NCBI GenBank assembly: GCA_043808305.1 | Contig: JAZDFB010000123.1 | Coordinates: 11,681-75,680, forward strand | DNA length: 64,000 bases | Reading direction: 5' to 3' | Source of the DNA: Planctomycetota bacterium | GTDB lineage: Bacteria; Planctomycetota; MHYJ01; JACQXL01 | In this document: positions 1-64,000 of the stretch, piece after piece | Position numbering within the stretch: the stretch's first letter is position 1 | Layout: every line of letters begins with the position of its first letter | Translations under genes and position numbers: made by a program | The notes under the pieces: model-generated | Seen by the model: only the letters and a program-made list of their open reading frames with translations | What the model was told of the DNA's origin: nothing | Database searches by the model: none

Positions 1-336
1 CACCGTAATCTTCACGCCGGCCTGTTCCAATACCTTGCGCGTCACCTCATATTCCTCGTCCCTGAATTTCTGGGATGCAATAATCATAGCAACAGCCTTT
101 GTTGGGGTAACGCTTGATACATCCTCAATAATAACCTTGCCTGTTTCATCCAATCTTACGTAGCGTGTGGGTCCTACAGTTGACCAATTAATTGGTTTAT
201 CATTTTCATCCACTATAAACACGGAACTTTTGCCCGGTATCGTTATTTGATCAGCCGGCTTCGGCTCAGACTCCTTGGCGCATCCTAAACACAATAGTAT
301 CCCCAATGCCATGCCCAAACTAATTACTCTTATCAT
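1..336 (-). CDS. Lipoprotein with the start of a DJ-1/PfpI-like domain (5' part only; the gene runs off the window edge)
   Basis: Own translation of the reverse strand gives MIRVISLGMALGILLCLGC (lipobox LGC). It continues to KAVAMIIASQKFRDEEYEVTRKVLEQAGVKITV, which resembles the beginning of DJ-1/PfpI domains. ATG at 336-334, in frame to position 1. Absent from the ORF track because there is no stop in the window. Confidence 0.5.
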   Translation of the reverse strand, partial: MIRVISLGMALGILLCLGCAKESEPKPADQITIPGKSSVFIVDENDKPINWSTVGPTRYVRLDETGKVIIEDVSSVTPTKAVAMIIASQKFRDEEYEVTRKVLEQAGVKITV

Positions 337-361
337 TTGTCACGTCTCTTTCTTTGTGTAC

Positions 362-419
362 TTTGTGTCCAGCCTTCGTAGCGTAGTTACTACGGCGGAG
401 TAGGCTCTTTGTGGTGAAT
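362..419. repeat. Left arm of a perfect 58-bp inverted repeat bracketing parB
   Basis: The reverse complement of 362-419 equals 1524-1581 (ATTCACCACAAAGAGCCTACTCCGCCGTAGTAACTACGCTACGAAGGCTGGACACAAA). Compared base by base. Confidence 0.9.
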
Positions 420-441
420 TTAGCGCTTCGGATTTCTGATT

Positions 442-1515
442 TTATTTGTCTATGCTGTCAATAATCCTCTGGAACCCTTCGGGGCTGAAGAACTCCAGCG
501 TCACCTTGCCGCGTTTCTGGTCCGGCGAGGTAATTGATACCTTGCAACCCAGCTTGGCGCGTAAACGATCCTCTATTTCCTTCATCGCCAGCTGGACCCG
601 GTTGGCCTCAGGCGACGCCGGCGCCTTCTGCTGTCCGCGCCGGTTCTTTATCCAGTTGATGATATAGTTCAGCCGCCGGACGGTCATCCCCTGCTTCTTG
701 GCCCGCAAGGCCAGTTTCACCTGCAATTCCGGCGAATCGATGGACAAAAGCGGCAATGCGTGGGTCGGCGAAAGCGCCCCGGCGGCTATCTCGTCCTGCA
801 CCTGTCCGGGCAGTTCCAGCAGGCGCAGGAAATTAGTCACGGTCGACCTTTCCAGCCCAACCCGCTTGGCAATCTCCTCCTGAGTCAGGTTGAACCCGGT
901 CACCAAATCCCGGTAGGCCCGGGCCCGCTCGATGGGATTAAGGTCCTTGCGCTGGATATTCTCGACCAGCGCCCATTCCAGCATCTGCCGGTCGTCGATA
1001 TTTTGCAGGATAGCCGGAATGGTCTGTTTGCCCAGCATCACGCTGGCCCGCCAGCGCCGCTCTCCGGTTACTATTTCATACCGGCCGTCCGCCTGGGGTC
1101 GCACCACCACCGGCTGGATAACGCCGCTGGCCCGGATGGACTGGGCCAGTTCCTCCAGCGACTTGTTATCAAAACTCTTCCGCGGCTGGAAACGGTTCGG
1201 TATCACCTTGCCGGTGTCAATCATAACCATCGAACGCTGGGCTTCGGCCGTAAAAAGCGGCGGCTCGAATTGGCTGGCCGATGGCTCTGCCGGACGCAGT
1301 TTGGATTCCGGTTTCTGTTCCGGCTGGACCGGCGCCACCTGCGCGTTTATTTCTTCCAGTAACTCCGAGAACCCCCGCCCCAGCCGTTTTGGGGTCTGCT
1401 CAACCTGGACCGGCTCAGCCGGAACGACCGGTATCACGACCGGCGCGCCGGGACCGGCCAACCCGCTCAGGTCATCGATATTGCCTTCCAGCCCGCGGCC
1501 TAACTTTTTTTCCAT
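442..1515 (-). CDS. parB: Chromosome partitioning protein ParB/Spo0J
   Basis: 357 aa. LGRGLEG and KRLGRGFSELL boxes, ParB box IQPVVVRP..GRYEIVTGERRWRAS, HTH TQEEIAKRVGLERSTVTNFLRLLELP. Lies downstream of parA on the same strand. Confidence 0.95.
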   Translation of the reverse strand: MEKKLGRGLEGNIDDLSGLAGPGAPVVIPVVPAEPVQVEQTPKRLGRGFSELLEEINAQVAPVQPEQKPESKLRPAEPSASQFEPPLFTAEAQRSMVMIDTGKVIPNRFQPRKSFDNKSLEELAQSIRASGVIQPVVVRPQADGRYEIVTGERRWRASVMLGKQTIPAILQNIDDRQMLEWALVENIQRKDLNPIERARAYRDLVTGFNLTQEEIAKRVGLERSTVTNFLRLLELPGQVQDEIAAGALSPTHALPLLSIDSPELQVKLALRAKKQGMTVRRLNYIINWIKNRRGQQKAPASPEANRVQLAMKEIEDRLRAKLGCKVSITSPDQKRGKVTLEFFSPEGFQRIIDSIDK

Positions 1516-1523
1516 AATTCATT

Positions 1524-1581
1524 ATTCACCACAAAGAGCCTACTCCGCCGTAGTAACTACGCTACGAAGGCTGGACACAAA
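1524..1581. repeat. Right arm of the perfect 58-bp inverted repeat bracketing parB
   Basis: See 362-419. It sits in the unusually long 137-bp parA-parB spacer. Confidence 0.9.
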
Positions 1582-1652
1582 AAGCTCAAAGAAGAAATTT
1601 AATTCTCTGCGTCCTCTATGGCTAAAGGTTAAAACACATTAGTATTTAGCGT

Positions 1653-2444
1653 TTAGGTATTAGTATTTGGCGCTTTGCGCCCATAGAGTATTTCCCTGGT
1701 CAGTTCCACATAACTATAAGTTCCTACAGCAGTTACATCGTATTCCAATACCGGCTGGCCGAAACTGGCCGCCTCGGCCAGCGCCGTATCGCGCGGGATT
1801 ATCGTATCATAGCAGATGTTAGCAAAATGTTTGCGCACCTCGCTGACCACCTCTTTATTCAGCTGGTTCTGGTAATCATACATCGTCAGCACCACGCCCT
1901 CGACAAAAAGGTTCGGATTCCGCTTCTGCTTGATATCGCGGATGATATGGATAATCTGGGTAATGCCCTCCATGGCGAAGTATTCGCACTGGACCGGAAT
2001 CAGCGCCGAATTAGCCGCTGTCAGCGCCGTGGTCAGGAACGAGCTCAGCGATGGCGGCCCGTCTATCAGGGCATAATCATACGCCCCGTTATCATTGGAC
2101 TGGCCCAGCGACTGGAGAATATTCCGCAGGCGCTCCTGCCCGGCCGGTGTTCCCAGCATACCTTCCAGTTCCGCCACCCGGATAGACGACGGCATAACGA
2201 ACAACTTATCCGAAAGCGGGTGCGGCATTATCGAATCCGGCCCGACCCGGCCCTCACGCATCACCTGCAGGATACCCGCCCCGGCCGGAGCCTTTATGCC
2301 CAGTCCGCTGGTGGCATTGGCCTGCGGGTCCAGGTCCACCAACAGCACCTTGCGCCCGGCCAAAGCGATATTATAAGCCAGGTTAATAGCCGTGGTAGTC
2401 TTGCCCACCCCGCCCTTCTGGTTAACGATAGCAATCGTTTTCAT
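1653..2444 (-). CDS. parA: ParA/Soj family partition ATPase
   Basis: 263 aa. Deviant Walker [14 protein letters not shown], and [17 protein letters not shown]. Confidence 0.95.
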
Positions 2445-2523
2445 TAATCAATAAACCAATCCGGTTAGATTACTTTAACAAATGGGTTTTATCTTATTAA
2501 ACCGACAATGTCAAAATAAACGG

Positions 2524-2736
2524 TCAAATTCCATAGCCACCATTCCCAATTATATAACCATTGACACAACCCCGGGCGCGATATCCGAAATAGTCTTTAA
2601 CGTACAACATAAGGAACCCAGGAAACCAAGAAAACCGCCCCCTCCGGCCGTAGACCCAGAGCTGTTGCTCCAATCCTTGCTTAAAATCAACAAATAACCG
2701 GTTTATTTGTTTTTTTTCCCAGCGGACAGCCATCAC
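2524..2736 (-). pseudogene. Decayed fragment related to the C-terminal domain of the tail-fibre-like protein at 25939-27084
   Basis: The 70-aa ORF contains GLEQQLWVYGRR, identical to the 381-aa protein. The 36 nt differ at 7 positions, all synonymous. The ORF also reads through a half copy of the AAGGAACCCAGGA repeat (2611-2634). No RBS seen. Confidence 0.3.
2689..2717 (+). terminator. AT-rich hairpin followed by a T8 run (intrinsic-terminator-like)
   Basis: AACAAATAA-CCGG-TTTATTTGTT followed by TTTTTTT. No convincing plus-strand gene lies upstream, so its function is unclear. Confidence 0.3.
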
Positions 2737-3040
2737 TGAAGCCGCGGGGACTGTTCACGGCGTCCTCGGACAATCCCCAGAGTTACCACCAGGACTCGTA
2801 CCGGCCTGGGCCTGCACTCTTACCTCAGCCCACTCGGATTCTTAGCTTTCCCGGCTTGGATTCTACCCCTTCCCGGCGGACAATCCCCGGAGCCTCCACG
2901 AGAACTCATAACGGGCTGGGCGATGAGTCTGCGCCGACTGGGCGTAGATTCTTAACAGACCCAGCGGTAACTCATCACTGAGACGGCTAAGAGGCCAGGC
3001 TTTATCCACGGGAACTGTTCACGGCGGTGGGCTGGACTCT
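2718..3040. repeat. GC-rich mosaic of internally repeated modules in the long parA-purC spacer
   Basis: Three modules recur within the block: CCCAGCGG..ATCACTGA at 2718 and 2960; GG(G/A)ACTGTTCACGGCG at 2746 and 3010; CGGACAATCCCC.GAG...CTGGG at 2767 and 2877. Confidence 0.6.
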
Positions 3041-3124
3041 ATCCGGTCCGGGGTGACGTGCCCCGCGGAGAAAGGGGGCTTGTCCTGTTTATACTGAGGT
3101 GCCGAAGTAAGTATCCGAAGGGTA

Positions 3125-3154
3125 CCCCCCTATACCCTACCCCCCACCCCCCCC
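3125..3154 (-). repeat. G-tract box (G-rich on the minus strand: G8 T G6 TA G3 TATA G6)
   Basis: The plus strand reads CCCCCCTATACCCTACCCCCCACCCCCCCC. Four runs of 3 or more make it G-quadruplex-capable. Related boxes lie at 27787, 29167, 32345, 53387 and 55955. Confidence 0.6.
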
Positions 3155-3284
3155 TGCGTAAAAATGACGTGTAAAGCAGTAAAATAAAGGGTTAGCGGCC
3201 AAAAATGCCCTCCAATCCGTCGCATGTTATCTTGAGATGCTTTTAATTATTGAGGGTTTATACCAAGCAGGCTTTTTCCTTTTC

Positions 3285-3313
3285 TTGACACCTGACATTA
3301 ATTTTGCTATATT
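3285..3313 (+). promoter_or_regulatory. Sigma70-like promoter candidate for purC
   Basis: TTGACA (3285-3290), 17-nt spacer, TATATT (3308-3313), about 90 nt upstream of the purC ATG. Confidence 0.4.
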
Positions 3314-3402
3314 AATAAAAATCAACAGGGACTTGACGAGACTGGTAAGAGGTTTTTTCTAAAAGTCTTTTTAAGTCACTGTTAAAACAGAAAGATTTAT
3401 TT

Positions 3403-4317
3403 ATGACCAAACCAAACGTAGTATTAACCACCAATATCCACGAGTTGGAACGGGTCGGCCAGGGCAAGGTGCGCGATATATATAAAATAGATGACAACTA
3501 CCTGCTCATCGTTACCACGGACCGTATCTCGGCTTTTGACGTTATCTTGCCGGACGGCATTCCTTTCAAAGGCCAGGTGCTGACGGAGCTTTCAACATTC
3601 TGGTTTAAACTCATCAGGGATATTACCGGCTCTCATTTCGTCAGCTCCGATTACGCCGAAATCTGCCGGCTGACCGATAAGAAGACGGCTGATATCCTTA
3701 AGAAGTATGAATCCCAACTGGTTGGACGGTCTATGCTGGTCAAGAGCGCCAAGGTCTTTCCGGTGGAGTGCATCGTCCGGGGCTATCTGGCCGGGTCGGG
3801 CTGGAAGGATTATTCCAAAACCGGCTCGGTTTCGGGTGTTAAACTGCCGGCCGGATTAAAAGAATCGGACCGCTTGCCCCAGACTATTTTTACGCCGTCT
3901 ACCAAGGCGACTTCGGGACACGATGAGAATATCTCATTTGAGCAAATGGCGGAGCTGGTGGGCCAAAAACCGGCCGAGGAACTGCGCGACCGAAGCATTA
4001 ATGTGTACGAAACGGTCCACAAATACGCTTTAACTAAAGGCATCATCATCTGCGATACAAAGTTCGAATGGGGCGCCGTTAATAACGAAATTATCCTGGT
4101 GGACGAGGCACTGACGCCGGATTCGTCCCGTTTCTGGCCGGCTGACAGCTACTCGCCGGGTAAGAGCCAGCCGTCGTTCGACAAGCAGTTCGTCCGTGAC
4201 TACCTGGAAAGCATCAACTGGAACAAGACTCCTCCGCCGCCGAAACTGCCGGAGGATATTATAGCCAAGACGTCAGAGAAATACTTAGAGGCATATAAGA
4301 AGCTGACGGGGGAATAG
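3403..4317 (+). CDS. purC: Phosphoribosylaminoimidazole-succinocarboxamide (SAICAR) synthase
   Basis: 304 aa. [25 protein letters not shown], and the C-terminal [11 protein letters not shown] motif typical of long-form PurC. Confidence 0.93.
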
Positions 4318-4380
4318 TCAAGTGTTGTTGAGAAGAAGTCAAGCTTTGTCAGAAATAGTCAAGAAATTGTCAAGGAATAG
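4317..4380 (+). repeat. Array of GTCA(A/G)G heptads upstream of the four-helix-bundle gene
   Basis: AGTCAAG at 4317, 4338 and 4357, TGTCAGA at 4347, TGTCAAG at 4368. The segments GTTGTTGAGAAGAAGTCAAG and ATAGTCAAGAAATTGTCAAGGAATAG recur at 4788-4834. Confidence 0.7.
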
Positions 4381-4392
4381 GAAAAGAAGAGC

Positions 4393-4812
4393 ATGATAAA
4401 AGATTTTGACGATTTAGATGTTTATAAGTTATCCTTTGATTTGGCTGATTGGATTTATGATTTAACCGCCAACTTTCCTGAGGATGAGAAGTATAATCTG
4501 GTTTCCCAGTTAAAACGGGCAGGAACCTCAATCGGCGCGAATATCGCCGAAGGATACGGCCGGTTTCACTATAAGGAAAATCAGCAATTTTGCCGTCAGG
4601 CAAGGGGGTCATTAACAGAGTGTAAACATCATATTCTTTTCTCGCATAAGAGGAAATATGTTACAGATGGTGAGAAAGAGTTATTTATTTCCAGATATAC
4701 TATACTTAAAATTAAACTAAATAATTATATAAAATCTATAGGTAATAAAAATCAAGCGGCGTCAAGTGCGCCTGCGGCGAGCCAGGAGTTATTGAGAAGA
4801 AGTCAAAGATAG
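4393..4812 (+). CDS. Four-helix-bundle protein (23S rRNA intervening-sequence protein family)
   Basis: FDDLDVYKLSFDLADWIYDLTANFPEDEKYNLVSQLKRAGTSIGANIAEGYGR is the family signature. The C-terminal about 20 aa read into the flanking repeat and may be adventitious. Confidence 0.85.
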   Translation: MIKDFDDLDVYKLSFDLADWIYDLTANFPEDEKYNLVSQLKRAGTSIGANIAEGYGRFHYKENQQFCRQARGSLTECKHHILFSHKRKYVTDGEKELFISRYTILKIKLNNYIKSIGNKNQAASSAPAASQELLRRSQR

Positions 4813-4834
4813 TCAAGAAGTCGTCAGGAATAGT
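4788..4834 (+). promoter_or_regulatory. Second GTCAAG heptad array upstream of clpC, containing a CtsR-operator-like direct repeat
   Basis: AGTCAAAGATAGTCAAG (4801-4817) matches the Firmicute CtsR consensus RGTCAAANANRGTCAAA at 16/17 positions. Further inverted TTGAC copies at 4853 and 4868. About 100 nt upstream of the clpC ATG. Confidence 0.4.
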
Positions 4835-4915
4835 TGAGGTGTTGTGACAATACTTGACGTGCTAACACTTGACCATATATGACTATTCTTGGCTAACGCC
4901 CAAGAGGAGAAAACT

Positions 4916-7441
<2,526 letters not shown>

Positions 7442-7445
7442 ACGG

Positions 7446-8198
7446 ATGGCAAAAGAAACCAGCATCGGAGGCGATAACTGCCGGTTCAGGAAAACCCTGT
7501 GGACCAGCATTCTGCGGGCCAAGGACAAATCAGCGCCCGGCTACCGCTCGTCGCTGACATATCTTATATCAGCTTACTGGAAACCGGTCTATTTCTATAT
7601 CCGGCGCAAGGGTTATGACATCGACGCGGCCAAAAACCTGACCCAATCGTTCTTCACGGTATTCATAGAAAAGGAGTTTATGAAATCAGTGGAGCGCGAA
7701 AGGGGCCGTTTCCGGACATTCATCCTGGCGGCGCTGAACCATTTCCTGTCCAAGGAGCGTGAGCGCCTGGAGGCGCAGAAACGGGGCGGCGGGCAGTCGT
7801 TATTATCGCTGGATTTCAAACGGGCTGAAACTGAAATAAGCCTGGAACCGGCCAGCGCCGAAACGCCGGAGAAAACCCTGATCCGTGCCTGGGCGCAGTC
7901 CATACTCAAACTCGCCTCGGATAACCTGCGCCGGGAGTTCAAGAAGAAATCACGCCAGATATTCATAGATATGTTTGATGCTTATCTGGCCGCCAAGACA
8001 TCGGACCGGGCCGAGAACTACAAGGCGCTGGCCAGCCAGTTCGGCGTAACCGAAACCGATATCCGCAATTATTTGCACCGCATCCGCCGCCGTTATAAGG
8101 AGCTGATAGAGGAAGAAATCGGCAAATACGTCACTACCAAGGAGGCGGTCCAGGAAGAGCTTAAGGAACTTTTCAGCGCTTTCAGCAATAATTATTGA
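7446..8198 (+). CDS. ECF-type RNA polymerase sigma factor (kinase-associated type)
   Basis: 250 aa. Region-2-like YWKPVYFYIRRKGYDIDAAKNLTQSFF and GRFRTFILAALNHFL. A C-terminal region-4-like segment with DIRNYLHRIRRRY. Immediately followed by a Ser/Thr kinase. Confidence 0.7.
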   Translation: MAKETSIGGDNCRFRKTLWTSILRAKDKSAPGYRSSLTYLISAYWKPVYFYIRRKGYDIDAAKNLTQSFFTVFIEKEFMKSVERERGRFRTFILAALNHFLSKERERLEAQKRGGGQSLLSLDFKRAETEISLEPASAETPEKTLIRAWAQSILKLASDNLRREFKKKSRQIFIDMFDAYLAAKTSDRAENYKALASQFGVTETDIRNYLHRIRRRYKELIEEEIGKYVTTKEAVQEELKELFSAFSNNY

Positions 8199-8248
8199 AA
8201 CGATTTCAGGCTTTTCCGTCTAATAGGGGTAGAAAGGATAACAATCAT

Positions 8249-10495
8249 ATGAAAGAAGAAAACATCTGCCCCAAATGCGGAAAAACTATGGCTGCATCCG
8301 GCGCCTGCCCCAGATGCCTGGCTGATTTTGCCATGTCAGACACGGACGCCGGCAAGAAAGCCGAATCACCAAGCGATGAGCCGATTCTGCCCAACGACTC
8401 ATTCATCGGCCCTTATAAAATAGCCGGCCTGATAGGCCGTGGCGGCATGGGCACGGTTTATAAGGCGTATCAATCATCGCTGGACCGTTTCGTGGCCGTC
8501 AAGGTCCTGCCGGCCAAGCTGTCCTCGGACCCGGAATTCTTAAAGCGATTCAACCGCGAGGCCAAGGCGCTGGCCAGATTATCGCATCCTAATATCGTGC
8601 CGGTTTACGATATGGGCCAGGCCGGCAACAGTTTCTATTTTGTGATGGAGTTCGTGGAAGGCGTTGCCCTGCGTGATTTGATAGCGGATAAAAAACTATT
8701 GCCGGCCGAGGCGCTGGCGCTTGTGCCGCAGCTCTGCGACGCGCTGGAATACGCCCATTCCGAAGGCGTCATCCACCGCGATATCAAGCCGGAAAACCTG
8801 CTCATAGACAAAAAAGGCCGTATTAAAATAGCCGACTTCGGCCTGGCCCGGATTGTCAAAGGCGATGTCCAGTCTGACCCCCTTACAAAAACCAACGAGG
8901 TCATGGGCACGTTTGACTATATGGCGCCGGAACAGCGGACGAGAACCAAGGATACGGACCACCGGGTGGATATTTATTCGCTGGGCGTGGTCTTTTACGA
9001 GATGCTCACCGGCGAACTGCCTATCGGCCGGTTTGAACTACCCAGCCGCAAGGTCCAGATTGATGTCCGGCTGGATGATGTCGTCTTAAAGGCACTGGAG
9101 CAGGAACCTTCCAAGCGTTATCAGCGGGCCAGCGATGTCGGCACGGCCGTGTCCAAGATTGTCTCGGAACCCGCGCCGGCAGAGGCGGTATCTTCCGAGG
9201 GCCGGGGAAAATCCGGATACGACCCATTATCTATTTTCAGCTTCGTATTATCATTGATTCCGTTAGGCATTACCCAAATACTGGGGATTATATTCGGCAT
9301 CGTTGGCATCCGCCGGATAAACCGGTCCAAGGAACAGTTAAAAGGCACCGGATTAGCCATCGCCGGTATTGCCCTTTCAACTATTACGCTGATACCGATT
9401 GTTTTTATATTGATGGCGATTATGGTCCCATCATTTCTCAAAGATGGCCGTATGGCGGTAGATAGAGAGATGGAAGCAAATCAGAAAACGGCGGTTGAGG
9501 CATTGCAGAGATTGGCACTGGCGCAGGAAATTTATTGCGGAGGCGACCTACAGGAAGGGTATGCCGAATCTATTAAGGATGTCTGCAAATACAAGGTTAT
9601 AGCGGAGATTATCAGCCTGGATACGGATAAAATTGCCGCGGCTGATGAGGTTAGCATGGGCGCGAATGCCCGGCCTTGTCACGGGTATTTCTTCCGGGTA
9701 ATTCCCTGGGGATTATCGGGCAGAGACCCTTGGTATAGGAGCGGCGATACCTTTGTGATAGCCGCTTATCCGGAAAAACCATCCGGTAAAACATTTGTCG
9801 TGGATGCAAGGCGAATCGTTTATTCCAAATCATTAGGCAATCTCAGATACCCAAATACCTGGCAGACTCTTGATGATAAAAATATGGAGACTGACCCGGC
9901 CAGGGACGGTTGGGTAACCGAGAAACGATTAGAGTTAGAGGCGGAATTGAAGCAACATCAGGAAGAGATGAAACAGGTAAAGGTTGAGAGAGCGTTTGAT
10001 GGGTATCTCGAACATGCAAAACAAGTTATGGGCGTGGACTATAAAGGTCGCTACATAGAAGCCATATATGCGTTAAATGAAGCGCTAAAGATAAAAGATG
10101 ATAACCAGGCAAAAGAACTGCTTAAACAATGCGAATTGCAACAGTCCAAAGAGTTAGAACCCCTTTTAGCGGATGGGAAGAAACTTATGGGTGAAGGCGG
10201 ATATGAAGAGGCGATAAAAATATTTAATCAGGCTCTGAAGGTAAAGGATGATAACCAGATAAAAGAACTGATTAAACAATGCCAAGGGTTGGTGGAACAG
10301 AAAAAACAGCAGGCTCAGGCGCAGAAGGAGTCAGCTGATTTTTTAGAATTTGGGAAAGCACTTATGGATAATCGCGAATATGCAAGGGCAATAGGAACAT
10401 TTAATAAGGCACTCCAACTCAAGGATGACAATCAGACAAGAGAGCTTATTAAACAATGCGAAGAATTGCTTAAAAAACAGCAACAGCAGAAATAG
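8249..10495 (+). CDS. Hanks-type Ser/Thr protein kinase with N-terminal Zn-ribbon, TM segments and C-terminal repeat region
   Basis: CPKCG..CPRC ribbon. GRGGMGTVYKA, VAVK, HRDIKPENLL, DFGLA, APEQ. Hydrophobic segments around residues 340-400. Three ALK(I/V/L)KDDNQ.KEL(L/I)KQC units at the C-terminus. ATG 8249 chosen because it has the same start context as the paralog at 48427. Confidence 0.9.
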   Translation: MKEENICPKCGKTMAASGACPRCLADFAMSDTDAGKKAESPSDEPILPNDSFIGPYKIAGLIGRGGMGTVYKAYQSSLDRFVAVKVLPAKLSSDPEFLKRFNREAKALARLSHPNIVPVYDMGQAGNSFYFVMEFVEGVALRDLIADKKLLPAEALALVPQLCDALEYAHSEGVIHRDIKPENLLIDKKGRIKIADFGLARIVKGDVQSDPLTKTNEVMGTFDYMAPEQRTRTKDTDHRVDIYSLGVVFYEMLTGELPIGRFELPSRKVQIDVRLDDVVLKALEQEPSKRYQRASDVGTAVSKIVSEPAPAEAVSSEGRGKSGYDPLSIFSFVLSLIPLGITQILGIIFGIVGIRRINRSKEQLKGTGLAIAGIALSTITLIPIVFILMAIMVPSFLKDGRMAVDREMEANQKTAVEALQRLALAQEIYCGGDLQEGYAESIKDVCKYKVIAEIISLDTDKIAAADEVSMGANARPCHGYFFRVIPWGLSGRDPWYRSGDTFVIAAYPEKPSGKTFVVDARRIVYSKSLGNLRYPNTWQTLDDKNMETDPARDGWVTEKRLELEAELKQHQEEMKQVKVERAFDGYLEHAKQVMGVDYKGRYIEAIYALNEALKIKDDNQAKELLKQCELQQSKELEPLLADGKKLMGEGGYEEAIKIFNQALKVKDDNQIKELIKQCQGLVEQKKQQAQAQKESADFLEFGKALMDNREYARAIGTFNKALQLKDDNQTRELIKQCEELLKKQQQQK

Positions 10496-10502
10496 GAGCA
10501 AT

Positions 10503-10526
10503 CGGCGCTGCCACGGGACAGCGCCG
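10503..10526. terminator. GC hairpin between convergent genes (no U-tract)
   Basis: CGGCGCTG-ccacggga-CAGCGCCG between the STK stop (10495) and the FKBP stop (10553). Confidence 0.35.
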
Positions 10527-10552
10527 AATAATTATGGGGAAGACAACCTATC

Positions 10553-11011
10553 TTATTGCACGCCGAGCAGTTCCACCTCGAATACAAGCGTGGAGTTGGG
10601 CGGAATAGTACTGCCCGCGCCGCGCGAGCCGTAACCGAGTTGAGACGGGATAATCAGCTTGCGCTTGCCGCCGATTTTCATTCCGGCCACGCCTTCATCC
10701 CATCCGCGGATAACCTGTCCGGCGCCCAAACCGAAACCAAACGGTTCGCCCCGGTCTTTGGAGCTGTCGAACTTGGTGCCGTTGGTCAACCAGCCGGTAT
10801 AATGCACCGATACATTCATGCCCGGTTTTGCCTCGGCGCCTGTACCAACGGTCAGGTCGATGTATTTCAGTCCGGACGGGGTGGCGATTTCGGCCGGGTT
10901 CTTGCTAGCATTGCTGTTCTCCATAGGGATTGTCTCCTCTCCGCAGCCGGATACGAGAAGGGACGCCATCAAAATCCCGTAAACGGCCGTCAGTTTGATC
11001 AGATTATTCAT
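10553..11011 (-). CDS. FKBP-type peptidyl-prolyl cis-trans isomerase, lipoprotein
   Basis: Lipobox [62 protein letters not shown]. Confidence 0.9.
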
Positions 11012-11105
11012 ATAGTTACTCCTTTCTGGGCGTAAATTTATTATATCAAACGGATGCAGTCAAATTAAATAATACTTATTTTAGCCGGGAATATAAGATT
11101 TACTA

Positions 11106-11133
11106 TTGACAAAATTAGGCCGGTTGTTATACT
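11106..11133 (+). promoter_or_regulatory. Sigma70-like promoter candidate
   Basis: TTGACA, 16-nt spacer, TATACT, about 55 nt upstream of the 11187 ATG. Confidence 0.4.
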
Positions 11134-11186
11134 GCCATCTCCCGGAAAGAACTGTATTTTAATATTTTGGAGGGAGGTGACAAATA

Positions 11187-11423
11187 ATGTTAAAGATAGA
11201 AATCGGTAAGACGGCGGGCGAGATGTGGAAATTCCTGGGCAAAAACGGCAAGACGCCGCTGTCAACAATATCCCAGGAAATGAAACTGAAACCGGACATT
11301 ACGACGATGGCAATCGGCTGGCTGGCCAGGGAGAATAAAATCAACGTCCAGCGCGAAGGCAAGTCGGTATCCGCAGCCCTGAATGACACCGAGGCGAAGG
11401 TTTACAAGCAGGTCCAGAAGTAA
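11187..11423 (+). CDS. Small winged-helix protein (DUF2582-like)
   Basis: 78 aa. Strong RBS GGAGGGAGGTGA. GEMWKFLGKNGKTPLSTISQEMKL..ITTMAIGWLARENKI resembles small wHTH proteins. Confidence 0.6.
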   Translation: MLKIEIGKTAGEMWKFLGKNGKTPLSTISQEMKLKPDITTMAIGWLARENKINVQREGKSVSAALNDTEAKVYKQVQK

Positions 11424-11455
11424 ACCCGCAGATGGCAAGAATTTAACTTTTACGG

Positions 11456-12820
11456 CTAAGAAGTTTTTTCTATGGCGCGATAGGCCGAATCCAACAGGAA
11501 TTCCAACTGCCGGTTTGTGATACTCAGCGGCGGTATCAGGACAATCACATCACCCAAGGGGCGCAGGATTATCCCGAACTTGCGGGCTTCAAGGATAACC
11601 CTGTGCCCCATTCTAATTTCATACGGATAAGGTTCTTTGGTTTTTTTGCTCCTGACCAATTCGATGCCAGCCATAAACCCGCACTGCCTGATATCTCCGA
11701 CATTCGGCAGGTTATGGAATTTTTCAAGGCGTTCCTTGAGCCGGCGTATTTTGAGTTGAAGCCGCCGGATGGTTTGCTCTTGGCGGAATATTTCCAGGTT
11801 AGCCAGTGCGGCGGCGCAAGCCAGCGGGTTGCCGGTATATGTATGCCCGTGGAAGAAAGTCTTTTTGTCTTCAGCCCGGCCCAGGAAGGCGTTGAATATT
11901 TTTTCGGTGGTAATGGTCGCGGCCAGAGGCAAGTAGCCTCCGGTGATGCCCTTGGCCACGGTCATGATATCGGGCCGGATAGATTCGTGTTCGCAGGCGA
12001 ACATCCGTCCGGTCCGTCCGAACCCGGTGGCTACTTCGTCGGTGACAAGGAGTATGTTATGTTCGGTGCACAGCCGGCGAAGCCGTTTAAGAAATCCGAC
12101 CGGTTGGGTAATCATTCCGGCCGCGCCCTGAATCAGGGGTTCGATAACCACCGCGGCTAATTCCCGGCAATGTTTCTTGATTAGTTGTTCCGCTGCGGCC
12201 AGGCAGGATATTTTACAGGTAGTTCTTTCCAGCTTCAGCGGGCACCTGTAACAGTACGGCGCCAGCGCCCGGATAGTCCGGAAAAGCATGGGTTTATATG
12301 CCGCGTGGAACAGGTCCATCCCGCCCAGGCTGACCGAACCGATGGTGTCGCCGTGATAGGCATTGGCAAAGGTAAGAAATTTGGTTTTGCGGGCATTAAC
12401 TTTATGGTTGCCGGGCGCCTGCTGCCAGAACTGGAATGCCATTTTTAGGGCGATTTCCACGGCCGTGGAGCCGCTGTCGGAATAAAATACACGGGTCAGG
12501 CCTTGGGGCGCGATGCCGATAAGCTGTCGGGCCAGTTCGATGGCCGGGATATTAGCCAGCCCAAGCATGGTGGAATGGGCGACCCGGCCGAGCTGACGGC
12601 GGATAGCGTTGTTTATTTCTGGCCGGCCGTGCCCATGGACGTTGCACCAGAGCGAAGATACGCCATCCAGATATGCCCGGTTATCGGTATCATAAAGATA
12701 ATTGCCCTTGGCCCGGCTGATTACCAAAATATCATCAGACATCCAATCCTTCATCTGGGTGAACGGGTGCCAGAGATATTTTTTGTCGAGTCTTGACAAC
12801 TCCCGAACGCGGTTATTCAT
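11456..12820 (-). CDS. bioA: Adenosylmethionine-8-amino-7-oxononanoate aminotransferase
   Basis: 454 aa. KKYLWHPFTQMKDW, SDSGSTAVEIALKMA, DEVATGFGRTGRMFA, TVAKGITGGYLPL (PLP lysine context). Confidence 0.85.
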   Translation of the reverse strand: MNNRVRELSRLDKKYLWHPFTQMKDWMSDDILVISRAKGNYLYDTDNRAYLDGVSSLWCNVHGHGRPEINNAIRRQLGRVAHSTMLGLANIPAIELARQLIGIAPQGLTRVFYSDSGSTAVEIALKMAFQFWQQAPGNHKVNARKTKFLTFANAYHGDTIGSVSLGGMDLFHAAYKPMLFRTIRALAPYCYRCPLKLERTTCKISCLAAAEQLIKKHCRELAAVVIEPLIQGAAGMITQPVGFLKRLRRLCTEHNILLVTDEVATGFGRTGRMFACEHESIRPDIMTVAKGITGGYLPLAATITTEKIFNAFLGRAEDKKTFFHGHTYTGNPLACAAALANLEIFRQEQTIRRLQLKIRRLKERLEKFHNLPNVGDIRQCGFMAGIELVRSKKTKEPYPYEIRMGHRVILEARKFGIILRPLGDVIVLIPPLSITNRQLEFLLDSAYRAIEKTS

Positions 12821-12934
12821 ATAATAAATTTAACTATAACTTTTTTATTACCGATGTCAAATAAGCGGCGTAGTGTTTCTATACTCTGGCAGTATCCTTC
12901 ACAGACTGCCGAACTATTAATCGAAAGGTGCTTG

Positions 12935-14311
12935 ATGAAAGTCCTTAAATTCGGCGGCGCCAGCCTGAAAAACCCGGCCGCTTTCCGCGACGTAGCCAGG
13001 ATAATCATCAATACACGCGATGAAAAAGCGGTAGTGCTTTCGGCGCTTAACGGCGTGACGGACAGCCTGATTGGCTTCATCAGGATTATTTCAAGGAAGC
13101 CCCAAAACGAGGCGCTGATAAAAAGATTTGTCCGTAAGCTGAAAGACCGGCATCTTAATATACTGGAAAATGCGGTGGGAAAAAGAGCCATAAGGGCTGA
13201 AACTATCCGGGCGCTAAACCTTAACCTGTCTAAATTGGAGCGGCTTTTCTACGGAATCAGTTACATAGAAGAAGTCAGCAACCGGAGCCGTGATTTTATC
13301 ATCAGTTTCGGCGAACGGCTGATTGTCCTGGTAATGGCTGATGTGCTTCACAGCATGGGTGCAAAGACCGAGCCGCTGGAGACCGATAAAATCGGCCTCA
13401 TTACAGACGGTGATTTCGGCAAGGCATCGGCAATCCTACCTTTGACTACCAATAATTTAAGACAGAATCTCACGCCTCTTATAAAAAAAGGCGTAACCCC
13501 GCTGATAACCGGATTCTTCGGCTGTGACCGGCACCAACGCACCACCACCTTTGGACGGGGTGGGAGCGATTATAGCGCCTCTGTTGTGGCTTACGCCCTT
13601 GATGCCGACCAGCTGGAAATATGGAAAGACGTTAATGGTTTTATGAGCGTCAGCCCGAAGATAGTCCGGAGCGGGTACCTTATAGATGTTCTTTCTTATG
13701 ACGAAGCGGCCGAGCTGGCGTATTTCGGCGCCGAGATACTTCATCCGCGGATGGTCGAGCCGGCGATGCTGAAGAAAATTCCGATAATTATCCGAAATAC
13801 ATTCAATCCCAAGCATAAAGGCACGGCTATCGTGGCCGAAGGATACGAAAGAAAAGGAATCGTCAAAGGCATTGCTTACGACAGGAATATTGCTATCCTG
13901 AAAATCCACGGGGCCGGCGTAGGCTACAAGCCGGGTGTCCTGCAGGACATTACTTCAAGTATTGCCAACTGCGGGCTTAATATCAAGTCAGTCATAACAT
14001 CCCAGACCTGTATAAACATATTGCTGGCCAAAGATGATTTGGAACAAGCCTATAAATCCCTATCAAAGGCCCACGTTAACATTATTGAGCATCTTGAGAA
14101 AGTAAGAGGCATTGCGCTGATTGGGATAGTTGGTGAAGGGCTGGTTAAAGCCAAAGGGTTGGCAGCGCAGGTTTTCAAGGCGGTGGCTGATGAAGGTGTG
14201 AACGTGGAAGTAATTTCAGCCGGGGCATCTTCGGTGGCATATTATTTCATCATCAAAGATAAATTCCTGAAGCGCGCGGTCCGGGCTATTTATCAGCAGT
14301 TCTTCGATTAG
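12935..14311 (+). CDS. lysC: Aspartate kinase
   Basis: MKVLKFGGASLKN start behind GAAAGGTG. TTFGRGGSDYSA, EAAELAYFGAEILHP, and C-terminal ACT-like repeats. The track ORF starts 81 nt upstream. Confidence 0.88.
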   Translation: MKVLKFGGASLKNPAAFRDVARIIINTRDEKAVVLSALNGVTDSLIGFIRIISRKPQNEALIKRFVRKLKDRHLNILENAVGKRAIRAETIRALNLNLSKLERLFYGISYIEEVSNRSRDFIISFGERLIVLVMADVLHSMGAKTEPLETDKIGLITDGDFGKASAILPLTTNNLRQNLTPLIKKGVTPLITGFFGCDRHQRTTTFGRGGSDYSASVVAYALDADQLEIWKDVNGFMSVSPKIVRSGYLIDVLSYDEAAELAYFGAEILHPRMVEPAMLKKIPIIIRNTFNPKHKGTAIVAEGYERKGIVKGIAYDRNIAILKIHGAGVGYKPGVLQDITSSIANCGLNIKSVITSQTCINILLAKDDLEQAYKSLSKAHVNIIEHLEKVRGIALIGIVGEGLVKAKGLAAQVFKAVADEGVNVEVISAGASSVAYYFIIKDKFLKRAVRAIYQQFFD

Positions 14312-14404
14312 CTTTCCGGAAAGCCGCGTATTTCAATTTGACATTTCATGGACGGGTATTTTTGTTGACTTTTCAAGTCTATTATAGCAATAATATCAGG
14401 ATAG

Positions 14405-16933
14405 ATGAAAGACAAAACCGTTAATTCAAGCGATAAACTCCAGCTCGAAATCCCCCTAAAACATAAAGCCCTTTTTGATGTTCTTAACAATCTGTCTGTT
14501 TGCGTGGTGGTGCTAAACAGGAAAGGGGAAATAGTGCTTTTTAATAAGGCGGCCCAACAACTAACCGGGTATTCGCTGGATAACCTGAAAGGCAAGCCAA
14601 TCTGGAGCGAATTTACGCCGCCGGACGAAATAGAAAAAGTAAAGGCTATGTTCGTCGGGCTGAAAAATGCTAAGTCTATCGAACCTATGGAACGGGTTTG
14701 GAAATCCAAGACTGGCCAGGATCGTTGGATCCGCTGGTCCGCCAACATCATATTAAATGACTCTAATGAAGTGGAATATATCATCGGCACCGGCATAGAT
14801 TTGACCAGCCAGAAAGAAGCGGAAAATACCCTTAGAAATAATGAAACTTTTTTAAATAGTGTATTTTCCAGCATTCAGGATGGTGTCAGTGTCCTTGATA
14901 ACGATTATAATATACTTAAAGTAAACCGCTCTATGGAAAAGTGGTACGAACACGCTATGCCGCTGGTCGGTAAAAAGTGCTACCAAGCCTATCACTTAAG
15001 AGAAAAACCGTGCGAGATATGCCCGACTCGTAAAACATTGGAAACTAACCAGCCCGCTTTCGAGGTTGTCCCCAAAACCGGACTGAAAGGCAAGATTGTC
15101 GGTTGGCAGGGGTTGTATACATTTCCTCTAATGAATAATGTGACCAGTAAGCAGCTGGGGGTTATTGAATACGTCCGGGATATCTCAAAAGAGAAGCAGG
15201 TCGAAGAAGACCTGAAAGAAAGCGAAGAGAAATATCGAACCATTATTGAAAACGCCAATGATATTATTTGGACGCTGGATATCAACGGGAATTTTACATT
15301 TGCCAACCGGCAGGCCGAAATAACCACCGGGCATAACTTAGAAAGCTGGATAGGAAAATCTTTTACTCCATTGGTGCATCCGAACGATGTAACTATAGTT
15401 AATGAAACAGCAGAAAAAGTATTGGCCGGCGAATCGCAACAACTCACGATCAGGCTTTATAACCGGAATGGGGTGCTAATAACTGCGGCTATTAATGCCG
15501 CTCCAATTTATAAAAAAGGAGTTGTCGCTGGGATGGTGTGCTTTGGACGCGATATTACAGCCCGAAAAATGATGGAAGACGCCTTGCATCAGAGCGAAAA
15601 ACGTTATCGGATTCTGGCTGAAACCGCCCAGGATATCATATTTATTGTTGATTACAACGGCGTTGTTCAGTATGTCAACACCTGCGCAGCCAATGTGCTC
15701 CGAAAAAATCAGGCAGAGCTTATCGGCAAAAATATCGGGGATTTATTCCCGGTTGAAACAGGCAGCAGGTTTAAAACAAATATTCAAAAAGTATTTGACA
15801 GCGGCCAACCATTGTATATCCGGGACCAAACGAAATATCCAACCGGAGAAGTGTGGTTGGGCAGTTGGTTGGCTCCGATCAAGAATGCATCCAAAAATGT
15901 AACATCGGTTATGGGCATTTCAAGGGATGTTACCAAACAAAAACAAGTAGAAGATGCATTGTATGAAAGCGAGTCAAAATACCGCAATTTGGTGGAAAAT
16001 ATACAGGATGGAATTTTTGTTATCCAGGATACCAAGACACAATTTGTCAATGATGCTTTTGTTAAAATGTTCGGATATCCAGTAGAGGAAATTATTGGTT
16101 CTGATTTCAGAAAGTTTATTGCGCCGGAAGATGTGGCTACCGTTGAAGAACGTTATTTCAAAAGGCAATCCGGTGAAAAAATACCGAAAGAATACGACTT
16201 CCGAATTATACACAAAGACGGCAAAACTAAGGTGCCGGTCAACTTAACCGTAGGGATTATTACTTACAAAAACCGGGTCGCCACTATGGGCACCCTTAAA
16301 GATATTACTGCACACAAATTGGCAGAAGCGGCGTTAAAACAAAGTTTAAACCAAACACAAAAAACTTTAAAGGGGATTGTTAACACTCTTTCTTTTATTG
16401 CCGAAAAAAGAGACCCTTATACCGCGGGCCATCAATTCAATACGGCGCGTCTGGCCGAAGCCATAGCCAAGGAAATGAACCTGCCCGAGGAAAAGATAGA
16501 GTGTATCAGGATTGCGGCAATCCTTCATGATATCGGAAAAATATCCGTCCCGGCGGAAATTCTCAGTAAACCGGGGAAATTAACTGAAACCGAATTAGAT
16601 ATCATTAAAATACATCCTCAAAGCGGGTTTGAAATATTGCAGAATATCGAGTTCCCCTGGCCGATTGCCCAGGTTATCCACCAACATCATGAACGCCTGA
16701 ATGGCTCGGGGTACCCGCTTGGTATTTCAGGTAAAGATATTCTTATTGAATCGAAAATATTGGGCGTTGCTGACGTAGTTGAGTCTATGGCCCTCGAGCG
16801 CCCATACCGAGCTGTCAAAGGGCTGAATGCGGCACTTGATGAAATAACTAATAATAAAGGCCTGCTTTATGATTCCGAAGCGGTTGATGCTTGTGTTAGG
16901 CTGTTTAAGGAAAAAGGTTTTAAGCTAGGATAA
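14405..16933 (+). CDS. Multi-PAS sensor protein with a C-terminal HD-GYP domain (probable c-di-GMP phosphodiesterase)
   Basis: 842 aa. About five PAS-like blocks (S-box patterns such as NANDIIWTLDINGNFTF and AQDIIFIVDYNGVVQYVN). AILHDIGKISVP and HHERLNGSGYP. Confidence 0.88.
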   Translation: MKDKTVNSSDKLQLEIPLKHKALFDVLNNLSVCVVVLNRKGEIVLFNKAAQQLTGYSLDNLKGKPIWSEFTPPDEIEKVKAMFVGLKNAKSIEPMERVWKSKTGQDRWIRWSANIILNDSNEVEYIIGTGIDLTSQKEAENTLRNNETFLNSVFSSIQDGVSVLDNDYNILKVNRSMEKWYEHAMPLVGKKCYQAYHLREKPCEICPTRKTLETNQPAFEVVPKTGLKGKIVGWQGLYTFPLMNNVTSKQLGVIEYVRDISKEKQVEEDLKESEEKYRTIIENANDIIWTLDINGNFTFANRQAEITTGHNLESWIGKSFTPLVHPNDVTIVNETAEKVLAGESQQLTIRLYNRNGVLITAAINAAPIYKKGVVAGMVCFGRDITARKMMEDALHQSEKRYRILAETAQDIIFIVDYNGVVQYVNTCAANVLRKNQAELIGKNIGDLFPVETGSRFKTNIQKVFDSGQPLYIRDQTKYPTGEVWLGSWLAPIKNASKNVTSVMGISRDVTKQKQVEDALYESESKYRNLVENIQDGIFVIQDTKTQFVNDAFVKMFGYPVEEIIGSDFRKFIAPEDVATVEERYFKRQSGEKIPKEYDFRIIHKDGKTKVPVNLTVGIITYKNRVATMGTLKDITAHKLAEAALKQSLNQTQKTLKGIVNTLSFIAEKRDPYTAGHQFNTARLAEAIAKEMNLPEEKIECIRIAAILHDIGKISVPAEILSKPGKLTETELDIIKIHPQSGFEILQNIEFPWPIAQVIHQHHERLNGSGYPLGISGKDILIESKILGVADVVESMALERPYRAVKGLNAALDEITNNKGLLYDSEAVDACVRLFKEKGFKLG

Positions 16934-16944
16934 TTAATAATCAA

Positions 16945-18282
16945 TTGATAGTTCCTCTATCAAAATTAAAACCTGATATCAGGGCTGTTTTTGCCGCAGT
17001 TCTGGAATCCGCCAATCCTTATAAATCTATCCTGAAATGTCTGAAGAGGAAAGGACGTATTCTGCGAGCCGGTAAATACGGCTACAACCTTTCTTGTTTC
17101 CATCATATCTATGTGTTCGGCGCTGGTAAAGCCGCCTTGTTGATGGCTCAAGCTGCGAAGAAAGTCCTCGGTCGCTACCTGGCCGGCGGTATCGTATGCA
17201 TCCCGGATAATTATCCGATAAAAACGGCCCTGAATAAAATAAAGATACGCGTTGCGGCTCATCCCATACCAAACAAATCAAGCCAGCAGGCGGCTCTTGG
17301 TGTGAGAGAAATGCTAAAAACCGCGTCAACAAACGATTTTGTTATCTATCTTGCCTCTGGCGGCGGTTCATCTTTGCTCGTACTTCCGGCACCCGGCATC
17401 ACATTGAAAGATTTACAGCAGTTAACCGGCCTGTTACTGAAGTCCGGAGCCAGTCTAAATGAGATGAATACCGTTCGCAAACATATTGATATGGTCAAAG
17501 GCGGCTGGTTAGCTCGTCATGCTTATCCGGCATCTCTGCTTACCCTGGTTTTATCCGATGTCGTTGGCGACAAAATTGAAATGGTTTCTTCGGGTCCGAC
17601 TCTGCCGGATACGTCCACGTTTAAAGACGCGCACAATATCCTGATGAAATATGGTCTCGGGCGTAAAATACCCCGTTCAATAAGAGAAAGAATAAAATCC
17701 GGATTGATAGGAGGAGTCTCCGATACTCCCAAACCGGGGGATATTTGTTTCTTGAGAAATCAAGCGGTTCTCATAGGCACAAACAGGCTTGCTTTAGAAT
17801 CCGCTCGGAGTAAGGCGGAATCACTCGGTTATCATGCCATAGTTTTGCCTCTGGCTGTTACCGGTGAGGCGTGTGTCGCGGCTTACATCAATGCCGGGAA
17901 AGCTGTGCAACTGGCCAAAAGAAGGATCAAACCCTTGCTTATTATTTCCGGTGGCGAAACAACTGTTAGTGTCAAAGGTAGCGGCATCGGCGGCCGGAAC
18001 CAGGAATACGCACTGGCTTTTGCCATCAGGATGAAAGAGCTCAATTTCCGTAACTTTGTCTGCTTGAGCTGCAGCACTGATGGTATAGATAATGTAAAGG
18101 GAGTTGCCGGCGCTATTGTTGACGGCACATCAATTGATAAAGCTGTCGCCAAAGGCCTGAATCCGAACAGTCTTTTAAAGAATAATAATTCTTATCGTTT
18201 TCACAAGGCTATCAACTCGCTCGTAAAAACTGGCCCGACCGGCACGAATGTGAACGATATCCAGATTACAGCTGTCTGGTAG
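16945..18282 (+). CDS. Glycerate 2-kinase / TtuD-like protein (DUF4147 + MOFRL)
   Basis: 445 aa. FGAGKAA, LASGGGSSLL, VRKHID.VKGG, ISGGETTV.V.G.G.GGRNQE, TDGIDN. Confidence 0.75.
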   Translation: MIVPLSKLKPDIRAVFAAVLESANPYKSILKCLKRKGRILRAGKYGYNLSCFHHIYVFGAGKAALLMAQAAKKVLGRYLAGGIVCIPDNYPIKTALNKIKIRVAAHPIPNKSSQQAALGVREMLKTASTNDFVIYLASGGGSSLLVLPAPGITLKDLQQLTGLLLKSGASLNEMNTVRKHIDMVKGGWLARHAYPASLLTLVLSDVVGDKIEMVSSGPTLPDTSTFKDAHNILMKYGLGRKIPRSIRERIKSGLIGGVSDTPKPGDICFLRNQAVLIGTNRLALESARSKAESLGYHAIVLPLAVTGEACVAAYINAGKAVQLAKRRIKPLLIISGGETTVSVKGSGIGGRNQEYALAFAIRMKELNFRNFVCLSCSTDGIDNVKGVAGAIVDGTSIDKAVAKGLNPNSLLKNNNSYRFHKAINSLVKTGPTGTNVNDIQITAVW

Positions 18283-18366
18283 ATATCAAATCATCTATTT
18301 TTCTTGCTTTTATCCTAGATTTTCTATACTACCCTTTCAATTATTAATATTTGAGAGGAGTAATTT

Positions 18367-19638
18367 ATGTCCGAAGAAAAAGTAATGAATCGTTATTTAG
18401 TAGTTGTCGGCGCGGTACTTATTCAACTGGCCTTGGGCGCCATATACGCCTGGTCGGTTTTTACCTCACCGCTCAAAGAAGCCGGTTGGTCTAATTCCGA
18501 CACGCAGTATGTGTTTTCGGCCGGGCTGGCTTTCTTCGCCGTTGTTATGGTGATAGCCGGCCGTCTTATGCCCAAGATTGGTCCGCGTAAACTGGCTATT
18601 TCCGGCGGTATTGTTCTGGGATTAGGTTACCTCTTAGGCGGCTTGGTCGGCGAAATGAGCAAGCCGCTCATCATTCTTTTTATCGGCGTTATCGGGGGCA
18701 GCGGCATCGGATTAGCCTATGTCGTTCCCATTGCCGTATGTATGCGTTGGTTCCCGGACAAGAAAGGGCTTATTACCGGTATCGCCGTCGCCGGATTCGG
18801 TTTCGGCGCCATGTTATGGGTTAAGCTGGCCAGTGAATGGGGTGGTCTGATTGCCACCTATGGATTGAGCAATACCTTTGCTATTTATGGCATTATTTTC
18901 TTCGTCATGGTAATCATCGGCGGTATTTGGATGGTCTTTCCGCCTGCGGGCTGGAAACCGGCCGGATGGCAGCCACCGGCTCCACAGGCGGGCAAGGCCT
19001 GCGGCGCAGTTGATTTTACATCCGGTGAAATGCTCAAAACCGGCCAATTCTTTATGATCTTCATCATTTTTGTCTTTAGCGCCGGGGCCGGCCTTATGAC
19101 CATCGGACTGATGAAGTTATTCCCGACAAAAGCGCTTATGGCGCAGTCGGGCATGAGTGAAGCCGCCGCTAAAGCCGTAGCCGGCACAGCTATGGCAGTT
19201 TTTTATTCATTAGCCAACGGATTGGGCCGTATCGTCTGGGGTATCATTTCCGATAAGATCGGGCGCAAACTCTCGATAATTATTATGACTGCCACGCAGG
19301 GCGTATTTATGATTCTTTTCCAATGGTTTGCCGGAACCACCGGGCTATTATATCTGGGCGCCACGATGATTGGTTTTAATTTCGGCGGTAACTTCTCATT
19401 ATTCCCCACTATCTGCGCGGATACCTTCGGCGCCAAATATATCGGCCAGAATTACGGCTGGGTATTTTTAGCCTATGGCATCGGCGGGATTTTTGGGCCG
19501 ATCCTCGGCGGAAAACTCGGCGACCTCAATAATTTCCCGCTGGCCTTTACTATTTGCGGTGTTCTCTGCTTGGCCGCCGCCGGACTCTCAGCGACGCTAA
19601 AGCCGCCCAAGAAAAAAGAAGCCCTGAACCCGCAATAA
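18367..19638 (+). CDS. MFS transporter (oxalate/formate antiporter-like)
   Basis: 423 aa, about 12 hydrophobic segments. GAIYAWSVF and RWFPDKKGLITGIAVAGFGFGA are typical of the OFA subfamily. Confidence 0.8.
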   Translation: MSEEKVMNRYLVVVGAVLIQLALGAIYAWSVFTSPLKEAGWSNSDTQYVFSAGLAFFAVVMVIAGRLMPKIGPRKLAISGGIVLGLGYLLGGLVGEMSKPLIILFIGVIGGSGIGLAYVVPIAVCMRWFPDKKGLITGIAVAGFGFGAMLWVKLASEWGGLIATYGLSNTFAIYGIIFFVMVIIGGIWMVFPPAGWKPAGWQPPAPQAGKACGAVDFTSGEMLKTGQFFMIFIIFVFSAGAGLMTIGLMKLFPTKALMAQSGMSEAAAKAVAGTAMAVFYSLANGLGRIVWGIISDKIGRKLSIIIMTATQGVFMILFQWFAGTTGLLYLGATMIGFNFGGNFSLFPTICADTFGAKYIGQNYGWVFLAYGIGGIFGPILGGKLGDLNNFPLAFTICGVLCLAAAGLSATLKPPKKKEALNPQ

Positions 19639-19645
19639 ATTGCGG

Positions 19646-20218
19646 CTAAACTGAGCCGGCCATTGATTTGCCGGACTCAAAAACTTCCTGCAGGGCGGTG
19701 GGATGCTTTTTGATATCACCCTTGTTATCTATGCTCCGGTAAAAACGCTCGCCTTTGTATTCAACATTAATCGTATCAAAGAAATATTTTACGGTTTGCT
19801 TAATGCCATCGAAAAGTAATTTGCCCTTTGTTCCGCCGACCGAGATAAAGAACCCCGCCCTTTTCCGCCCCATATCCCACATAAGAATGTGTTTTCTGGC
19901 CCAGAGCGCCTGGGTTCGGTCAACCAACGTCTTCGCCTGGGACGGCAGATTACAGAAAAATACCGGCGCCGCCAACACGACAATATCAGCGCTCAAAAGT
20001 CTGCTGTAAATCCCTTCCATATCATCATTAAAAATACAATCGCCGGTTTTTAAACAGGCGTTGCACTCGGTGCACGGCTTTATGTTTAAATCACGCATGC
20101 ATAGCTTTTCGATATGCGCGCCGGGCGCGGCGGATAATGCCCCCCTAAGGAATTCTTCCATTAATATATCCGTGTTCCCGTTCTTGCGAGGACTCCCGTA
20201 TAATGCCAATATATCCAT
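19646..20218 (-). CDS. Flavodoxin-like FMN reductase / iron-sulfur flavoprotein family
   Basis: ILALYGSPRKNGNTD, Cys cluster CTECNACLKTGDC, and ADIVVLAAPVFF. Confidence 0.75.
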   Translation of the reverse strand: MDILALYGSPRKNGNTDILMEEFLRGALSAAPGAHIEKLCMRDLNIKPCTECNACLKTGDCIFNDDMEGIYSRLLSADIVVLAAPVFFCNLPSQAKTLVDRTQALWARKHILMWDMGRKRAGFFISVGGTKGKLLFDGIKQTVKYFFDTINVEYKGERFYRSIDNKGDIKKHPTALQEVFESGKSMAGSV

Positions 20219-20403
20219 GGCTATGGTTTATCAATATTTTTGCGGTTAGCAAAAGATATTCATAATAATCTTTCTTGACTTTCCATAGGTTTTTGGTTTA
20301 ATAATACAATTCGCCAAAAGAAATGGTTTCGATGAGTTACTTTTTTAACGCCGAGGAAATAGGCTCTATCGGCTGGATTATCTTACATATAATAATTATT
20401 TCC

Positions 20404-20432
20404 TTGACTTTTTGGCTTGGCTCTGCTATAAG
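20404..20432 (+). promoter_or_regulatory. Sigma70-like promoter candidate for the CsgG-like/surface-protein block
   Basis: TTGACT, 17-nt spacer, TATAAG. A second TTGACT lies at 20275. Confidence 0.4.
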
Positions 20433-20475
20433 ATTTTAAATTAACAGTATTAATGAAATGAAAGGAGTTAACCAA

Positions 20476-21183
20476 ATGACAAAGAATATTATCAGCGGTC
20501 TGGTTGCGGGTCTGGCTTTTAGCCTTGCTATGGGTTGCGGGTCTTCCAGCGTATCTTCCTCATACATTAAGGACACCACCCCGGTTGCAAAATACACGCC
20601 GCCTCCGGCTAATATCCAGCTCAAACGCATTGCCATCCTGCCTTTCAAGGATAAAACCACCAACAGCCCCATCAAAGGCGATGTGGGCAGTATGGCCATT
20701 GACCAGTTGACCACGCTCCTGGTAAATACCGGCCGGTTTTCCGTTATTGAGCGGGAGCTGCTGGATAAGGTTCTGCAGGAACAAGGTTTGGCCAATAAGG
20801 GTATTCTTGACAACGCCACCGCCGCCCAGGTGGGAAAAATTCTGGGCGCCGAGCTGATTTTCACCGGCGCGGTTACCAACTGGGAAGTCAGGGAAGCTAA
20901 ACAAGGCACTTATGTTTTTATAGTCAGTAGCAGCGAAAGAGCGATTGATATCGACCTGGCTATAGACGGCCGGATTATCAACACCACCACCAGCGAGATA
21001 ATGTTTGCCGATTCCGGAGAAATCAAACGCCAGGAAAAAATTTCGTCTACATCAATCCTGGGCGGCTCTCCCGGCGGCTATATCAGGCTGGACCAATCCG
21101 TAGCCGGCAAACAGCTCAGGCTGGCTCTGGATGACATGCTTTCGAAAATTATCCCTAAAGTGGACGCTAAATTCTCCAAGTAA
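20476..21183 (+). CDS. CsgG/HfaB-family lipoprotein (copy 1)
   Basis: Start at MTKNII behind AAAGGAG. Lipobox LAMGC. IAILPFKDKT...MAIDQLTTLLVNTGRFSVIERELLDKVLQEQ...AAQVGKILGAELIFTGAVTNWE matches the CsgG-family core pattern. Confidence 0.75.
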   Translation: MTKNIISGLVAGLAFSLAMGCGSSSVSSSYIKDTTPVAKYTPPPANIQLKRIAILPFKDKTTNSPIKGDVGSMAIDQLTTLLVNTGRFSVIERELLDKVLQEQGLANKGILDNATAAQVGKILGAELIFTGAVTNWEVREAKQGTYVFIVSSSERAIDIDLAIDGRIINTTTSEIMFADSGEIKRQEKISSTSILGGSPGGYIRLDQSVAGKQLRLALDDMLSKIIPKVDAKFSK

Positions 21184-21211
21184 TTTACAATTGCACTAAA
21201 GAGGAGGTTTT

Positions 21212-22813
21212 ATGACAGACAGACTGAAACTTGTGATAATGGCCGCTCTTACCATAAGCGCGGTATTAATGCTGGGTTACGGCGGAGCTTGCGGTTTGGA
21301 TCTGTCTACAAATAATGACGACTCCAGCGGAAGCAGCAACGTGCCTTTACCGGCCCTGGTAACCGCGCCGGTCCCGAATAGCGGGGCAAACAACGTTTTG
21401 GTTAACGCGCAGCTTTCCTGGGCCGCGGTCGGCGATGCAACCTCTTACGATGTCTATTTCGGAACAAACAATCCGCCGCCTTTGGTAACAAACGCCGCCG
21501 GAACGACCTATAATCCCGGCGCGCTTTCTTACAGCGCCGCATATTACTGGCGGATTAATTCCAAGAATTCCGCCGGGGCAACCACCGGCAACCTCTGGAG
21601 TTTCTCAACGGAGGCCGCCCCGCTTCCGTCTCAGGTTACGGCATCTAACCCGGCGGACGGAGCAATCGGCGTCCACACCAACCAGCAGTTAACCTGGACC
21701 CCGGCCGGTTATGCGACCTCTTACGACATTTATTTCGGCATAACCAATCCGCCGCCGCTGTTGACAACCACGGTCGGCGCAAATTGCAACCCCGAAACAC
21801 TGCTCCTAAACACCGTTTATTACTGGCGGGTTGATTCCAAGAATGCTACCGGGACAACAACCGGCGCTATATGGTCTTTCAGCACCGTTGCCGCCAACGG
21901 CATTGCCGTCGACCCTTATATCCAGGGACTGCAATTCTTTGAAGACCTCGATAACGACGATGTCAAAGACGCGCTTGAGCAGCTGTCAACCCTTACGGAT
22001 GCCAACGGCCTGTTCTCATTTGTCAACCAGCTGACTCTGGGCTCGACTATCGCCGTTAATCCCTCCGTAACCGGCACCCACAACGGCGTGGTGTTTACCG
22101 GCAAGATTAAAAGGACCGTTGATGCCCTCACCGGCACGCTGGTTACCTCTCCGTTGACAACATTATTGGCAAACGGCTGGACCGAATTGGAGGTCATTAA
22201 CGTCCTGACCCAGGCCGGACTGACCGGCATTACCGCGGCCGACCTGACAAAAGACCCGATGGAAGGAATAGAACTCCTGGATTACACCACCTTGACAGAC
22301 ACCCATCTTATAAAAATAAGGGCATCCATTGCGATATACTCTTTCCTTTCCGTAATGGACGGTATAATCAATAACGGATTCGCCATATCTTACACGGCAT
22401 TCACCCAGAATCCTAATGCAATACCGTTGTTGCAACAGATGGTTAGTATGATCAATACCGGCCTTTCGGTGCAGATTCTGGTCCAGATAAAACAGGCTAT
22501 GGATATCGCCGCAGGATACTTAGCCTTAGTTGGACAACCCCCGCCGCCGCCGGTTACGGCAAGCGATATTATCAAGGCATCAGTCGCGGTGTCGAATTTC
22601 ATTATTCCCAAGGTTATCGCGGATATTAACTATCTGCCTAATTTAACCCAATGCGCCAACTTGTCCCAAAAACTGGGATTGAGCTTCTATCTTCTCAGGA
22701 ATAAGAACAACCCGACAATCCAGATGGGAACAACCTTGCACTATCTGCCTTCGGTTGGGACGTTCATTACGTTTATCGTTAATGCCGGCGGCACAGATTC
22801 TCAAGGACAATAA
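21212..22813 (+). CDS. Secreted/lipid-anchored protein: two YYWR Ig-like modules plus a Ca-loop C-domain
   Basis: 533 aa. Signal ending LMLGYGGACG. Two about 95-aa modules (LSW..ATSYDVYFG..PPPL..YYWR(I/V).SKN..G.TTG..WSFST). C-domain starts GIAVDPYIQGLQFFEDLDNDDVKD. Confidence 0.8.
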   Translation: MTDRLKLVIMAALTISAVLMLGYGGACGLDLSTNNDDSSGSSNVPLPALVTAPVPNSGANNVLVNAQLSWAAVGDATSYDVYFGTNNPPPLVTNAAGTTYNPGALSYSAAYYWRINSKNSAGATTGNLWSFSTEAAPLPSQVTASNPADGAIGVHTNQQLTWTPAGYATSYDIYFGITNPPPLLTTTVGANCNPETLLLNTVYYWRVDSKNATGTTTGAIWSFSTVAANGIAVDPYIQGLQFFEDLDNDDVKDALEQLSTLTDANGLFSFVNQLTLGSTIAVNPSVTGTHNGVVFTGKIKRTVDALTGTLVTSPLTTLLANGWTELEVINVLTQAGLTGITAADLTKDPMEGIELLDYTTLTDTHLIKIRASIAIYSFLSVMDGIINNGFAISYTAFTQNPNAIPLLQQMVSMINTGLSVQILVQIKQAMDIAAGYLALVGQPPPPPVTASDIIKASVAVSNFIIPKVIADINYLPNLTQCANLSQKLGLSFYLLRNKNNPTIQMGTTLHYLPSVGTFITFIVNAGGTDSQGQ

Positions 22814-22919
22814 TCGGCTGTTAGAACCCCGCCTTTGGCGGGAACTTGTCCCGAGTATTTCCGAGGGATAAATTCCGCGAATTACTTTGGCTGTTATGGT
22901 GAAATAAGAAAGAGGTCCT

Positions 22920-23975
22920 ATGTTAACAAGGTATAAAACGGCGTTACTCGTGGTTGCTGTTATAGGCGCGGCATTAATGCTCGGCTACGTCGGGGCCTGC
23001 GGCAACAGCAAATCAAATAGCGGCGACAGCGGAACTCCTGCACCGGTTGTGGCCGCCACCGGCATTGCCGTCGACCCTTATGTCGAAGGCGTCCAGTTCT
23101 TTGAAGACCTCGATAACGACGGTGTCAAAGACGTGCTTGAGCAATTGTCAACCCTTGCAGACGCCAACGGCGTGTTCACATTTGCCAGCCAGCTAACCCT
23201 GGGCTCAACCCTCGTCCTTAACCCCGCCGTAACCGGCACCCATAACGGCGTGGCTTTTACCGGCAAGATTAAAAGAACCGTTGATACCATCACCGATACG
23301 TTGGTCACCTCGCCCCTGACCACCTTGCTGGCAAACGGCTGGACGGAGTTAGAGGTTGTCAACATCCTGACCCAGGCCGGACTGACCGGCATTACCACGG
23401 CCGACATCAAAATGGACCCCATGGCCGGGATAGAAAACCTCGACGCCGCGACCCTGACCGAGGCGCATCTGGTCAAGATTCGCGCCTCCATCGCCATATA
23501 CTCTTTCCTTTCGGTTATGGACAAGGTCATCACCAGCACGGGCATTACCATCACTTACGATGCTTTTGTGGCCAGCCCGACCGCCATAGCGTTGCTTCAG
23601 AATATGGTCACCTCCATCAACAACGGACTGTCCACCCAAATTCTGACTAATATCGATTCCGCCCTGACAGCCGTCAATGCCATAATAACAGGCTTTGGCC
23701 AGCCGGCGCTTCCCAAGGTTACGGCCGGCGATGTCATCAGGGCTTCCGTAGCCATCTCTAACTATATTATCCCCAAGGTCTTGGTAAATCTGGCTTACCT
23801 GCCCACTCAGCTCGAAGTCACCACCTGGTCGCTCGACCTGGGCAAAAGGTTCTACACCTTAAGAAACAAGACTCATCCGAGCGTTCAGGGCGGGATTACT
23901 CGCGGGTCGCTAACAGATATCGGAAATGCCGTAACATTTATAATTAGTAGCTCCGGGACAGTCATTAACCAATAA
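22920..23975 (+). CDS. Secreted/lipid-anchored paralog consisting of the signal plus the Ca-loop C-domain only
   Basis: 351 aa. Signal LMLGYVGACG. GIAVDPYVEGVQFFEDLDNDGVKDVLEQLSTLADANGVFTF...VTGTHNGVAFTGKIKRTVD is collinear with the C-domain of 21212-22813. Confidence 0.8.
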   Translation: MLTRYKTALLVVAVIGAALMLGYVGACGNSKSNSGDSGTPAPVVAATGIAVDPYVEGVQFFEDLDNDGVKDVLEQLSTLADANGVFTFASQLTLGSTLVLNPAVTGTHNGVAFTGKIKRTVDTITDTLVTSPLTTLLANGWTELEVVNILTQAGLTGITTADIKMDPMAGIENLDAATLTEAHLVKIRASIAIYSFLSVMDKVITSTGITITYDAFVASPTAIALLQNMVTSINNGLSTQILTNIDSALTAVNAIITGFGQPALPKVTAGDVIRASVAISNYIIPKVLVNLAYLPTQLEVTTWSLDLGKRFYTLRNKTHPSVQGGITRGSLTDIGNAVTFIISSSGTVINQ

Positions 23976-23991
23976 TCTGTTCCGATACAAT

Positions 23992-24834
23992 ATGGCTAAA
24001 TTAATTCGTTATTTTGGTTTATCGTGCCTTTTGGCGATGCTGCTGTTGGGCTGCGCTTCGACCTCAACCAGCACCGGTTATGTCAATGACGACAGCAAGT
24101 GCGGCATCTATCCCCCGCCGCCGGCCGCCTTTGCCAAGAAGCGCCTGGCCATAATACCATTCAGCGACAAGACCAACCAGAAATTCACCAAGACTAACCT
24201 CGGCTCCCAGGCCGTGGACATCGGCACCACATTGCTCCTGGCCACCGAGCGTTTCACCCTGGTCGAGCGCGAGAAAATGGACGCCCTGCTGTCCGAGCAG
24301 AAACTGGTCGGCATAGTTGACCCGGAAACGGCCGCCAAGGCCGGCAAAGCGCTGGGCGCGGACCTGATATTTACCGGGGCGGTGACCGATTTCGAAATCA
24401 AGCGCTCCAAGAGCGGCCATCGTTACGGGATTCCCAGCATCGGCAAACTGCCCGCTTTCAGCCTGGGCAATGAAACCCAGGTCCTGGACATATCCATGGC
24501 CGTTGACGGCCGGATTATCGAAACCGAAACCGCCAGAGTGATATTCGCCGATTCGGGCGAAATCAAGCGCCAGGAAACAGCCGGGGGCTGGCATTTCGGG
24601 CTTCAGGGCGGCGCCGGCTATTCTGAAACAGGAGAAATCAGGATAGACGAATCCGCCGCCGGCAAACAGCTCCGCTTCGCGCTGGACAACCTCATCCAGA
24701 AAATGGTGCCCAAAATAGACGCGGCCTACACGGTCCAGCCGCCCGAGCCGCCCAAAGACCTCGAGCCGACCAAAGAACCTGAACCGGCCAAGGAACCCCA
24801 GCCGGCCAAGGAACCGGAACAAAACAATAAATAG
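23992..24834 (+). CDS. CsgG/HfaB-family lipoprotein (copy 2) with a PEPxK-rich tail
   Basis: Lipobox LLLGC. LAIIPFSDKT...RFTLVEREKMDALLSEQ...GADLIFTGAVTDFE, IFADSGEIKRQE, AAGKQLRFALD are collinear with copy 1. The tail is PPEPPKDLEPTKEPEPAKEPQPAKEPE. Confidence 0.75.
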   Translation: MAKLIRYFGLSCLLAMLLLGCASTSTSTGYVNDDSKCGIYPPPPAAFAKKRLAIIPFSDKTNQKFTKTNLGSQAVDIGTTLLLATERFTLVEREKMDALLSEQKLVGIVDPETAAKAGKALGADLIFTGAVTDFEIKRSKSGHRYGIPSIGKLPAFSLGNETQVLDISMAVDGRIIETETARVIFADSGEIKRQETAGGWHFGLQGGAGYSETGEIRIDESAAGKQLRFALDNLIQKMVPKIDAAYTVQPPEPPKDLEPTKEPEPAKEPQPAKEPEQNNK

Positions 24835-24867
24835 AAGCGGCGCCAAAGCGCCGGAAAGAAGTGACTT

Positions 24868-25293
24868 ATGAAAAAAGTGTTTATTACCGGTCTGGTTATT
24901 GCCGGATTGATAGCCGCCTGGGGATGCGGCAAGTCCGCAGACGGCCCCGCTGATAGGGGCAAATCGGAAAAACCAAATACGGCAACCGAACCCAATAAAC
25001 CCGCCCAACCCGCGGCCGCAACCTCCAACACCGTTTCGGCAACGGCTACCGCCGAGGTCAAGCTGGAAGTCAAATCGGTCGTAACGTCCCATACCATAAC
25101 AGATGCCGAAATCGGCCTGAAAGTAAAATGTCCGGTCATGGGTTCCGATATCGTCGTTGATAAGGACACCCTGTCCGCCGAGTACAAAGGCAAAGTATAT
25201 TACTTTTGCTGTCCCGGCTGCCCGGAAGAGTTCAACAAAAACCCCGAAAAATACGCTATACCGGACGCGTCCGCCACGCCTCCTGAAAAATAG
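24868..25293 (+). CDS. Lipoprotein with a C-terminal YHS (TRASH-like metal-binding) domain
   Basis: Lipobox AAWGC. KCPVMGSDIVVDKDTLSAEYKGKVYYFCCPGCPEEFNKNPEKY. Confidence 0.75.
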   Translation: MKKVFITGLVIAGLIAAWGCGKSADGPADRGKSEKPNTATEPNKPAQPAAATSNTVSATATAEVKLEVKSVVTSHTITDAEIGLKVKCPVMGSDIVVDKDTLSAEYKGKVYYFCCPGCPEEFNKNPEKYAIPDASATPPEK

Positions 25294-25310
25294 CTTAGAA
25301 AGCCTGTCTT

Positions 25311-25817
25311 ATGAAACTACCCACGGCAATTACCTCGCTGGAAATAGTCGGCCTGGCCATACAGTCGGAGTCGGAAGCCATCAAGTTTTACCGCCGGATG
25401 AGAAAAGCGGTGCACAATTCCACCGTTAACGACAAGCTCAACTTCCTGATAAACGAAGAGTACAAACACCACCGCGCCCTGAACGAATATTACCGGCATC
25501 GGTTCGGCGGCATAACCCTGTCCCGTCCGGACTCATCGCTGGTCCTCAAGCCGTCCGTGCCCAAGGGCCGGATAACCATTTCCATTCTGATTAAAAGCGC
25601 CATCAAAACCGAAGCCGAATCTGAAAAATTCTTTCTTGACTCCGTGGCCATCGTCGGCGACGTCCAGGGCACGTTGCTTCTCAGATACCTGGCCAAGTCG
25701 GAAAACAGCCACTACCAACTGCTCAAGCAGGAACTGGAAATGATAGAGCAGGGCGTCAAAATAAAGAACATGAAATCGCTCTACCAGATGGATAAAAACG
25801 TGCATTTAGGGCCGTAA
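25311..25817 (+). CDS. Ferritin-like / rubrerythrin-family four-helix protein
   Basis: 168 aa. ESEAIKFY, NEEYKHH, EAESEKFF and SENSHYQ fit a duplicated E...ExxH di-iron pattern. Confidence 0.65.
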   Translation: MKLPTAITSLEIVGLAIQSESEAIKFYRRMRKAVHNSTVNDKLNFLINEEYKHHRALNEYYRHRFGGITLSRPDSSLVLKPSVPKGRITISILIKSAIKTEAESEKFFLDSVAIVGDVQGTLLLRYLAKSENSHYQLLKQELEMIEQGVKIKNMKSLYQMDKNVHLGP

Positions 25818-25852
25818 TATTCCTAAGGCGTGAAAGACTGATTCACCGTTCA

Positions 25853-25880
25853 CCCCGTTAGAGGCACGCCTCTAACGGGG
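25853..25880. terminator. Perfect 13-bp hairpin between convergent genes (no U-tract)
   Basis: CCCCGTTAGAGGC-ac-GCCTCTAACGGGG, followed by three TAGACT(C/T) repeats at 25898-25945. Confidence 0.4.
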
Positions 25881-25938
25881 CAAGAAGAACTCAAATCCCG
25901 ACTCCATAGACTCTTTAGACTCCACAAACTATTTAGAC

Positions 25939-27084
25939 TTACTCAATGTACCCCCTAATCCAAATATTGTTAGAACAGAACTGTCCATTCTTATTGATAA
26001 TAACCCTCACCTTTCTGTCAGCATCAGTCGCCACAATCGCCTCCTTATAGACATTGTTATTTAGGTTAGCGATATTTTGCCAGATGAAGTGGATGGTAGA
26101 CGAGCCCCAGTCAGTTCCGGCACGGCGGCCATAGACCCACAACTGTTGCTCCAACCCCGACGGCACACTCATAGCGTTAAACTGGATTTCCAGAATCACC
26201 GCCTTGACCACCGGCGGTATGAACCCCGGCAGGTCAACTATCTGGTCCACGTTATTGGCCGACTGATCCGTAAAAATCTGCGTCTGGGACTGCAGAAGGG
26301 TCAGCATATCTCCCCCGCTGGCGCCTATCCACTGAAAATTAGAACCGGACTCGTTATAGGTCAGCACCGCCCCGTTGCTGGGCGCGTTAGCCGAAGCCAG
26401 CTTGGACGGCTTGACGCACGAATCCGCAATCTTGCCGCTGGTCACTGCAAGGTCCGCAATCTTCGTCTCCGAAACCGCCTGGTCGGTAATCTCGTTACCG
26501 GTGATTCCCGGTGTAATAGGTCTTGTTATCCCCCCGCCGCTTGGTGTTACATACTTAAACTTACCCGAAGACTGCTCGTAAGTAAGGGCCTGTCCGTCCG
26601 TGGGCGTATTGACCGCCGCTAATTTGCTGGGTTTAATACTTGTCTCCGCCAACTTGTCTCCTGTCACTGCTCCGTCCGCTATCTTGGTTGTGGTAACAGA
26701 GCTGGAAGCCAGTTTCTCGCCGGTCACATTCAGGTTCTTGATATTATCGTTCTCCACAGCCGCAATGGCAATCTTTGCCCTGGTCACACAGGCATCAGCC
26801 AGTTCGGCGCTGGTGACAGCCGGGCTAATCGGCCGGGTGATGGGCGAAGGCGGTATTATCGGCAGAACCAATTTATCCTGCGTGATGGTCTTATCCGCAA
26901 TCTTGTCGTTGGTTACGCATTTGTCCTTCAACTTGGTTGTGGTCACAGAACCGTCTTTGAGCTCCTTTTCTGTTACATTGCCATCGGCAATCTTATCAGT
27001 GGTAACTGCGGACGGTGCAATCCGGGATTCGGTTATCGCATAGGTCGCGATGTTGGCAGTCTTTACTTCATTCGGTTTTAACAT
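25939..27084 (-). CDS. Tail-fibre-like repeat protein (no signal peptide)
   Basis: 381 aa. Degenerate about 11-residue repeats (VTTDKIADGNVT, VTTTKLKDKCVT, NDKIADKTIT, VTTTKIADGAVTGDKLA, SETKIADLAVTSGKIADSCV). Two motifs, GQALTYEQSSGKFKYV and GAVLTYNESGSNFQWI. A compact C-terminal domain. The pattern resembles phage receptor-binding/tail-fibre proteins; this is inference. Confidence 0.6.
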   Translation of the reverse strand: MLKPNEVKTANIATYAITESRIAPSAVTTDKIADGNVTEKELKDGSVTTTKLKDKCVTNDKIADKTITQDKLVLPIIPPSPITRPISPAVTSAELADACVTRAKIAIAAVENDNIKNLNVTGEKLASSSVTTTKIADGAVTGDKLAETSIKPSKLAAVNTPTDGQALTYEQSSGKFKYVTPSGGGITRPITPGITGNEITDQAVSETKIADLAVTSGKIADSCVKPSKLASANAPSNGAVLTYNESGSNFQWIGASGGDMLTLLQSQTQIFTDQSANNVDQIVDLPGFIPPVVKAVILEIQFNAMSVPSGLEQQLWVYGRRAGTDWGSSTIHFIWQNIANLNNNVYKEAIVATDADRKVRVIINKNGQFCSNNIWIRGYIE

Positions 27085-27094
27085 ATAAAACTTT

Positions 27095-27187
27095 CCTTAG
27101 TGCCAGTTAGCAATTACCCGGTGTCAATCGGGTAAGAGCGTTATCTGGCACTTAGTCCCGCAAGCGTAGCTTGACGGGATAACTCAC
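27095..27187. repeat. Nested-hairpin intergenic repeat (TTAGTGCCA / TCCCG..CGGGA family)
   Basis: AGTGCCAG...CTGGCACT encloses TACCCG-gtgtcaat-CGGGTA, then TCCCGCAAGCGTAGCTTGACGGGA. Followed by a CACCACAAAGA-family copy at 27193-27232. Confidence 0.7.
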
Positions 27188-27233
27188 ATTTCATAATTCA
27201 CCACAAAGACACGAAGTCAACAAAGAATTAAAC

Positions 27234-27671
27234 TTATGTATATCTGTGTTTATCTGTGGTTGCATTTTGTTCTATTTCCATAATTAACAGTTTCTCTTCA
27301 ATCTGGAGCCGTCCGGTCTGGGCCTGAAACACCTGTTCCTGCGCCCTTAAGCGGCTAAGTTTGATTTCTGCCCGCTGGATGCTGTTAACTGCCCGGCGGT
27401 ATGCCGGGTCGTAGACCAGCCTGCAGATAACCTCGCTGTCACGCCTCTGCGGGTCGGGGTAATGGGGTTTGCCTTCAAGTAACTCGTCAAAGACCTTTAT
27501 AAAAACCGTCGCCCTGAGCTGTTCTACATCGGCCTGCCGCCTGCGTTTAAGGCATTCCAACCGCTGGCGTTCCTTAATAGCCCTTGCCATCTCATTTGAA
27601 ATAGCTTCTAATTTAACGGCAATCTTCTTAATGCTGTCTTTGAACGCGTAAAACCTGTTACGATTCTGCAT
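27234..27671 (-). CDS. Coiled-coil hypothetical protein
   Basis: 145 aa from MQNRNRF behind AAGGGGG. Heptad-rich and charged (ERQRLECLKRRRQADVEQLRA, LRAQEQVFQAQTGRLQIEEKLL). The 3' end reads into a CCACAGAT-type repeat. Confidence 0.55.
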   Translation of the reverse strand: MQNRNRFYAFKDSIKKIAVKLEAISNEMARAIKERQRLECLKRRRQADVEQLRATVFIKVFDELLEGKPHYPDPQRRDSEVICRLVYDPAYRRAVNSIQRAEIKLSRLRAQEQVFQAQTGRLQIEEKLLIMEIEQNATTDKHRYT

Positions 27672-27786
27672 ATTTTCACCCCCTTTTTGCATTTTTCAGG
27701 GCCTTTTTTGAACCAAATCCTAAGCCCGAAAAACTCATTTATAACCCCGTTATACCCCCATTGTAATGGGGGTTTCGGAGGGGTAG

Positions 27787-27807
27787 CCCCTACCCCCCCT
27801 CCCCCCC
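27787..27807 (-). repeat. G-tract box (minus strand G7 A G7 TA G4) upstream of the coiled-coil gene
   Basis: The plus strand reads CCCCTACCCCCCCTCCCCCCC. An adjacent hairpin CCCCCA-ttgtaa-TGGGGG lies at 27755-27772. Confidence 0.6.
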
Positions 27808-27956
27808 GGCCATACCAGAACTTACTTTGCCCTTAATCCCAGATACCCTATATACGGACAGGTGTTTGTTCTAAACATAATAAGTAGTTGTCCCGGGCTT
27901 ACGGCCAGCCACTCCGCACCGGCAGGAGTGGCTCCCGCATAGAAACCGATACTACC

Positions 27957-28739
27957 CTATGGAGTAGATATCTGCACCTCCATATACTTGCGGCCGTCTA
28001 TGGTGACCCAATCGCAGTGGGATACCCCGGCCGTAGCGAAGGGGCTGTAGGTTGCAGACTGCAGACCGGCAATAATCGCATTGTTCTTATCATTTTCCGC
28101 GGTTATTACAGTTGAATCCCAGTCCGCCTGGACCAGGATTATTCCGCTCTGGATAAGCCGCTGGGCTAAAGCGGCTTTGAGCGCTGCCTTGGACACCGCT
28201 ACATTAAGCGGGCCTCCGGCCAGAATCTCATCATCGCCTCGGAGATGACGCAGAACCGTCTTATCTCCGGTGATGAACGAAACCACCAGCCCGACCAGTC
28301 CCTTGCCCAACTCGGCAACGGCTCCGGTAAATGCCAGTACTTGCCCCATTTGCATGGAGTAAACTTCGTTCTTGGCGTCAACGGCCTCTCGGAACCTCTT
28401 ATTGACCTCTCCGTTGACATCCTCGAACATATGGCTTACCGATGCCAGATACTTCTGGTAGGAGTTCATTGCCTTGAACGCCTGTTTCCGCACGATTTCA
28501 TCTCTGGTCAAATCCGACTTAGAGACGAAGGTGCCATCCATAACCGGCGCATAGCCCGCAGAGGATGGACCGGCTATTTTGGTCTTATAGTCCATCTCAT
28601 TCCCGATAACTAGTTCCGATTTTTCCTTAATGATGTCGGACACTGCCTTCATCACCCGTGCCCTTTGCTCCACCATCAAGGGCGGCGCCTCGCTTAAAGC
28701 CGAGGGCACCATTAATCTTGCCTTAGCAACTATACCCAT
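27957..28739 (-). CDS. Hypothetical protein, 260 aa, no recognisable family
   Basis: Start at MGIVAKARL behind AAGGAGGG (9-nt spacing). No signal peptide and no motif I can name. Confidence 0.6.
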   Translation of the reverse strand: MGIVAKARLMVPSALSEAPPLMVEQRARVMKAVSDIIKEKSELVIGNEMDYKTKIAGPSSAGYAPVMDGTFVSKSDLTRDEIVRKQAFKAMNSYQKYLASVSHMFEDVNGEVNKRFREAVDAKNEVYSMQMGQVLAFTGAVAELGKGLVGLVVSFITGDKTVLRHLRGDDEILAGGPLNVAVSKAALKAALAQRLIQSGIILVQADWDSTVITAENDKNNAIIAGLQSATYSPFATAGVSHCDWVTIDGRKYMEVQISTP

Positions 28740-28939
28740 GTTAAAAACCCTCCTTAACCTGTTAGAACTATGACGCAATAGGCGCCATTGAGTTCTAACG
28801 AGGTTTTCATTGGCCGTTTATGTTAATTTGTTACAATTACCGACTGGTAAACGGCTTTAAACCAGCTTGGCAAAACGGCAAGAAACACCGGGCGGGTTTG
28901 GATGGTTCGCGCATCCGCCCCCCACGAACCCCAGCATTT

Positions 28940-29160
28940 TTTTTAACCGCTAAAATTCTTTCATATAGTATATAACAATAAAACTAAATTTTTTTATGAA
29001 TTCTGGAAAATCCTGGAAAATATTTTATATTTATTTTTGAGCCCCTCTTTTTCATATAATGTATATAAGCGAAAAACAGATTTTGTTCAGGAATTCCGTA
29101 TTTTTTTGCTAAATTTATGAAAATTATTCAAAAAGCAGCTAAATAGTTACGTTTTTAGGT
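28940..29160. other. Strongly AT-rich non-coding block with short direct repeats
   Basis: CTGGAAAAT x2 in tandem. TTCATATAGTATATAA / TTCATATAATGTATATAA about 75 nt apart. Several T6-T8 runs. Confidence 0.5.
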
Positions 29161-29166
29161 TTATCA

Positions 29167-29195
29167 GGGGGAAGGGGTGGAATATAGGGGGTAGG
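29167..29195 (+). repeat. G-tract box (plus strand G5 AA G4 TGGAATATA G5 TAGG)
   Basis: Direct reading. No convincing plus-strand gene lies downstream. Confidence 0.5.
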
Positions 29196-29300
29196 TAAAA
29201 AAGAATAGCTTTGTGCCTCAATACAAGTTAAAATCGTTTTGGGGACAAAAAGAGGGTTATTTTGGATTCGTCGGCGCAGATTATGTTCCGGAAAATCCTA

Positions 29301-36997: not shown

Positions 36998-37828
36998 ATG
37001 AATAAAAAGTTATTGATACCAATTATCATCGCGGTCGGCCTGGTTGCCTGGCTGGTAAGCCTGCTGGCCAAAAATCATTCCGAGGATGTAATCCTTGTTT
37101 CCGGCACTATTGAAGCCACCGAGGTCCATCTGTCATTCCAGGCCGGCGGGAAAATCAAGGAAATATACAAAGAAGAAGGCACAACCGCCAAGCCCGGCGA
37201 GATTTTAGCCCGGCTGGACAAAGAAGAATTCCTGAAAATAAAGAACCAGGCGGAGCTGTTATTGCAGGAAGCAAAGTTCAACCGCGAACGGCTTAGCCAG
37301 GATTATAACCGGGTCGAGGGCCTCTTCCAGTCCGGCGCTGTGTCGGCCCAGCAAAAAGATACGCTCAAAACTAATTTAGAGGTAGCTAAACTGAAAGAAC
37401 AGTCCCTCCAGTCCGGCCTAGATTTAGCCGTGCTGAAATTGGGCTATACCGACCTGGTTTCGCCGATTGGCGGCATGGTCACCGTAAAAAGCGCCGAAGC
37501 CGGCGAAATCGTCCAGGCCGGAGCCGCCATCTTGACGGTTGCGAACCTGACTAACATCTGGGTTACAGGATACATCAAGGAACCGGACCTGGGCCGGGTA
37601 AAACTCAATCAGAAAGCGCAGGTTAAGACAGACAGTTATCCCGGTAAGGATTATCCCGGTTATGTTTCCTTTATTGCCTCCGAGTCCGAATTTACCCCCA
37701 AGCAAATCCAGACCGCCGAAGAACGGGTTAACCGGGTTTACCGGATAAAAATCTCGCTGGACAATACCGGCCAGGTCTTCAAAACCGGCATGCCGGTGGA
37801 CGCGTATCTTCTTCCCAATCAGCCATGA
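36998..37828 (+). CDS. HlyD-family membrane fusion/periplasmic adaptor protein (YbhG-like)
   Basis: N-terminal TM segment, central coiled coil, and LVSPIGGMVT..V..GE.V barrel motifs. Confidence 0.85.
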   Translation: MNKKLLIPIIIAVGLVAWLVSLLAKNHSEDVILVSGTIEATEVHLSFQAGGKIKEIYKEEGTTAKPGEILARLDKEEFLKIKNQAELLLQEAKFNRERLSQDYNRVEGLFQSGAVSAQQKDTLKTNLEVAKLKEQSLQSGLDLAVLKLGYTDLVSPIGGMVTVKSAEAGEIVQAGAAILTVANLTNIWVTGYIKEPDLGRVKLNQKAQVKTDSYPGKDYPGYVSFIASESEFTPKQIQTAEERVNRVYRIKISLDNTGQVFKTGMPVDAYLLPNQP

Positions 37829-38553
37829 TTACAATAAAGACCAGAGACCTGACCAAGAAGTTCGGCAATACCACGGCCGTTGATAACCTTAACATCGAAA
37901 TAGAAGAAGGCTCTATATTCGGGCTGGTCGGCCCGGACGGCGCCGGCAAGACCACCACCATGCGCCTGCTCACCGGCATACTCGAACCCACCGGCGGCGA
38001 CGCCTGGATAGACGGCCGCCATATCATCAAAGATTCCGAAGCCCTCAAAGAAAACATCGCTTATATGCCCCAGCGTTTCGGGCTGTACGAAGACCTGACC
38101 GTCATGGAAAATATCGATTTCTACGCCGACATCTACGGCCTGCCCGCCCAGGACCGCCCGGCCCGGGTCGACCGCCTTCTCCAATTTACCAATCTGGGCG
38201 CATTCAAACAGCGTTTAGCCCGCAATCTTTCCGGCGGCATGAAGCAGAAATTGGGGCTAGCCTGCGCCCTGATTCATAAACCCCGCGTCCTCTTCCTGGA
38301 CGAGCCCACCAACGGCGTCGACCCGGTCTCGCGGCGTGATTTCTGGCAGATTCTTTACCAGTTACTAAAGGAAAAAGTGACTATTTTTTTCTCCACCGCT
38401 TATCTGGACGAGGCCGAACGCTGTAAAAGAATCGGGCTGATGCACAAAGGCAGGCTCCTTAAATACGATGCGCCCGCTGATATCAAAGCGCAAACTAATG
38501 CGGCCTCGCTGGAACAGGCGTTTATTTCTATAATTAATCAATATGAAAAATGA
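37825..38553 (+). CDS. ABC transporter ATP-binding protein (first of two)
   Basis: GLVGPDGAGKTT, LSGGMKQKLGLACAL, LFLDEPTNGVD. Confidence 0.9.
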   Translation: MITIKTRDLTKKFGNTTAVDNLNIEIEEGSIFGLVGPDGAGKTTTMRLLTGILEPTGGDAWIDGRHIIKDSEALKENIAYMPQRFGLYEDLTVMENIDFYADIYGLPAQDRPARVDRLLQFTNLGAFKQRLARNLSGGMKQKLGLACALIHKPRVLFLDEPTNGVDPVSRRDFWQILYQLLKEKVTIFFSTAYLDEAERCKRIGLMHKGRLLKYDAPADIKAQTNAASLEQAFISIINQYEK

Positions 38554-39514
38554 TATCGGGCATGCAGTCCAGGTGACTGATCTGGAAAAGAGATTCGGCT
38601 CTTTTACCGCCGTCAACCGGATAAGCTTCCAGGTCGACAAAGGCGAGATATTCGGCTTCCTCGGACCAAACGGCGCCGGCAAATCAACAACTATCCGGAT
38701 GCTCTGCGGCATCCTGACGCCGACTTCCGGCGCCGGACACGTGGCCGGTTACGACATCATCAGCCAGCCGGATTTAATCAAACAGCATATCGGTTATATG
38801 TCCCAGCGGTTCTCGCTTTACGATGATTTGACCGTTGAAGAAAATATCAATTTCTACAGCGGCATATACCGGGTGCCGGCCCATAAAAAACAGGAGCGTA
38901 AAGAATGGGTCATCCGGATGGCCGGGCTGGACAAATTGCGGTCCAGCCGGACCGGCATCCTGTCCGGCGGCTGGAAACAGCGGCTGGCACTGGGTTGCGC
39001 CGTCATCCACGAACCGGGAATACTGTTTCTGGACGAGCCGACCGCCGGCGTCGACCCGATTGCCCGGCAGATGTTTTGGGACCTCATCAAGCAGGTCTCC
39101 GCAAACGGCGTGACCGTCTTCGTTACCACCCATTACATGGACGAAGCCGAAAACTGCGGCCGGCTGGCCCTGATTTATGACGGCCACATCATCGCCACCG
39201 GCACCCCAAGCCAATTGAAAACAGGCTTCATGAAAGAACAGGTCCTGGCCGTCAGCCTGCCCAACCCGGAGGAATGGATAGAGCCGCTCAACCGGCTGGA
39301 CGGCATAAGGGAAACCGCCCTGTTCGGCGCCACTCTCCACGCCATTGTCGATAATGAATCATCGGCCGCGGCGGCTATAAAAGAAATGCTGGCCGGCCGG
39401 CCCGGCCTGGATTACCGGGTTGAAAAGATACCGCCTTCGCTGGAGGATGTTTTTGTTTCACTGGTAAAATTACATACAAGCCAAAAGGTGCTCCATGAAT
39501 CCGACAAGAATTAG
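38543..39514 (+). CDS. ABC transporter ATP-binding protein (second of two)
   Basis: GFLGPNGAGKST, LSGGWKQRLALGCAV, LFLDEPTAGVD. Start overlaps the previous gene. Confidence 0.9.
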   Translation: MKNDIGHAVQVTDLEKRFGSFTAVNRISFQVDKGEIFGFLGPNGAGKSTTIRMLCGILTPTSGAGHVAGYDIISQPDLIKQHIGYMSQRFSLYDDLTVEENINFYSGIYRVPAHKKQERKEWVIRMAGLDKLRSSRTGILSGGWKQRLALGCAVIHEPGILFLDEPTAGVDPIARQMFWDLIKQVSANGVTVFVTTHYMDEAENCGRLALIYDGHIIATGTPSQLKTGFMKEQVLAVSLPNPEEWIEPLNRLDGIRETALFGATLHAIVDNESSAAAAIKEMLAGRPGLDYRVEKIPPSLEDVFVSLVKLHTSQKVLHESDKN

Positions 39515-40625
39515 GGCTATAGCACGCAAAGAGTTTATCCAGATATTCCGCGACCCGCGCAGCCTGGGACTGGTCATCGCTTTGCCTATGGTTCTGCTCT
39601 TCATGTTCGGCTACGCACTTTCGCTGGATGTCGATAACGTACCCCTGGCCGTATGGGACCAGGACAACTCGCCCGTTTCGCAGGATTTTATCCTCAATTT
39701 CAGCAACTCGCCTTATTTCAAAATACTCGGCTATTTCGGCAGTTATCAGGAACTGCAGTCTTATATAGACCAGAACCAAGCTTTTATGGCGCTGGTTATC
39801 CCGGCCGATTTCTCCGGCAATATAAAATCCAACCGCCCGGCGCCGGTGCAACTATTAGTCGACGGTAGCGATTCCAACACTGCCACCATCGCCCTGGGCT
39901 ACGTCAACGCCGTCACGGCCGGCTATAACAGGAAACTAATGGTCGACAGCCTGTCGCGCCTAGGACTAAGGGCCGCTGCGCCCATCGACCTGCGCCCGCG
40001 GATATGGTTCAACCAGGACATGAAAAGCCGCAACAACATCATCCCCGGCCTGATTGCCGTGATAATGATGGTCATCGCCGCATTGCTCACCTCGCTGACC
40101 GTGGCCCGGGAATGGGAACGCGGCACCATGGAACAGCTTATCTCCACCCCCATCAAACCCCGCGAGCTGGTCATCGGGAAACTGATACCCTATTTCGCCA
40201 TCGGCTTCTTCGATGTCCTGATATCCGTGTTGATGGGCCAGTTTATATTCAACGTCCCCCTGCACGGCAGTGTCTTATTGCTTTTTATATTAAGCGGCAT
40301 ATTCCTGGCCGGCGCCCTGAGCATGGGCATGCTGGTTTCCATTGTGGCCAAGAAACAGCTCCTGGCCAGCCAGATTGCCCTGCTGGCCACTTTCCTGCCG
40401 GCATTTCTCTTGTCCGGCTTTGTTTTCAGCATCGCCAATATGCCTAAAATCATACAGGCCGTGACCTATATCATCCCGGCCCGTTATTTTATCACCATAC
40501 TCAAAGGCATTTATTTGAAAGGCATCGGATTGGAGATATTGGGCGTCGAGGCCCTGTTCCTGTGCCTGTTTGCCTTAGCGGTGTTTAGCCTGGCAACTAT
40601 GTTATTCAAGAAAAGGGTGGCTTAA
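39495..40625 (+). CDS. ABC-2 type transporter permease (YbhS/YbhR-like)
   Basis: 376 aa. KEFIQIFRDPRSL, a large first loop, then five C-terminal TM segments. Confidence 0.88.
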   Translation: MNPTRIRAIARKEFIQIFRDPRSLGLVIALPMVLLFMFGYALSLDVDNVPLAVWDQDNSPVSQDFILNFSNSPYFKILGYFGSYQELQSYIDQNQAFMALVIPADFSGNIKSNRPAPVQLLVDGSDSNTATIALGYVNAVTAGYNRKLMVDSLSRLGLRAAAPIDLRPRIWFNQDMKSRNNIIPGLIAVIMMVIAALLTSLTVAREWERGTMEQLISTPIKPRELVIGKLIPYFAIGFFDVLISVLMGQFIFNVPLHGSVLLLFILSGIFLAGALSMGMLVSIVAKKQLLASQIALLATFLPAFLLSGFVFSIANMPKIIQAVTYIIPARYFITILKGIYLKGIGLEILGVEALFLCLFALAVFSLATMLFKKRVA

Positions 40626-40627
40626 AT

Positions 40628-41758
40628 ATGTTCGAACGCATCCGTCAGATAGTCATCAAGGAATTCATCCAGATATTCCGCGACCCGCGCATGCGGGTAG
40701 TGCTTTTCGTTCCGCCCATCCTGCAGATGCTGGTTTTCGGCTACGTCGTGTCAACCGACGTGAAGAATATTCCTACCGCTATCATGGACCTGGACAACTC
40801 CCCGGCCAGCCGCGATGTCATCAGAGAATTCACCTATTCCGGATATTTTAAAACCGTCGAGCTCATATCAACCGACCGCCGCGCCCGGCAGCTGCTGGAC
40901 AGTTCCCGGGCCGGCGCGGTCATCCGCTTCAATCCCGGGTTCGGCCGCGACCTGACTGCCGGCCGACCGGCCCGGATGCAGATGGTAGTTGACGGCGTTG
41001 ATTCCACTACCGCCGCCGTGGCCATGACCTATGCCAGCCGGATTATCGAAAGATATTCAGCCCGGGTATTAAAGGACCGGGCCGGCGCGTCAGTCAATGC
41101 CCCGAACAGGTTCCCCGAGGTTGATTTGCGGTCCCGCGTCTGGTTCAACGAAAACCTGCTCTCGCGAAATTTCTTCATCCCCGGAGTCATCGCCCTGATT
41201 ATTACCATTATCACTCTGCTCCTTACCTCCATGGCTATAGTCAAGGAAAAAGAAATCGGCACCATCGAACAGCTCATAGTCAGCCCTCTCAGGCCGTGGG
41301 AGCTTATCATGGGCAAACTGCTGCCATTTGCCGTTATCGGCCTGTTCAACGTCCTGCTCATAACCTCGGTCGGCGTGCTCTGGTTCGGCATACCCATCCG
41401 CGGCAGTCTGCTGTTGCTTTTCGGTTCGGCGGTGCTTTATCTTTTAACCACCCTGGGCATCGGTCTGTTTATTTCCACCATTGCCGGCACCCAGCAGGAA
41501 GCAATGATGACCACTTTTCTGTTTGCTTTTCCCTCGATTCTACTGTCCGGTTTTGCATTCCCCATACACAATATGCCCGAAATTATCCAATACATCACCT
41601 ATCTCAACCCATTGCGCTACTTTCTGGTAATACTCAGGGGCATATTCCTCAAAGGCGCCGGTATGGAGGTGCTCTGGCCCCAGATGCTGGCGTTGTTGAT
41701 AATCGGCAGCGGTATCTTCATCCTCAGCGCCTTAAGGTTCAGGAAAAGACTGAACTAA
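40628..41758 (+). CDS. ABC-2 type transporter permease (paralog)
   Basis: 376 aa. KEFIQIFRDPRMR. Collinear with 39495-40625. Confidence 0.88.
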   Translation: MFERIRQIVIKEFIQIFRDPRMRVVLFVPPILQMLVFGYVVSTDVKNIPTAIMDLDNSPASRDVIREFTYSGYFKTVELISTDRRARQLLDSSRAGAVIRFNPGFGRDLTAGRPARMQMVVDGVDSTTAAVAMTYASRIIERYSARVLKDRAGASVNAPNRFPEVDLRSRVWFNENLLSRNFFIPGVIALIITIITLLLTSMAIVKEKEIGTIEQLIVSPLRPWELIMGKLLPFAVIGLFNVLLITSVGVLWFGIPIRGSLLLLFGSAVLYLLTTLGIGLFISTIAGTQQEAMMTTFLFAFPSILLSGFAFPIHNMPEIIQYITYLNPLRYFLVILRGIFLKGAGMEVLWPQMLALLIIGSGIFILSALRFRKRLN

Positions 41759-41792
41759 ACCCCCGGCTGTCTTATAAAATCAAATATTTTGC

Positions 41793-41821
41793 TTGACGTC
41801 GTTTCAATTAATTATATAAAT
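41793..41821 (+). promoter_or_regulatory. Sigma70-like promoter candidate
   Basis: GCTTGACG, 16-17 nt spacer, TATAAA/ATAAAT. Confidence 0.35.
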
Positions 41822-41863
41822 GCGGATTGAACTATTATTAATACGAAAAGAAAGGAATGGAAT

Positions 41864-42259
41864 ATGAGACAGTTTATTTTAAGCTTGGGCGTAGTCGCGG
41901 CTCTTTTCATCCTGGCAACAGGCTGTAACAACCCGGAACTGGAAAAAACCAAGGCCGAATTAACCGCTACCAAGGCAACGCTGGAAAAGGCTCAAAAAGA
42001 CATGGAAACAGCCATGGCCGGATTAAACGCGCAATTAATACAGGCCAAAACAGACCTGGAAAAGGCCACGACAGAGTTAGCTGACACCAAGGCAAAGCTG
42101 ACGCAGGTCCAAAAGGACCTGACTGACAACGCCGCCGCCCAATTAGCTCAAATCAAAGCAGACATGGATAAAGCCACAGCAGAGTTAGCTGACACCAAGG
42201 CAAAACTGGAGCAGGCTCAAAAGGAACTAAGCGAATCAGAAAATAACAAGGCTAAATAG
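41864..42259 (+). CDS. Coiled-coil lipoprotein
   Basis: Lipobox LATGC. Repeated KAT.ELADTKAKL.Q.QK(D/E)L units. Confidence 0.7.
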   Translation: MRQFILSLGVVAALFILATGCNNPELEKTKAELTATKATLEKAQKDMETAMAGLNAQLIQAKTDLEKATTELADTKAKLTQVQKDLTDNAAAQLAQIKADMDKATAELADTKAKLEQAQKELSESENNKAK

Positions 42260-42390
42260 GATTCGGCTTATTTAATATAGCCTTGCCGTATGTTTGTCCA
42301 TAGAACCGCCAAATAGCGGCTTAAACTCCCGCGCCGAAAGGTTTTGGCGGAAATTCTTAGGTTCACTCCGGTTTATCGGCATAAAACAAT

Positions 42391-43782
42391 ATGTTTGAAC
42401 TGTTGGAAAAAGTCCTCAAAGAAGCCCAGTCCTGGACGGAAATCAGGTATCACCACAGGCAAAAGAATACCATTGCTGTCCGCAAAGGCGAGCTGGAAAA
42501 TATCAGTTCCACCATCTGCGCCGGAATCGGCATAAGGGTCCTGTTAAACGGCGCTTGGGGATTCAGCAGCACCTCAAAACTCGGCTTAAACGATATCATC
42601 CATACCTTGCGCGAAGCCGAAAAATCCGCCCGGATACTGGGTGATTACAAAAAGAACAAAATCAAAGATATCCCCAAGACAGGCCTGGCCCGGGGGGATT
42701 TCAAACCCGTTATCGGAGACAGCCTGCTCAACCATACCCTGGAAGAAAAACTCACATTGGTGCTTGATACGGAAAAACTGGTAATGAAAGCTTCTCCCCT
42801 TATTCAATCGGCCTCGTGCCTGTATAACGAAATACTCGATGAGAAATATATCCTCACCGGCGACGGAGCCAGGGCTCATATCATTGATACGAAGCCGGAG
42901 TTCCGGGTTTCTGCCGTTGCGGTAAAAAACGGCGATATGATTATGTCCAGCGAAACCGCCGGAGTCACCGGCGGATGGGACGACCTTTTCAGGGATAATA
43001 ATCCCCAAGAAATGGCCGAGAAGTCGGCTAAAAGAGCCGTCGACCTGCTCCAGGCGAAATACCCCACCGGCGAAAGGGCTACCGTCATAATGGACCCGGC
43101 GATTGTCGGGCTTCTGGCGCACGAAGCTATCGGGCATACGGTAGAGGCCGACCTGGTTATGGCCGGCTCTGTCACCAAAGGCAAAATCGGCCAGCAGATA
43201 GCCAGCGAAATTGTCACGCTATGCGACAGCGGCCATTCCGAAATCGCGCCCAATGCCAGCGGCATATTGCCGGTTGACGATGAGGGCGTGCCGGCTAAAA
43301 AAACCGTTGTCATAGAGCGCGGCATACTCCGGTCATACCTGCACAACAGGGAATCAGCCGAAATCTTCGGCGTGGAACCCACCGGCAACGCCCGCGCCTT
43401 TGAATATTCCAACGAACCTATCATCAGGATGAGAAACACCTATATCGAACCCGGCAAATCGGATGTTGACAGGATGATTTCCGAGGTAAAAGAAGGATAC
43501 CTTCTCAAAGGCGCCGTGGGCGGCCAGGCCGATGCCAATGCCGAATTTATGTTCGGCGTCCAGGAAGCCTATCGGATAAAAGACGGCAAAGTGGGCGAGC
43601 TCCTCAGGGGCGTGACCATTTCCGGCCAGGCCTTTGACGTGCTCAAGAGCGTTGATGCCCTCGGCCGGGAGTTCAAGTGGGGCCTGGGCGCCGGCTATTG
43701 CGGCAAGGGCCAGCCCGCAAAGGTGGACGCCGGCGGGCCGTACCTGAGATGCCGGGCCATTGTCGGCGGAAGGCAAAAATAA
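42391..43782 (+). CDS. tldD: Metalloprotease TldD
   Basis: 463 aa. HEAIGHTVEADL (HExxxH), PVDDEGV, and the C-terminal GAGYCGKGQ segment. Confidence 0.88.
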   Translation: MFELLEKVLKEAQSWTEIRYHHRQKNTIAVRKGELENISSTICAGIGIRVLLNGAWGFSSTSKLGLNDIIHTLREAEKSARILGDYKKNKIKDIPKTGLARGDFKPVIGDSLLNHTLEEKLTLVLDTEKLVMKASPLIQSASCLYNEILDEKYILTGDGARAHIIDTKPEFRVSAVAVKNGDMIMSSETAGVTGGWDDLFRDNNPQEMAEKSAKRAVDLLQAKYPTGERATVIMDPAIVGLLAHEAIGHTVEADLVMAGSVTKGKIGQQIASEIVTLCDSGHSEIAPNASGILPVDDEGVPAKKTVVIERGILRSYLHNRESAEIFGVEPTGNARAFEYSNEPIIRMRNTYIEPGKSDVDRMISEVKEGYLLKGAVGGQADANAEFMFGVQEAYRIKDGKVGELLRGVTISGQAFDVLKSVDALGREFKWGLGAGYCGKGQPAKVDAGGPYLRCRAIVGGRQK

Positions 43783-43783
43783 T

Positions 43784-45118
43784 ATGGAAGATTTGATGGG
43801 AATCTGCGAGCAGGCCTGTAAAAAGGCCGTCACCCTGGGCGCCGGCGAAGCCGAGATATACGCCGTCAGCTCAAAGAAGATAGAAATCTCCCTGGAAAAT
43901 AACGATATCCACCGGACCGTCAGCCAGCAGGAACAGTCCATCGGCATCAGGACATTTATAAACAAATCGTTGGGTTTTGCCTCGGTAAATATCCTGACGC
44001 CGGACAGTATCGATAGCGCCGTTCATAACGCCATCAGCCTTTCAAGGAAAAGCCCCCGTGATGAATATAACGGCGTCCCCGAGCCCTGCGAAATATCAAA
44101 AGTAACAAAGGTATATGACCCGGCCAGCGCCGGTTTCGGCATAGAAGACGGATTGAAACTGGCCATCCGGATGCTTAAGACTGCCAAAGATTTTGACAAA
44201 AGGGTCTCGGTTGAATCAGGCTGCTTCGTCGCCGATATCTCAAAAAAGGTGATTATCAACTCAAAAGGGGTCCGGGCTGAGGAATTATCAAACGCCTTTG
44301 TTTACTATATCATAGGAATGGCCGTTGACGGTCCCGTGGTTTCCACCTTTGATGTCCAGTTTGACGGCACCGCAATGCTTAGCGAAATAGACGTCGAGTC
44401 CGTCGCCCGCGAGTTCGCTAAAAATGTGGTCGGCTCCCTGGGCGCGGGTAAAGGCGAAAGCTTTAAAGGCGCCATAGTCCTCAGCCCTGACGCGGTCATG
44501 AATTTCATCCATCCGGTCATCTTCTCCGCAAACGCCAATAATGTCCAGAAGGGTATGAGCAAGCTGGCCGGCAAACTCGGCCAAAAGGTTGCGTCTGAAC
44601 TTCTGACTATCAAGGATGACGGGCTGATTGAAGGCGGCCTGGCCACCAGCGCCTTCGACCGCGAAGGAATGCCCCACAAGCCGGTTTTTATCATCAAAGA
44701 CGGGCTGCTCTCCTCGTATCTATATAACACTTACACCGCCAAAAAGGACAAGACCGGCTCCAGCGGCCACGCATCAGGCGGCCCCAACTCCGTCCCGGCC
44801 ATAGGCACGACCAATATCATCGTCAGCCAGGGCGGCAAATCCAAGGATGAAATGATAGCCGACATCAAGAACGGCGTATTGGTCACCAGTTTTTCCGGGT
44901 TCCCCAACCCCGTCAGCGGCGATTTCTCCGGCGTGGTCAAGGGCGGTTATCTCATAAAGAACGGGCAGATAGTAAAACCCTTGGTCGAGACGCTCATCGC
45001 CGGCAACAGCTTCGACCTACTCAGCCGCATTTCAGCCGTTTCCAAGGAGCGGAAAAAGGTCTTCACCTCACTCCTGCCTTACATACGCGTTGAAGACGTC
45101 TCCGTCACCAGCGGTTAG
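43784..45118 (+). CDS. pmbA: Metalloprotease partner PmbA/TldE
   Basis: Paralogous fold without HExxxH. FDREGMP and VSGDFSG motifs. ATG 43784 lies 2 nt after the tldD stop; the track ORF starts at TTG 43760. Confidence 0.85.
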   Translation: MEDLMGICEQACKKAVTLGAGEAEIYAVSSKKIEISLENNDIHRTVSQQEQSIGIRTFINKSLGFASVNILTPDSIDSAVHNAISLSRKSPRDEYNGVPEPCEISKVTKVYDPASAGFGIEDGLKLAIRMLKTAKDFDKRVSVESGCFVADISKKVIINSKGVRAEELSNAFVYYIIGMAVDGPVVSTFDVQFDGTAMLSEIDVESVAREFAKNVVGSLGAGKGESFKGAIVLSPDAVMNFIHPVIFSANANNVQKGMSKLAGKLGQKVASELLTIKDDGLIEGGLATSAFDREGMPHKPVFIIKDGLLSSYLYNTYTAKKDKTGSSGHASGGPNSVPAIGTTNIIVSQGGKSKDEMIADIKNGVLVTSFSGFPNPVSGDFSGVVKGGYLIKNGQIVKPLVETLIAGNSFDLLSRISAVSKERKKVFTSLLPYIRVEDVSVTSG

Positions 45119-45540
45119 TGGCAGTAGGAACAAAGTGACGTACTGCCACGTTATCCCGATGAGCGCCAGCGACATCGGGATTAGTACCACTTAGAGCCCC
45201 GCCCAAAGGCGGGATAGTTCGGCTGTTGGAAGTATGACTTACAGCCGACTATACCTGGCAGTAATTCTGGCTTTAAAGGCGCCATCAAACTGCCAGAGTA
45301 TAAACTCCGTGACGTTAGTGCCACTTGGAACCCCGCCCGAAGGCGGGATAAACTCCGTGACGTATTAGAGCCAGTAGGAGTATACGACGTAGAGCTACTG
45401 CCTCCCTTTAGGGACTGGGTCTTATCTCGGCTATTTCGCCGGGGTCGGCACGTTATCCTGACGAAGTTCATGGGTACTGCCACGTTATCCCGGTTATCCA
45501 TCACGGCTCGCGCTTTCACGCGGGATTGTCTGCTGCTGGC
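45115..45540. repeat. Large block of intergenic mosaic repeats
   Basis: GTTAGTGGCAGTAGG overlaps the pmbA stop. GTACTGCCACGTTATCCCG occurs twice. CCCCGCCC(A/G)AAGGCGGGATA occurs twice. ACTTACAGCCGACTATACCTGGCAGTAATT...AAACTGCC is also seen at 34418-34470 and, inverted, at 34787-34858. Confidence 0.8.
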
Positions 45541-45671
45541 AGATCTTCTTTGTGATTCAGATTTAAAATTATTCTATGGGCATTTAGGAATGGAAACTGC
45601 TATCGGAATGACGTTGCAAAACCACGAAAAACAATTAGGGGTATAGAAAAACCAAACAAACCAATCAGCGT

Positions 45672-45899
45672 TTATTCTTTAAAGAAATCCAATCGCAGGG
45701 TAGCATCTTTCAGGACTATCTCTTTGGAGGAGTTGTCATCTCCAGTCTTTAATAATTGATTGAATGAATGTTTAATCTTTTTCCCTTCAACTTGCGCCAA
45801 GACAGACACCCATTTATTACCGGCATAAAGATATTTTAGATTAACGGGGCAAGAAAACTTACCTTGCGAATCAGTCTTTAAGTCTATGGAGGAGTTCAC
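45672..45899 (-). CDS. In-frame continuation of the 45924-46826 gene beyond a single TGA
   Basis: Same reading frame as the upstream ORF. 24 nt (8 sense codons) separate the TGA (45926-45924) from the first GTG. The sequence (KTDSQGKFSCPV) continues the same Ig-like repeat style. Confidence 0.5.
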   Translation of the reverse strand: MNSSIDLKTDSQGKFSCPVNLKYLYAGNKWVSVLAQVEGKKIKHSFNQLLKTGDDNSSKEIVLKDATLRLDFFKE

Positions 45900-45923
45900 G
45901 ACTCCTTCGCCAGGGCGCTCTTT

Positions 45924-46826
45924 TCAGGTCTTGGTTTGGCCGAATTCAATCGTGATTGGCGCTTGAACTAAAGGCTCGCCCGCAGAATCAACCAACACGC
46001 CTGTCATATGCCCGTTTCGTTGGGCATCCAGCATTGAGAACTTAAATATCTTTTCAGCGAAATTGATGGTATTAGTGATGGTTTTATTAATCGGTATGTC
46101 CAGCGTCCGCGCCACCTCTCCGAATTCAACAAACTCATATGTTTTGTCGTTAATTTTAATTGAGTTGGGAACATATACAGAAAAGTAATGTAGTTTTTTG
46201 TCGTCACGAATCACATCAGGGCAATAATCTGCCGTAATTTTAATTTGGTAATTACCCTGGTCATCAGTTTCAACCTTAACTGTATCAACAATTGATTGCT
46301 TCCCATTCGGATCCATTTGGTGTATCTTTATGCTTGCCGGCACATTGGGTAACGGCGTTTTATCTATCACATCGGCCGCGTGGGCTTTAATCGTCCATTT
46401 ATCAGAGGTTTTAATCAGCCCGAAATCTAAAGTCATCTTTGTAAGTTCTTTGGCTGCCTCGGCAGGAATCTTCTGGTCATAGTTGATTGCAAAGTATTCC
46501 TTGCCGCCATTTATGTAAAAACGCAGATAATATTCCTGGGCAAGGAAATCGCCGGGGAAATCTTTGAAAACATAACGGCCTTGTTCATCCGCCAGTTGGG
46601 TATCCTCCAAAGCTTTCCATTTCGTCCCCTCAAGTTTTTGGAGAGTAATCTTAATTTCAGCCTTAGGGATAGGGCTAAGTGTATTACCATCGAATATTAG
46701 TCCCTGGCAGGTAAGGGTTTTGGATTCATTGTCAGCCATAGTTGTATCGGAGGCAATCAGTACCAAACTACCGATACCACAGACCCAAATTGCCACCCAT
46801 CCGATTAGTCGATTCAGGTTTGCCAT
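45924..46826 (-). CDS. Secreted protein with prealbumin/CarboxypepD_reg-like Ig-fold repeats
   Basis: Signal-like WVAIWVCGIGSLVLIA. ADEQGRYVFKDFPG and DDQGNYQIKI motifs. AT-rich gene directly downstream of the STK. Confidence 0.65.
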   Translation of the reverse strand: MANLNRLIGWVAIWVCGIGSLVLIASDTTMADNESKTLTCQGLIFDGNTLSPIPKAEIKITLQKLEGTKWKALEDTQLADEQGRYVFKDFPGDFLAQEYYLRFYINGGKEYFAINYDQKIPAEAAKELTKMTLDFGLIKTSDKWTIKAHAADVIDKTPLPNVPASIKIHQMDPNGKQSIVDTVKVETDDQGNYQIKITADYCPDVIRDDKKLHYFSVYVPNSIKINDKTYEFVEFGEVARTLDIPINKTITNTINFAEKIFKFSMLDAQRNGHMTGVLVDSAGEPLVQAPITIEFGQTKT

Positions 46827-46846
46827 AATATATTCCTTTCAATAGT

Positions 46847-48427
46847 TTAATTTTGTCCCAGTCCCGCCTGTTTATTGCGCGCTCTTACAGCCAGAATATA
46901 GTATAACATCCACCCCAGATAAAATATTCCGGGGAACCTCAGGGACGCCTCTTCAGATTTGATATTATTATCATCCTTTGCATTATACCTGTAAAAAGGA
47001 AAACCTTGGCTGGTCTGGTAGCTTATTGGGTTAGCTGGTTTCAGGCTATTGCCTGTTTGATGCGATTTCCCTCCCAAATTCTGGTTGAAAACCAAACTAA
47101 TAACAAAAGTGGAAATTAACAGCCATTTCCACAGGGTTTTCATCAGTTGCTGGCTGATAATCGGTTTCTTGCCGTAACCATAAGAAAATCCGGTATCGGT
47201 TATGAAAGTCGGGAACGCGGCCGCATTGTGCTTAATGCAGTCTCTCAATACATACACCAACATGATAAGATTGAAAAAGAACAGTATTAAACCGCTGACA
47301 ACAAACTGGTCCTCGTTCAGGTTTGGCACGCTAATCACACTGATTACGGCCTGAACCAGGATGCTAACCGCCCATACGAGGAGAACCATATGCCTTTTGG
47401 TTTGCCACCAGCGTTTTCCCAAAAAGCTCTGGGGAATAGGCGGTTCTTTTTCGGCCGCAGCTTGCGGGGCAGCTTCGACCAAAGTCGGGCCCGAGGTGAT
47501 TTCCGTTATGGCTGTGCCCATCTCGCTTACCTTTTGGTAACGCCGGGCCGGTTCCTGTTCCAGCGATTTCAGGACGACATCACCCAGCCGGACATCAATC
47601 TGGACCTTGCGGCTGGGCAGTTCAAACCTGCCGACGGGCAGTTCGCCGGTGAGCATCTCGTAAAAAACCACGCCCAGCGAATAAATATCCGCCCGGTGGT
47701 CGACGTCCTTGGAATTTGTCCGCTGCTCCGGCGCCATATAATCCGGCGTGCCCATTATTTGCCGGGTGCACGTCACCGGATCGACCCGGATATCGCCCTT
47801 GACTATGCGCGCCAAGCCGAAATCGGCTATCTTTATCCGGCCGTTTTTATCCATCAGGAGGTTTTCCGGCTTGATATCGCGGTGGATAACGCCTTCGGAA
47901 TGGGCGTATTCCAGCGCATCGCAGAGCTGGGGAACAAGCATCAGCGCTCGCGCCGGCTGCAGCTTCCGGTCGGCTATCAAATCGCGCAGGGCCACCCCTT
48001 CCACTAACTCCATTACAAAATAGAACCGGCCGGCCGCCTGCCCCATATCATAAACCGCCACGATATTGGGATGCGACAAACTGGCCAGCGCCTTGGCTTC
48101 CCGGTCGAACCTCTTGGCGAATTCCTGGTCATTGGAAAGCTTGGCCGGCAGGACCTTAACCGCCACAAAGCGGTTCAATGATTTCTGGTAAGCCTTATAG
48201 ACCGTGCCCATCCCGCCCCGGCCTATCAGGCTGACAATCTTGTAAGGGCCGATGAACGAGTCATTGGGCAATACCGGCTCGTCGCTCGGAAAATCCGATT
48301 TCTGGCCCGGCGCAGATGCCGGCCCGGCGCCGGTCGAACCCATCGCGAATTGGGCAAGGCACTTGGCACAAGCGCCGGATGATTCTGATTTGTCTCCGCA
48401 TTTGGGGCAGATGTTTTCTTCTTTCAT
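46847..48427 (-). CDS. Hanks-type Ser/Thr kinase with N-terminal Zn-ribbon and a polytopic membrane C-terminus (paralog of 8249-10495)
   Basis: The first about 330 residues are roughly four-fifths identical by eye to the 8249 kinase, including MKEENICPKCG and HRDIKPENLL. The C-terminus has hydrophobic segments instead of the TPR-like repeats. Confidence 0.9.
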   Translation of the reverse strand: MKEENICPKCGDKSESSGACAKCLAQFAMGSTGAGPASAPGQKSDFPSDEPVLPNDSFIGPYKIVSLIGRGGMGTVYKAYQKSLNRFVAVKVLPAKLSNDQEFAKRFDREAKALASLSHPNIVAVYDMGQAAGRFYFVMELVEGVALRDLIADRKLQPARALMLVPQLCDALEYAHSEGVIHRDIKPENLLMDKNGRIKIADFGLARIVKGDIRVDPVTCTRQIMGTPDYMAPEQRTNSKDVDHRADIYSLGVVFYEMLTGELPVGRFELPSRKVQIDVRLGDVVLKSLEQEPARRYQKVSEMGTAITEITSGPTLVEAAPQAAAEKEPPIPQSFLGKRWWQTKRHMVLLVWAVSILVQAVISVISVPNLNEDQFVVSGLILFFFNLIMLVYVLRDCIKHNAAAFPTFITDTGFSYGYGKKPIISQQLMKTLWKWLLISTFVISLVFNQNLGGKSHQTGNSLKPANPISYQTSQGFPFYRYNAKDDNNIKSEEASLRFPGIFYLGWMLYYILAVRARNKQAGLGQN

Positions 48428-48458
48428 ATGATTATTATCCTTTTAGAGACTGTTAGCA

Positions 48459-48520
48459 CCCCGATACCACATCGGGGGGCGTTACAGTGTCTTATCCCGC
48501 TCTTTCCCAGAAAGAGCGGG
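48459..48520. repeat. Two perfect hairpins in the 5' leader region of the STK
   Basis: CCCCGAT-accac-ATCGGGG (48459-48477) and CCCGCTCTTTC-cca-GAAAGAGCGGG (48496-48520). Confidence 0.6.
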
Positions 48521-48744
48521 ACATTCCTTAAACTTCATCGGATGTCTTATCTACCACTATTAGACGGAAAACCCGGAATTCGTCTCAATAATTCTTATAA
48601 TTATTGGTAAAAAATCTGATTAGCGCCGCAACCTTTCTTTGTCCCCCCTGAACCGCTGCTTTATATAACAATTATACTTTATGCCTATTTAAACAACAAA
48701 AGCAAGAAGTTCTTTGAGCATAAAAGAGAGCTGTAACTTTAATT

Positions 48745-48870
48745 ATTTTGTGCTTTTTATCTTTCGTGCTTTCGTGGTTGCAGCTTAGTGTTTATCCGCG
48801 TGCTCTGTGTCTCTGTGGCTGTATTAATTAGTGCTTATTCGTGGTTTAATTATTTCGCGCCTTCGTGGTA
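48745..48870. repeat. Cluster of CGTGCTTTCGTGGTT-type short repeats
   Basis: TTTCGTGCTTTCGTGGTTG, GCGTGCTCTGTGTCTCTGTGGCTG, GTGCTTATTCGTGGTTT, CGCGCCTTCGTGGTAA. Relatives at 51541-51578, 27193-27232, and within the parB inverted repeat. Confidence 0.6.
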
Positions 48871-49026
48871 ATATTATAGCTGCAGTTTTCCCACGTCTCA
48901 CGCATTCTTATATATATGTAATCAGCGCGCCTTTAAGCTTAATTTGCTTGCATTTTTACATAAAAATAATACATTGCCGGTTAAATTTCACAATGAGGTG
49001 ATAAAAAAATACTGAAAGGAGTTCAT

Positions 49027-50274
49027 ATGAAAAAGATATCAATATTGGTTGTTGGATTGCTCCTGTTGCTGTGCAGCGCTTTGGCGTGTTCTTCAAGCGG
49101 CGCCGATAAAAAGGCCGACTCCGGCGGTAAAACCTGCAGTTGCTGCGGGCAAAAGAACGGCTCCGAAGGCAAGGCCTGCAGTTGCGGAAAAAAGACCGAT
49201 GCCGATAAACCCTGCGATTGCGGCTGCGGATGCGGCAATAAAAAGGCCGACTCCGACGGCAATGCCTGCGGTTGCTGCGGCAAAAAGACCGACTCTGACG
49301 GCAAAAAAACCTGCGGTTGCGGCGATAAGGCCGGCGACTCTCAGCAAACAAGCGGCTGCAAATGCGGCAACGGCTGCAGCTGCGGCGGAGGATGCGGCGG
49401 CGGCAGGCAACTCACCAAGGAATCCATCCCCGAACTGGTAAAACAGCTGGCCGACCCGGAAGTGAACAACCGCCTTACCGCCCTGCAAGGCATTTATATG
49501 CTCAATGCCAGGGAAGCCACCCCGGAAATAATCAAACTCATCAACGACCCGGACAACAACGTGCGCTCAACGGCCGTTTATATCCTGGCGCTGTTCGAAG
49601 CCAAGGAAGCCATCCCGGAAATAATGAAACTGCTCGACAACCCGGACGAAGACGTGGTCGAAGTGGCCGTAATCGCATTGGGACAGCTCGGCGCCAGGGA
49701 AGCCGTCCCGCAGATAATGAAACTGCTGGATTCCCCAAACGAGGATGCCCGCGCCTCATCGGCCCAGGCCCTGGGGAAACTCGGCGTCACCGAAGCCGTC
49801 CCCCAAATAATAAAACTGCTGGATGACCCGGAAAAGGATGTGCAACTGTGCGCCGTTTACGCCTTAGGGCAGCTCGGCGCAAAAGAAACCATCCCCCAAC
49901 TGCTGAAAATGCTCTACCAGCCTGAAGAACAGGCCCACCTGACAGTCGCCGCGGCCCTGGCCAAACTGGGCAACCGGGACGGCATCGACGAACTGGTCAA
50001 AGTGATGAATAATTCAAAGAATTTACAGTTCCAGGCCATCGCCGGACTGGTCCTGGTAGAAACCGGCGCAAAGGGCAAAGTAACCAAAGAAGCCGTGGAA
50101 AGCATCCAGTATGCCGCATACTGGCCCGGCGAATACGGCACCCGCGCCCGGGCCGCGCTCAAGGAACTGGGCGTCGAGCTCAAGGAACAGGCGGACCTGA
50201 AACCGCCGGTAATCAAAGAATCCGAAGAAGACGAAAAAGACAACGAAGATAACGAGGAAGAAGAAGGCGAATAA
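49027..50274 (+). CDS. Lipoprotein: metallothionein-like Cys-rich region fused to HEAT (PBS-lyase type) repeats
   Basis: Lipobox ALAC. About 100 aa of C-x-C/CGC units (CSCCGQK, CSCGKK, CDCGCGCGNK, CGCCGKK, CGCGDK, CKCGNGCSCGGGCGGG). Then at least five repeats of EA(I/V)P(E/Q)I(I/M)KLL(D/N).P(D/N)..V. An acidic tail. Confidence 0.8.
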   Translation: MKKISILVVGLLLLLCSALACSSSGADKKADSGGKTCSCCGQKNGSEGKACSCGKKTDADKPCDCGCGCGNKKADSDGNACGCCGKKTDSDGKKTCGCGDKAGDSQQTSGCKCGNGCSCGGGCGGGRQLTKESIPELVKQLADPEVNNRLTALQGIYMLNAREATPEIIKLINDPDNNVRSTAVYILALFEAKEAIPEIMKLLDNPDEDVVEVAVIALGQLGAREAVPQIMKLLDSPNEDARASSAQALGKLGVTEAVPQIIKLLDDPEKDVQLCAVYALGQLGAKETIPQLLKMLYQPEEQAHLTVAAALAKLGNRDGIDELVKVMNNSKNLQFQAIAGLVLVETGAKGKVTKEAVESIQYAAYWPGEYGTRARAALKELGVELKEQADLKPPVIKESEEDEKDNEDNEEEEGE

Positions 50275-50361
50275 TTGATTCCTCGTGGGAGTCTCGCGAA
50301 ACAGCCGCGCCTTATATTATAATACCTTAAGGTATAACACTATAAATATACCTAATGGTAT

Positions 50362-50415
50362 AAGGAATCCAGGAGGACAGGAGTAAGAAATTTCTCTTGG
50401 TTTCCTGGCCTCCTT
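50362..50415. repeat. AAGGAA(T/C)CCAGGA hairpin repeat
   Basis: AAGGAATCCAGGAGG...TTTCCTGGCCTCCTT. A full copy lies at 56200-56247, and half copies at 2611-2634 and 51342-51365. Confidence 0.7.
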
Positions 50416-50640
50416 ATAGAATATAATTAAACAGTGACTTTAAGAGACTTTATTAGACTTATCCCGCCTAAATTAGTCTCCTGCCGGTCTTTTTAAGTCC
50501 CTGTAAATAACATTCGTGTTAATCCGGGGTTAGTACATATCCGGGTTTATATATCCGCAAAACCCCTTGACATCCCTCCCTTGATTTAGTACTGTTTCAT
50601 CCAAAATCAATCGTTCCTGATGATGAAAGGAGAAAATACT

Positions 50641-51339
50641 ATGTATCACCTTAAGGCTTATCGGGATGGATTGCCGGCGCTGGTTATTTTGGCGCTTATC
50701 GGCCTGGCAGCGGGCTGCGCCTCTCACGCTAACTACACCACTCATTCCACCCAGGTTTTAATCGCGGGGAATTCCGTTACCATTATCGAGCAAAACAACG
50801 ATAATTGCAGGGAGGCCTCGATTGAAAAAGAAGGTAAAGAAATCAAGGCGTTTAAAATCAAGGAAAACGGCGTCGAGCGCGCGCCGACTCCCGATGATAA
50901 AAAGTGGGTTTCAAAATATGTCAACCTTGACACCTGGGTTGTTAGCGACGGCGCCTCGCCCACCGATGAGCCCGTAAAATCCGAAATCAAATTGCTTGTG
51001 GAAAAAGAGCAGATTGATGTCGGGAAAGCCGTCTCTGAAATAAAGAAACTGCATTATTCCTCGGACAAAAAAGAATATCTGCTGGCAATGGCAAATCGCA
51101 AGGACCTTTTGCCCGCAGACTGCGAGCTCTTGGCCGCCGCCGCGCTTGACATCATTAATTTTGACAGCGAGAAAACAGAGGTTTTGACGGCTGTGATTAA
51201 TAATCCCTATGCCGATTCCAAAACCAGGAAACTGATATTTGACAACATAGACCGGGTGGCTTTTGACTCGGACAAGATTAAACTGATGAAATTATTGCTC
51301 CAGCGCGCGGAAAAGGACTTCCTTATAGAATACAATTAA
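50641..51339 (+). CDS. Lipoprotein with a DUF4476-like C-terminal repeat region (tentative)
   Basis: Start MYHLKAY behind AAAGGAG. Lipobox LAAGC. The C-terminal helical repeats F(D/S)S(D/E)K..(V/L) are reminiscent of DUF4476. Confidence 0.55.
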   Translation: MYHLKAYRDGLPALVILALIGLAAGCASHANYTTHSTQVLIAGNSVTIIEQNNDNCREASIEKEGKEIKAFKIKENGVERAPTPDDKKWVSKYVNLDTWVVSDGASPTDEPVKSEIKLLVEKEQIDVGKAVSEIKKLHYSSDKKEYLLAMANRKDLLPADCELLAAAALDIINFDSEKTEVLTAVINNPYADSKTRKLIFDNIDRVAFDSDKIKLMKLLLQRAEKDFLIEYN

Positions 51340-51367
51340 ATAAGGAACCCAGGAGGCCAAGAAAAAT

Positions 51368-51578
51368 TATTAGTGGCAGTTCGACCCCCGCCTGAAGCGG
51401 GGTAAACTCCGGGAGTTAGTGGCAGTGCAAAGCCTCCCTTTAGGGGCTTATCCCCGAGCCATAGCGAGTGGGAATAACGGGGTCTATTCGCGGTTTAATC
51501 TACCACGAAAACTCGAAATAAATAAAAGCTTAAATTATTTCGTGCTTCTTATCTTTCGTGCCTTCGTGGTTGTAGTAA
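51368..51578. repeat. Intergenic mosaic repeats
   Basis: TTAGTGGCAGT twice. CCCCGCCTGAAGCGGGG hairpin. ACCACGAAAA ... TTTCGTGCCTTCGTGGTTG. Confidence 0.7.
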
Positions 51579-51591
51579 AGAAAGGATATTT

Positions 51592-52848
51592 ATGTGGACA
51601 GATAACGACATCAAAAAGGTATTCAACCGCATCCATCAGCTTCAGAACGAGATGGTCCGCCTGCAGGCCGGGCTGACCGCCATACCGGCGCTTTCACCCA
51701 TTAACAAAGGCATCGGCGAGGTAAAAAAGGCGGATTACCTCAAGAAGGAGCTCCGAAAATTAGGCTTTGACCGCATCGAAGAATACCGCGCGCCCGACAA
51801 ATCCGTGCCCTGCGGCTACCGGCCCAATCTGGTTGCACGGGTCAAAGGCGCAAACCATTCCAAGACCGTCTGGCTGATAAGCCATATAGATGTCGTTCCG
51901 CCCGGCGCCCGCAACCTCTGGCTGACCGACCCGTACAAGGCCGTGGTCAAGGACGGCAAAATCTACGGCCGGGGCACCGAGGACAACCAGCAGGCCATCG
52001 TCAGCTCCGTTTTCGCGGCCAAGGCAATCAAGGACCTGAACCTGACGCCGGAATACGATATCGCCCTGGGATTCCTGGCTGACGAGGAAACCGGCAGTCA
52101 ATTCGGCATCAGGAACTTATTGGAACACCAGAAACTATTCCGGAAACAGGATATCATCATCGTGCCGGACAGCGGGCGTCCGGACAGCCGCGAAATAGAG
52201 ATAGCCGAGAAAACAGTCCTCTGGCTCAAGATAACGGTCAAAGGCCGCCAATGCCACGCATCGATGCCGCATAAAGGAATCAACGCCCATCGGGCCGGCG
52301 CCCAACTGCTCTGCCGGCTGGATGACGTCCTGCACCGGCAGTTCAAAACCAAAGACCGGCTGTTCAATCCGGCCGTATCCACCTTTGAGCCGACCAAGAA
52401 AGACGCCAACGTCGAGAACGTCAACACCATTCCGGGCGAGGACGTATTCTACTTCGACTGCCGGATATTGCCCAGATACAAAACGGAGCATATCAAGCGG
52501 GTATTCAGGCAGGAGGCCGCTAAGATAGAGGCCAAGTTCAAGGTAAAAATTAGCATAGAGATAGCCAACGAATCAGGCGCATCCTATACCGCCCCGACCG
52601 CCGAGGCGGTCCGGATGCTCAGCGCATCCATCAGGTATGTCACCGGCCGCAAACCGGTGCTGGTCGGGATAGGCGGCGGGACATTTGCGGCGCACTTCAG
52701 GCAGGCCGGATACCCGGCCGTAGTCTGGTCCACCCTGGGCGAACTGGCCCACCAGCCCAACGAATACTGCCTGATAAAGAATATGATAACCGACACCAAG
52801 GTCTTTGCATGCTTATCCAGCGGGATTAGTGCAAATGTAACGACTTAG
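51592..52848 (+). CDS. M20-family metallohydrolase (ArgE/DapE-like)
   Basis: 418 aa. SHIDVVP, GRGTEDNQQ, ADEETGS, and the dimerisation-domain pattern. Confidence 0.82.
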   Translation: MWTDNDIKKVFNRIHQLQNEMVRLQAGLTAIPALSPINKGIGEVKKADYLKKELRKLGFDRIEEYRAPDKSVPCGYRPNLVARVKGANHSKTVWLISHIDVVPPGARNLWLTDPYKAVVKDGKIYGRGTEDNQQAIVSSVFAAKAIKDLNLTPEYDIALGFLADEETGSQFGIRNLLEHQKLFRKQDIIIVPDSGRPDSREIEIAEKTVLWLKITVKGRQCHASMPHKGINAHRAGAQLLCRLDDVLHRQFKTKDRLFNPAVSTFEPTKKDANVENVNTIPGEDVFYFDCRILPRYKTEHIKRVFRQEAAKIEAKFKVKISIEIANESGASYTAPTAEAVRMLSASIRYVTGRKPVLVGIGGGTFAAHFRQAGYPAVVWSTLGELAHQPNEYCLIKNMITDTKVFACLSSGISANVTT

Positions 52849-52879
52849 TGGCCGCGGATTATTTATTATTCAGGATATG

Positions 52880-53248
52880 TTATTTCTTCCGGGAGGAAAT
52901 GGTATGGTCAAAGATATTCTGGGCGATGTTGCGGATTTTCCTGATTTGGTTAGGTAGCTTGGTTTTAAGGTATAACTGAGATTCTGTTAAAAGAGGCCTC
53001 AACGCCTTAATGCTTCTTTGATTAATCTCCTTATCAAAATTGATAAGTTTGGACAGAGGCATATTAAGCTTGGCGGCCATCTTATAAAGATTTTCCAGCC
53101 GGGGGGAGGTTTCGCCTCTTTCTATCAGCCCGATGGCGTCCTCGGACATCTCCACAAGCCGGGCAAATTCCGCCCGTTTCAGATTCATTCCTTTGCGAAG
53201 CGCTTTGATTCTTGCGCCTAACAATTTGGCAATACTAATCTCTGTCAT
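52880..53248 (-). CDS. XRE-family HTH transcriptional regulator (paralog of 32516-32878)
   Basis: 122 aa. LGARIKALRKGMNLKRAEFARLVEMSEDAIGLIERGETSPRLENLYKMA. KIRNIAQNIFDHT. Divergent from the 53479 surface-protein gene. Confidence 0.85.
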   Translation of the reverse strand: MTEISIAKLLGARIKALRKGMNLKRAEFARLVEMSEDAIGLIERGETSPRLENLYKMAAKLNMPLSKLINFDKEINQRSIKALRPLLTESQLYLKTKLPNQIRKIRNIAQNIFDHTISSRKK

Positions 53249-53319
53249 ATAACATCTCTCTATAGCATCTTTATGCTCATAAATCTTAATTTTCTCGGTA
53301 TTTTTACATTAATGATATT

Positions 53320-53349
53320 CAGTAAATAATATTACTGATAAATATCAGT
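53320..53349. promoter_or_regulatory. Two overlapping palindromes abutting the -35 (operator candidate)
   Basis: CAGTAA-ataata-TTACTG (53320-53337) and ACTGATA-aa-TATCAGT (53334-53349), 7 nt upstream of TTGACA. Confidence 0.4.
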
Positions 53350-53356
53350 ATTTTGC

Positions 53357-53420
53357 TTGACAAGATTGTATAAGAGACTATAGATAGGGGATAGGGGGTG
53401 AGGGATAAAATATATCCCCC
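53357..53420 (+). promoter_or_regulatory. Promoter candidate plus G-tract leader of the 53479 gene
   Basis: GCTTGACA (TTGACA at 53357-53362), TAGAT(A), then GGGGATAGGGGGTGAGGGATAAAATATATCCCCC. Collinear with the minus-strand sequence at 32404-32345. Confidence 0.5.
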
Positions 53421-53478
53421 GAAGTGGTAAAAATTCCACCATAGCTCGTAGGGCGACGGTGGGGAAGGAAGATGGTTT

Positions 53479-55110
53479 ATGAAAAAGAGAGCGCTGTGGT
53501 TTATTGCAGTGTTGGCATTTGTAGTTTATGTAACGAGTTTTAATTACGGCGGTGGCGGAGGCGGAAGTAGCAGTGGCAGTAGCGGTACACCAACCCCAAC
53601 TGCACCTGCCCAGGCAACATCTCCAACCCCGGCTAATAGCGCAACTAATGTGATAACAAATACTCAAGTCTCTTGGGCTTCTGTCAGCGGCGCTACCTCT
53701 TATGATGTCTATTTCGGCACGACCTCGCCCGGAACACTTATCGGTAATCAGTCCGGCACGGCTTATAATCCCGGAACACTTACATATAATACCACCTATT
53801 ACTGGAGAATCGACTCTAAAAATTCTGTCGGCACAACCACTGGCACGGTCTGGAGTTTTACTACTCAATTGGCTCAGGTGACCACGCCTACTCCGGCTTA
53901 TGCCGCAATTTATGTTCCAATAACTACAACATTAACCTGGTCATCAGCCAGCGGCGCTACTTCTTATGATGTCTATTTCGGCACAAGCAGTCCGGGAATA
54001 TTTATAGGTAATCAAACAGGCACGAGTTATAATCCGGGCACGTTGAATTCTGGCACCACCTATTACTGGCGGATTGACTCAAAGAATACTGGTGGCACAA
54101 CCACAGGAACTCTCTGGGGTTTTGTTACTGCCCCATGGGCCTGTTCCATCCTTGATTCTACAGGCTATGTAGGGGTATTCACATCCATTGTTTTTGACCT
54201 TAATGATAAGATGCATATCAGTTATTGGGATGTGGCCAATTTTGATCTGAAATATGCGACCAACGCCTCTGGCACCTGGGTCTGTTCCACTATTGATTCT
54301 ACAGACAATGTTGGGATGTACACCTCCATTGCCATGGACTCTAATAATAAGACGCATATCAGTTATTATGATGTAACCAATGGTAACCTGAAATATGCGA
54401 CCAATGCCTCCGGCGCATGGGTCTGTTCCACCATTGATTCAACAGGTGATGTCGGGCAGTACACCTCCATTGCCATTGGCTCTTATGTATATATAAGTTA
54501 TTATGATGTTACCAATGGTAACCTGAAATATGCGACCAATGTCACCGGTTCCTGGGTCTGTTCCACCCTTGATTCTACAGGCGATGTCGGGCAGTATACA
54601 TCTATTGTCCTTGACTCTAATTATGATCTACATATCAGTTATTATGATGTAACCAATGGTAACCTGAAATATGCGACTACTGCCTCCAGCGTTTGGGTTT
54701 GTTCCACCCTTGATTCTACAGGTGATGTCGGGCAGTACACATCCATTGCTCGTAACGCTACTAATAAGGTATATATCAGTTATTATGATGTAACCAATGG
54801 TAACCTGAAATTGGCGACTGACGCCTCCGGCGCATGGGTTAATATCAACATGGATTCTACAGACGATGTTGGGCAGTACACCTCCATTGCTCTTGACTCT
54901 AATGGTATTCTGCATATCAGTTATTATGATTACACCAATGGCAACCTGAAATATGCGACTTTTACCTCCGGTGCATTTGTCTATTCTACCCTTGATTCTA
55001 CAGGCGATGTCGGGCTGTACACCTCCATTGCTCTTGACTCTACGAATAAAGTGCATATCAGTTATCATGATAATACCAATTTTGACCTGAAATATGTGAC
55101 CAATAAATGA
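53479..55110 (+). CDS. Secreted protein: two YYWR Ig-like modules plus a seven-repeat beta-propeller-like domain
   Basis: Signal MKKRALWFIAVLAFVVYVTSFNYGGGGGGSSS, nearly identical to that of 29759-32332. Two SW.S.SGATSYDVYFGT.SPG..IGNQ.GT.YNPGTL...TTYYWRIDSKN..GTTTGT.W.F.T modules. Seven about 47-aa repeats W(V/A)CST(I/L)DSTGDVGQYTSIA.DSN...HISYYDVTNGNLKYAT. Confidence 0.85.
   Translation: MKKRALWFIAVLAFVVYVTSFNYGGGGGGSSSGSSGTPTPTAPAQATSPTPANSATNVITNTQVSWASVSGATSYDVYFGTTSPGTLIGNQSGTAYNPGTLTYNTTYYWRIDSKNSVGTTTGTVWSFTTQLAQVTTPTPAYAAIYVPITTTLTWSSASGATSYDVYFGTSSPGIFIGNQTGTSYNPGTLNSGTTYYWRIDSKNTGGTTTGTLWGFVTAPWACSILDSTGYVGVFTSIVFDLNDKMHISYWDVANFDLKYATNASGTWVCSTIDSTDNVGMYTSIAMDSNNKTHISYYDVTNGNLKYATNASGAWVCSTIDSTGDVGQYTSIAIGSYVYISYYDVTNGNLKYATNVTGSWVCSTLDSTGDVGQYTSIVLDSNYDLHISYYDVTNGNLKYATTASSVWVCSTLDSTGDVGQYTSIARNATNKVYISYYDVTNGNLKLATDASGAWVNINMDSTDDVGQYTSIALDSNGILHISYYDYTNGNLKYATFTSGAFVYSTLDSTGDVGLYTSIALDSTNKVHISYHDNTNFDLKYVTNK
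54136..55107 (+). repeat. Intragenic tandem repeats (7 x about 141 nt)
   Basis: Long near-identical nucleotide strings recur, e.g. ATATCAGTTATTATGATGTAACCAATGGTAACCTGAAATATGCGAC near 54356, 54632 and 54774, with a slightly variant copy near 54494. Confidence 0.85.
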
Positions 55111-55328
55111 CACGTGGAACGTTATCAACCAGAGGTCTTTAGCGAGACGGGGAGCTTGTCTAAAAGCTCTTTTACGAGACGGATAAAACGTTTGTAAAGC
55201 CCTTGGTGGAATAACCCGTAAATGCTGATGTTATACGGTAATATGGGCAGTAAGACAAATTAACAGAAATATTTTATAAACAAGGTAGCAAGGTGGGTTT
55301 TTATTGGCCATAGAAAGGAAAGGTATGT

Positions 55329-55412
55329 ATGCGTTGTAAAAAATGCCATAAAGAGATAGTCCCTGAGTATAAAGGAGATTACCGCTGTTGTCCCTTTTGT
55401 GGAGAACTGTAG
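55329..55412 (+). CDS. Possible 27-aa Zn-ribbon micro-protein MRCKKCHKEIVPEYKGDYRCCPFCGEL
   Basis: Own translation. CxxC...CCxxC. Weak RBS AGGAAAGG upstream. Too short to call with confidence. Confidence 0.25.
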   Translation: MRCKKCHKEIVPEYKGDYRCCPFCGEL

Positions 55413-55489
55413 TCGGGCTGGTGACACACACCTGATTTTGTAATCCGCTTACCAGGCTCATTTCAAGGTGTTGTTTTTAATAAACAAAC

Positions 55490-55590
55490 ATCCCCCATAC
55501 CCCTTTACCTGCCATAGGTTACCACCCACCATACCGCGGGATACTCCGGTACCTGCCATAGGCTCTACCCCATACTTCCATACGCATTAC
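55490..55590. repeat. CCATAC / TACCTGCCATAGG short repeats
   Basis: TACCTGCCATAGG at 55506 and 55550 (44-nt period). C(C)CATAC at 55495, 55529, 55569 and 55579. Confidence 0.6.
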
Positions 55591-55954
55591 TCCACCACTG
55601 TCAACCATTCCTTTGATTTCAGGCATTTCTTATACCCCAGCCACCGCTGAGCAACTAGTCGGGATATGATGGCCGGTTCAGATAGTTCAGTCGGTCCGCC
55701 AGCCAGCTTGTTTGGCCGAGCCCGGTATCGCCTTTAGTTGCTCCTGCCTGCTTAATCGGTGTTACCCCCGGAGCTCTTCGTAATGACCAGACTGCTTATT
55801 GGGACCGGCCGGGCTGGGACTTGGGCGCGACCTGACTGCCTGTTGGGCGGTCCCGGGCACGCTCAGCAGTAGCCCCAGCCAGCCCGCAGGGGATGTCCTC
55901 CCGAGCCGAAAAGCACGGCCGGGCGAGCTCTTAAGGACAGCCCACTTATCGCGC

Positions 55955-55996
55955 GGGGGGGACGGGGTACGGTATCCCCCATCCCCCCTGGTTTTT
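55955..55996 (+). terminator. G7/C6 hairpin followed by a T5 run (terminator-like; also a member of the G-tract box family)
   Basis: GGGGGGGACGGGG-tacggtat-CCCCCATCCCCCC then TGGTTTTT. About 840 nt downstream of the nearest plus-strand gene. Confidence 0.35.
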
Positions 55997-56199
55997 GAGC
56001 AGTTTTTTCAGCCTTTTCGGGAAATCGTAAAAAATATTCGCCCGCCCTAACCTCTGATAAATCAAACAGTTATATAAAACCCGCCCGAAATGCACGCCAA
56101 TAAAAAGGTGAAAACGCCTCACACCTGCCACCTTATGGAAGAAAAAAGAGCGAGCCTCACCGCAAAGAGCGCAAAGGCCGCAAAAGAAATACATTCTAT

Positions 56200-56247
56200 A
56201 AGGAGGCCAGGAAAGCAGGAGAAATTTCTTGGTCTCCTGGGTTCCTT
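56200..56247. repeat. AAGGAGGCCAGGA hairpin repeat just past the 3' end of the STK-TPR gene
   Basis: AAGGAGGCCAGGA...TCTCCTGGGTTCCTT pairs over about 13 bp with one mismatch. Confidence 0.7.
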
Positions 56248-56273
56248 ATTTGTAGCAACAGATTATCTAAATA

Positions 56274-58823
56274 TTATTTCTTTTCCTGCTCGGCGAGCTG
56301 TTTCTTCCATTCCTCTACCCATTGCTTCATTTCATTTGCCTGGGGATGATTGGGCACGAGTCGGAGGAACATTTCTCCGTCAGCGATAGCTTTATCCATT
56401 AGCTCTTTCTGTTCGTCTGGACGAGACACCATTTTTGATTTCTCATAATGACTAAGCGCCAGATTGTAATATGCCAGGGGATATCTCAGCCTAACGGCAG
56501 CGGCATAATCCTCAATGGCTTTGTCTAACTCGCCTCTGTCATAATAGATATCTCCGCGGTTGTAGTGTGCCGGGGCATATTCAGGGTTCAGCCTGACGGC
56601 CGCATTATAATCCGCAAAGGCTTTGTCTGTTTCGCCTTTTTGGCCATAACTGGTGCCGCGGCTGTTGTAAGCCTCGACATATCCGGGATTGAGCCTGATG
56701 GCCTGGTCATAATCGGCAATGGCTTTGTCTAATTGGCCATTTATATCATAAGTAATGCCGCGGCCGTGGTATGCCTCGGCGGCGTTTGGGTTTAACCCGA
56801 TTATGGTATCATAATCCGCAATGGCTTTGGCTACCAACTCCTGAATGGCATCAGCCCCAAGTTTACCGCGCAGAGATTCTATTTTTTTATTATAGGCAGA
56901 ACCGCGAGTTCTATATGCCTCGATATATCCGGAATCGAGCTTGATAGCCTGGCCATAATCGGCAATAGCTTTGTCTAACTGGCCCATTTCATTATAAGTA
57001 TTACCGCGGTTGCAGTATGCCTGGACATTTGACCGGTTGAGTTCGATGACTTTTTGGTAATCGGCCAGGGCTTTATCCAGCAGCTCCCGGTGGATATCAG
57101 TATCCGGTTCGCTCTGGGCTTTGTAGGCATAGCAGGTGCCACGGTTGGTGTATGCCAATTCATAATCCGGATAGAGCTCTATGGCTTTGGTATAATTTTG
57201 TATGCCCTCGTCATATTGCGCCTTTTTGGAGTTAATATTTCCTTGGGAAAACCATCCGATATGGCTGTTAGGGTCTAATTCAATGACCTTTTGGAAGTCG
57301 GGCATGGCTTCATCGGGCTTATTACGAGTGAAAAGCGTAATCAAAGCGCGTTCGTAATATGAATATGCCAGGGTCGGCGTAGTTTTAATCGCTTTGCTGA
57401 AGTATTCAAATGCCTTATCCATAAGGTTCCGGTAGGTTTCATTAGCAGCGTTTTCTAGTTTTGCTTTACCTTTATAAACATAGCCGATGACCTGCCAGGC
57501 ATCGCCGAAGGTGGGATCTATGGCAAGGGCATCCTGGGCAAACTGTATCTTTTGGTCAGGTGTCGGGGCAACGGTGGCTTTATCTAAAACGGCTTTTGCC
57601 TGTGCCCTTAGGTCCACGATTTTCTGCTCCTTGACCGCGGCTTCTTTTATCTTCGCATCTTCCTGCTGCTTTTTGGCCTCTCGCTCGTTGATTATCTGCT
57701 CGCTCTTATTGAGGATATCTTTTATGGCTTCATCATCCGGCGACAGGACCAGCAGTTTGTTGGATATTGTCCGGGCCTGGTCATATTTCTCCTTATCAAA
57801 TGCCTGTTGGGCTTCCTGCCTGTATCGGGCGATGAGCTGTCTCTTGTTTGACGAGGAAACCAGCAGGCTGGTTACCACGATTGCCAGGATAACCGCGGCG
57901 CCGAGGATGGACAGGCTGGCGGTTTTGTTCTTGATAAACCTAAACCGAAGTTTACTAACATATGATGTCCGCTTGGCAGTAATCTGCCCGCCTTCTAAAT
58001 ACCTTTTCAGGTCTTGGGCTAAGGCATCTGCGGTCTGGTAGCGCCTGGTTTTGTCCTTATTCAGGCATTTGAGGCAGATGGTCTCGAGGTCTTTGGGAAT
58101 AATTTTTATGATTGATGACGGCGTGGTCGGGTCGTCGTTGATGACCTTATTAAGCACTTCATAGAGCTCTTTGCCGCTAAAAGGCGTCCGGCCGGTGATG
58201 CAGTGATATAACGTGGCGCCTAAGGAAAAGATGTCGGAACGCGGGTCTATCTGGTCTTTTTGGCCCATAGCCTGCTCGGGCGGCATATAGTCCGGCGTGC
58301 CGATAGTAGTGCCGGTAAGGGTCAGGGAACGGTCCAGCCCGGTGAGTTGTTTGGCCAGCCCGAAGTCGGTGATATACGCCTGGCCTTGTTTGGTTATCAT
58401 AATATTGGCCGGCTTGATATCGCGGTGGATTATGCCCTGGCTATGGGCGTAATGGAGCGCCGTGGCGGTCTGAAGGATGATTTTAACGAGATTTTGCAAG
58501 GATGTCTTGTTCTTGGATTTGATAAGGGCATCAAGCGAGACGCCTTCGATATAGTCCATGGTGAAGTAGTGCTGTTTATTGAGAGCGGAGCCTCCCGTCG
58601 GGACAATGCCGGCCTCATAGACCTGCACAATATTGGGGTGTTTGAGTTTGGCAACGGCTGATGCCTCGCGCTGGAAACGTTCGAGCAGCTCCGGGTCGGT
58701 GGAAGTGATGACCTTGAGCGCCACCCGGCGGTTCAGGGCCGGGTCTAAAGCGAGGTATACCGCGCCCATGCCCCCTTGGCCCAGTTTCTTTTCAACGGTA
58801 TATTTACCGAATGTTGTTGGCAT
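56274..58823 (-). CDS. Hanks-type Ser/Thr kinase with a TM segment and a large TPR-repeat domain
   Basis: 849 aa. GQGGMGAVYLA, VALK, HRDIKPANIM, DFGLA, PPEQ. One TM (LSILGAAVILAIVVTSLLV). About 10 TPR units (A..Y..AI.L.P....AY..RG..Y). Confidence 0.92.
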   Translation of the reverse strand: MPTTFGKYTVEKKLGQGGMGAVYLALDPALNRRVALKVITSTDPELLERFQREASAVAKLKHPNIVQVYEAGIVPTGGSALNKQHYFTMDYIEGVSLDALIKSKNKTSLQNLVKIILQTATALHYAHSQGIIHRDIKPANIMITKQGQAYITDFGLAKQLTGLDRSLTLTGTTIGTPDYMPPEQAMGQKDQIDPRSDIFSLGATLYHCITGRTPFSGKELYEVLNKVINDDPTTPSSIIKIIPKDLETICLKCLNKDKTRRYQTADALAQDLKRYLEGGQITAKRTSYVSKLRFRFIKNKTASLSILGAAVILAIVVTSLLVSSSNKRQLIARYRQEAQQAFDKEKYDQARTISNKLLVLSPDDEAIKDILNKSEQIINEREAKKQQEDAKIKEAAVKEQKIVDLRAQAKAVLDKATVAPTPDQKIQFAQDALAIDPTFGDAWQVIGYVYKGKAKLENAANETYRNLMDKAFEYFSKAIKTTPTLAYSYYERALITLFTRNKPDEAMPDFQKVIELDPNSHIGWFSQGNINSKKAQYDEGIQNYTKAIELYPDYELAYTNRGTCYAYKAQSEPDTDIHRELLDKALADYQKVIELNRSNVQAYCNRGNTYNEMGQLDKAIADYGQAIKLDSGYIEAYRTRGSAYNKKIESLRGKLGADAIQELVAKAIADYDTIIGLNPNAAEAYHGRGITYDINGQLDKAIADYDQAIRLNPGYVEAYNSRGTSYGQKGETDKAFADYNAAVRLNPEYAPAHYNRGDIYYDRGELDKAIEDYAAAVRLRYPLAYYNLALSHYEKSKMVSRPDEQKELMDKAIADGEMFLRLVPNHPQANEMKQWVEEWKKQLAEQEKK

Positions 58824-58865
58824 ATCCGGATTGTAGCGCGAAGACGGCAGGAATGCAAATAAAAC

Positions 58866-59125
58866 CAGCCACAGATGACACAGATGAACACTGAAAATAA
58901 CCCCACTCGCGAAGTTTATCCTGAGTCCTTCGGTAATACTCAGGATAAATATTCTCGAAGGGCTTGGGAACCCGGCTATGCGGGATAAGGGACAGCCCCG
59001 ACGGAATAGTCGGGATAATGTGCCGACCCCGGCGAAATAGCCGGGATAAGGGACACTAACTCCCTTTGGTCGAAGTGTCCCTAATAACTCGCTTTGGTCG
59101 AAGCGGCACTAAAAACGATTCGGTT
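58866..59125. repeat. Intergenic mosaic repeats
   Basis: CCACAGATGACACAGATGAACAC. CCTGAGTCCTTCGGTAATACTCAGG hairpin. CGGGATAAGGGACA three times. GGGACACTAACTCC..GAAGTGTCCCT. GCGGCACTAAAAAC. Confidence 0.75.
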
Positions 59126-59134
59126 TAATTTAGC

Positions 59135-59163
59135 TTGACTTTCCGGGATTTATGTGCTAAAGT
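59135..59163 (+). promoter_or_regulatory. Sigma70-like promoter candidate for the SBBP-repeat gene
   Basis: GCTTGACT, 17-nt spacer, TAAAGT. Confidence 0.35.
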
Positions 59164-59190
59164 TTGTTCCATTAATTTTATTAATTGTGA

Positions 59191-59325
59191 TTATCCCGTT
59201 AAGCTGCGCTTACGGGACTAAGAGTCACAGGAAGACTGATGCTCTGGCAATGTGTTTATCCCGTTAAGCTACGCTTACGGGACTAAGTGCCAATACGTCG
59301 TTACCCTCCTACTGGCACTAAGAGA
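59191..59325. repeat. Two direct copies of TTATCCCGTTAAGCT(G/A)CGCTTACGGGACTAAG inside the putative 5' leader
   Basis: Copies at 59191-59222 and 59256-59287 (65-nt period), each a CCCGTAAGC-type hairpin. Followed by CTACTGGCACTAAG. Confidence 0.8.
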
Positions 59326-59338
59326 AAGGCTTTTTATT

Positions 59339-62300
59339 ATGTTCAAATCAAGATGGTTAAACCTGGGTTTGATGGCAGTCGTGGCTATGGTTATGGCGCT
59401 GGGCTATGGCGGACTGTGCGGCGGAAGCAGCGGCAGCAGCGGCGGAACTCCTACCCCGCAACCGGCTCAAACCGCGCCTGACCAGGTGACCACCCCTGCA
59501 CCGGCGAATAACGCATCCGGCGTGATTACCACGACCCAGCTTTCCTGGGCGGCCGCTACCGGCGCCGCCTCCTACGACGTTTATTTCGGGCTGACCTATA
59601 CCGGCTGGTCCGCGGTTACCAATACAATCACCACGGGTTATAACCCGGGCGCCCTTACATATAGTACCGCCTATTACTGGCGGATAGACTCGATAAACTC
59701 CGTCGGCGCGACCACCGGCACGGTCTGGGCTTTTACCACGCCGGCGCCGGTCGAACCGGAAACATCCGCTGAATTCAAACTGATGGGGCTGGTCAATAAC
59801 GGATACCAGGACGACAATCTCTGGCTGGGCAAATACGCGGCGGGGACGCTGTCAACGGAGTCGCTGACGGCCAAGGATTTCTTCACCACGCCGGGCGATA
59901 TCCCTTATGAATTTGTCAAGGACGCCACCGGGGTATACGTCATCGGCTCGTCCGGTTTCGCGCACGGGTATTTCGCCAAGTATAACGCGTCTACCGGCGC
60001 GCTGATATGGAAACGACTGATGGCCGCGGCGCCGATTAAAATCAAGCTGGCCGGCGGTTCTATCTATCTGGGCGGGACGGTTTGTACGGAAGCCGATGAC
60101 AACGACATCTGGATTGCCAAATACGACCCCGACGGCGTCCTGGCCTGGGAGCTGACCCGGCCCAACAACCAGGACCGGTCGAGCGGGCATTTTGACTGGC
60201 TCAAGGACCTGGCGGTGGACGGCTCGGGCAACGTGACGGCGCTGGGCGCGCTCAGGCGCAAGACCGCAAACGAACTCTATACTTTTTACGATATCTGGCT
60301 GGCCAAGACCTCGACCGGCGGTTCCTGGGATTGGGAACTAACCAAGAACGGCACAGCCGATATGGACGACCTGCCGACGGCCTTGGTGCTGGATACCGAC
60401 GGCACGGCCTTTGTGCTGGGTCAGGTCAACAACGGCACCAACGGTTACTGGGACCTGGATATCTGGCTGGGCAAGACGTATTTCAACGGCACCGCGACTG
60501 TCTGGGGTTGCAACCTGAACAAGAGCGGCGCATACGCCTCCGGCAATACCAAGAGCAATGACACGCCCACGGCTTTGAAGCTGGACGGATTCAGCAGGGC
60601 CTGCGTGCTGGGCCAAACACAGGACGGCGCATCGACTTTTAACACCTGGCTGGGCAAGGCCGTCAACGGGCTCTGGGACTGCGCGGTTTCTTATCCGGCT
60701 ACGCCGCGGGGGCTGGCTGTCGCCGGCAATCGGGTTTATGTGCTGGGCCAGACCACTGACGTCTGGCTGGGCATGACTACGGACATCGCCAACTGGACCT
60801 GGTCTTTGACCCGGACCGGCGAGGCGGGTTTCGGTTACGCCACGGACCTGGCCGTCAGAACCCAGGGTATTACCGATACGATTTACGTTATGGGCAATTT
60901 AAGCACGGTGACAACCTCGAGTTCGAGCGATTTGTGGCTGGGCGCGACGGACAACAGCGGGCTGGGCTGGCTGGGCGAATGGCGCAAGTCCGGCTCCAAT
61001 AATTCCGCCGGCGGCCAGGCGCTGAAACTCGATTCCGCAGGCGCGCCCTATCTGCTGGGCACGCTCAGTAATATAACCACCGTGGGCGACATCTGGCTGG
61101 GCAAACCCAACCTGTCCGTCAATAATTCCTGGGACTGGCAGTTGGCCCGAAACGGCGATATTCAATATTCAACCGATTGCGCCAACACTGACGGGCTGAT
61201 TGTGGATTCCACCGGCATCTACGCCCTGGGACTGCTCTACAACGAAGGGTTCCTGGAGGACCAGTGGCTGGCCAAGACCACAACCGGCGCGGCCTGGGAC
61301 TGGCAATCGGTGCGCAAGACGGTGGGCATCAATAACGTCGTCAAGAAAACCGACGCCAGCGGCAATATTTATGTGGCCACAACCATCCAGCAGTTTACTC
61401 CGATTACCAAGCAGGCTGTCTGGGTGGCCAAGTTCAACAGCGATACCACGCTGGCCTGGCAGTCAGCGGGCAACAGCATTTATAGCGACCACGTCAAGGA
61501 CATAAACGTGGACGGCGCCGGCAATGTTTACGTGCTGGGCACGAATACCAACGTCTGGCTGGACAAAATCAATTCGGCCGGGGCCTGGCAGTGGCACCTG
61601 ACCAAGGCCGGTTCGAATACTTTTTACGGCGGCACGGACAAAGCCAACTCTATCCTGATAGATGCCAATGACGATGTCTATGTAACCGGACTGCTCAACA
61701 ACGGCACCACCCAGTATGACGCCAATTACGACATCTGGCTGGGCAAACCCAATACCAACGGCACGGCCTGGGAATGGGACCTGGCCAAGGATACGACCGG
61801 ATACCAGGATGAAATAAAGGATTTCAAGCTCGGCCCGAACGGCAGTGTTTATGTGCTGGGACAGACGGACATCGCCGTTTATCCGTCATACGCTTATGCC
61901 ATCTGGCTGGGCAAGGCGATAACTTCAAGCGGCACCGCCCAGTGGTCATGGGACCTGACCAAGACCGGCACGTCCTCTGTTTGGAATAATTTCACGCAGT
62001 CGATGGTGGTTACCGGCACGGATGTTTATGTGCTGGGCCGGGTGGAGGTTTCCGGTATTTATAATATCTGGGTGGGCAAGGCGTCAAGCGGCGCGTGGGC
62101 TAATGAGCTGACCGACAACCCGACCTGGCATTCCTATCCCAAGGAGATGGCGCTGGACGGCGCCGGAAATGTTTACGTGCTGGGCGAGTCATACTCGACC
62201 CCCTGCACCAACATCTGGCTGGGCAAGGCGGATGCGGCATTGTCCGCCTGGAGCTGGGCGTTGACCAAGACCGGCATTGTTGATAACCTCAATCTCAGCC

Positions 62301-62890
62301 GGAGCAGTTATCCCTACGGGTTGTGGGTGGATTCTACGGGCGCTTATGTGCTCGGCCAAATCCAGAACCACGCCCTGACCCTGGATAATTACGATATCTG
62401 GCTGGGCAAGGCCTGCGCCAACGGCACGGCCTGGGAATGGGATTACACCAAGAGCGGCACGGCCGGCGTCGATGACTCGGCGCTGAGCTGGCTGGTCAGC
62501 AACGGCACGGCCTATGTGATGGGCCGGTTGCAGCAGTCCGGAACGTGGCTGATACAAAACATCGGCTCCGGCTATCAGTGGATTTGCTTGACGGACAGCA
62601 ATACCTGGCTGTTGAAATACGACGGCACGGTCCAATACGAGGCGCTCAAGGCAAACACGGCCAAGCTGGATGACGCGCCCAAGAGTATCTCCCTGGATGC
62701 CAACGGCAACGCCTTTATCTACGGCGACAGCCCGAGCCGCGAGCAGGCGCACGATATCCGGTTGGCCAAATACGGTCCGCTGGGCACGCTGGGCTATGAA
62801 ATCACCAAGGCCGGCACGGAAGACGATGTGTTCCTGTATTTCTTTCCGGTCGGCGCGGGATGGACGGACGGCCAGAAAGTTTCAAGGTAG
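59339..62890 (+). CDS. Very large secreted protein: one YYWR Ig-like module plus about 20 SBBP-type beta-propeller repeats
   Basis: Start at MFKSRWLNLGLMAVVAMVMALGYGGLCGGSSGSSGG. LSWAAATGAASYDVYFG...YYWRIDSINSVGATTGTVWAFTT. A recurrent D(I/V)WL(G/A)K......W.W pattern with GN(V/I)YV(L/T)G, typical of SBBP repeats. The track ORF begins 87 nt upstream inside repeats. Confidence 0.85.
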   Translation: MFKSRWLNLGLMAVVAMVMALGYGGLCGGSSGSSGGTPTPQPAQTAPDQVTTPAPANNASGVITTTQLSWAAATGAASYDVYFGLTYTGWSAVTNTITTGYNPGALTYSTAYYWRIDSINSVGATTGTVWAFTTPAPVEPETSAEFKLMGLVNNGYQDDNLWLGKYAAGTLSTESLTAKDFFTTPGDIPYEFVKDATGVYVIGSSGFAHGYFAKYNASTGALIWKRLMAAAPIKIKLAGGSIYLGGTVCTEADDNDIWIAKYDPDGVLAWELTRPNNQDRSSGHFDWLKDLAVDGSGNVTALGALRRKTANELYTFYDIWLAKTSTGGSWDWELTKNGTADMDDLPTALVLDTDGTAFVLGQVNNGTNGYWDLDIWLGKTYFNGTATVWGCNLNKSGAYASGNTKSNDTPTALKLDGFSRACVLGQTQDGASTFNTWLGKAVNGLWDCAVSYPATPRGLAVAGNRVYVLGQTTDVWLGMTTDIANWTWSLTRTGEAGFGYATDLAVRTQGITDTIYVMGNLSTVTTSSSSDLWLGATDNSGLGWLGEWRKSGSNNSAGGQALKLDSAGAPYLLGTLSNITTVGDIWLGKPNLSVNNSWDWQLARNGDIQYSTDCANTDGLIVDSTGIYALGLLYNEGFLEDQWLAKTTTGAAWDWQSVRKTVGINNVVKKTDASGNIYVATTIQQFTPITKQAVWVAKFNSDTTLAWQSAGNSIYSDHVKDINVDGAGNVYVLGTNTNVWLDKINSAGAWQWHLTKAGSNTFYGGTDKANSILIDANDDVYVTGLLNNGTTQYDANYDIWLGKPNTNGTAWEWDLAKDTTGYQDEIKDFKLGPNGSVYVLGQTDIAVYPSYAYAIWLGKAITSSGTAQWSWDLTKTGTSSVWNNFTQSMVVTGTDVYVLGRVEVSGIYNIWVGKASSGAWANELTDNPTWHSYPKEMALDGAGNVYVLGESYSTPCTNIWLGKADAALSAWSWALTKTGIVDNLNLSRSSYPYGLWVDSTGAYVLGQIQNHALTLDNYDIWLGKACANGTAWEWDYTKSGTAGVDDSALSWLVSNGTAYVMGRLQQSGTWLIQNIGSGYQWICLTDSNTWLLKYDGTVQYEALKANTAKLDDAPKSISLDANGNAFIYGDSPSREQAHDIRLAKYGPLGTLGYEITKAGTEDDVFLYFFPVGAGWTDGQKVSR

Positions 62891-62893
62891 CCG

Positions 62894-64000
62894 ATGAGAC
62901 AGGTTTACCTGGATAACCATTCGGGCACCCGGACGGACGACCGGGTTTACGGCGAGATGATGCCGTTCCTGAAGGAATTCTACGGCAACGCCCAGAGCAT
63001 GCACTCGCTGGGCTCGAAATCCAAAGACGCTCTGGATAACGCCCGGCGCCTGACGGCCGAGCTTATCAACGCCGGGGACGAGGAGATATATTTCACATCC
63101 TGCGGTTCGGAATCAAATAATCTGGCTGTCAAGGGCGCGGCCCAGGCCAATGCCGATAAGGGCAAACATATCGTCATTTCCAACGTGGAGCATTTCTCGG
63201 TGCTAAACGCGGCCAAGCGGCTGGAACAGGCCGGGTTCGAGGTGACGGCCGTGCCGGCGGACAAATACGGGCTGGTGGCGCCGGAAGATGTCGGCAACGC
63301 TATCCGCAAAGATACGGCGTTGGTGTCCATCCAACAGGCCAATCCGGAAATCGGGACGATTCAGCCGATAGAAGAAATATCAAAAATCACCCGCCGGGAA
63401 AAAGTGCTTTTCCATACCGACGCGGTGTGCTCGGCCGGAACAATCCCGGTTGATGCCACCCAGCTGGGAGTGGATATGCTGTCGCTGGCCGGCTCGCAGT
63501 TTTACGGACCGCGCGGCGCGGCGGCCCTTTACATTAAGAAAGGCGTGCGCATCACGCCCCAGATAGACGGCGGTATCCAGGAAAACGGGCGCCGGGCCGG
63601 TACGGAAAACATACCGGCCATCATCGGGCTGGGCAAGGCCTGCGCCATCGCCAAAGCCGAGATGGCCGATAATCTGGCCAAAATGCTGGTCATGCGCAAC
63701 CGGCTGATTCAGGAACTGCCCGGCAAGATTGAATACGCCTACCTCAACGGACATCCGGATAAGCGGATGCCCAACAACGTCAATTTTTCCATCGAGTTCA
63801 TCGAGGGCGAGTCGATGCTGTTATTCCTGGACGGCCAGGGGGTGTATGTTTCCAGCGGTTCGTCGTGCTCGTCCAAGGCCCTGAAGATGTCGCACGTGCT
63901 GGCCGCCCTGAAACTGGACCCGGCCGTGGCCCAGGGCTCGGTGCTGATGACGCTATCCAGATATAATTCTGCCGAGGATATCGATTATATTTTAAGTGAA
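62894..64000 (+). CDS. Cysteine desulfurase, NifS/IscS family (3' end beyond the window)
   Basis: Own translation: MRQVYLDNHSGTRTDDRVYGEMMPFLKEFYGNAQSMHSLG...EIYFTSCGSESNNLAVKG...HIVISNVEHFSV. In frame to position 64000. Not in the track because there is no stop. Confidence 0.88.
   Translation, partial: MRQVYLDNHSGTRTDDRVYGEMMPFLKEFYGNAQSMHSLGSKSKDALDNARRLTAELINAGDEEIYFTSCGSESNNLAVKGAAQANADKGKHIVISNVEHFSVLNAAKRLEQAGFEVTAVPADKYGLVAPEDVGNAIRKDTALVSIQQANPEIGTIQPIEEISKITRREKVLFHTDAVCSAGTIPVDATQLGVDMLSLAGSQFYGPRGAAALYIKKGVRITPQIDGGIQENGRRAGTENIPAIIGLGKACAIAKAEMADNLAKMLVMRNRLIQELPGKIEYAYLNGHPDKRMPNNVNFSIEFIEGESMLLFLDGQGVYVSSGSSCSSKALKMSHVLAALKLDPAVAQGSVLMTLSRYNSAEDIDYILSE

What the first reader, a model, noticed from the sequence alone, without database searches (positions are those of the whole stretch)
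20404..25817. Tandemly duplicated CsgG-like lipoprotein plus Ca-loop surface-protein module: candidate uncharacterised export/assembly system
The gene order on one strand is: promoter-like TTGACT-17-TATAAG, CsgG/HfaB-like lipoprotein, a 533-aa protein, a 351-aa protein, a second CsgG-like lipoprotein with a PEPxK tail, a YHS lipoprotein, and a ferritin-like protein. The two lipoproteins are collinear paralogs (IFADSGEIKRQE and AGKQLR.ALD are shared). The 533- and 351-aa proteins share a roughly 300-aa domain with long identical stretches (GIAVDPY.(Q/E)G.QFFEDLDND.VKD.LEQLSTL.DANG, VTGTHNGV.FTGKIKRTVD, SPLTTLLANGWTELEV) and a DxDxDG-type calcium loop. In curli systems CsgG is the outer-membrane secretion channel, but nothing here resembles CsgA/B/E/F. 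The adjacent paralogous proteins may therefore be the cargo or partners of a non-curli CsgG-type channel. The duplication of the whole lipoprotein+cargo unit is unusual.
Basis: partly seen in the sequence, partly recalled or inferred. Interest (0 to 1): 0.7.

Follow-up and report, generated by a model that had tools for sequence, protein, structure and literature searches.

The report
Paired CsgG-like lipoproteins flanking surface-lipoprotein genes
A Planctomycetota operon holds an old, conserved pair of CsgG-family outer-membrane lipoproteins, and one narrow lineage has inserted two genes for an uncharacterised surface-lipoprotein module between them, so it is a new variant of a known protein family and not a duplicated channel-plus-cargo unit.

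Summary
All six genes exist as described and both paralog pairs are real: A1/A2 share 46% identity and B1/B2 share 63% over 304 aa. A1 and A2 belong to the CsgG/HfaB family by Pfam, by profile match to E. coli CsgG, and by predicted fold. They keep both hairpin insertions, but the constriction loop is 6 residues shorter and has no Phe ring. No curli partner genes are present.

The "duplicated lipoprotein+cargo unit" reading is wrong. A1 and A2 are an old heteropair, directly adjacent in six more distant Planctomycetota loci with no B gene between them. In five of those six, ndk and type II secretion (T2SS) pseudopilin genes follow the pair. B genes lie between A1 and A2 only in the window's own clade (four genomes with identical flanking synteny).

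B1 and B2 belong to a large family with no Pfam entry (557 clusters at E ≤ 1e-10). It is a Ca-loop β-sandwich plus helical bundle with no PDB match. Elsewhere it is a stand-alone lipoprotein or the N-terminal module of large surface lipoproteins, including multiheme cytochromes of Desulfuromonadales. Among 139 such loci, CsgG neighbours occur at only two places.

A client or partner relationship between B and the A pair remains possible but is unproven.

The parts
20404..20432 (+). Promoter-like TTGACT-17 nt-TATAAG upstream of A1
   Evidence: Read directly from the sequence. It is a consensus match only. The scan tool did not list it, and promoter-like sites in this region are not clearly above the shuffle expectation.
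20476..21183 (+). A1: CsgG/HfaB-family lipoprotein, A1 orthogroup. 235 aa from the ATG behind the AAAGGAG ribosome-binding site; the ORF itself opens at 20458.
   Evidence: Pfam CsgG 3e-24. The A1-rooted family profile (A3) matches E. coli CsgG at 8e-11 and hhalign probability 97%. AF2 pLDDT 76 with a long beta-hairpin. The top Foldseek hits are CsgG, E = 7e-10. The A1 orthogroup comprises P0060-P0093.
21212..22813 (+). B1: 533-aa lipoprotein with a signal peptide and Cys, two FN3-like repeats, and the B module
   Evidence: ORF. 63% identical to B2 over 304 aa. The B1-type orthogroup (P0003/4/5/7) is 74-92% identical. No Pfam match passes its threshold.
21344..21886 (+). Two tandem ~92-aa FN3-like repeats in B1 (about 21344-21610 and 21620-21886)
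   Evidence: 55% identity between the repeats, E = 8e-34. DNA direct repeats are spaced 276 nt apart (families D2 and D4). Orthologues have one repeat (P0004/5) or two (P0007).
22920..23975 (+). B2: 351-aa lipoprotein that is the bare B module, made of a Ca-loop beta-sandwich (about residues 46-130), a helical bundle (about 132-327) and a small C-terminal beta element
   Evidence: AF2 pLDDT 88, pTM 0.82. No PDB match below E = 0.1; the best is the BcpA pilin domain at E = 0.18. 59 word-index homologues. 557 clusters at E <= 1e-10. No Pfam, NCBIfam or PHROG hit.
21887..22186 (+). 5' part of the B module in B1, probably gene-converted with B2 (partner segment 23049-23348)
   Evidence: 300 nt at 84% identity. 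Sliding windows run from 84-89% nt identity here to about 50-60% in the 3' half. In this segment B1 is 81% identical to the window's B2 but only 67-73% to its own B1 orthologues.
23992..24834 (+). A2: CsgG/HfaB-family lipoprotein, A2 orthogroup, 280 aa
   Evidence: Pfam CsgG 1.9e-22, covering model positions 8-202 of 210. The A2-type profile aligns to E. coli CsgG through both hairpins (probability 89%). The orthogroup P0094-P0112 shares contigs with the A1 type.
24730..24834 (+). Pro/Glu/Lys-rich C-terminal tail of A2 (QPPEPPKDLEPTKEPEPAKEPQPAKEPEQNNK)
   Evidence: Read from the translation. The tail varies among orthologues: short Pro-rich tails in most, and HEAT repeats in the L001 orthologue P0098.
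24868..25293 (+). YHS/TRASH-domain lipoprotein, a putative metal-binding protein
   Evidence: Pfam YHS 1.2e-12. Conserved after A2 in L001 and L150.
25311..25817 (+). Ferritin-like (rubrerythrin-type diiron) protein with no signal peptide
   Evidence: Pfam Rubrerythrin 1.1e-14 and NCBIfam MbfA N-domain 7e-11. Two ExxH motifs are visible in the translation. Conserved after YHS in L001 and L150.

Best explanation
The cluster is one operon of cell-envelope lipoproteins built around an old, conserved pair of paralogous CsgG-family lipoproteins, A1 and A2.

By homology, each of A1 and A2 most likely forms a lipid-anchored oligomeric ring at the inner face of the outer membrane. Two beta-hairpins per subunit would insert into the membrane, as in CsgG. 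The rings could be homo-oligomeric or mixed. The constriction loop is 6 residues shorter than in E. coli and has an aliphatic residue where CsgG has its Phe ring. Any pore would therefore differ from the curli peptide channel.

B1 and B2 are not part of the ancestral unit. They are Ca-binding lipoproteins made of a module (beta-sandwich plus helical bundle) that other bacteria use as the N-terminal, membrane-proximal part of large cell-surface lipoproteins, including multiheme cytochromes. In the window's clade the B genes were inserted between A1 and A2, duplicated, and partly homogenised by gene conversion. They are now co-transcribed with the pair and with a YHS metal-binding lipoprotein and ferritin-like proteins.

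The simplest functional reading is that B1 and B2 are co-expressed envelope or surface partners of the A1/A2 ring, possibly its clients.

Shown here: homology, orthogroups, gene orders, domain architecture and fold predictions.

Inferred: oligomerisation, membrane insertion, localisation of B, and any A-B interaction.

My estimates:
- A1/A2 form a membrane-inserted ring or pore: about 0.6.
- Some functional A-B link exists: about 0.45.
- B is actually translocated through an A pore: about 0.15.
For: - CsgG-family membership: Pfam above the cut-off; profile vs PDB CsgG at 8e-11; hhalign probabilities 97% and 89%; CsgG chains as the top Foldseek hits, E = 7e-10.
- Both hairpin insertions are present at the homologous positions, unlike the hairpin-less fold relatives LpoB, PelC and GNA1162.
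- The A1 and A2 orthogroups share contigs. They are directly adjacent in L148, L149, L151, L152, L153 and L154.
- The A1-B-A2 order occurs in the window, L001/L074, L150 and L155, with 16-28 nt junctions in the window.
- The B1-type and B2-type orthogroups predate the split of these genomes. There is a gene-conversion signature in the window.
- The B module heads lipoproteins that carry 5-13 CxxCH motifs, F5/8 type C, DUF285, or PKD with pectate lyase.
- The B family has 557 clusters at E <= 1e-10.
Against: - No oligomer model or experiment supports ring or pore formation.
- AF2 confidence is low at the hairpin tips, and the second arm of hairpin 2 in A1 is not modelled.
- The Phe ring, which the CsgG literature describes as required, is absent (PMC4594475).
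- All A1-B-A2 loci share the same flanking genes (FMN reductase, rubrerythrin, a 164-aa ORF). They are therefore a single evolutionary event, not independent evidence of a functional link.
- B-family genes elsewhere have no conserved export partner. Their recurrent neighbours are housekeeping genes.
- CsgG passes unfolded chains through a 0.9 nm constriction (PMC4594475). That is an awkward fit for 35-55 kDa lipoproteins with well-folded domains.
Confidence: 0.5

Rival explanations
1. One reading: a non-curli CsgG-type outer-membrane channel whose adjacent paralogous proteins B1 and B2 are its secreted cargo, with the channel+cargo unit duplicated in tandem.
For: The lipoproteins are CsgG-family members with hairpin insertions. 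The B genes sit inside the pair in four related genomes. The B module is typical of surface-exposed proteins, which must cross the outer membrane somehow. There is a precedent for a non-curli CsgG homologue needed for export of anchor proteins, HfaB in Caulobacter. The paper was located (PMC6707917), but the export role is stated from my own knowledge.
Against: The unit was not duplicated as a whole. A1/A2 (46% identical, adjacent without B in six other loci) and B1/B2 (63% identical) are separate duplications of different age. Only two distinct places among 139 B-module loci have any CsgG-family neighbour. B and A1-A2 lie on different contigs in MAG JAZDFP01. The Phe clamp is missing. The B proteins are lipid-anchored, confidently folded proteins, whereas CsgG transports unfolded chains (PMC4594475).
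Confidence: 0.15
2. The adjacency is incidental. B genes landed in the A1-A2 intergenic region in one lineage and have no functional tie to the CsgG-like pair. A1/A2 and B1/B2 act independently in the envelope.
For: A single clade shows the arrangement, with identical flanks. Both families are normally encoded apart. B-family genes elsewhere are single genes next to housekeeping genes.
Against: The insertion is tightly packed (16-28 nt junctions). It has been kept while A1 diverged to about 78-82% identity and the B orthologues to 74-87%. Either a B1-type or a B2-type gene is retained at that exact position in every member of the clade that was seen.
Confidence: 0.3
3. A1/A2 are accessory outer-membrane or periplasmic ring components of a type II secretion / pseudopilus machine. 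B-module lipoproteins would then be type II-style surface-lipoprotein substrates.
For: In five of six more distant loci the pair is followed, with short gaps, by ndk and then GspG-like, minor pseudopilin, GspK-like and PilM/N-like genes, while the upstream genes differ. Known surface lipoproteins such as PulA and MtrC/OmcA use type II secretion (my own knowledge, not checked here). Other proteins of this fold form rings around envelope machines, for example FlgT, HpaA and PelC. The A2 tail (Pro/Glu/Lys-rich, or HEAT repeats in L001) looks like a periplasmic reach or interaction element.
Against: The five loci share the same downstream genes, so this may be plain synteny. A housekeeping ndk gene sits between the pair and the pseudopilins. 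L152 and the window's clade lack the linkage. No T2SS gene turned up among the window ORFs scanned. The literature searches here found no report linking CsgG-fold proteins with T2SS.
Confidence: 0.12
4. The operon is a metal or oxidative-stress envelope module. The YHS lipoprotein and ferritin-like proteins define the function, for example periplasmic metal capture and cytoplasmic iron handling. A1/A2 and the Ca-binding B proteins would be structural or transport helpers.
For: YHS and one to three rubrerythrin-like genes flank the A-B-A core in the window, L001, L150 and L155. Both ExxH diiron motifs are intact. The B module has an invariant His and is fused to cytochromes in other phyla.
Against: The YHS/rubrerythrin context is limited to the same single clade. 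The A pair elsewhere has no such neighbours. The ferritin-like protein has no signal peptide, so it is in a different compartment.
Confidence: 0.1

Closest known systems
CsgG, the curli (type VIII) secretion channel of E. coli (PDB 4UV3, 4Q79, 6L7A, 6SI7)
   Same: Same Pfam family (PF03783) and the same lipoprotein signal. The core fold is the same, with CsgG chains as the best Foldseek hits. Two hairpin insertions sit at the positions of the transmembrane hairpins.
   Different: Only about 13-17% identity in the structural alignments. The constriction loop is 6 residues shorter. The Phe56 position holds Val (A1) or Leu (A2), and the Tyr51 position holds Pro in A1. Hairpin lengths relative to E. 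coli are -4 and -7 residues in A1, and +6 and -3 in A2. No csgA/B/E/F genes are present. The protein occurs as a conserved pair of paralogs, whereas CsgG is a single homononamer-forming gene.
HfaB, the CsgG homologue of the Caulobacter holdfast anchor (PMC6707917)
   Same: A CsgG-family lipoprotein working outside curli, encoded next to the proteins it helps place at the outer membrane.
   Different: HfaB is a single gene with HfaA/HfaD partners. No similarity between the B proteins and HfaA/HfaD was tested here. The B proteins are lipoproteins with a different, uncharacterised fold.
Hairpin-less ring or accessory lipoproteins of the same fold: PelC, LpoB, GNA1162, FlgT, HpaA, CT253
   Same: The core alpha/beta fold is shared (Foldseek E = 1e-8 to 1e-6). 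A1 also passes the Pfam LpoB cut-off marginally, at 24.0 bits against 22.3.
   Different: A1 and A2 have the two long hairpin insertions that these proteins lack. The NCBIfam LpoB equivalog model is far below its threshold, at 28.5 bits against 110.6.
CnaB / SdrD-B-type Ca-binding beta-sandwich stalk domains of surface proteins and pilins (e.g. BcpA, PDB 3RKP)
   Same: The B-module beta-sandwich has an EF-hand-like DxDxDGxxDxxE loop. Its only structural neighbour is a pilin CnaB-type domain. Like these domains, it sits at the cell-proximal end of surface proteins.
   Different: The match is weak (E = 0.18, 98 columns). No Pfam model hits. The attached ~200-residue helical bundle has no counterpart in the PDB.
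Surface-exposed lipoprotein multiheme cytochromes of metal-reducing bacteria (e.g. MtrC/OmcA-type)
   Same: In Desulfuromonadales the B module is the N-terminus of lipoproteins with 5-13 CxxCH motifs and weak MtrC-like or cytochrome c7 hits.
   Different: B1 and B2 in the window have no heme motifs at all. They share only the N-terminal module.

Membership tests
CsgG/HfaB protein family (Pfam PF03783) | Match to the family model above the curated gathering score | tested here: met
   A1 scores 85.9 bits and A2 80.0 bits against a cut-off of 20.8. The family profile hits E. coli CsgG chains at E = 8e-11. hhalign probability is 97% for the A1-rooted profile and 89% for the A2-type profile.
CsgG/HfaB protein family (Pfam PF03783) | N-terminal signal peptide with a lipobox cysteine (outer-membrane lipoprotein) | tested here: met
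   A1 has ...LAMGC|GSSS and A2 has ...LLLGC|ASTS. The Cys is conserved across both orthogroups. Actual lipidation and sorting cannot be tested here.
CsgG/HfaB protein family (Pfam PF03783) | CsgG core fold | tested here: met
   AF2 model of A1 has pLDDT 76. The top 9 Foldseek PDB hits are CsgG chains (best E = 7e-10; TM-scores 0.38-0.54).
CsgG-type peptide translocator (curli-like channel) | Two beta-hairpin insertions per subunit (TM1, TM2) that build the transmembrane barrel | tested here: met
   Insertions are present at both homologous positions. TM1 is 20 aa (A1) or 30 aa (A2) against 24 in E. coli. TM2 is 21 or 25 aa against 28. A2 aligns through both hairpins. AF2 models a 20-residue-per-arm hairpin in A1, but the second arm of hairpin 2 is unresolved.
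CsgG-type peptide translocator (curli-like channel) | Nonameric assembly into a 36-stranded barrel (PMC4594475) | not testable with these tools
   Only monomer prediction was available. No multimer modelling or experiment was possible.
CsgG-type peptide translocator (curli-like channel) | Constriction loop with a Phe ring followed by an H-bond donor (Asn) and a Tyr ring, described as required (PMC4594475) | tested here: not met
   The loop is 6 residues shorter. The Phe56 position holds Val/Ile (A1) or an invariant Leu (A2). The Asn55 position holds Asp/Asn. The Tyr51 position holds Tyr/Phe in A2 but Pro in A1. The two profile alignments place the gap differently, but neither yields a Phe ring.
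Curli / type VIII secretion system | Companion genes csgA/csgB (amyloid subunits) and csgE/csgF (accessory factors) in the locus | tested here: not met
   No such Pfam families appear in the cluster or among the 36 window ORFs scanned, nor in sister loci L001, L150 and L148-L155.
Holdfast anchor system (HfaA/HfaB/HfaD) | HfaA- and HfaD-like partner proteins next to the CsgG homologue | not tested
   B1 and B2 were not compared directly with HfaA/HfaD. They have no Pfam or NCBIfam hit of any kind.
LpoB (PBP1B activator) | Match to the LpoB equivalog model and a hairpin-less compact domain | tested here: not met
   TIGR02722 scores 28.5 and 25.1 bits against a cut-off of 110.6. The Pfam LpoB match is partial and marginal. 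A1 and A2 carry the long hairpin insertions.
CnaB/SdrD-B-like Ca-binding stalk domain (for the B-module beta-sandwich) | Beta-sandwich fold with an EF-hand-like Ca loop | tested here: inconclusive
   The loop motif DLDNDGVKDVLE is present, and the acidic positions are conserved across the family. The Foldseek match to the BcpA pilin is only E = 0.18. No Pfam hit.

The most novel reading that the evidence does not exclude
A1 and A2 form a heteromeric CsgG-type outer-membrane pore or ring that serves as a dedicated route or dock for bringing B-module lipoproteins to the cell surface, possibly together with the pseudopilus genes that neighbour the pair in other Planctomycetota. That would be a previously undescribed surface-lipoprotein export pathway. 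It would bear on a module that also heads many lipoprotein multiheme cytochromes in metal-reducing bacteria.
Probability: 0.1. Interest if true: 0.8.

Novelty: new variant of a known kind. Interest (0 to 1): 0.45.

Why it matters
CsgG is understood almost only as the curli channel, and non-curli members of the family are poorly explored. This locus shows three things. First, a clade of Planctomycetota keeps two diverged CsgG paralogs as a fixed adjacent pair, which raises the question of hetero-oligomeric or stacked rings with a non-Phe constriction. Second, in most genomes that pair travels with pseudopilin genes. Third, the genes wedged into it here belong to a sizeable family with no Pfam entry, whose module heads large surface lipoproteins, including multiheme cytochromes of Desulfuromonadales. 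A defined function for that module would matter for work on surface display and extracellular electron transfer. None of this is shown to be a new secretion system, so for now the value lies in sharper annotation and testable hypotheses.

Tried and rejected
- Searching the PDB with A2 alone (phmmer) found no CsgG. The family profile was needed.
- The broad 46-sequence B alignment was too divergent to seed locus searches. A 31-sequence alignment worked.
- Pfam, NCBIfam and PHROGs give nothing for the B module. Foldseek against the PDB gives no significant match despite a confident model.
- Clustering the neighbours of B-module genes across 139 loci recovered only lineage synteny with housekeeping genes: a Cys/Met PLP enzyme, NFACT, SpoU, MurJ, the DNA polymerase III delta subunit, thymidylate synthase and an AP endonuclease. 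No export partner emerged.
- Literature searches for CsgG-like lipoproteins, CsgG in Planctomycetes, CsgG paralogs, and planctomycetal T2SS found nothing on such a pair or on the B module.
- I considered and rejected LpoB-like or PelC-like identity for A1/A2, because the hairpin insertions are present and the LpoB equivalog model fails.
- I rejected a recent whole-unit tandem duplication, because the two paralog pairs have different ages and histories.
- I looked for T2SS genes in the window and found none among the ORFs scanned.
- The third fold-search slot (viral library) and the third homologue search were left unused, as they were unlikely to change the verdict.

Full report
**What is there**

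The region 20.4-25.8 kb carries six closely spaced + strand genes.
- A1 (20458/20476-21183) and A2 (23992-24834) are lipoproteins that pass the Pfam CsgG model far above its cut-off, at 85.9 and 80.0 bits against 20.8.
- B1 (21212-22813, 533 aa) and B2 (22920-23975, 351 aa) lie between them.
- A YHS-domain lipoprotein (24868-25293) and a ferritin-like rubrerythrin-type protein (25311-25817) follow.

A1 and A2 are 46% identical (E = 9e-63). B1 and B2 are 63% identical over 304 aa (E = 5e-135). B1 also has two FN3-like repeats that are 55% identical to each other. The promoter-like hexamers exist at 20404-20432 but are only a consensus match. An AAAGGAG site ahead of the ATG at 20476, together with the 235-aa database orthologues, suggests that this ATG is the real A1 start.

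The closest relatives are metagenome-assembled genomes labelled Candidatus Brocadiia or Planctomycetota.

**The CsgG-like proteins**

A profile of the family finds E. coli CsgG chains in the PDB at E = 8e-11. hhalign gives 97% probability. An AF2 model of A1 (pLDDT 76) has CsgG chains as its best Foldseek matches (E = 7e-10, TM-score about 0.5). After these come hairpin-less lipoproteins of the same fold: CT253, GNA1162, FlgT, HpaA, PelC and LpoB.

What separates CsgG from those relatives is a pair of hairpin insertions that build the 36-strand barrel, and a constriction with Phe, Asn and Tyr rings (PMC4594475).
- Both insertions are present in A1 and A2. TM1 is 20 and 30 residues against 24 in E. 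coli, and TM2 is 21 and 25 against 28. The A2-type profile aligns to E. coli CsgG through both.
- The constriction loop is 6 residues shorter. At the Phe56 position A1 has Val and A2 an invariant Leu. Asn55 is matched by Asp/Asn. Tyr51 is matched by Tyr/Phe in A2 but by Pro in A1. The two alignments place the gap differently, but neither gives a Phe ring.

These proteins are therefore homologous to CsgG and have its architecture, but they lack the curli-type clamp. No CsgA/B/E/F-like gene occurs in the cluster, among the window ORFs scanned, or in sister loci.

**The pair is old and does not depend on B**

Homologues of A1 fall into two orthogroups, an A1 type of about 234 aa and an A2 type of 250-283 aa, that repeatedly share contigs. 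In six loci from more distant Planctomycetota (L148, L149, L151, L152, L153, L154) the two genes are directly adjacent with nothing between them. In five of those six they are followed by ndk and a block of GspG-like, minor pseudopilin, GspK-like and PilM/N-like genes, while the upstream genes differ.

The order A1-B-A2 appears only in the window, L001 (= L074), L150 and L155. All of these share the same flanks: FMN reductase on the opposite strand, rubrerythrin-like genes and YHS. They represent one evolutionary event. The window lacks the upstream rubrerythrin-like gene and 164-aa ORF, and the last rubrerythrin, that its sisters have.

**The B proteins**

B2 is essentially a bare module: signal peptide, lipobox Cys and a Ser/Gly linker, then a beta-sandwich (residues 46-130) with an EF-hand-type loop, a helical bundle (132-327) and a small C-terminal beta element. 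The AF2 model is confident (pLDDT 88, pTM 0.82). It has no PDB neighbour below E = 0.1; the nearest is a pilin CnaB-type domain at E = 0.18. No Pfam, NCBIfam or PHROG family matches.

The family is not small. A profile search of 1.84 billion representatives gives 557 clusters at E <= 1e-10 and 267 at E <= 1e-30. In Planctomycetota the members are stand-alone lipoproteins of about 340-360 aa. In Desulfuromonadales, Campylobacterota, Muiribacteriota, Denitrovibrio and others, the module is the N-terminus of lipoproteins of about 500-2400 aa. Many of those carry 5-13 CxxCH heme motifs. Others carry F5/8 type C, DUF285, or PKD plus pectate-lyase domains. This fits a membrane-proximal stalk or anchor module of cell-surface lipoproteins.

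**Is B linked to CsgG?**

I scanned 139 B-module loci (91 with at least 5 kb of flanks, 1.38 Mb of flanks in total) with a CsgG-family HMM. Neighbours appeared only in L001/L074 and in one unrelated locus, L100, where the gene is on the opposite strand. Other Planctomycetota keep B next to thymidylate synthase. One MAG (JAZDFP01) has B on one contig and A1-A2 with the pseudopilin block on another. An unbiased clustering of B neighbours recovered only housekeeping synteny.

Within the window's clade, on the other hand, the B position has been held while A1 diverged to 78-82% identity. The B1-type and B2-type genes (56-62% identical to each other, 74-92% within each type) predate the split of these genomes. 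L001 keeps only B2, L150 and L155 keep only B1, and the window keeps both.

Some are family-invariant motifs such as SPLTTLLANG. The rest reflect probable gene conversion of the first ~300 nt of the module, which shows 84-89% nucleotide identity against about 50-60% further on. In that segment the window's B1 is closer to its own B2 (81%) than to its B1 orthologues (67-73%).

**Interpretation**

The best-supported account is an envelope-lipoprotein operon built around a conserved CsgG-family heteropair, into which one lineage inserted B-module genes and which now sits next to YHS and ferritin-like genes. Ring or pore formation by A1/A2 is inferred from homology and the retained hairpins. A functional tie to B is inferred only from operon membership in one clade.

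Translocation of folded, lipid-anchored proteins of 35-55 kDa through a CsgG-like 0.9 nm constriction would be unprecedented (PMC4594475), although the shortened loop without Phe leaves the pore geometry open. The rivals are incidental adjacency, a role for A1/A2 beside a pseudopilus/T2SS machine, and a metal-handling module. None can be excluded with the present data.

**Novelty and verdict**

The proteins are members of a known family in a new arrangement: a fixed paralog pair with a degenerate constriction and no curli partners. They are combined with an uncharacterised but widespread lipoprotein module. I rate this a new variant of a known kind, of moderate interest.

Noticed in passing
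window 25939-27084 (- strand), and 27234-27692, 27957-28778, 29301-29723 (- strand): The 381-aa protein immediately downstream of the cluster has phage tail-fibre-like repeats (phrog_892, E = 9e-29). It sits exactly where synteny with sister loci L001 and L150 ends: their second rubrerythrin and their GGDEF and response-regulator genes are missing here. The next three ORFs have no Pfam or PHROG hit. This may be a phage-derived or mobile insertion.
   Followed up: partly
L024:3200-6121, L013:9941-12046, L037, L090, L099 and many others: In Desulfuromonadales and Geopsychrobacteraceae the B module is the N-terminus of lipoproteins with 7-13 CxxCH motifs. These have repeated cbb3-type cytochrome c domains plus c7 and weak MtrC-like hits. 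The module has no Pfam family, and its model has no PDB match.
   Followed up: partly
L148:8001-14890, L149:5378-12862, L151:7285-14043, L153:1877-8906, L154:509-7354: There is a conserved block A1-A2-ndk-GspG-like-two minor pseudopilins-GspK-like-PilM/N fusion-172-aa ORF in other Planctomycetota, with variable upstream genes. No secretin or ATPase gene is seen in the block.
   Followed up: partly
L001:9072-10166 (P0098): The A2 orthologue of the closest relative carries C-terminal HEAT repeats where the window's A2 has a Pro/Glu/Lys-rich tail. The A2 C-terminus is therefore a variable extension, possibly for interaction with other proteins.
   Followed up: no
window 21887-22186 and 23049-23348: There is a gene-conversion signature between the tandem paralogs B1 and B2, confined to the 5' part of the shared module.
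   Followed up: yes
L100:320-3236: This is the only unrelated locus where a B-module protein (706 aa, no hemes) lies next to a divergent CsgG-family lipoprotein (Pfam 1.7e-13), on the opposite strand and convergent with it. It could be chance or an independent association.
   Followed up: partly
window 29759-32404 (- strand): An 881-aa protein with five FN3 domains and an RCC1-like beta-propeller. It is another large, probably secreted or surface protein near the cluster.
   Followed up: no
window 442-2444 (- strand); 36998-41758; 42391-45118: A parB-parA pair lies at the left end of the window. There is also an HlyD-like gene with two ABC ATPases and two ABC-2 permeases, and a TldD/PmbA metallopeptidase pair. 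These look like ordinary housekeeping and transport genes.
   Followed up: no
window 20001-30000: GC skew is negative (-0.06 to -0.11) across the cluster although its genes are on the + strand. The + strand genes upstream (4-18 kb) have positive skew. This may be a codon or amino-acid composition effect of the Thr/Ala/Pro-rich lipoproteins.
   Followed up: no
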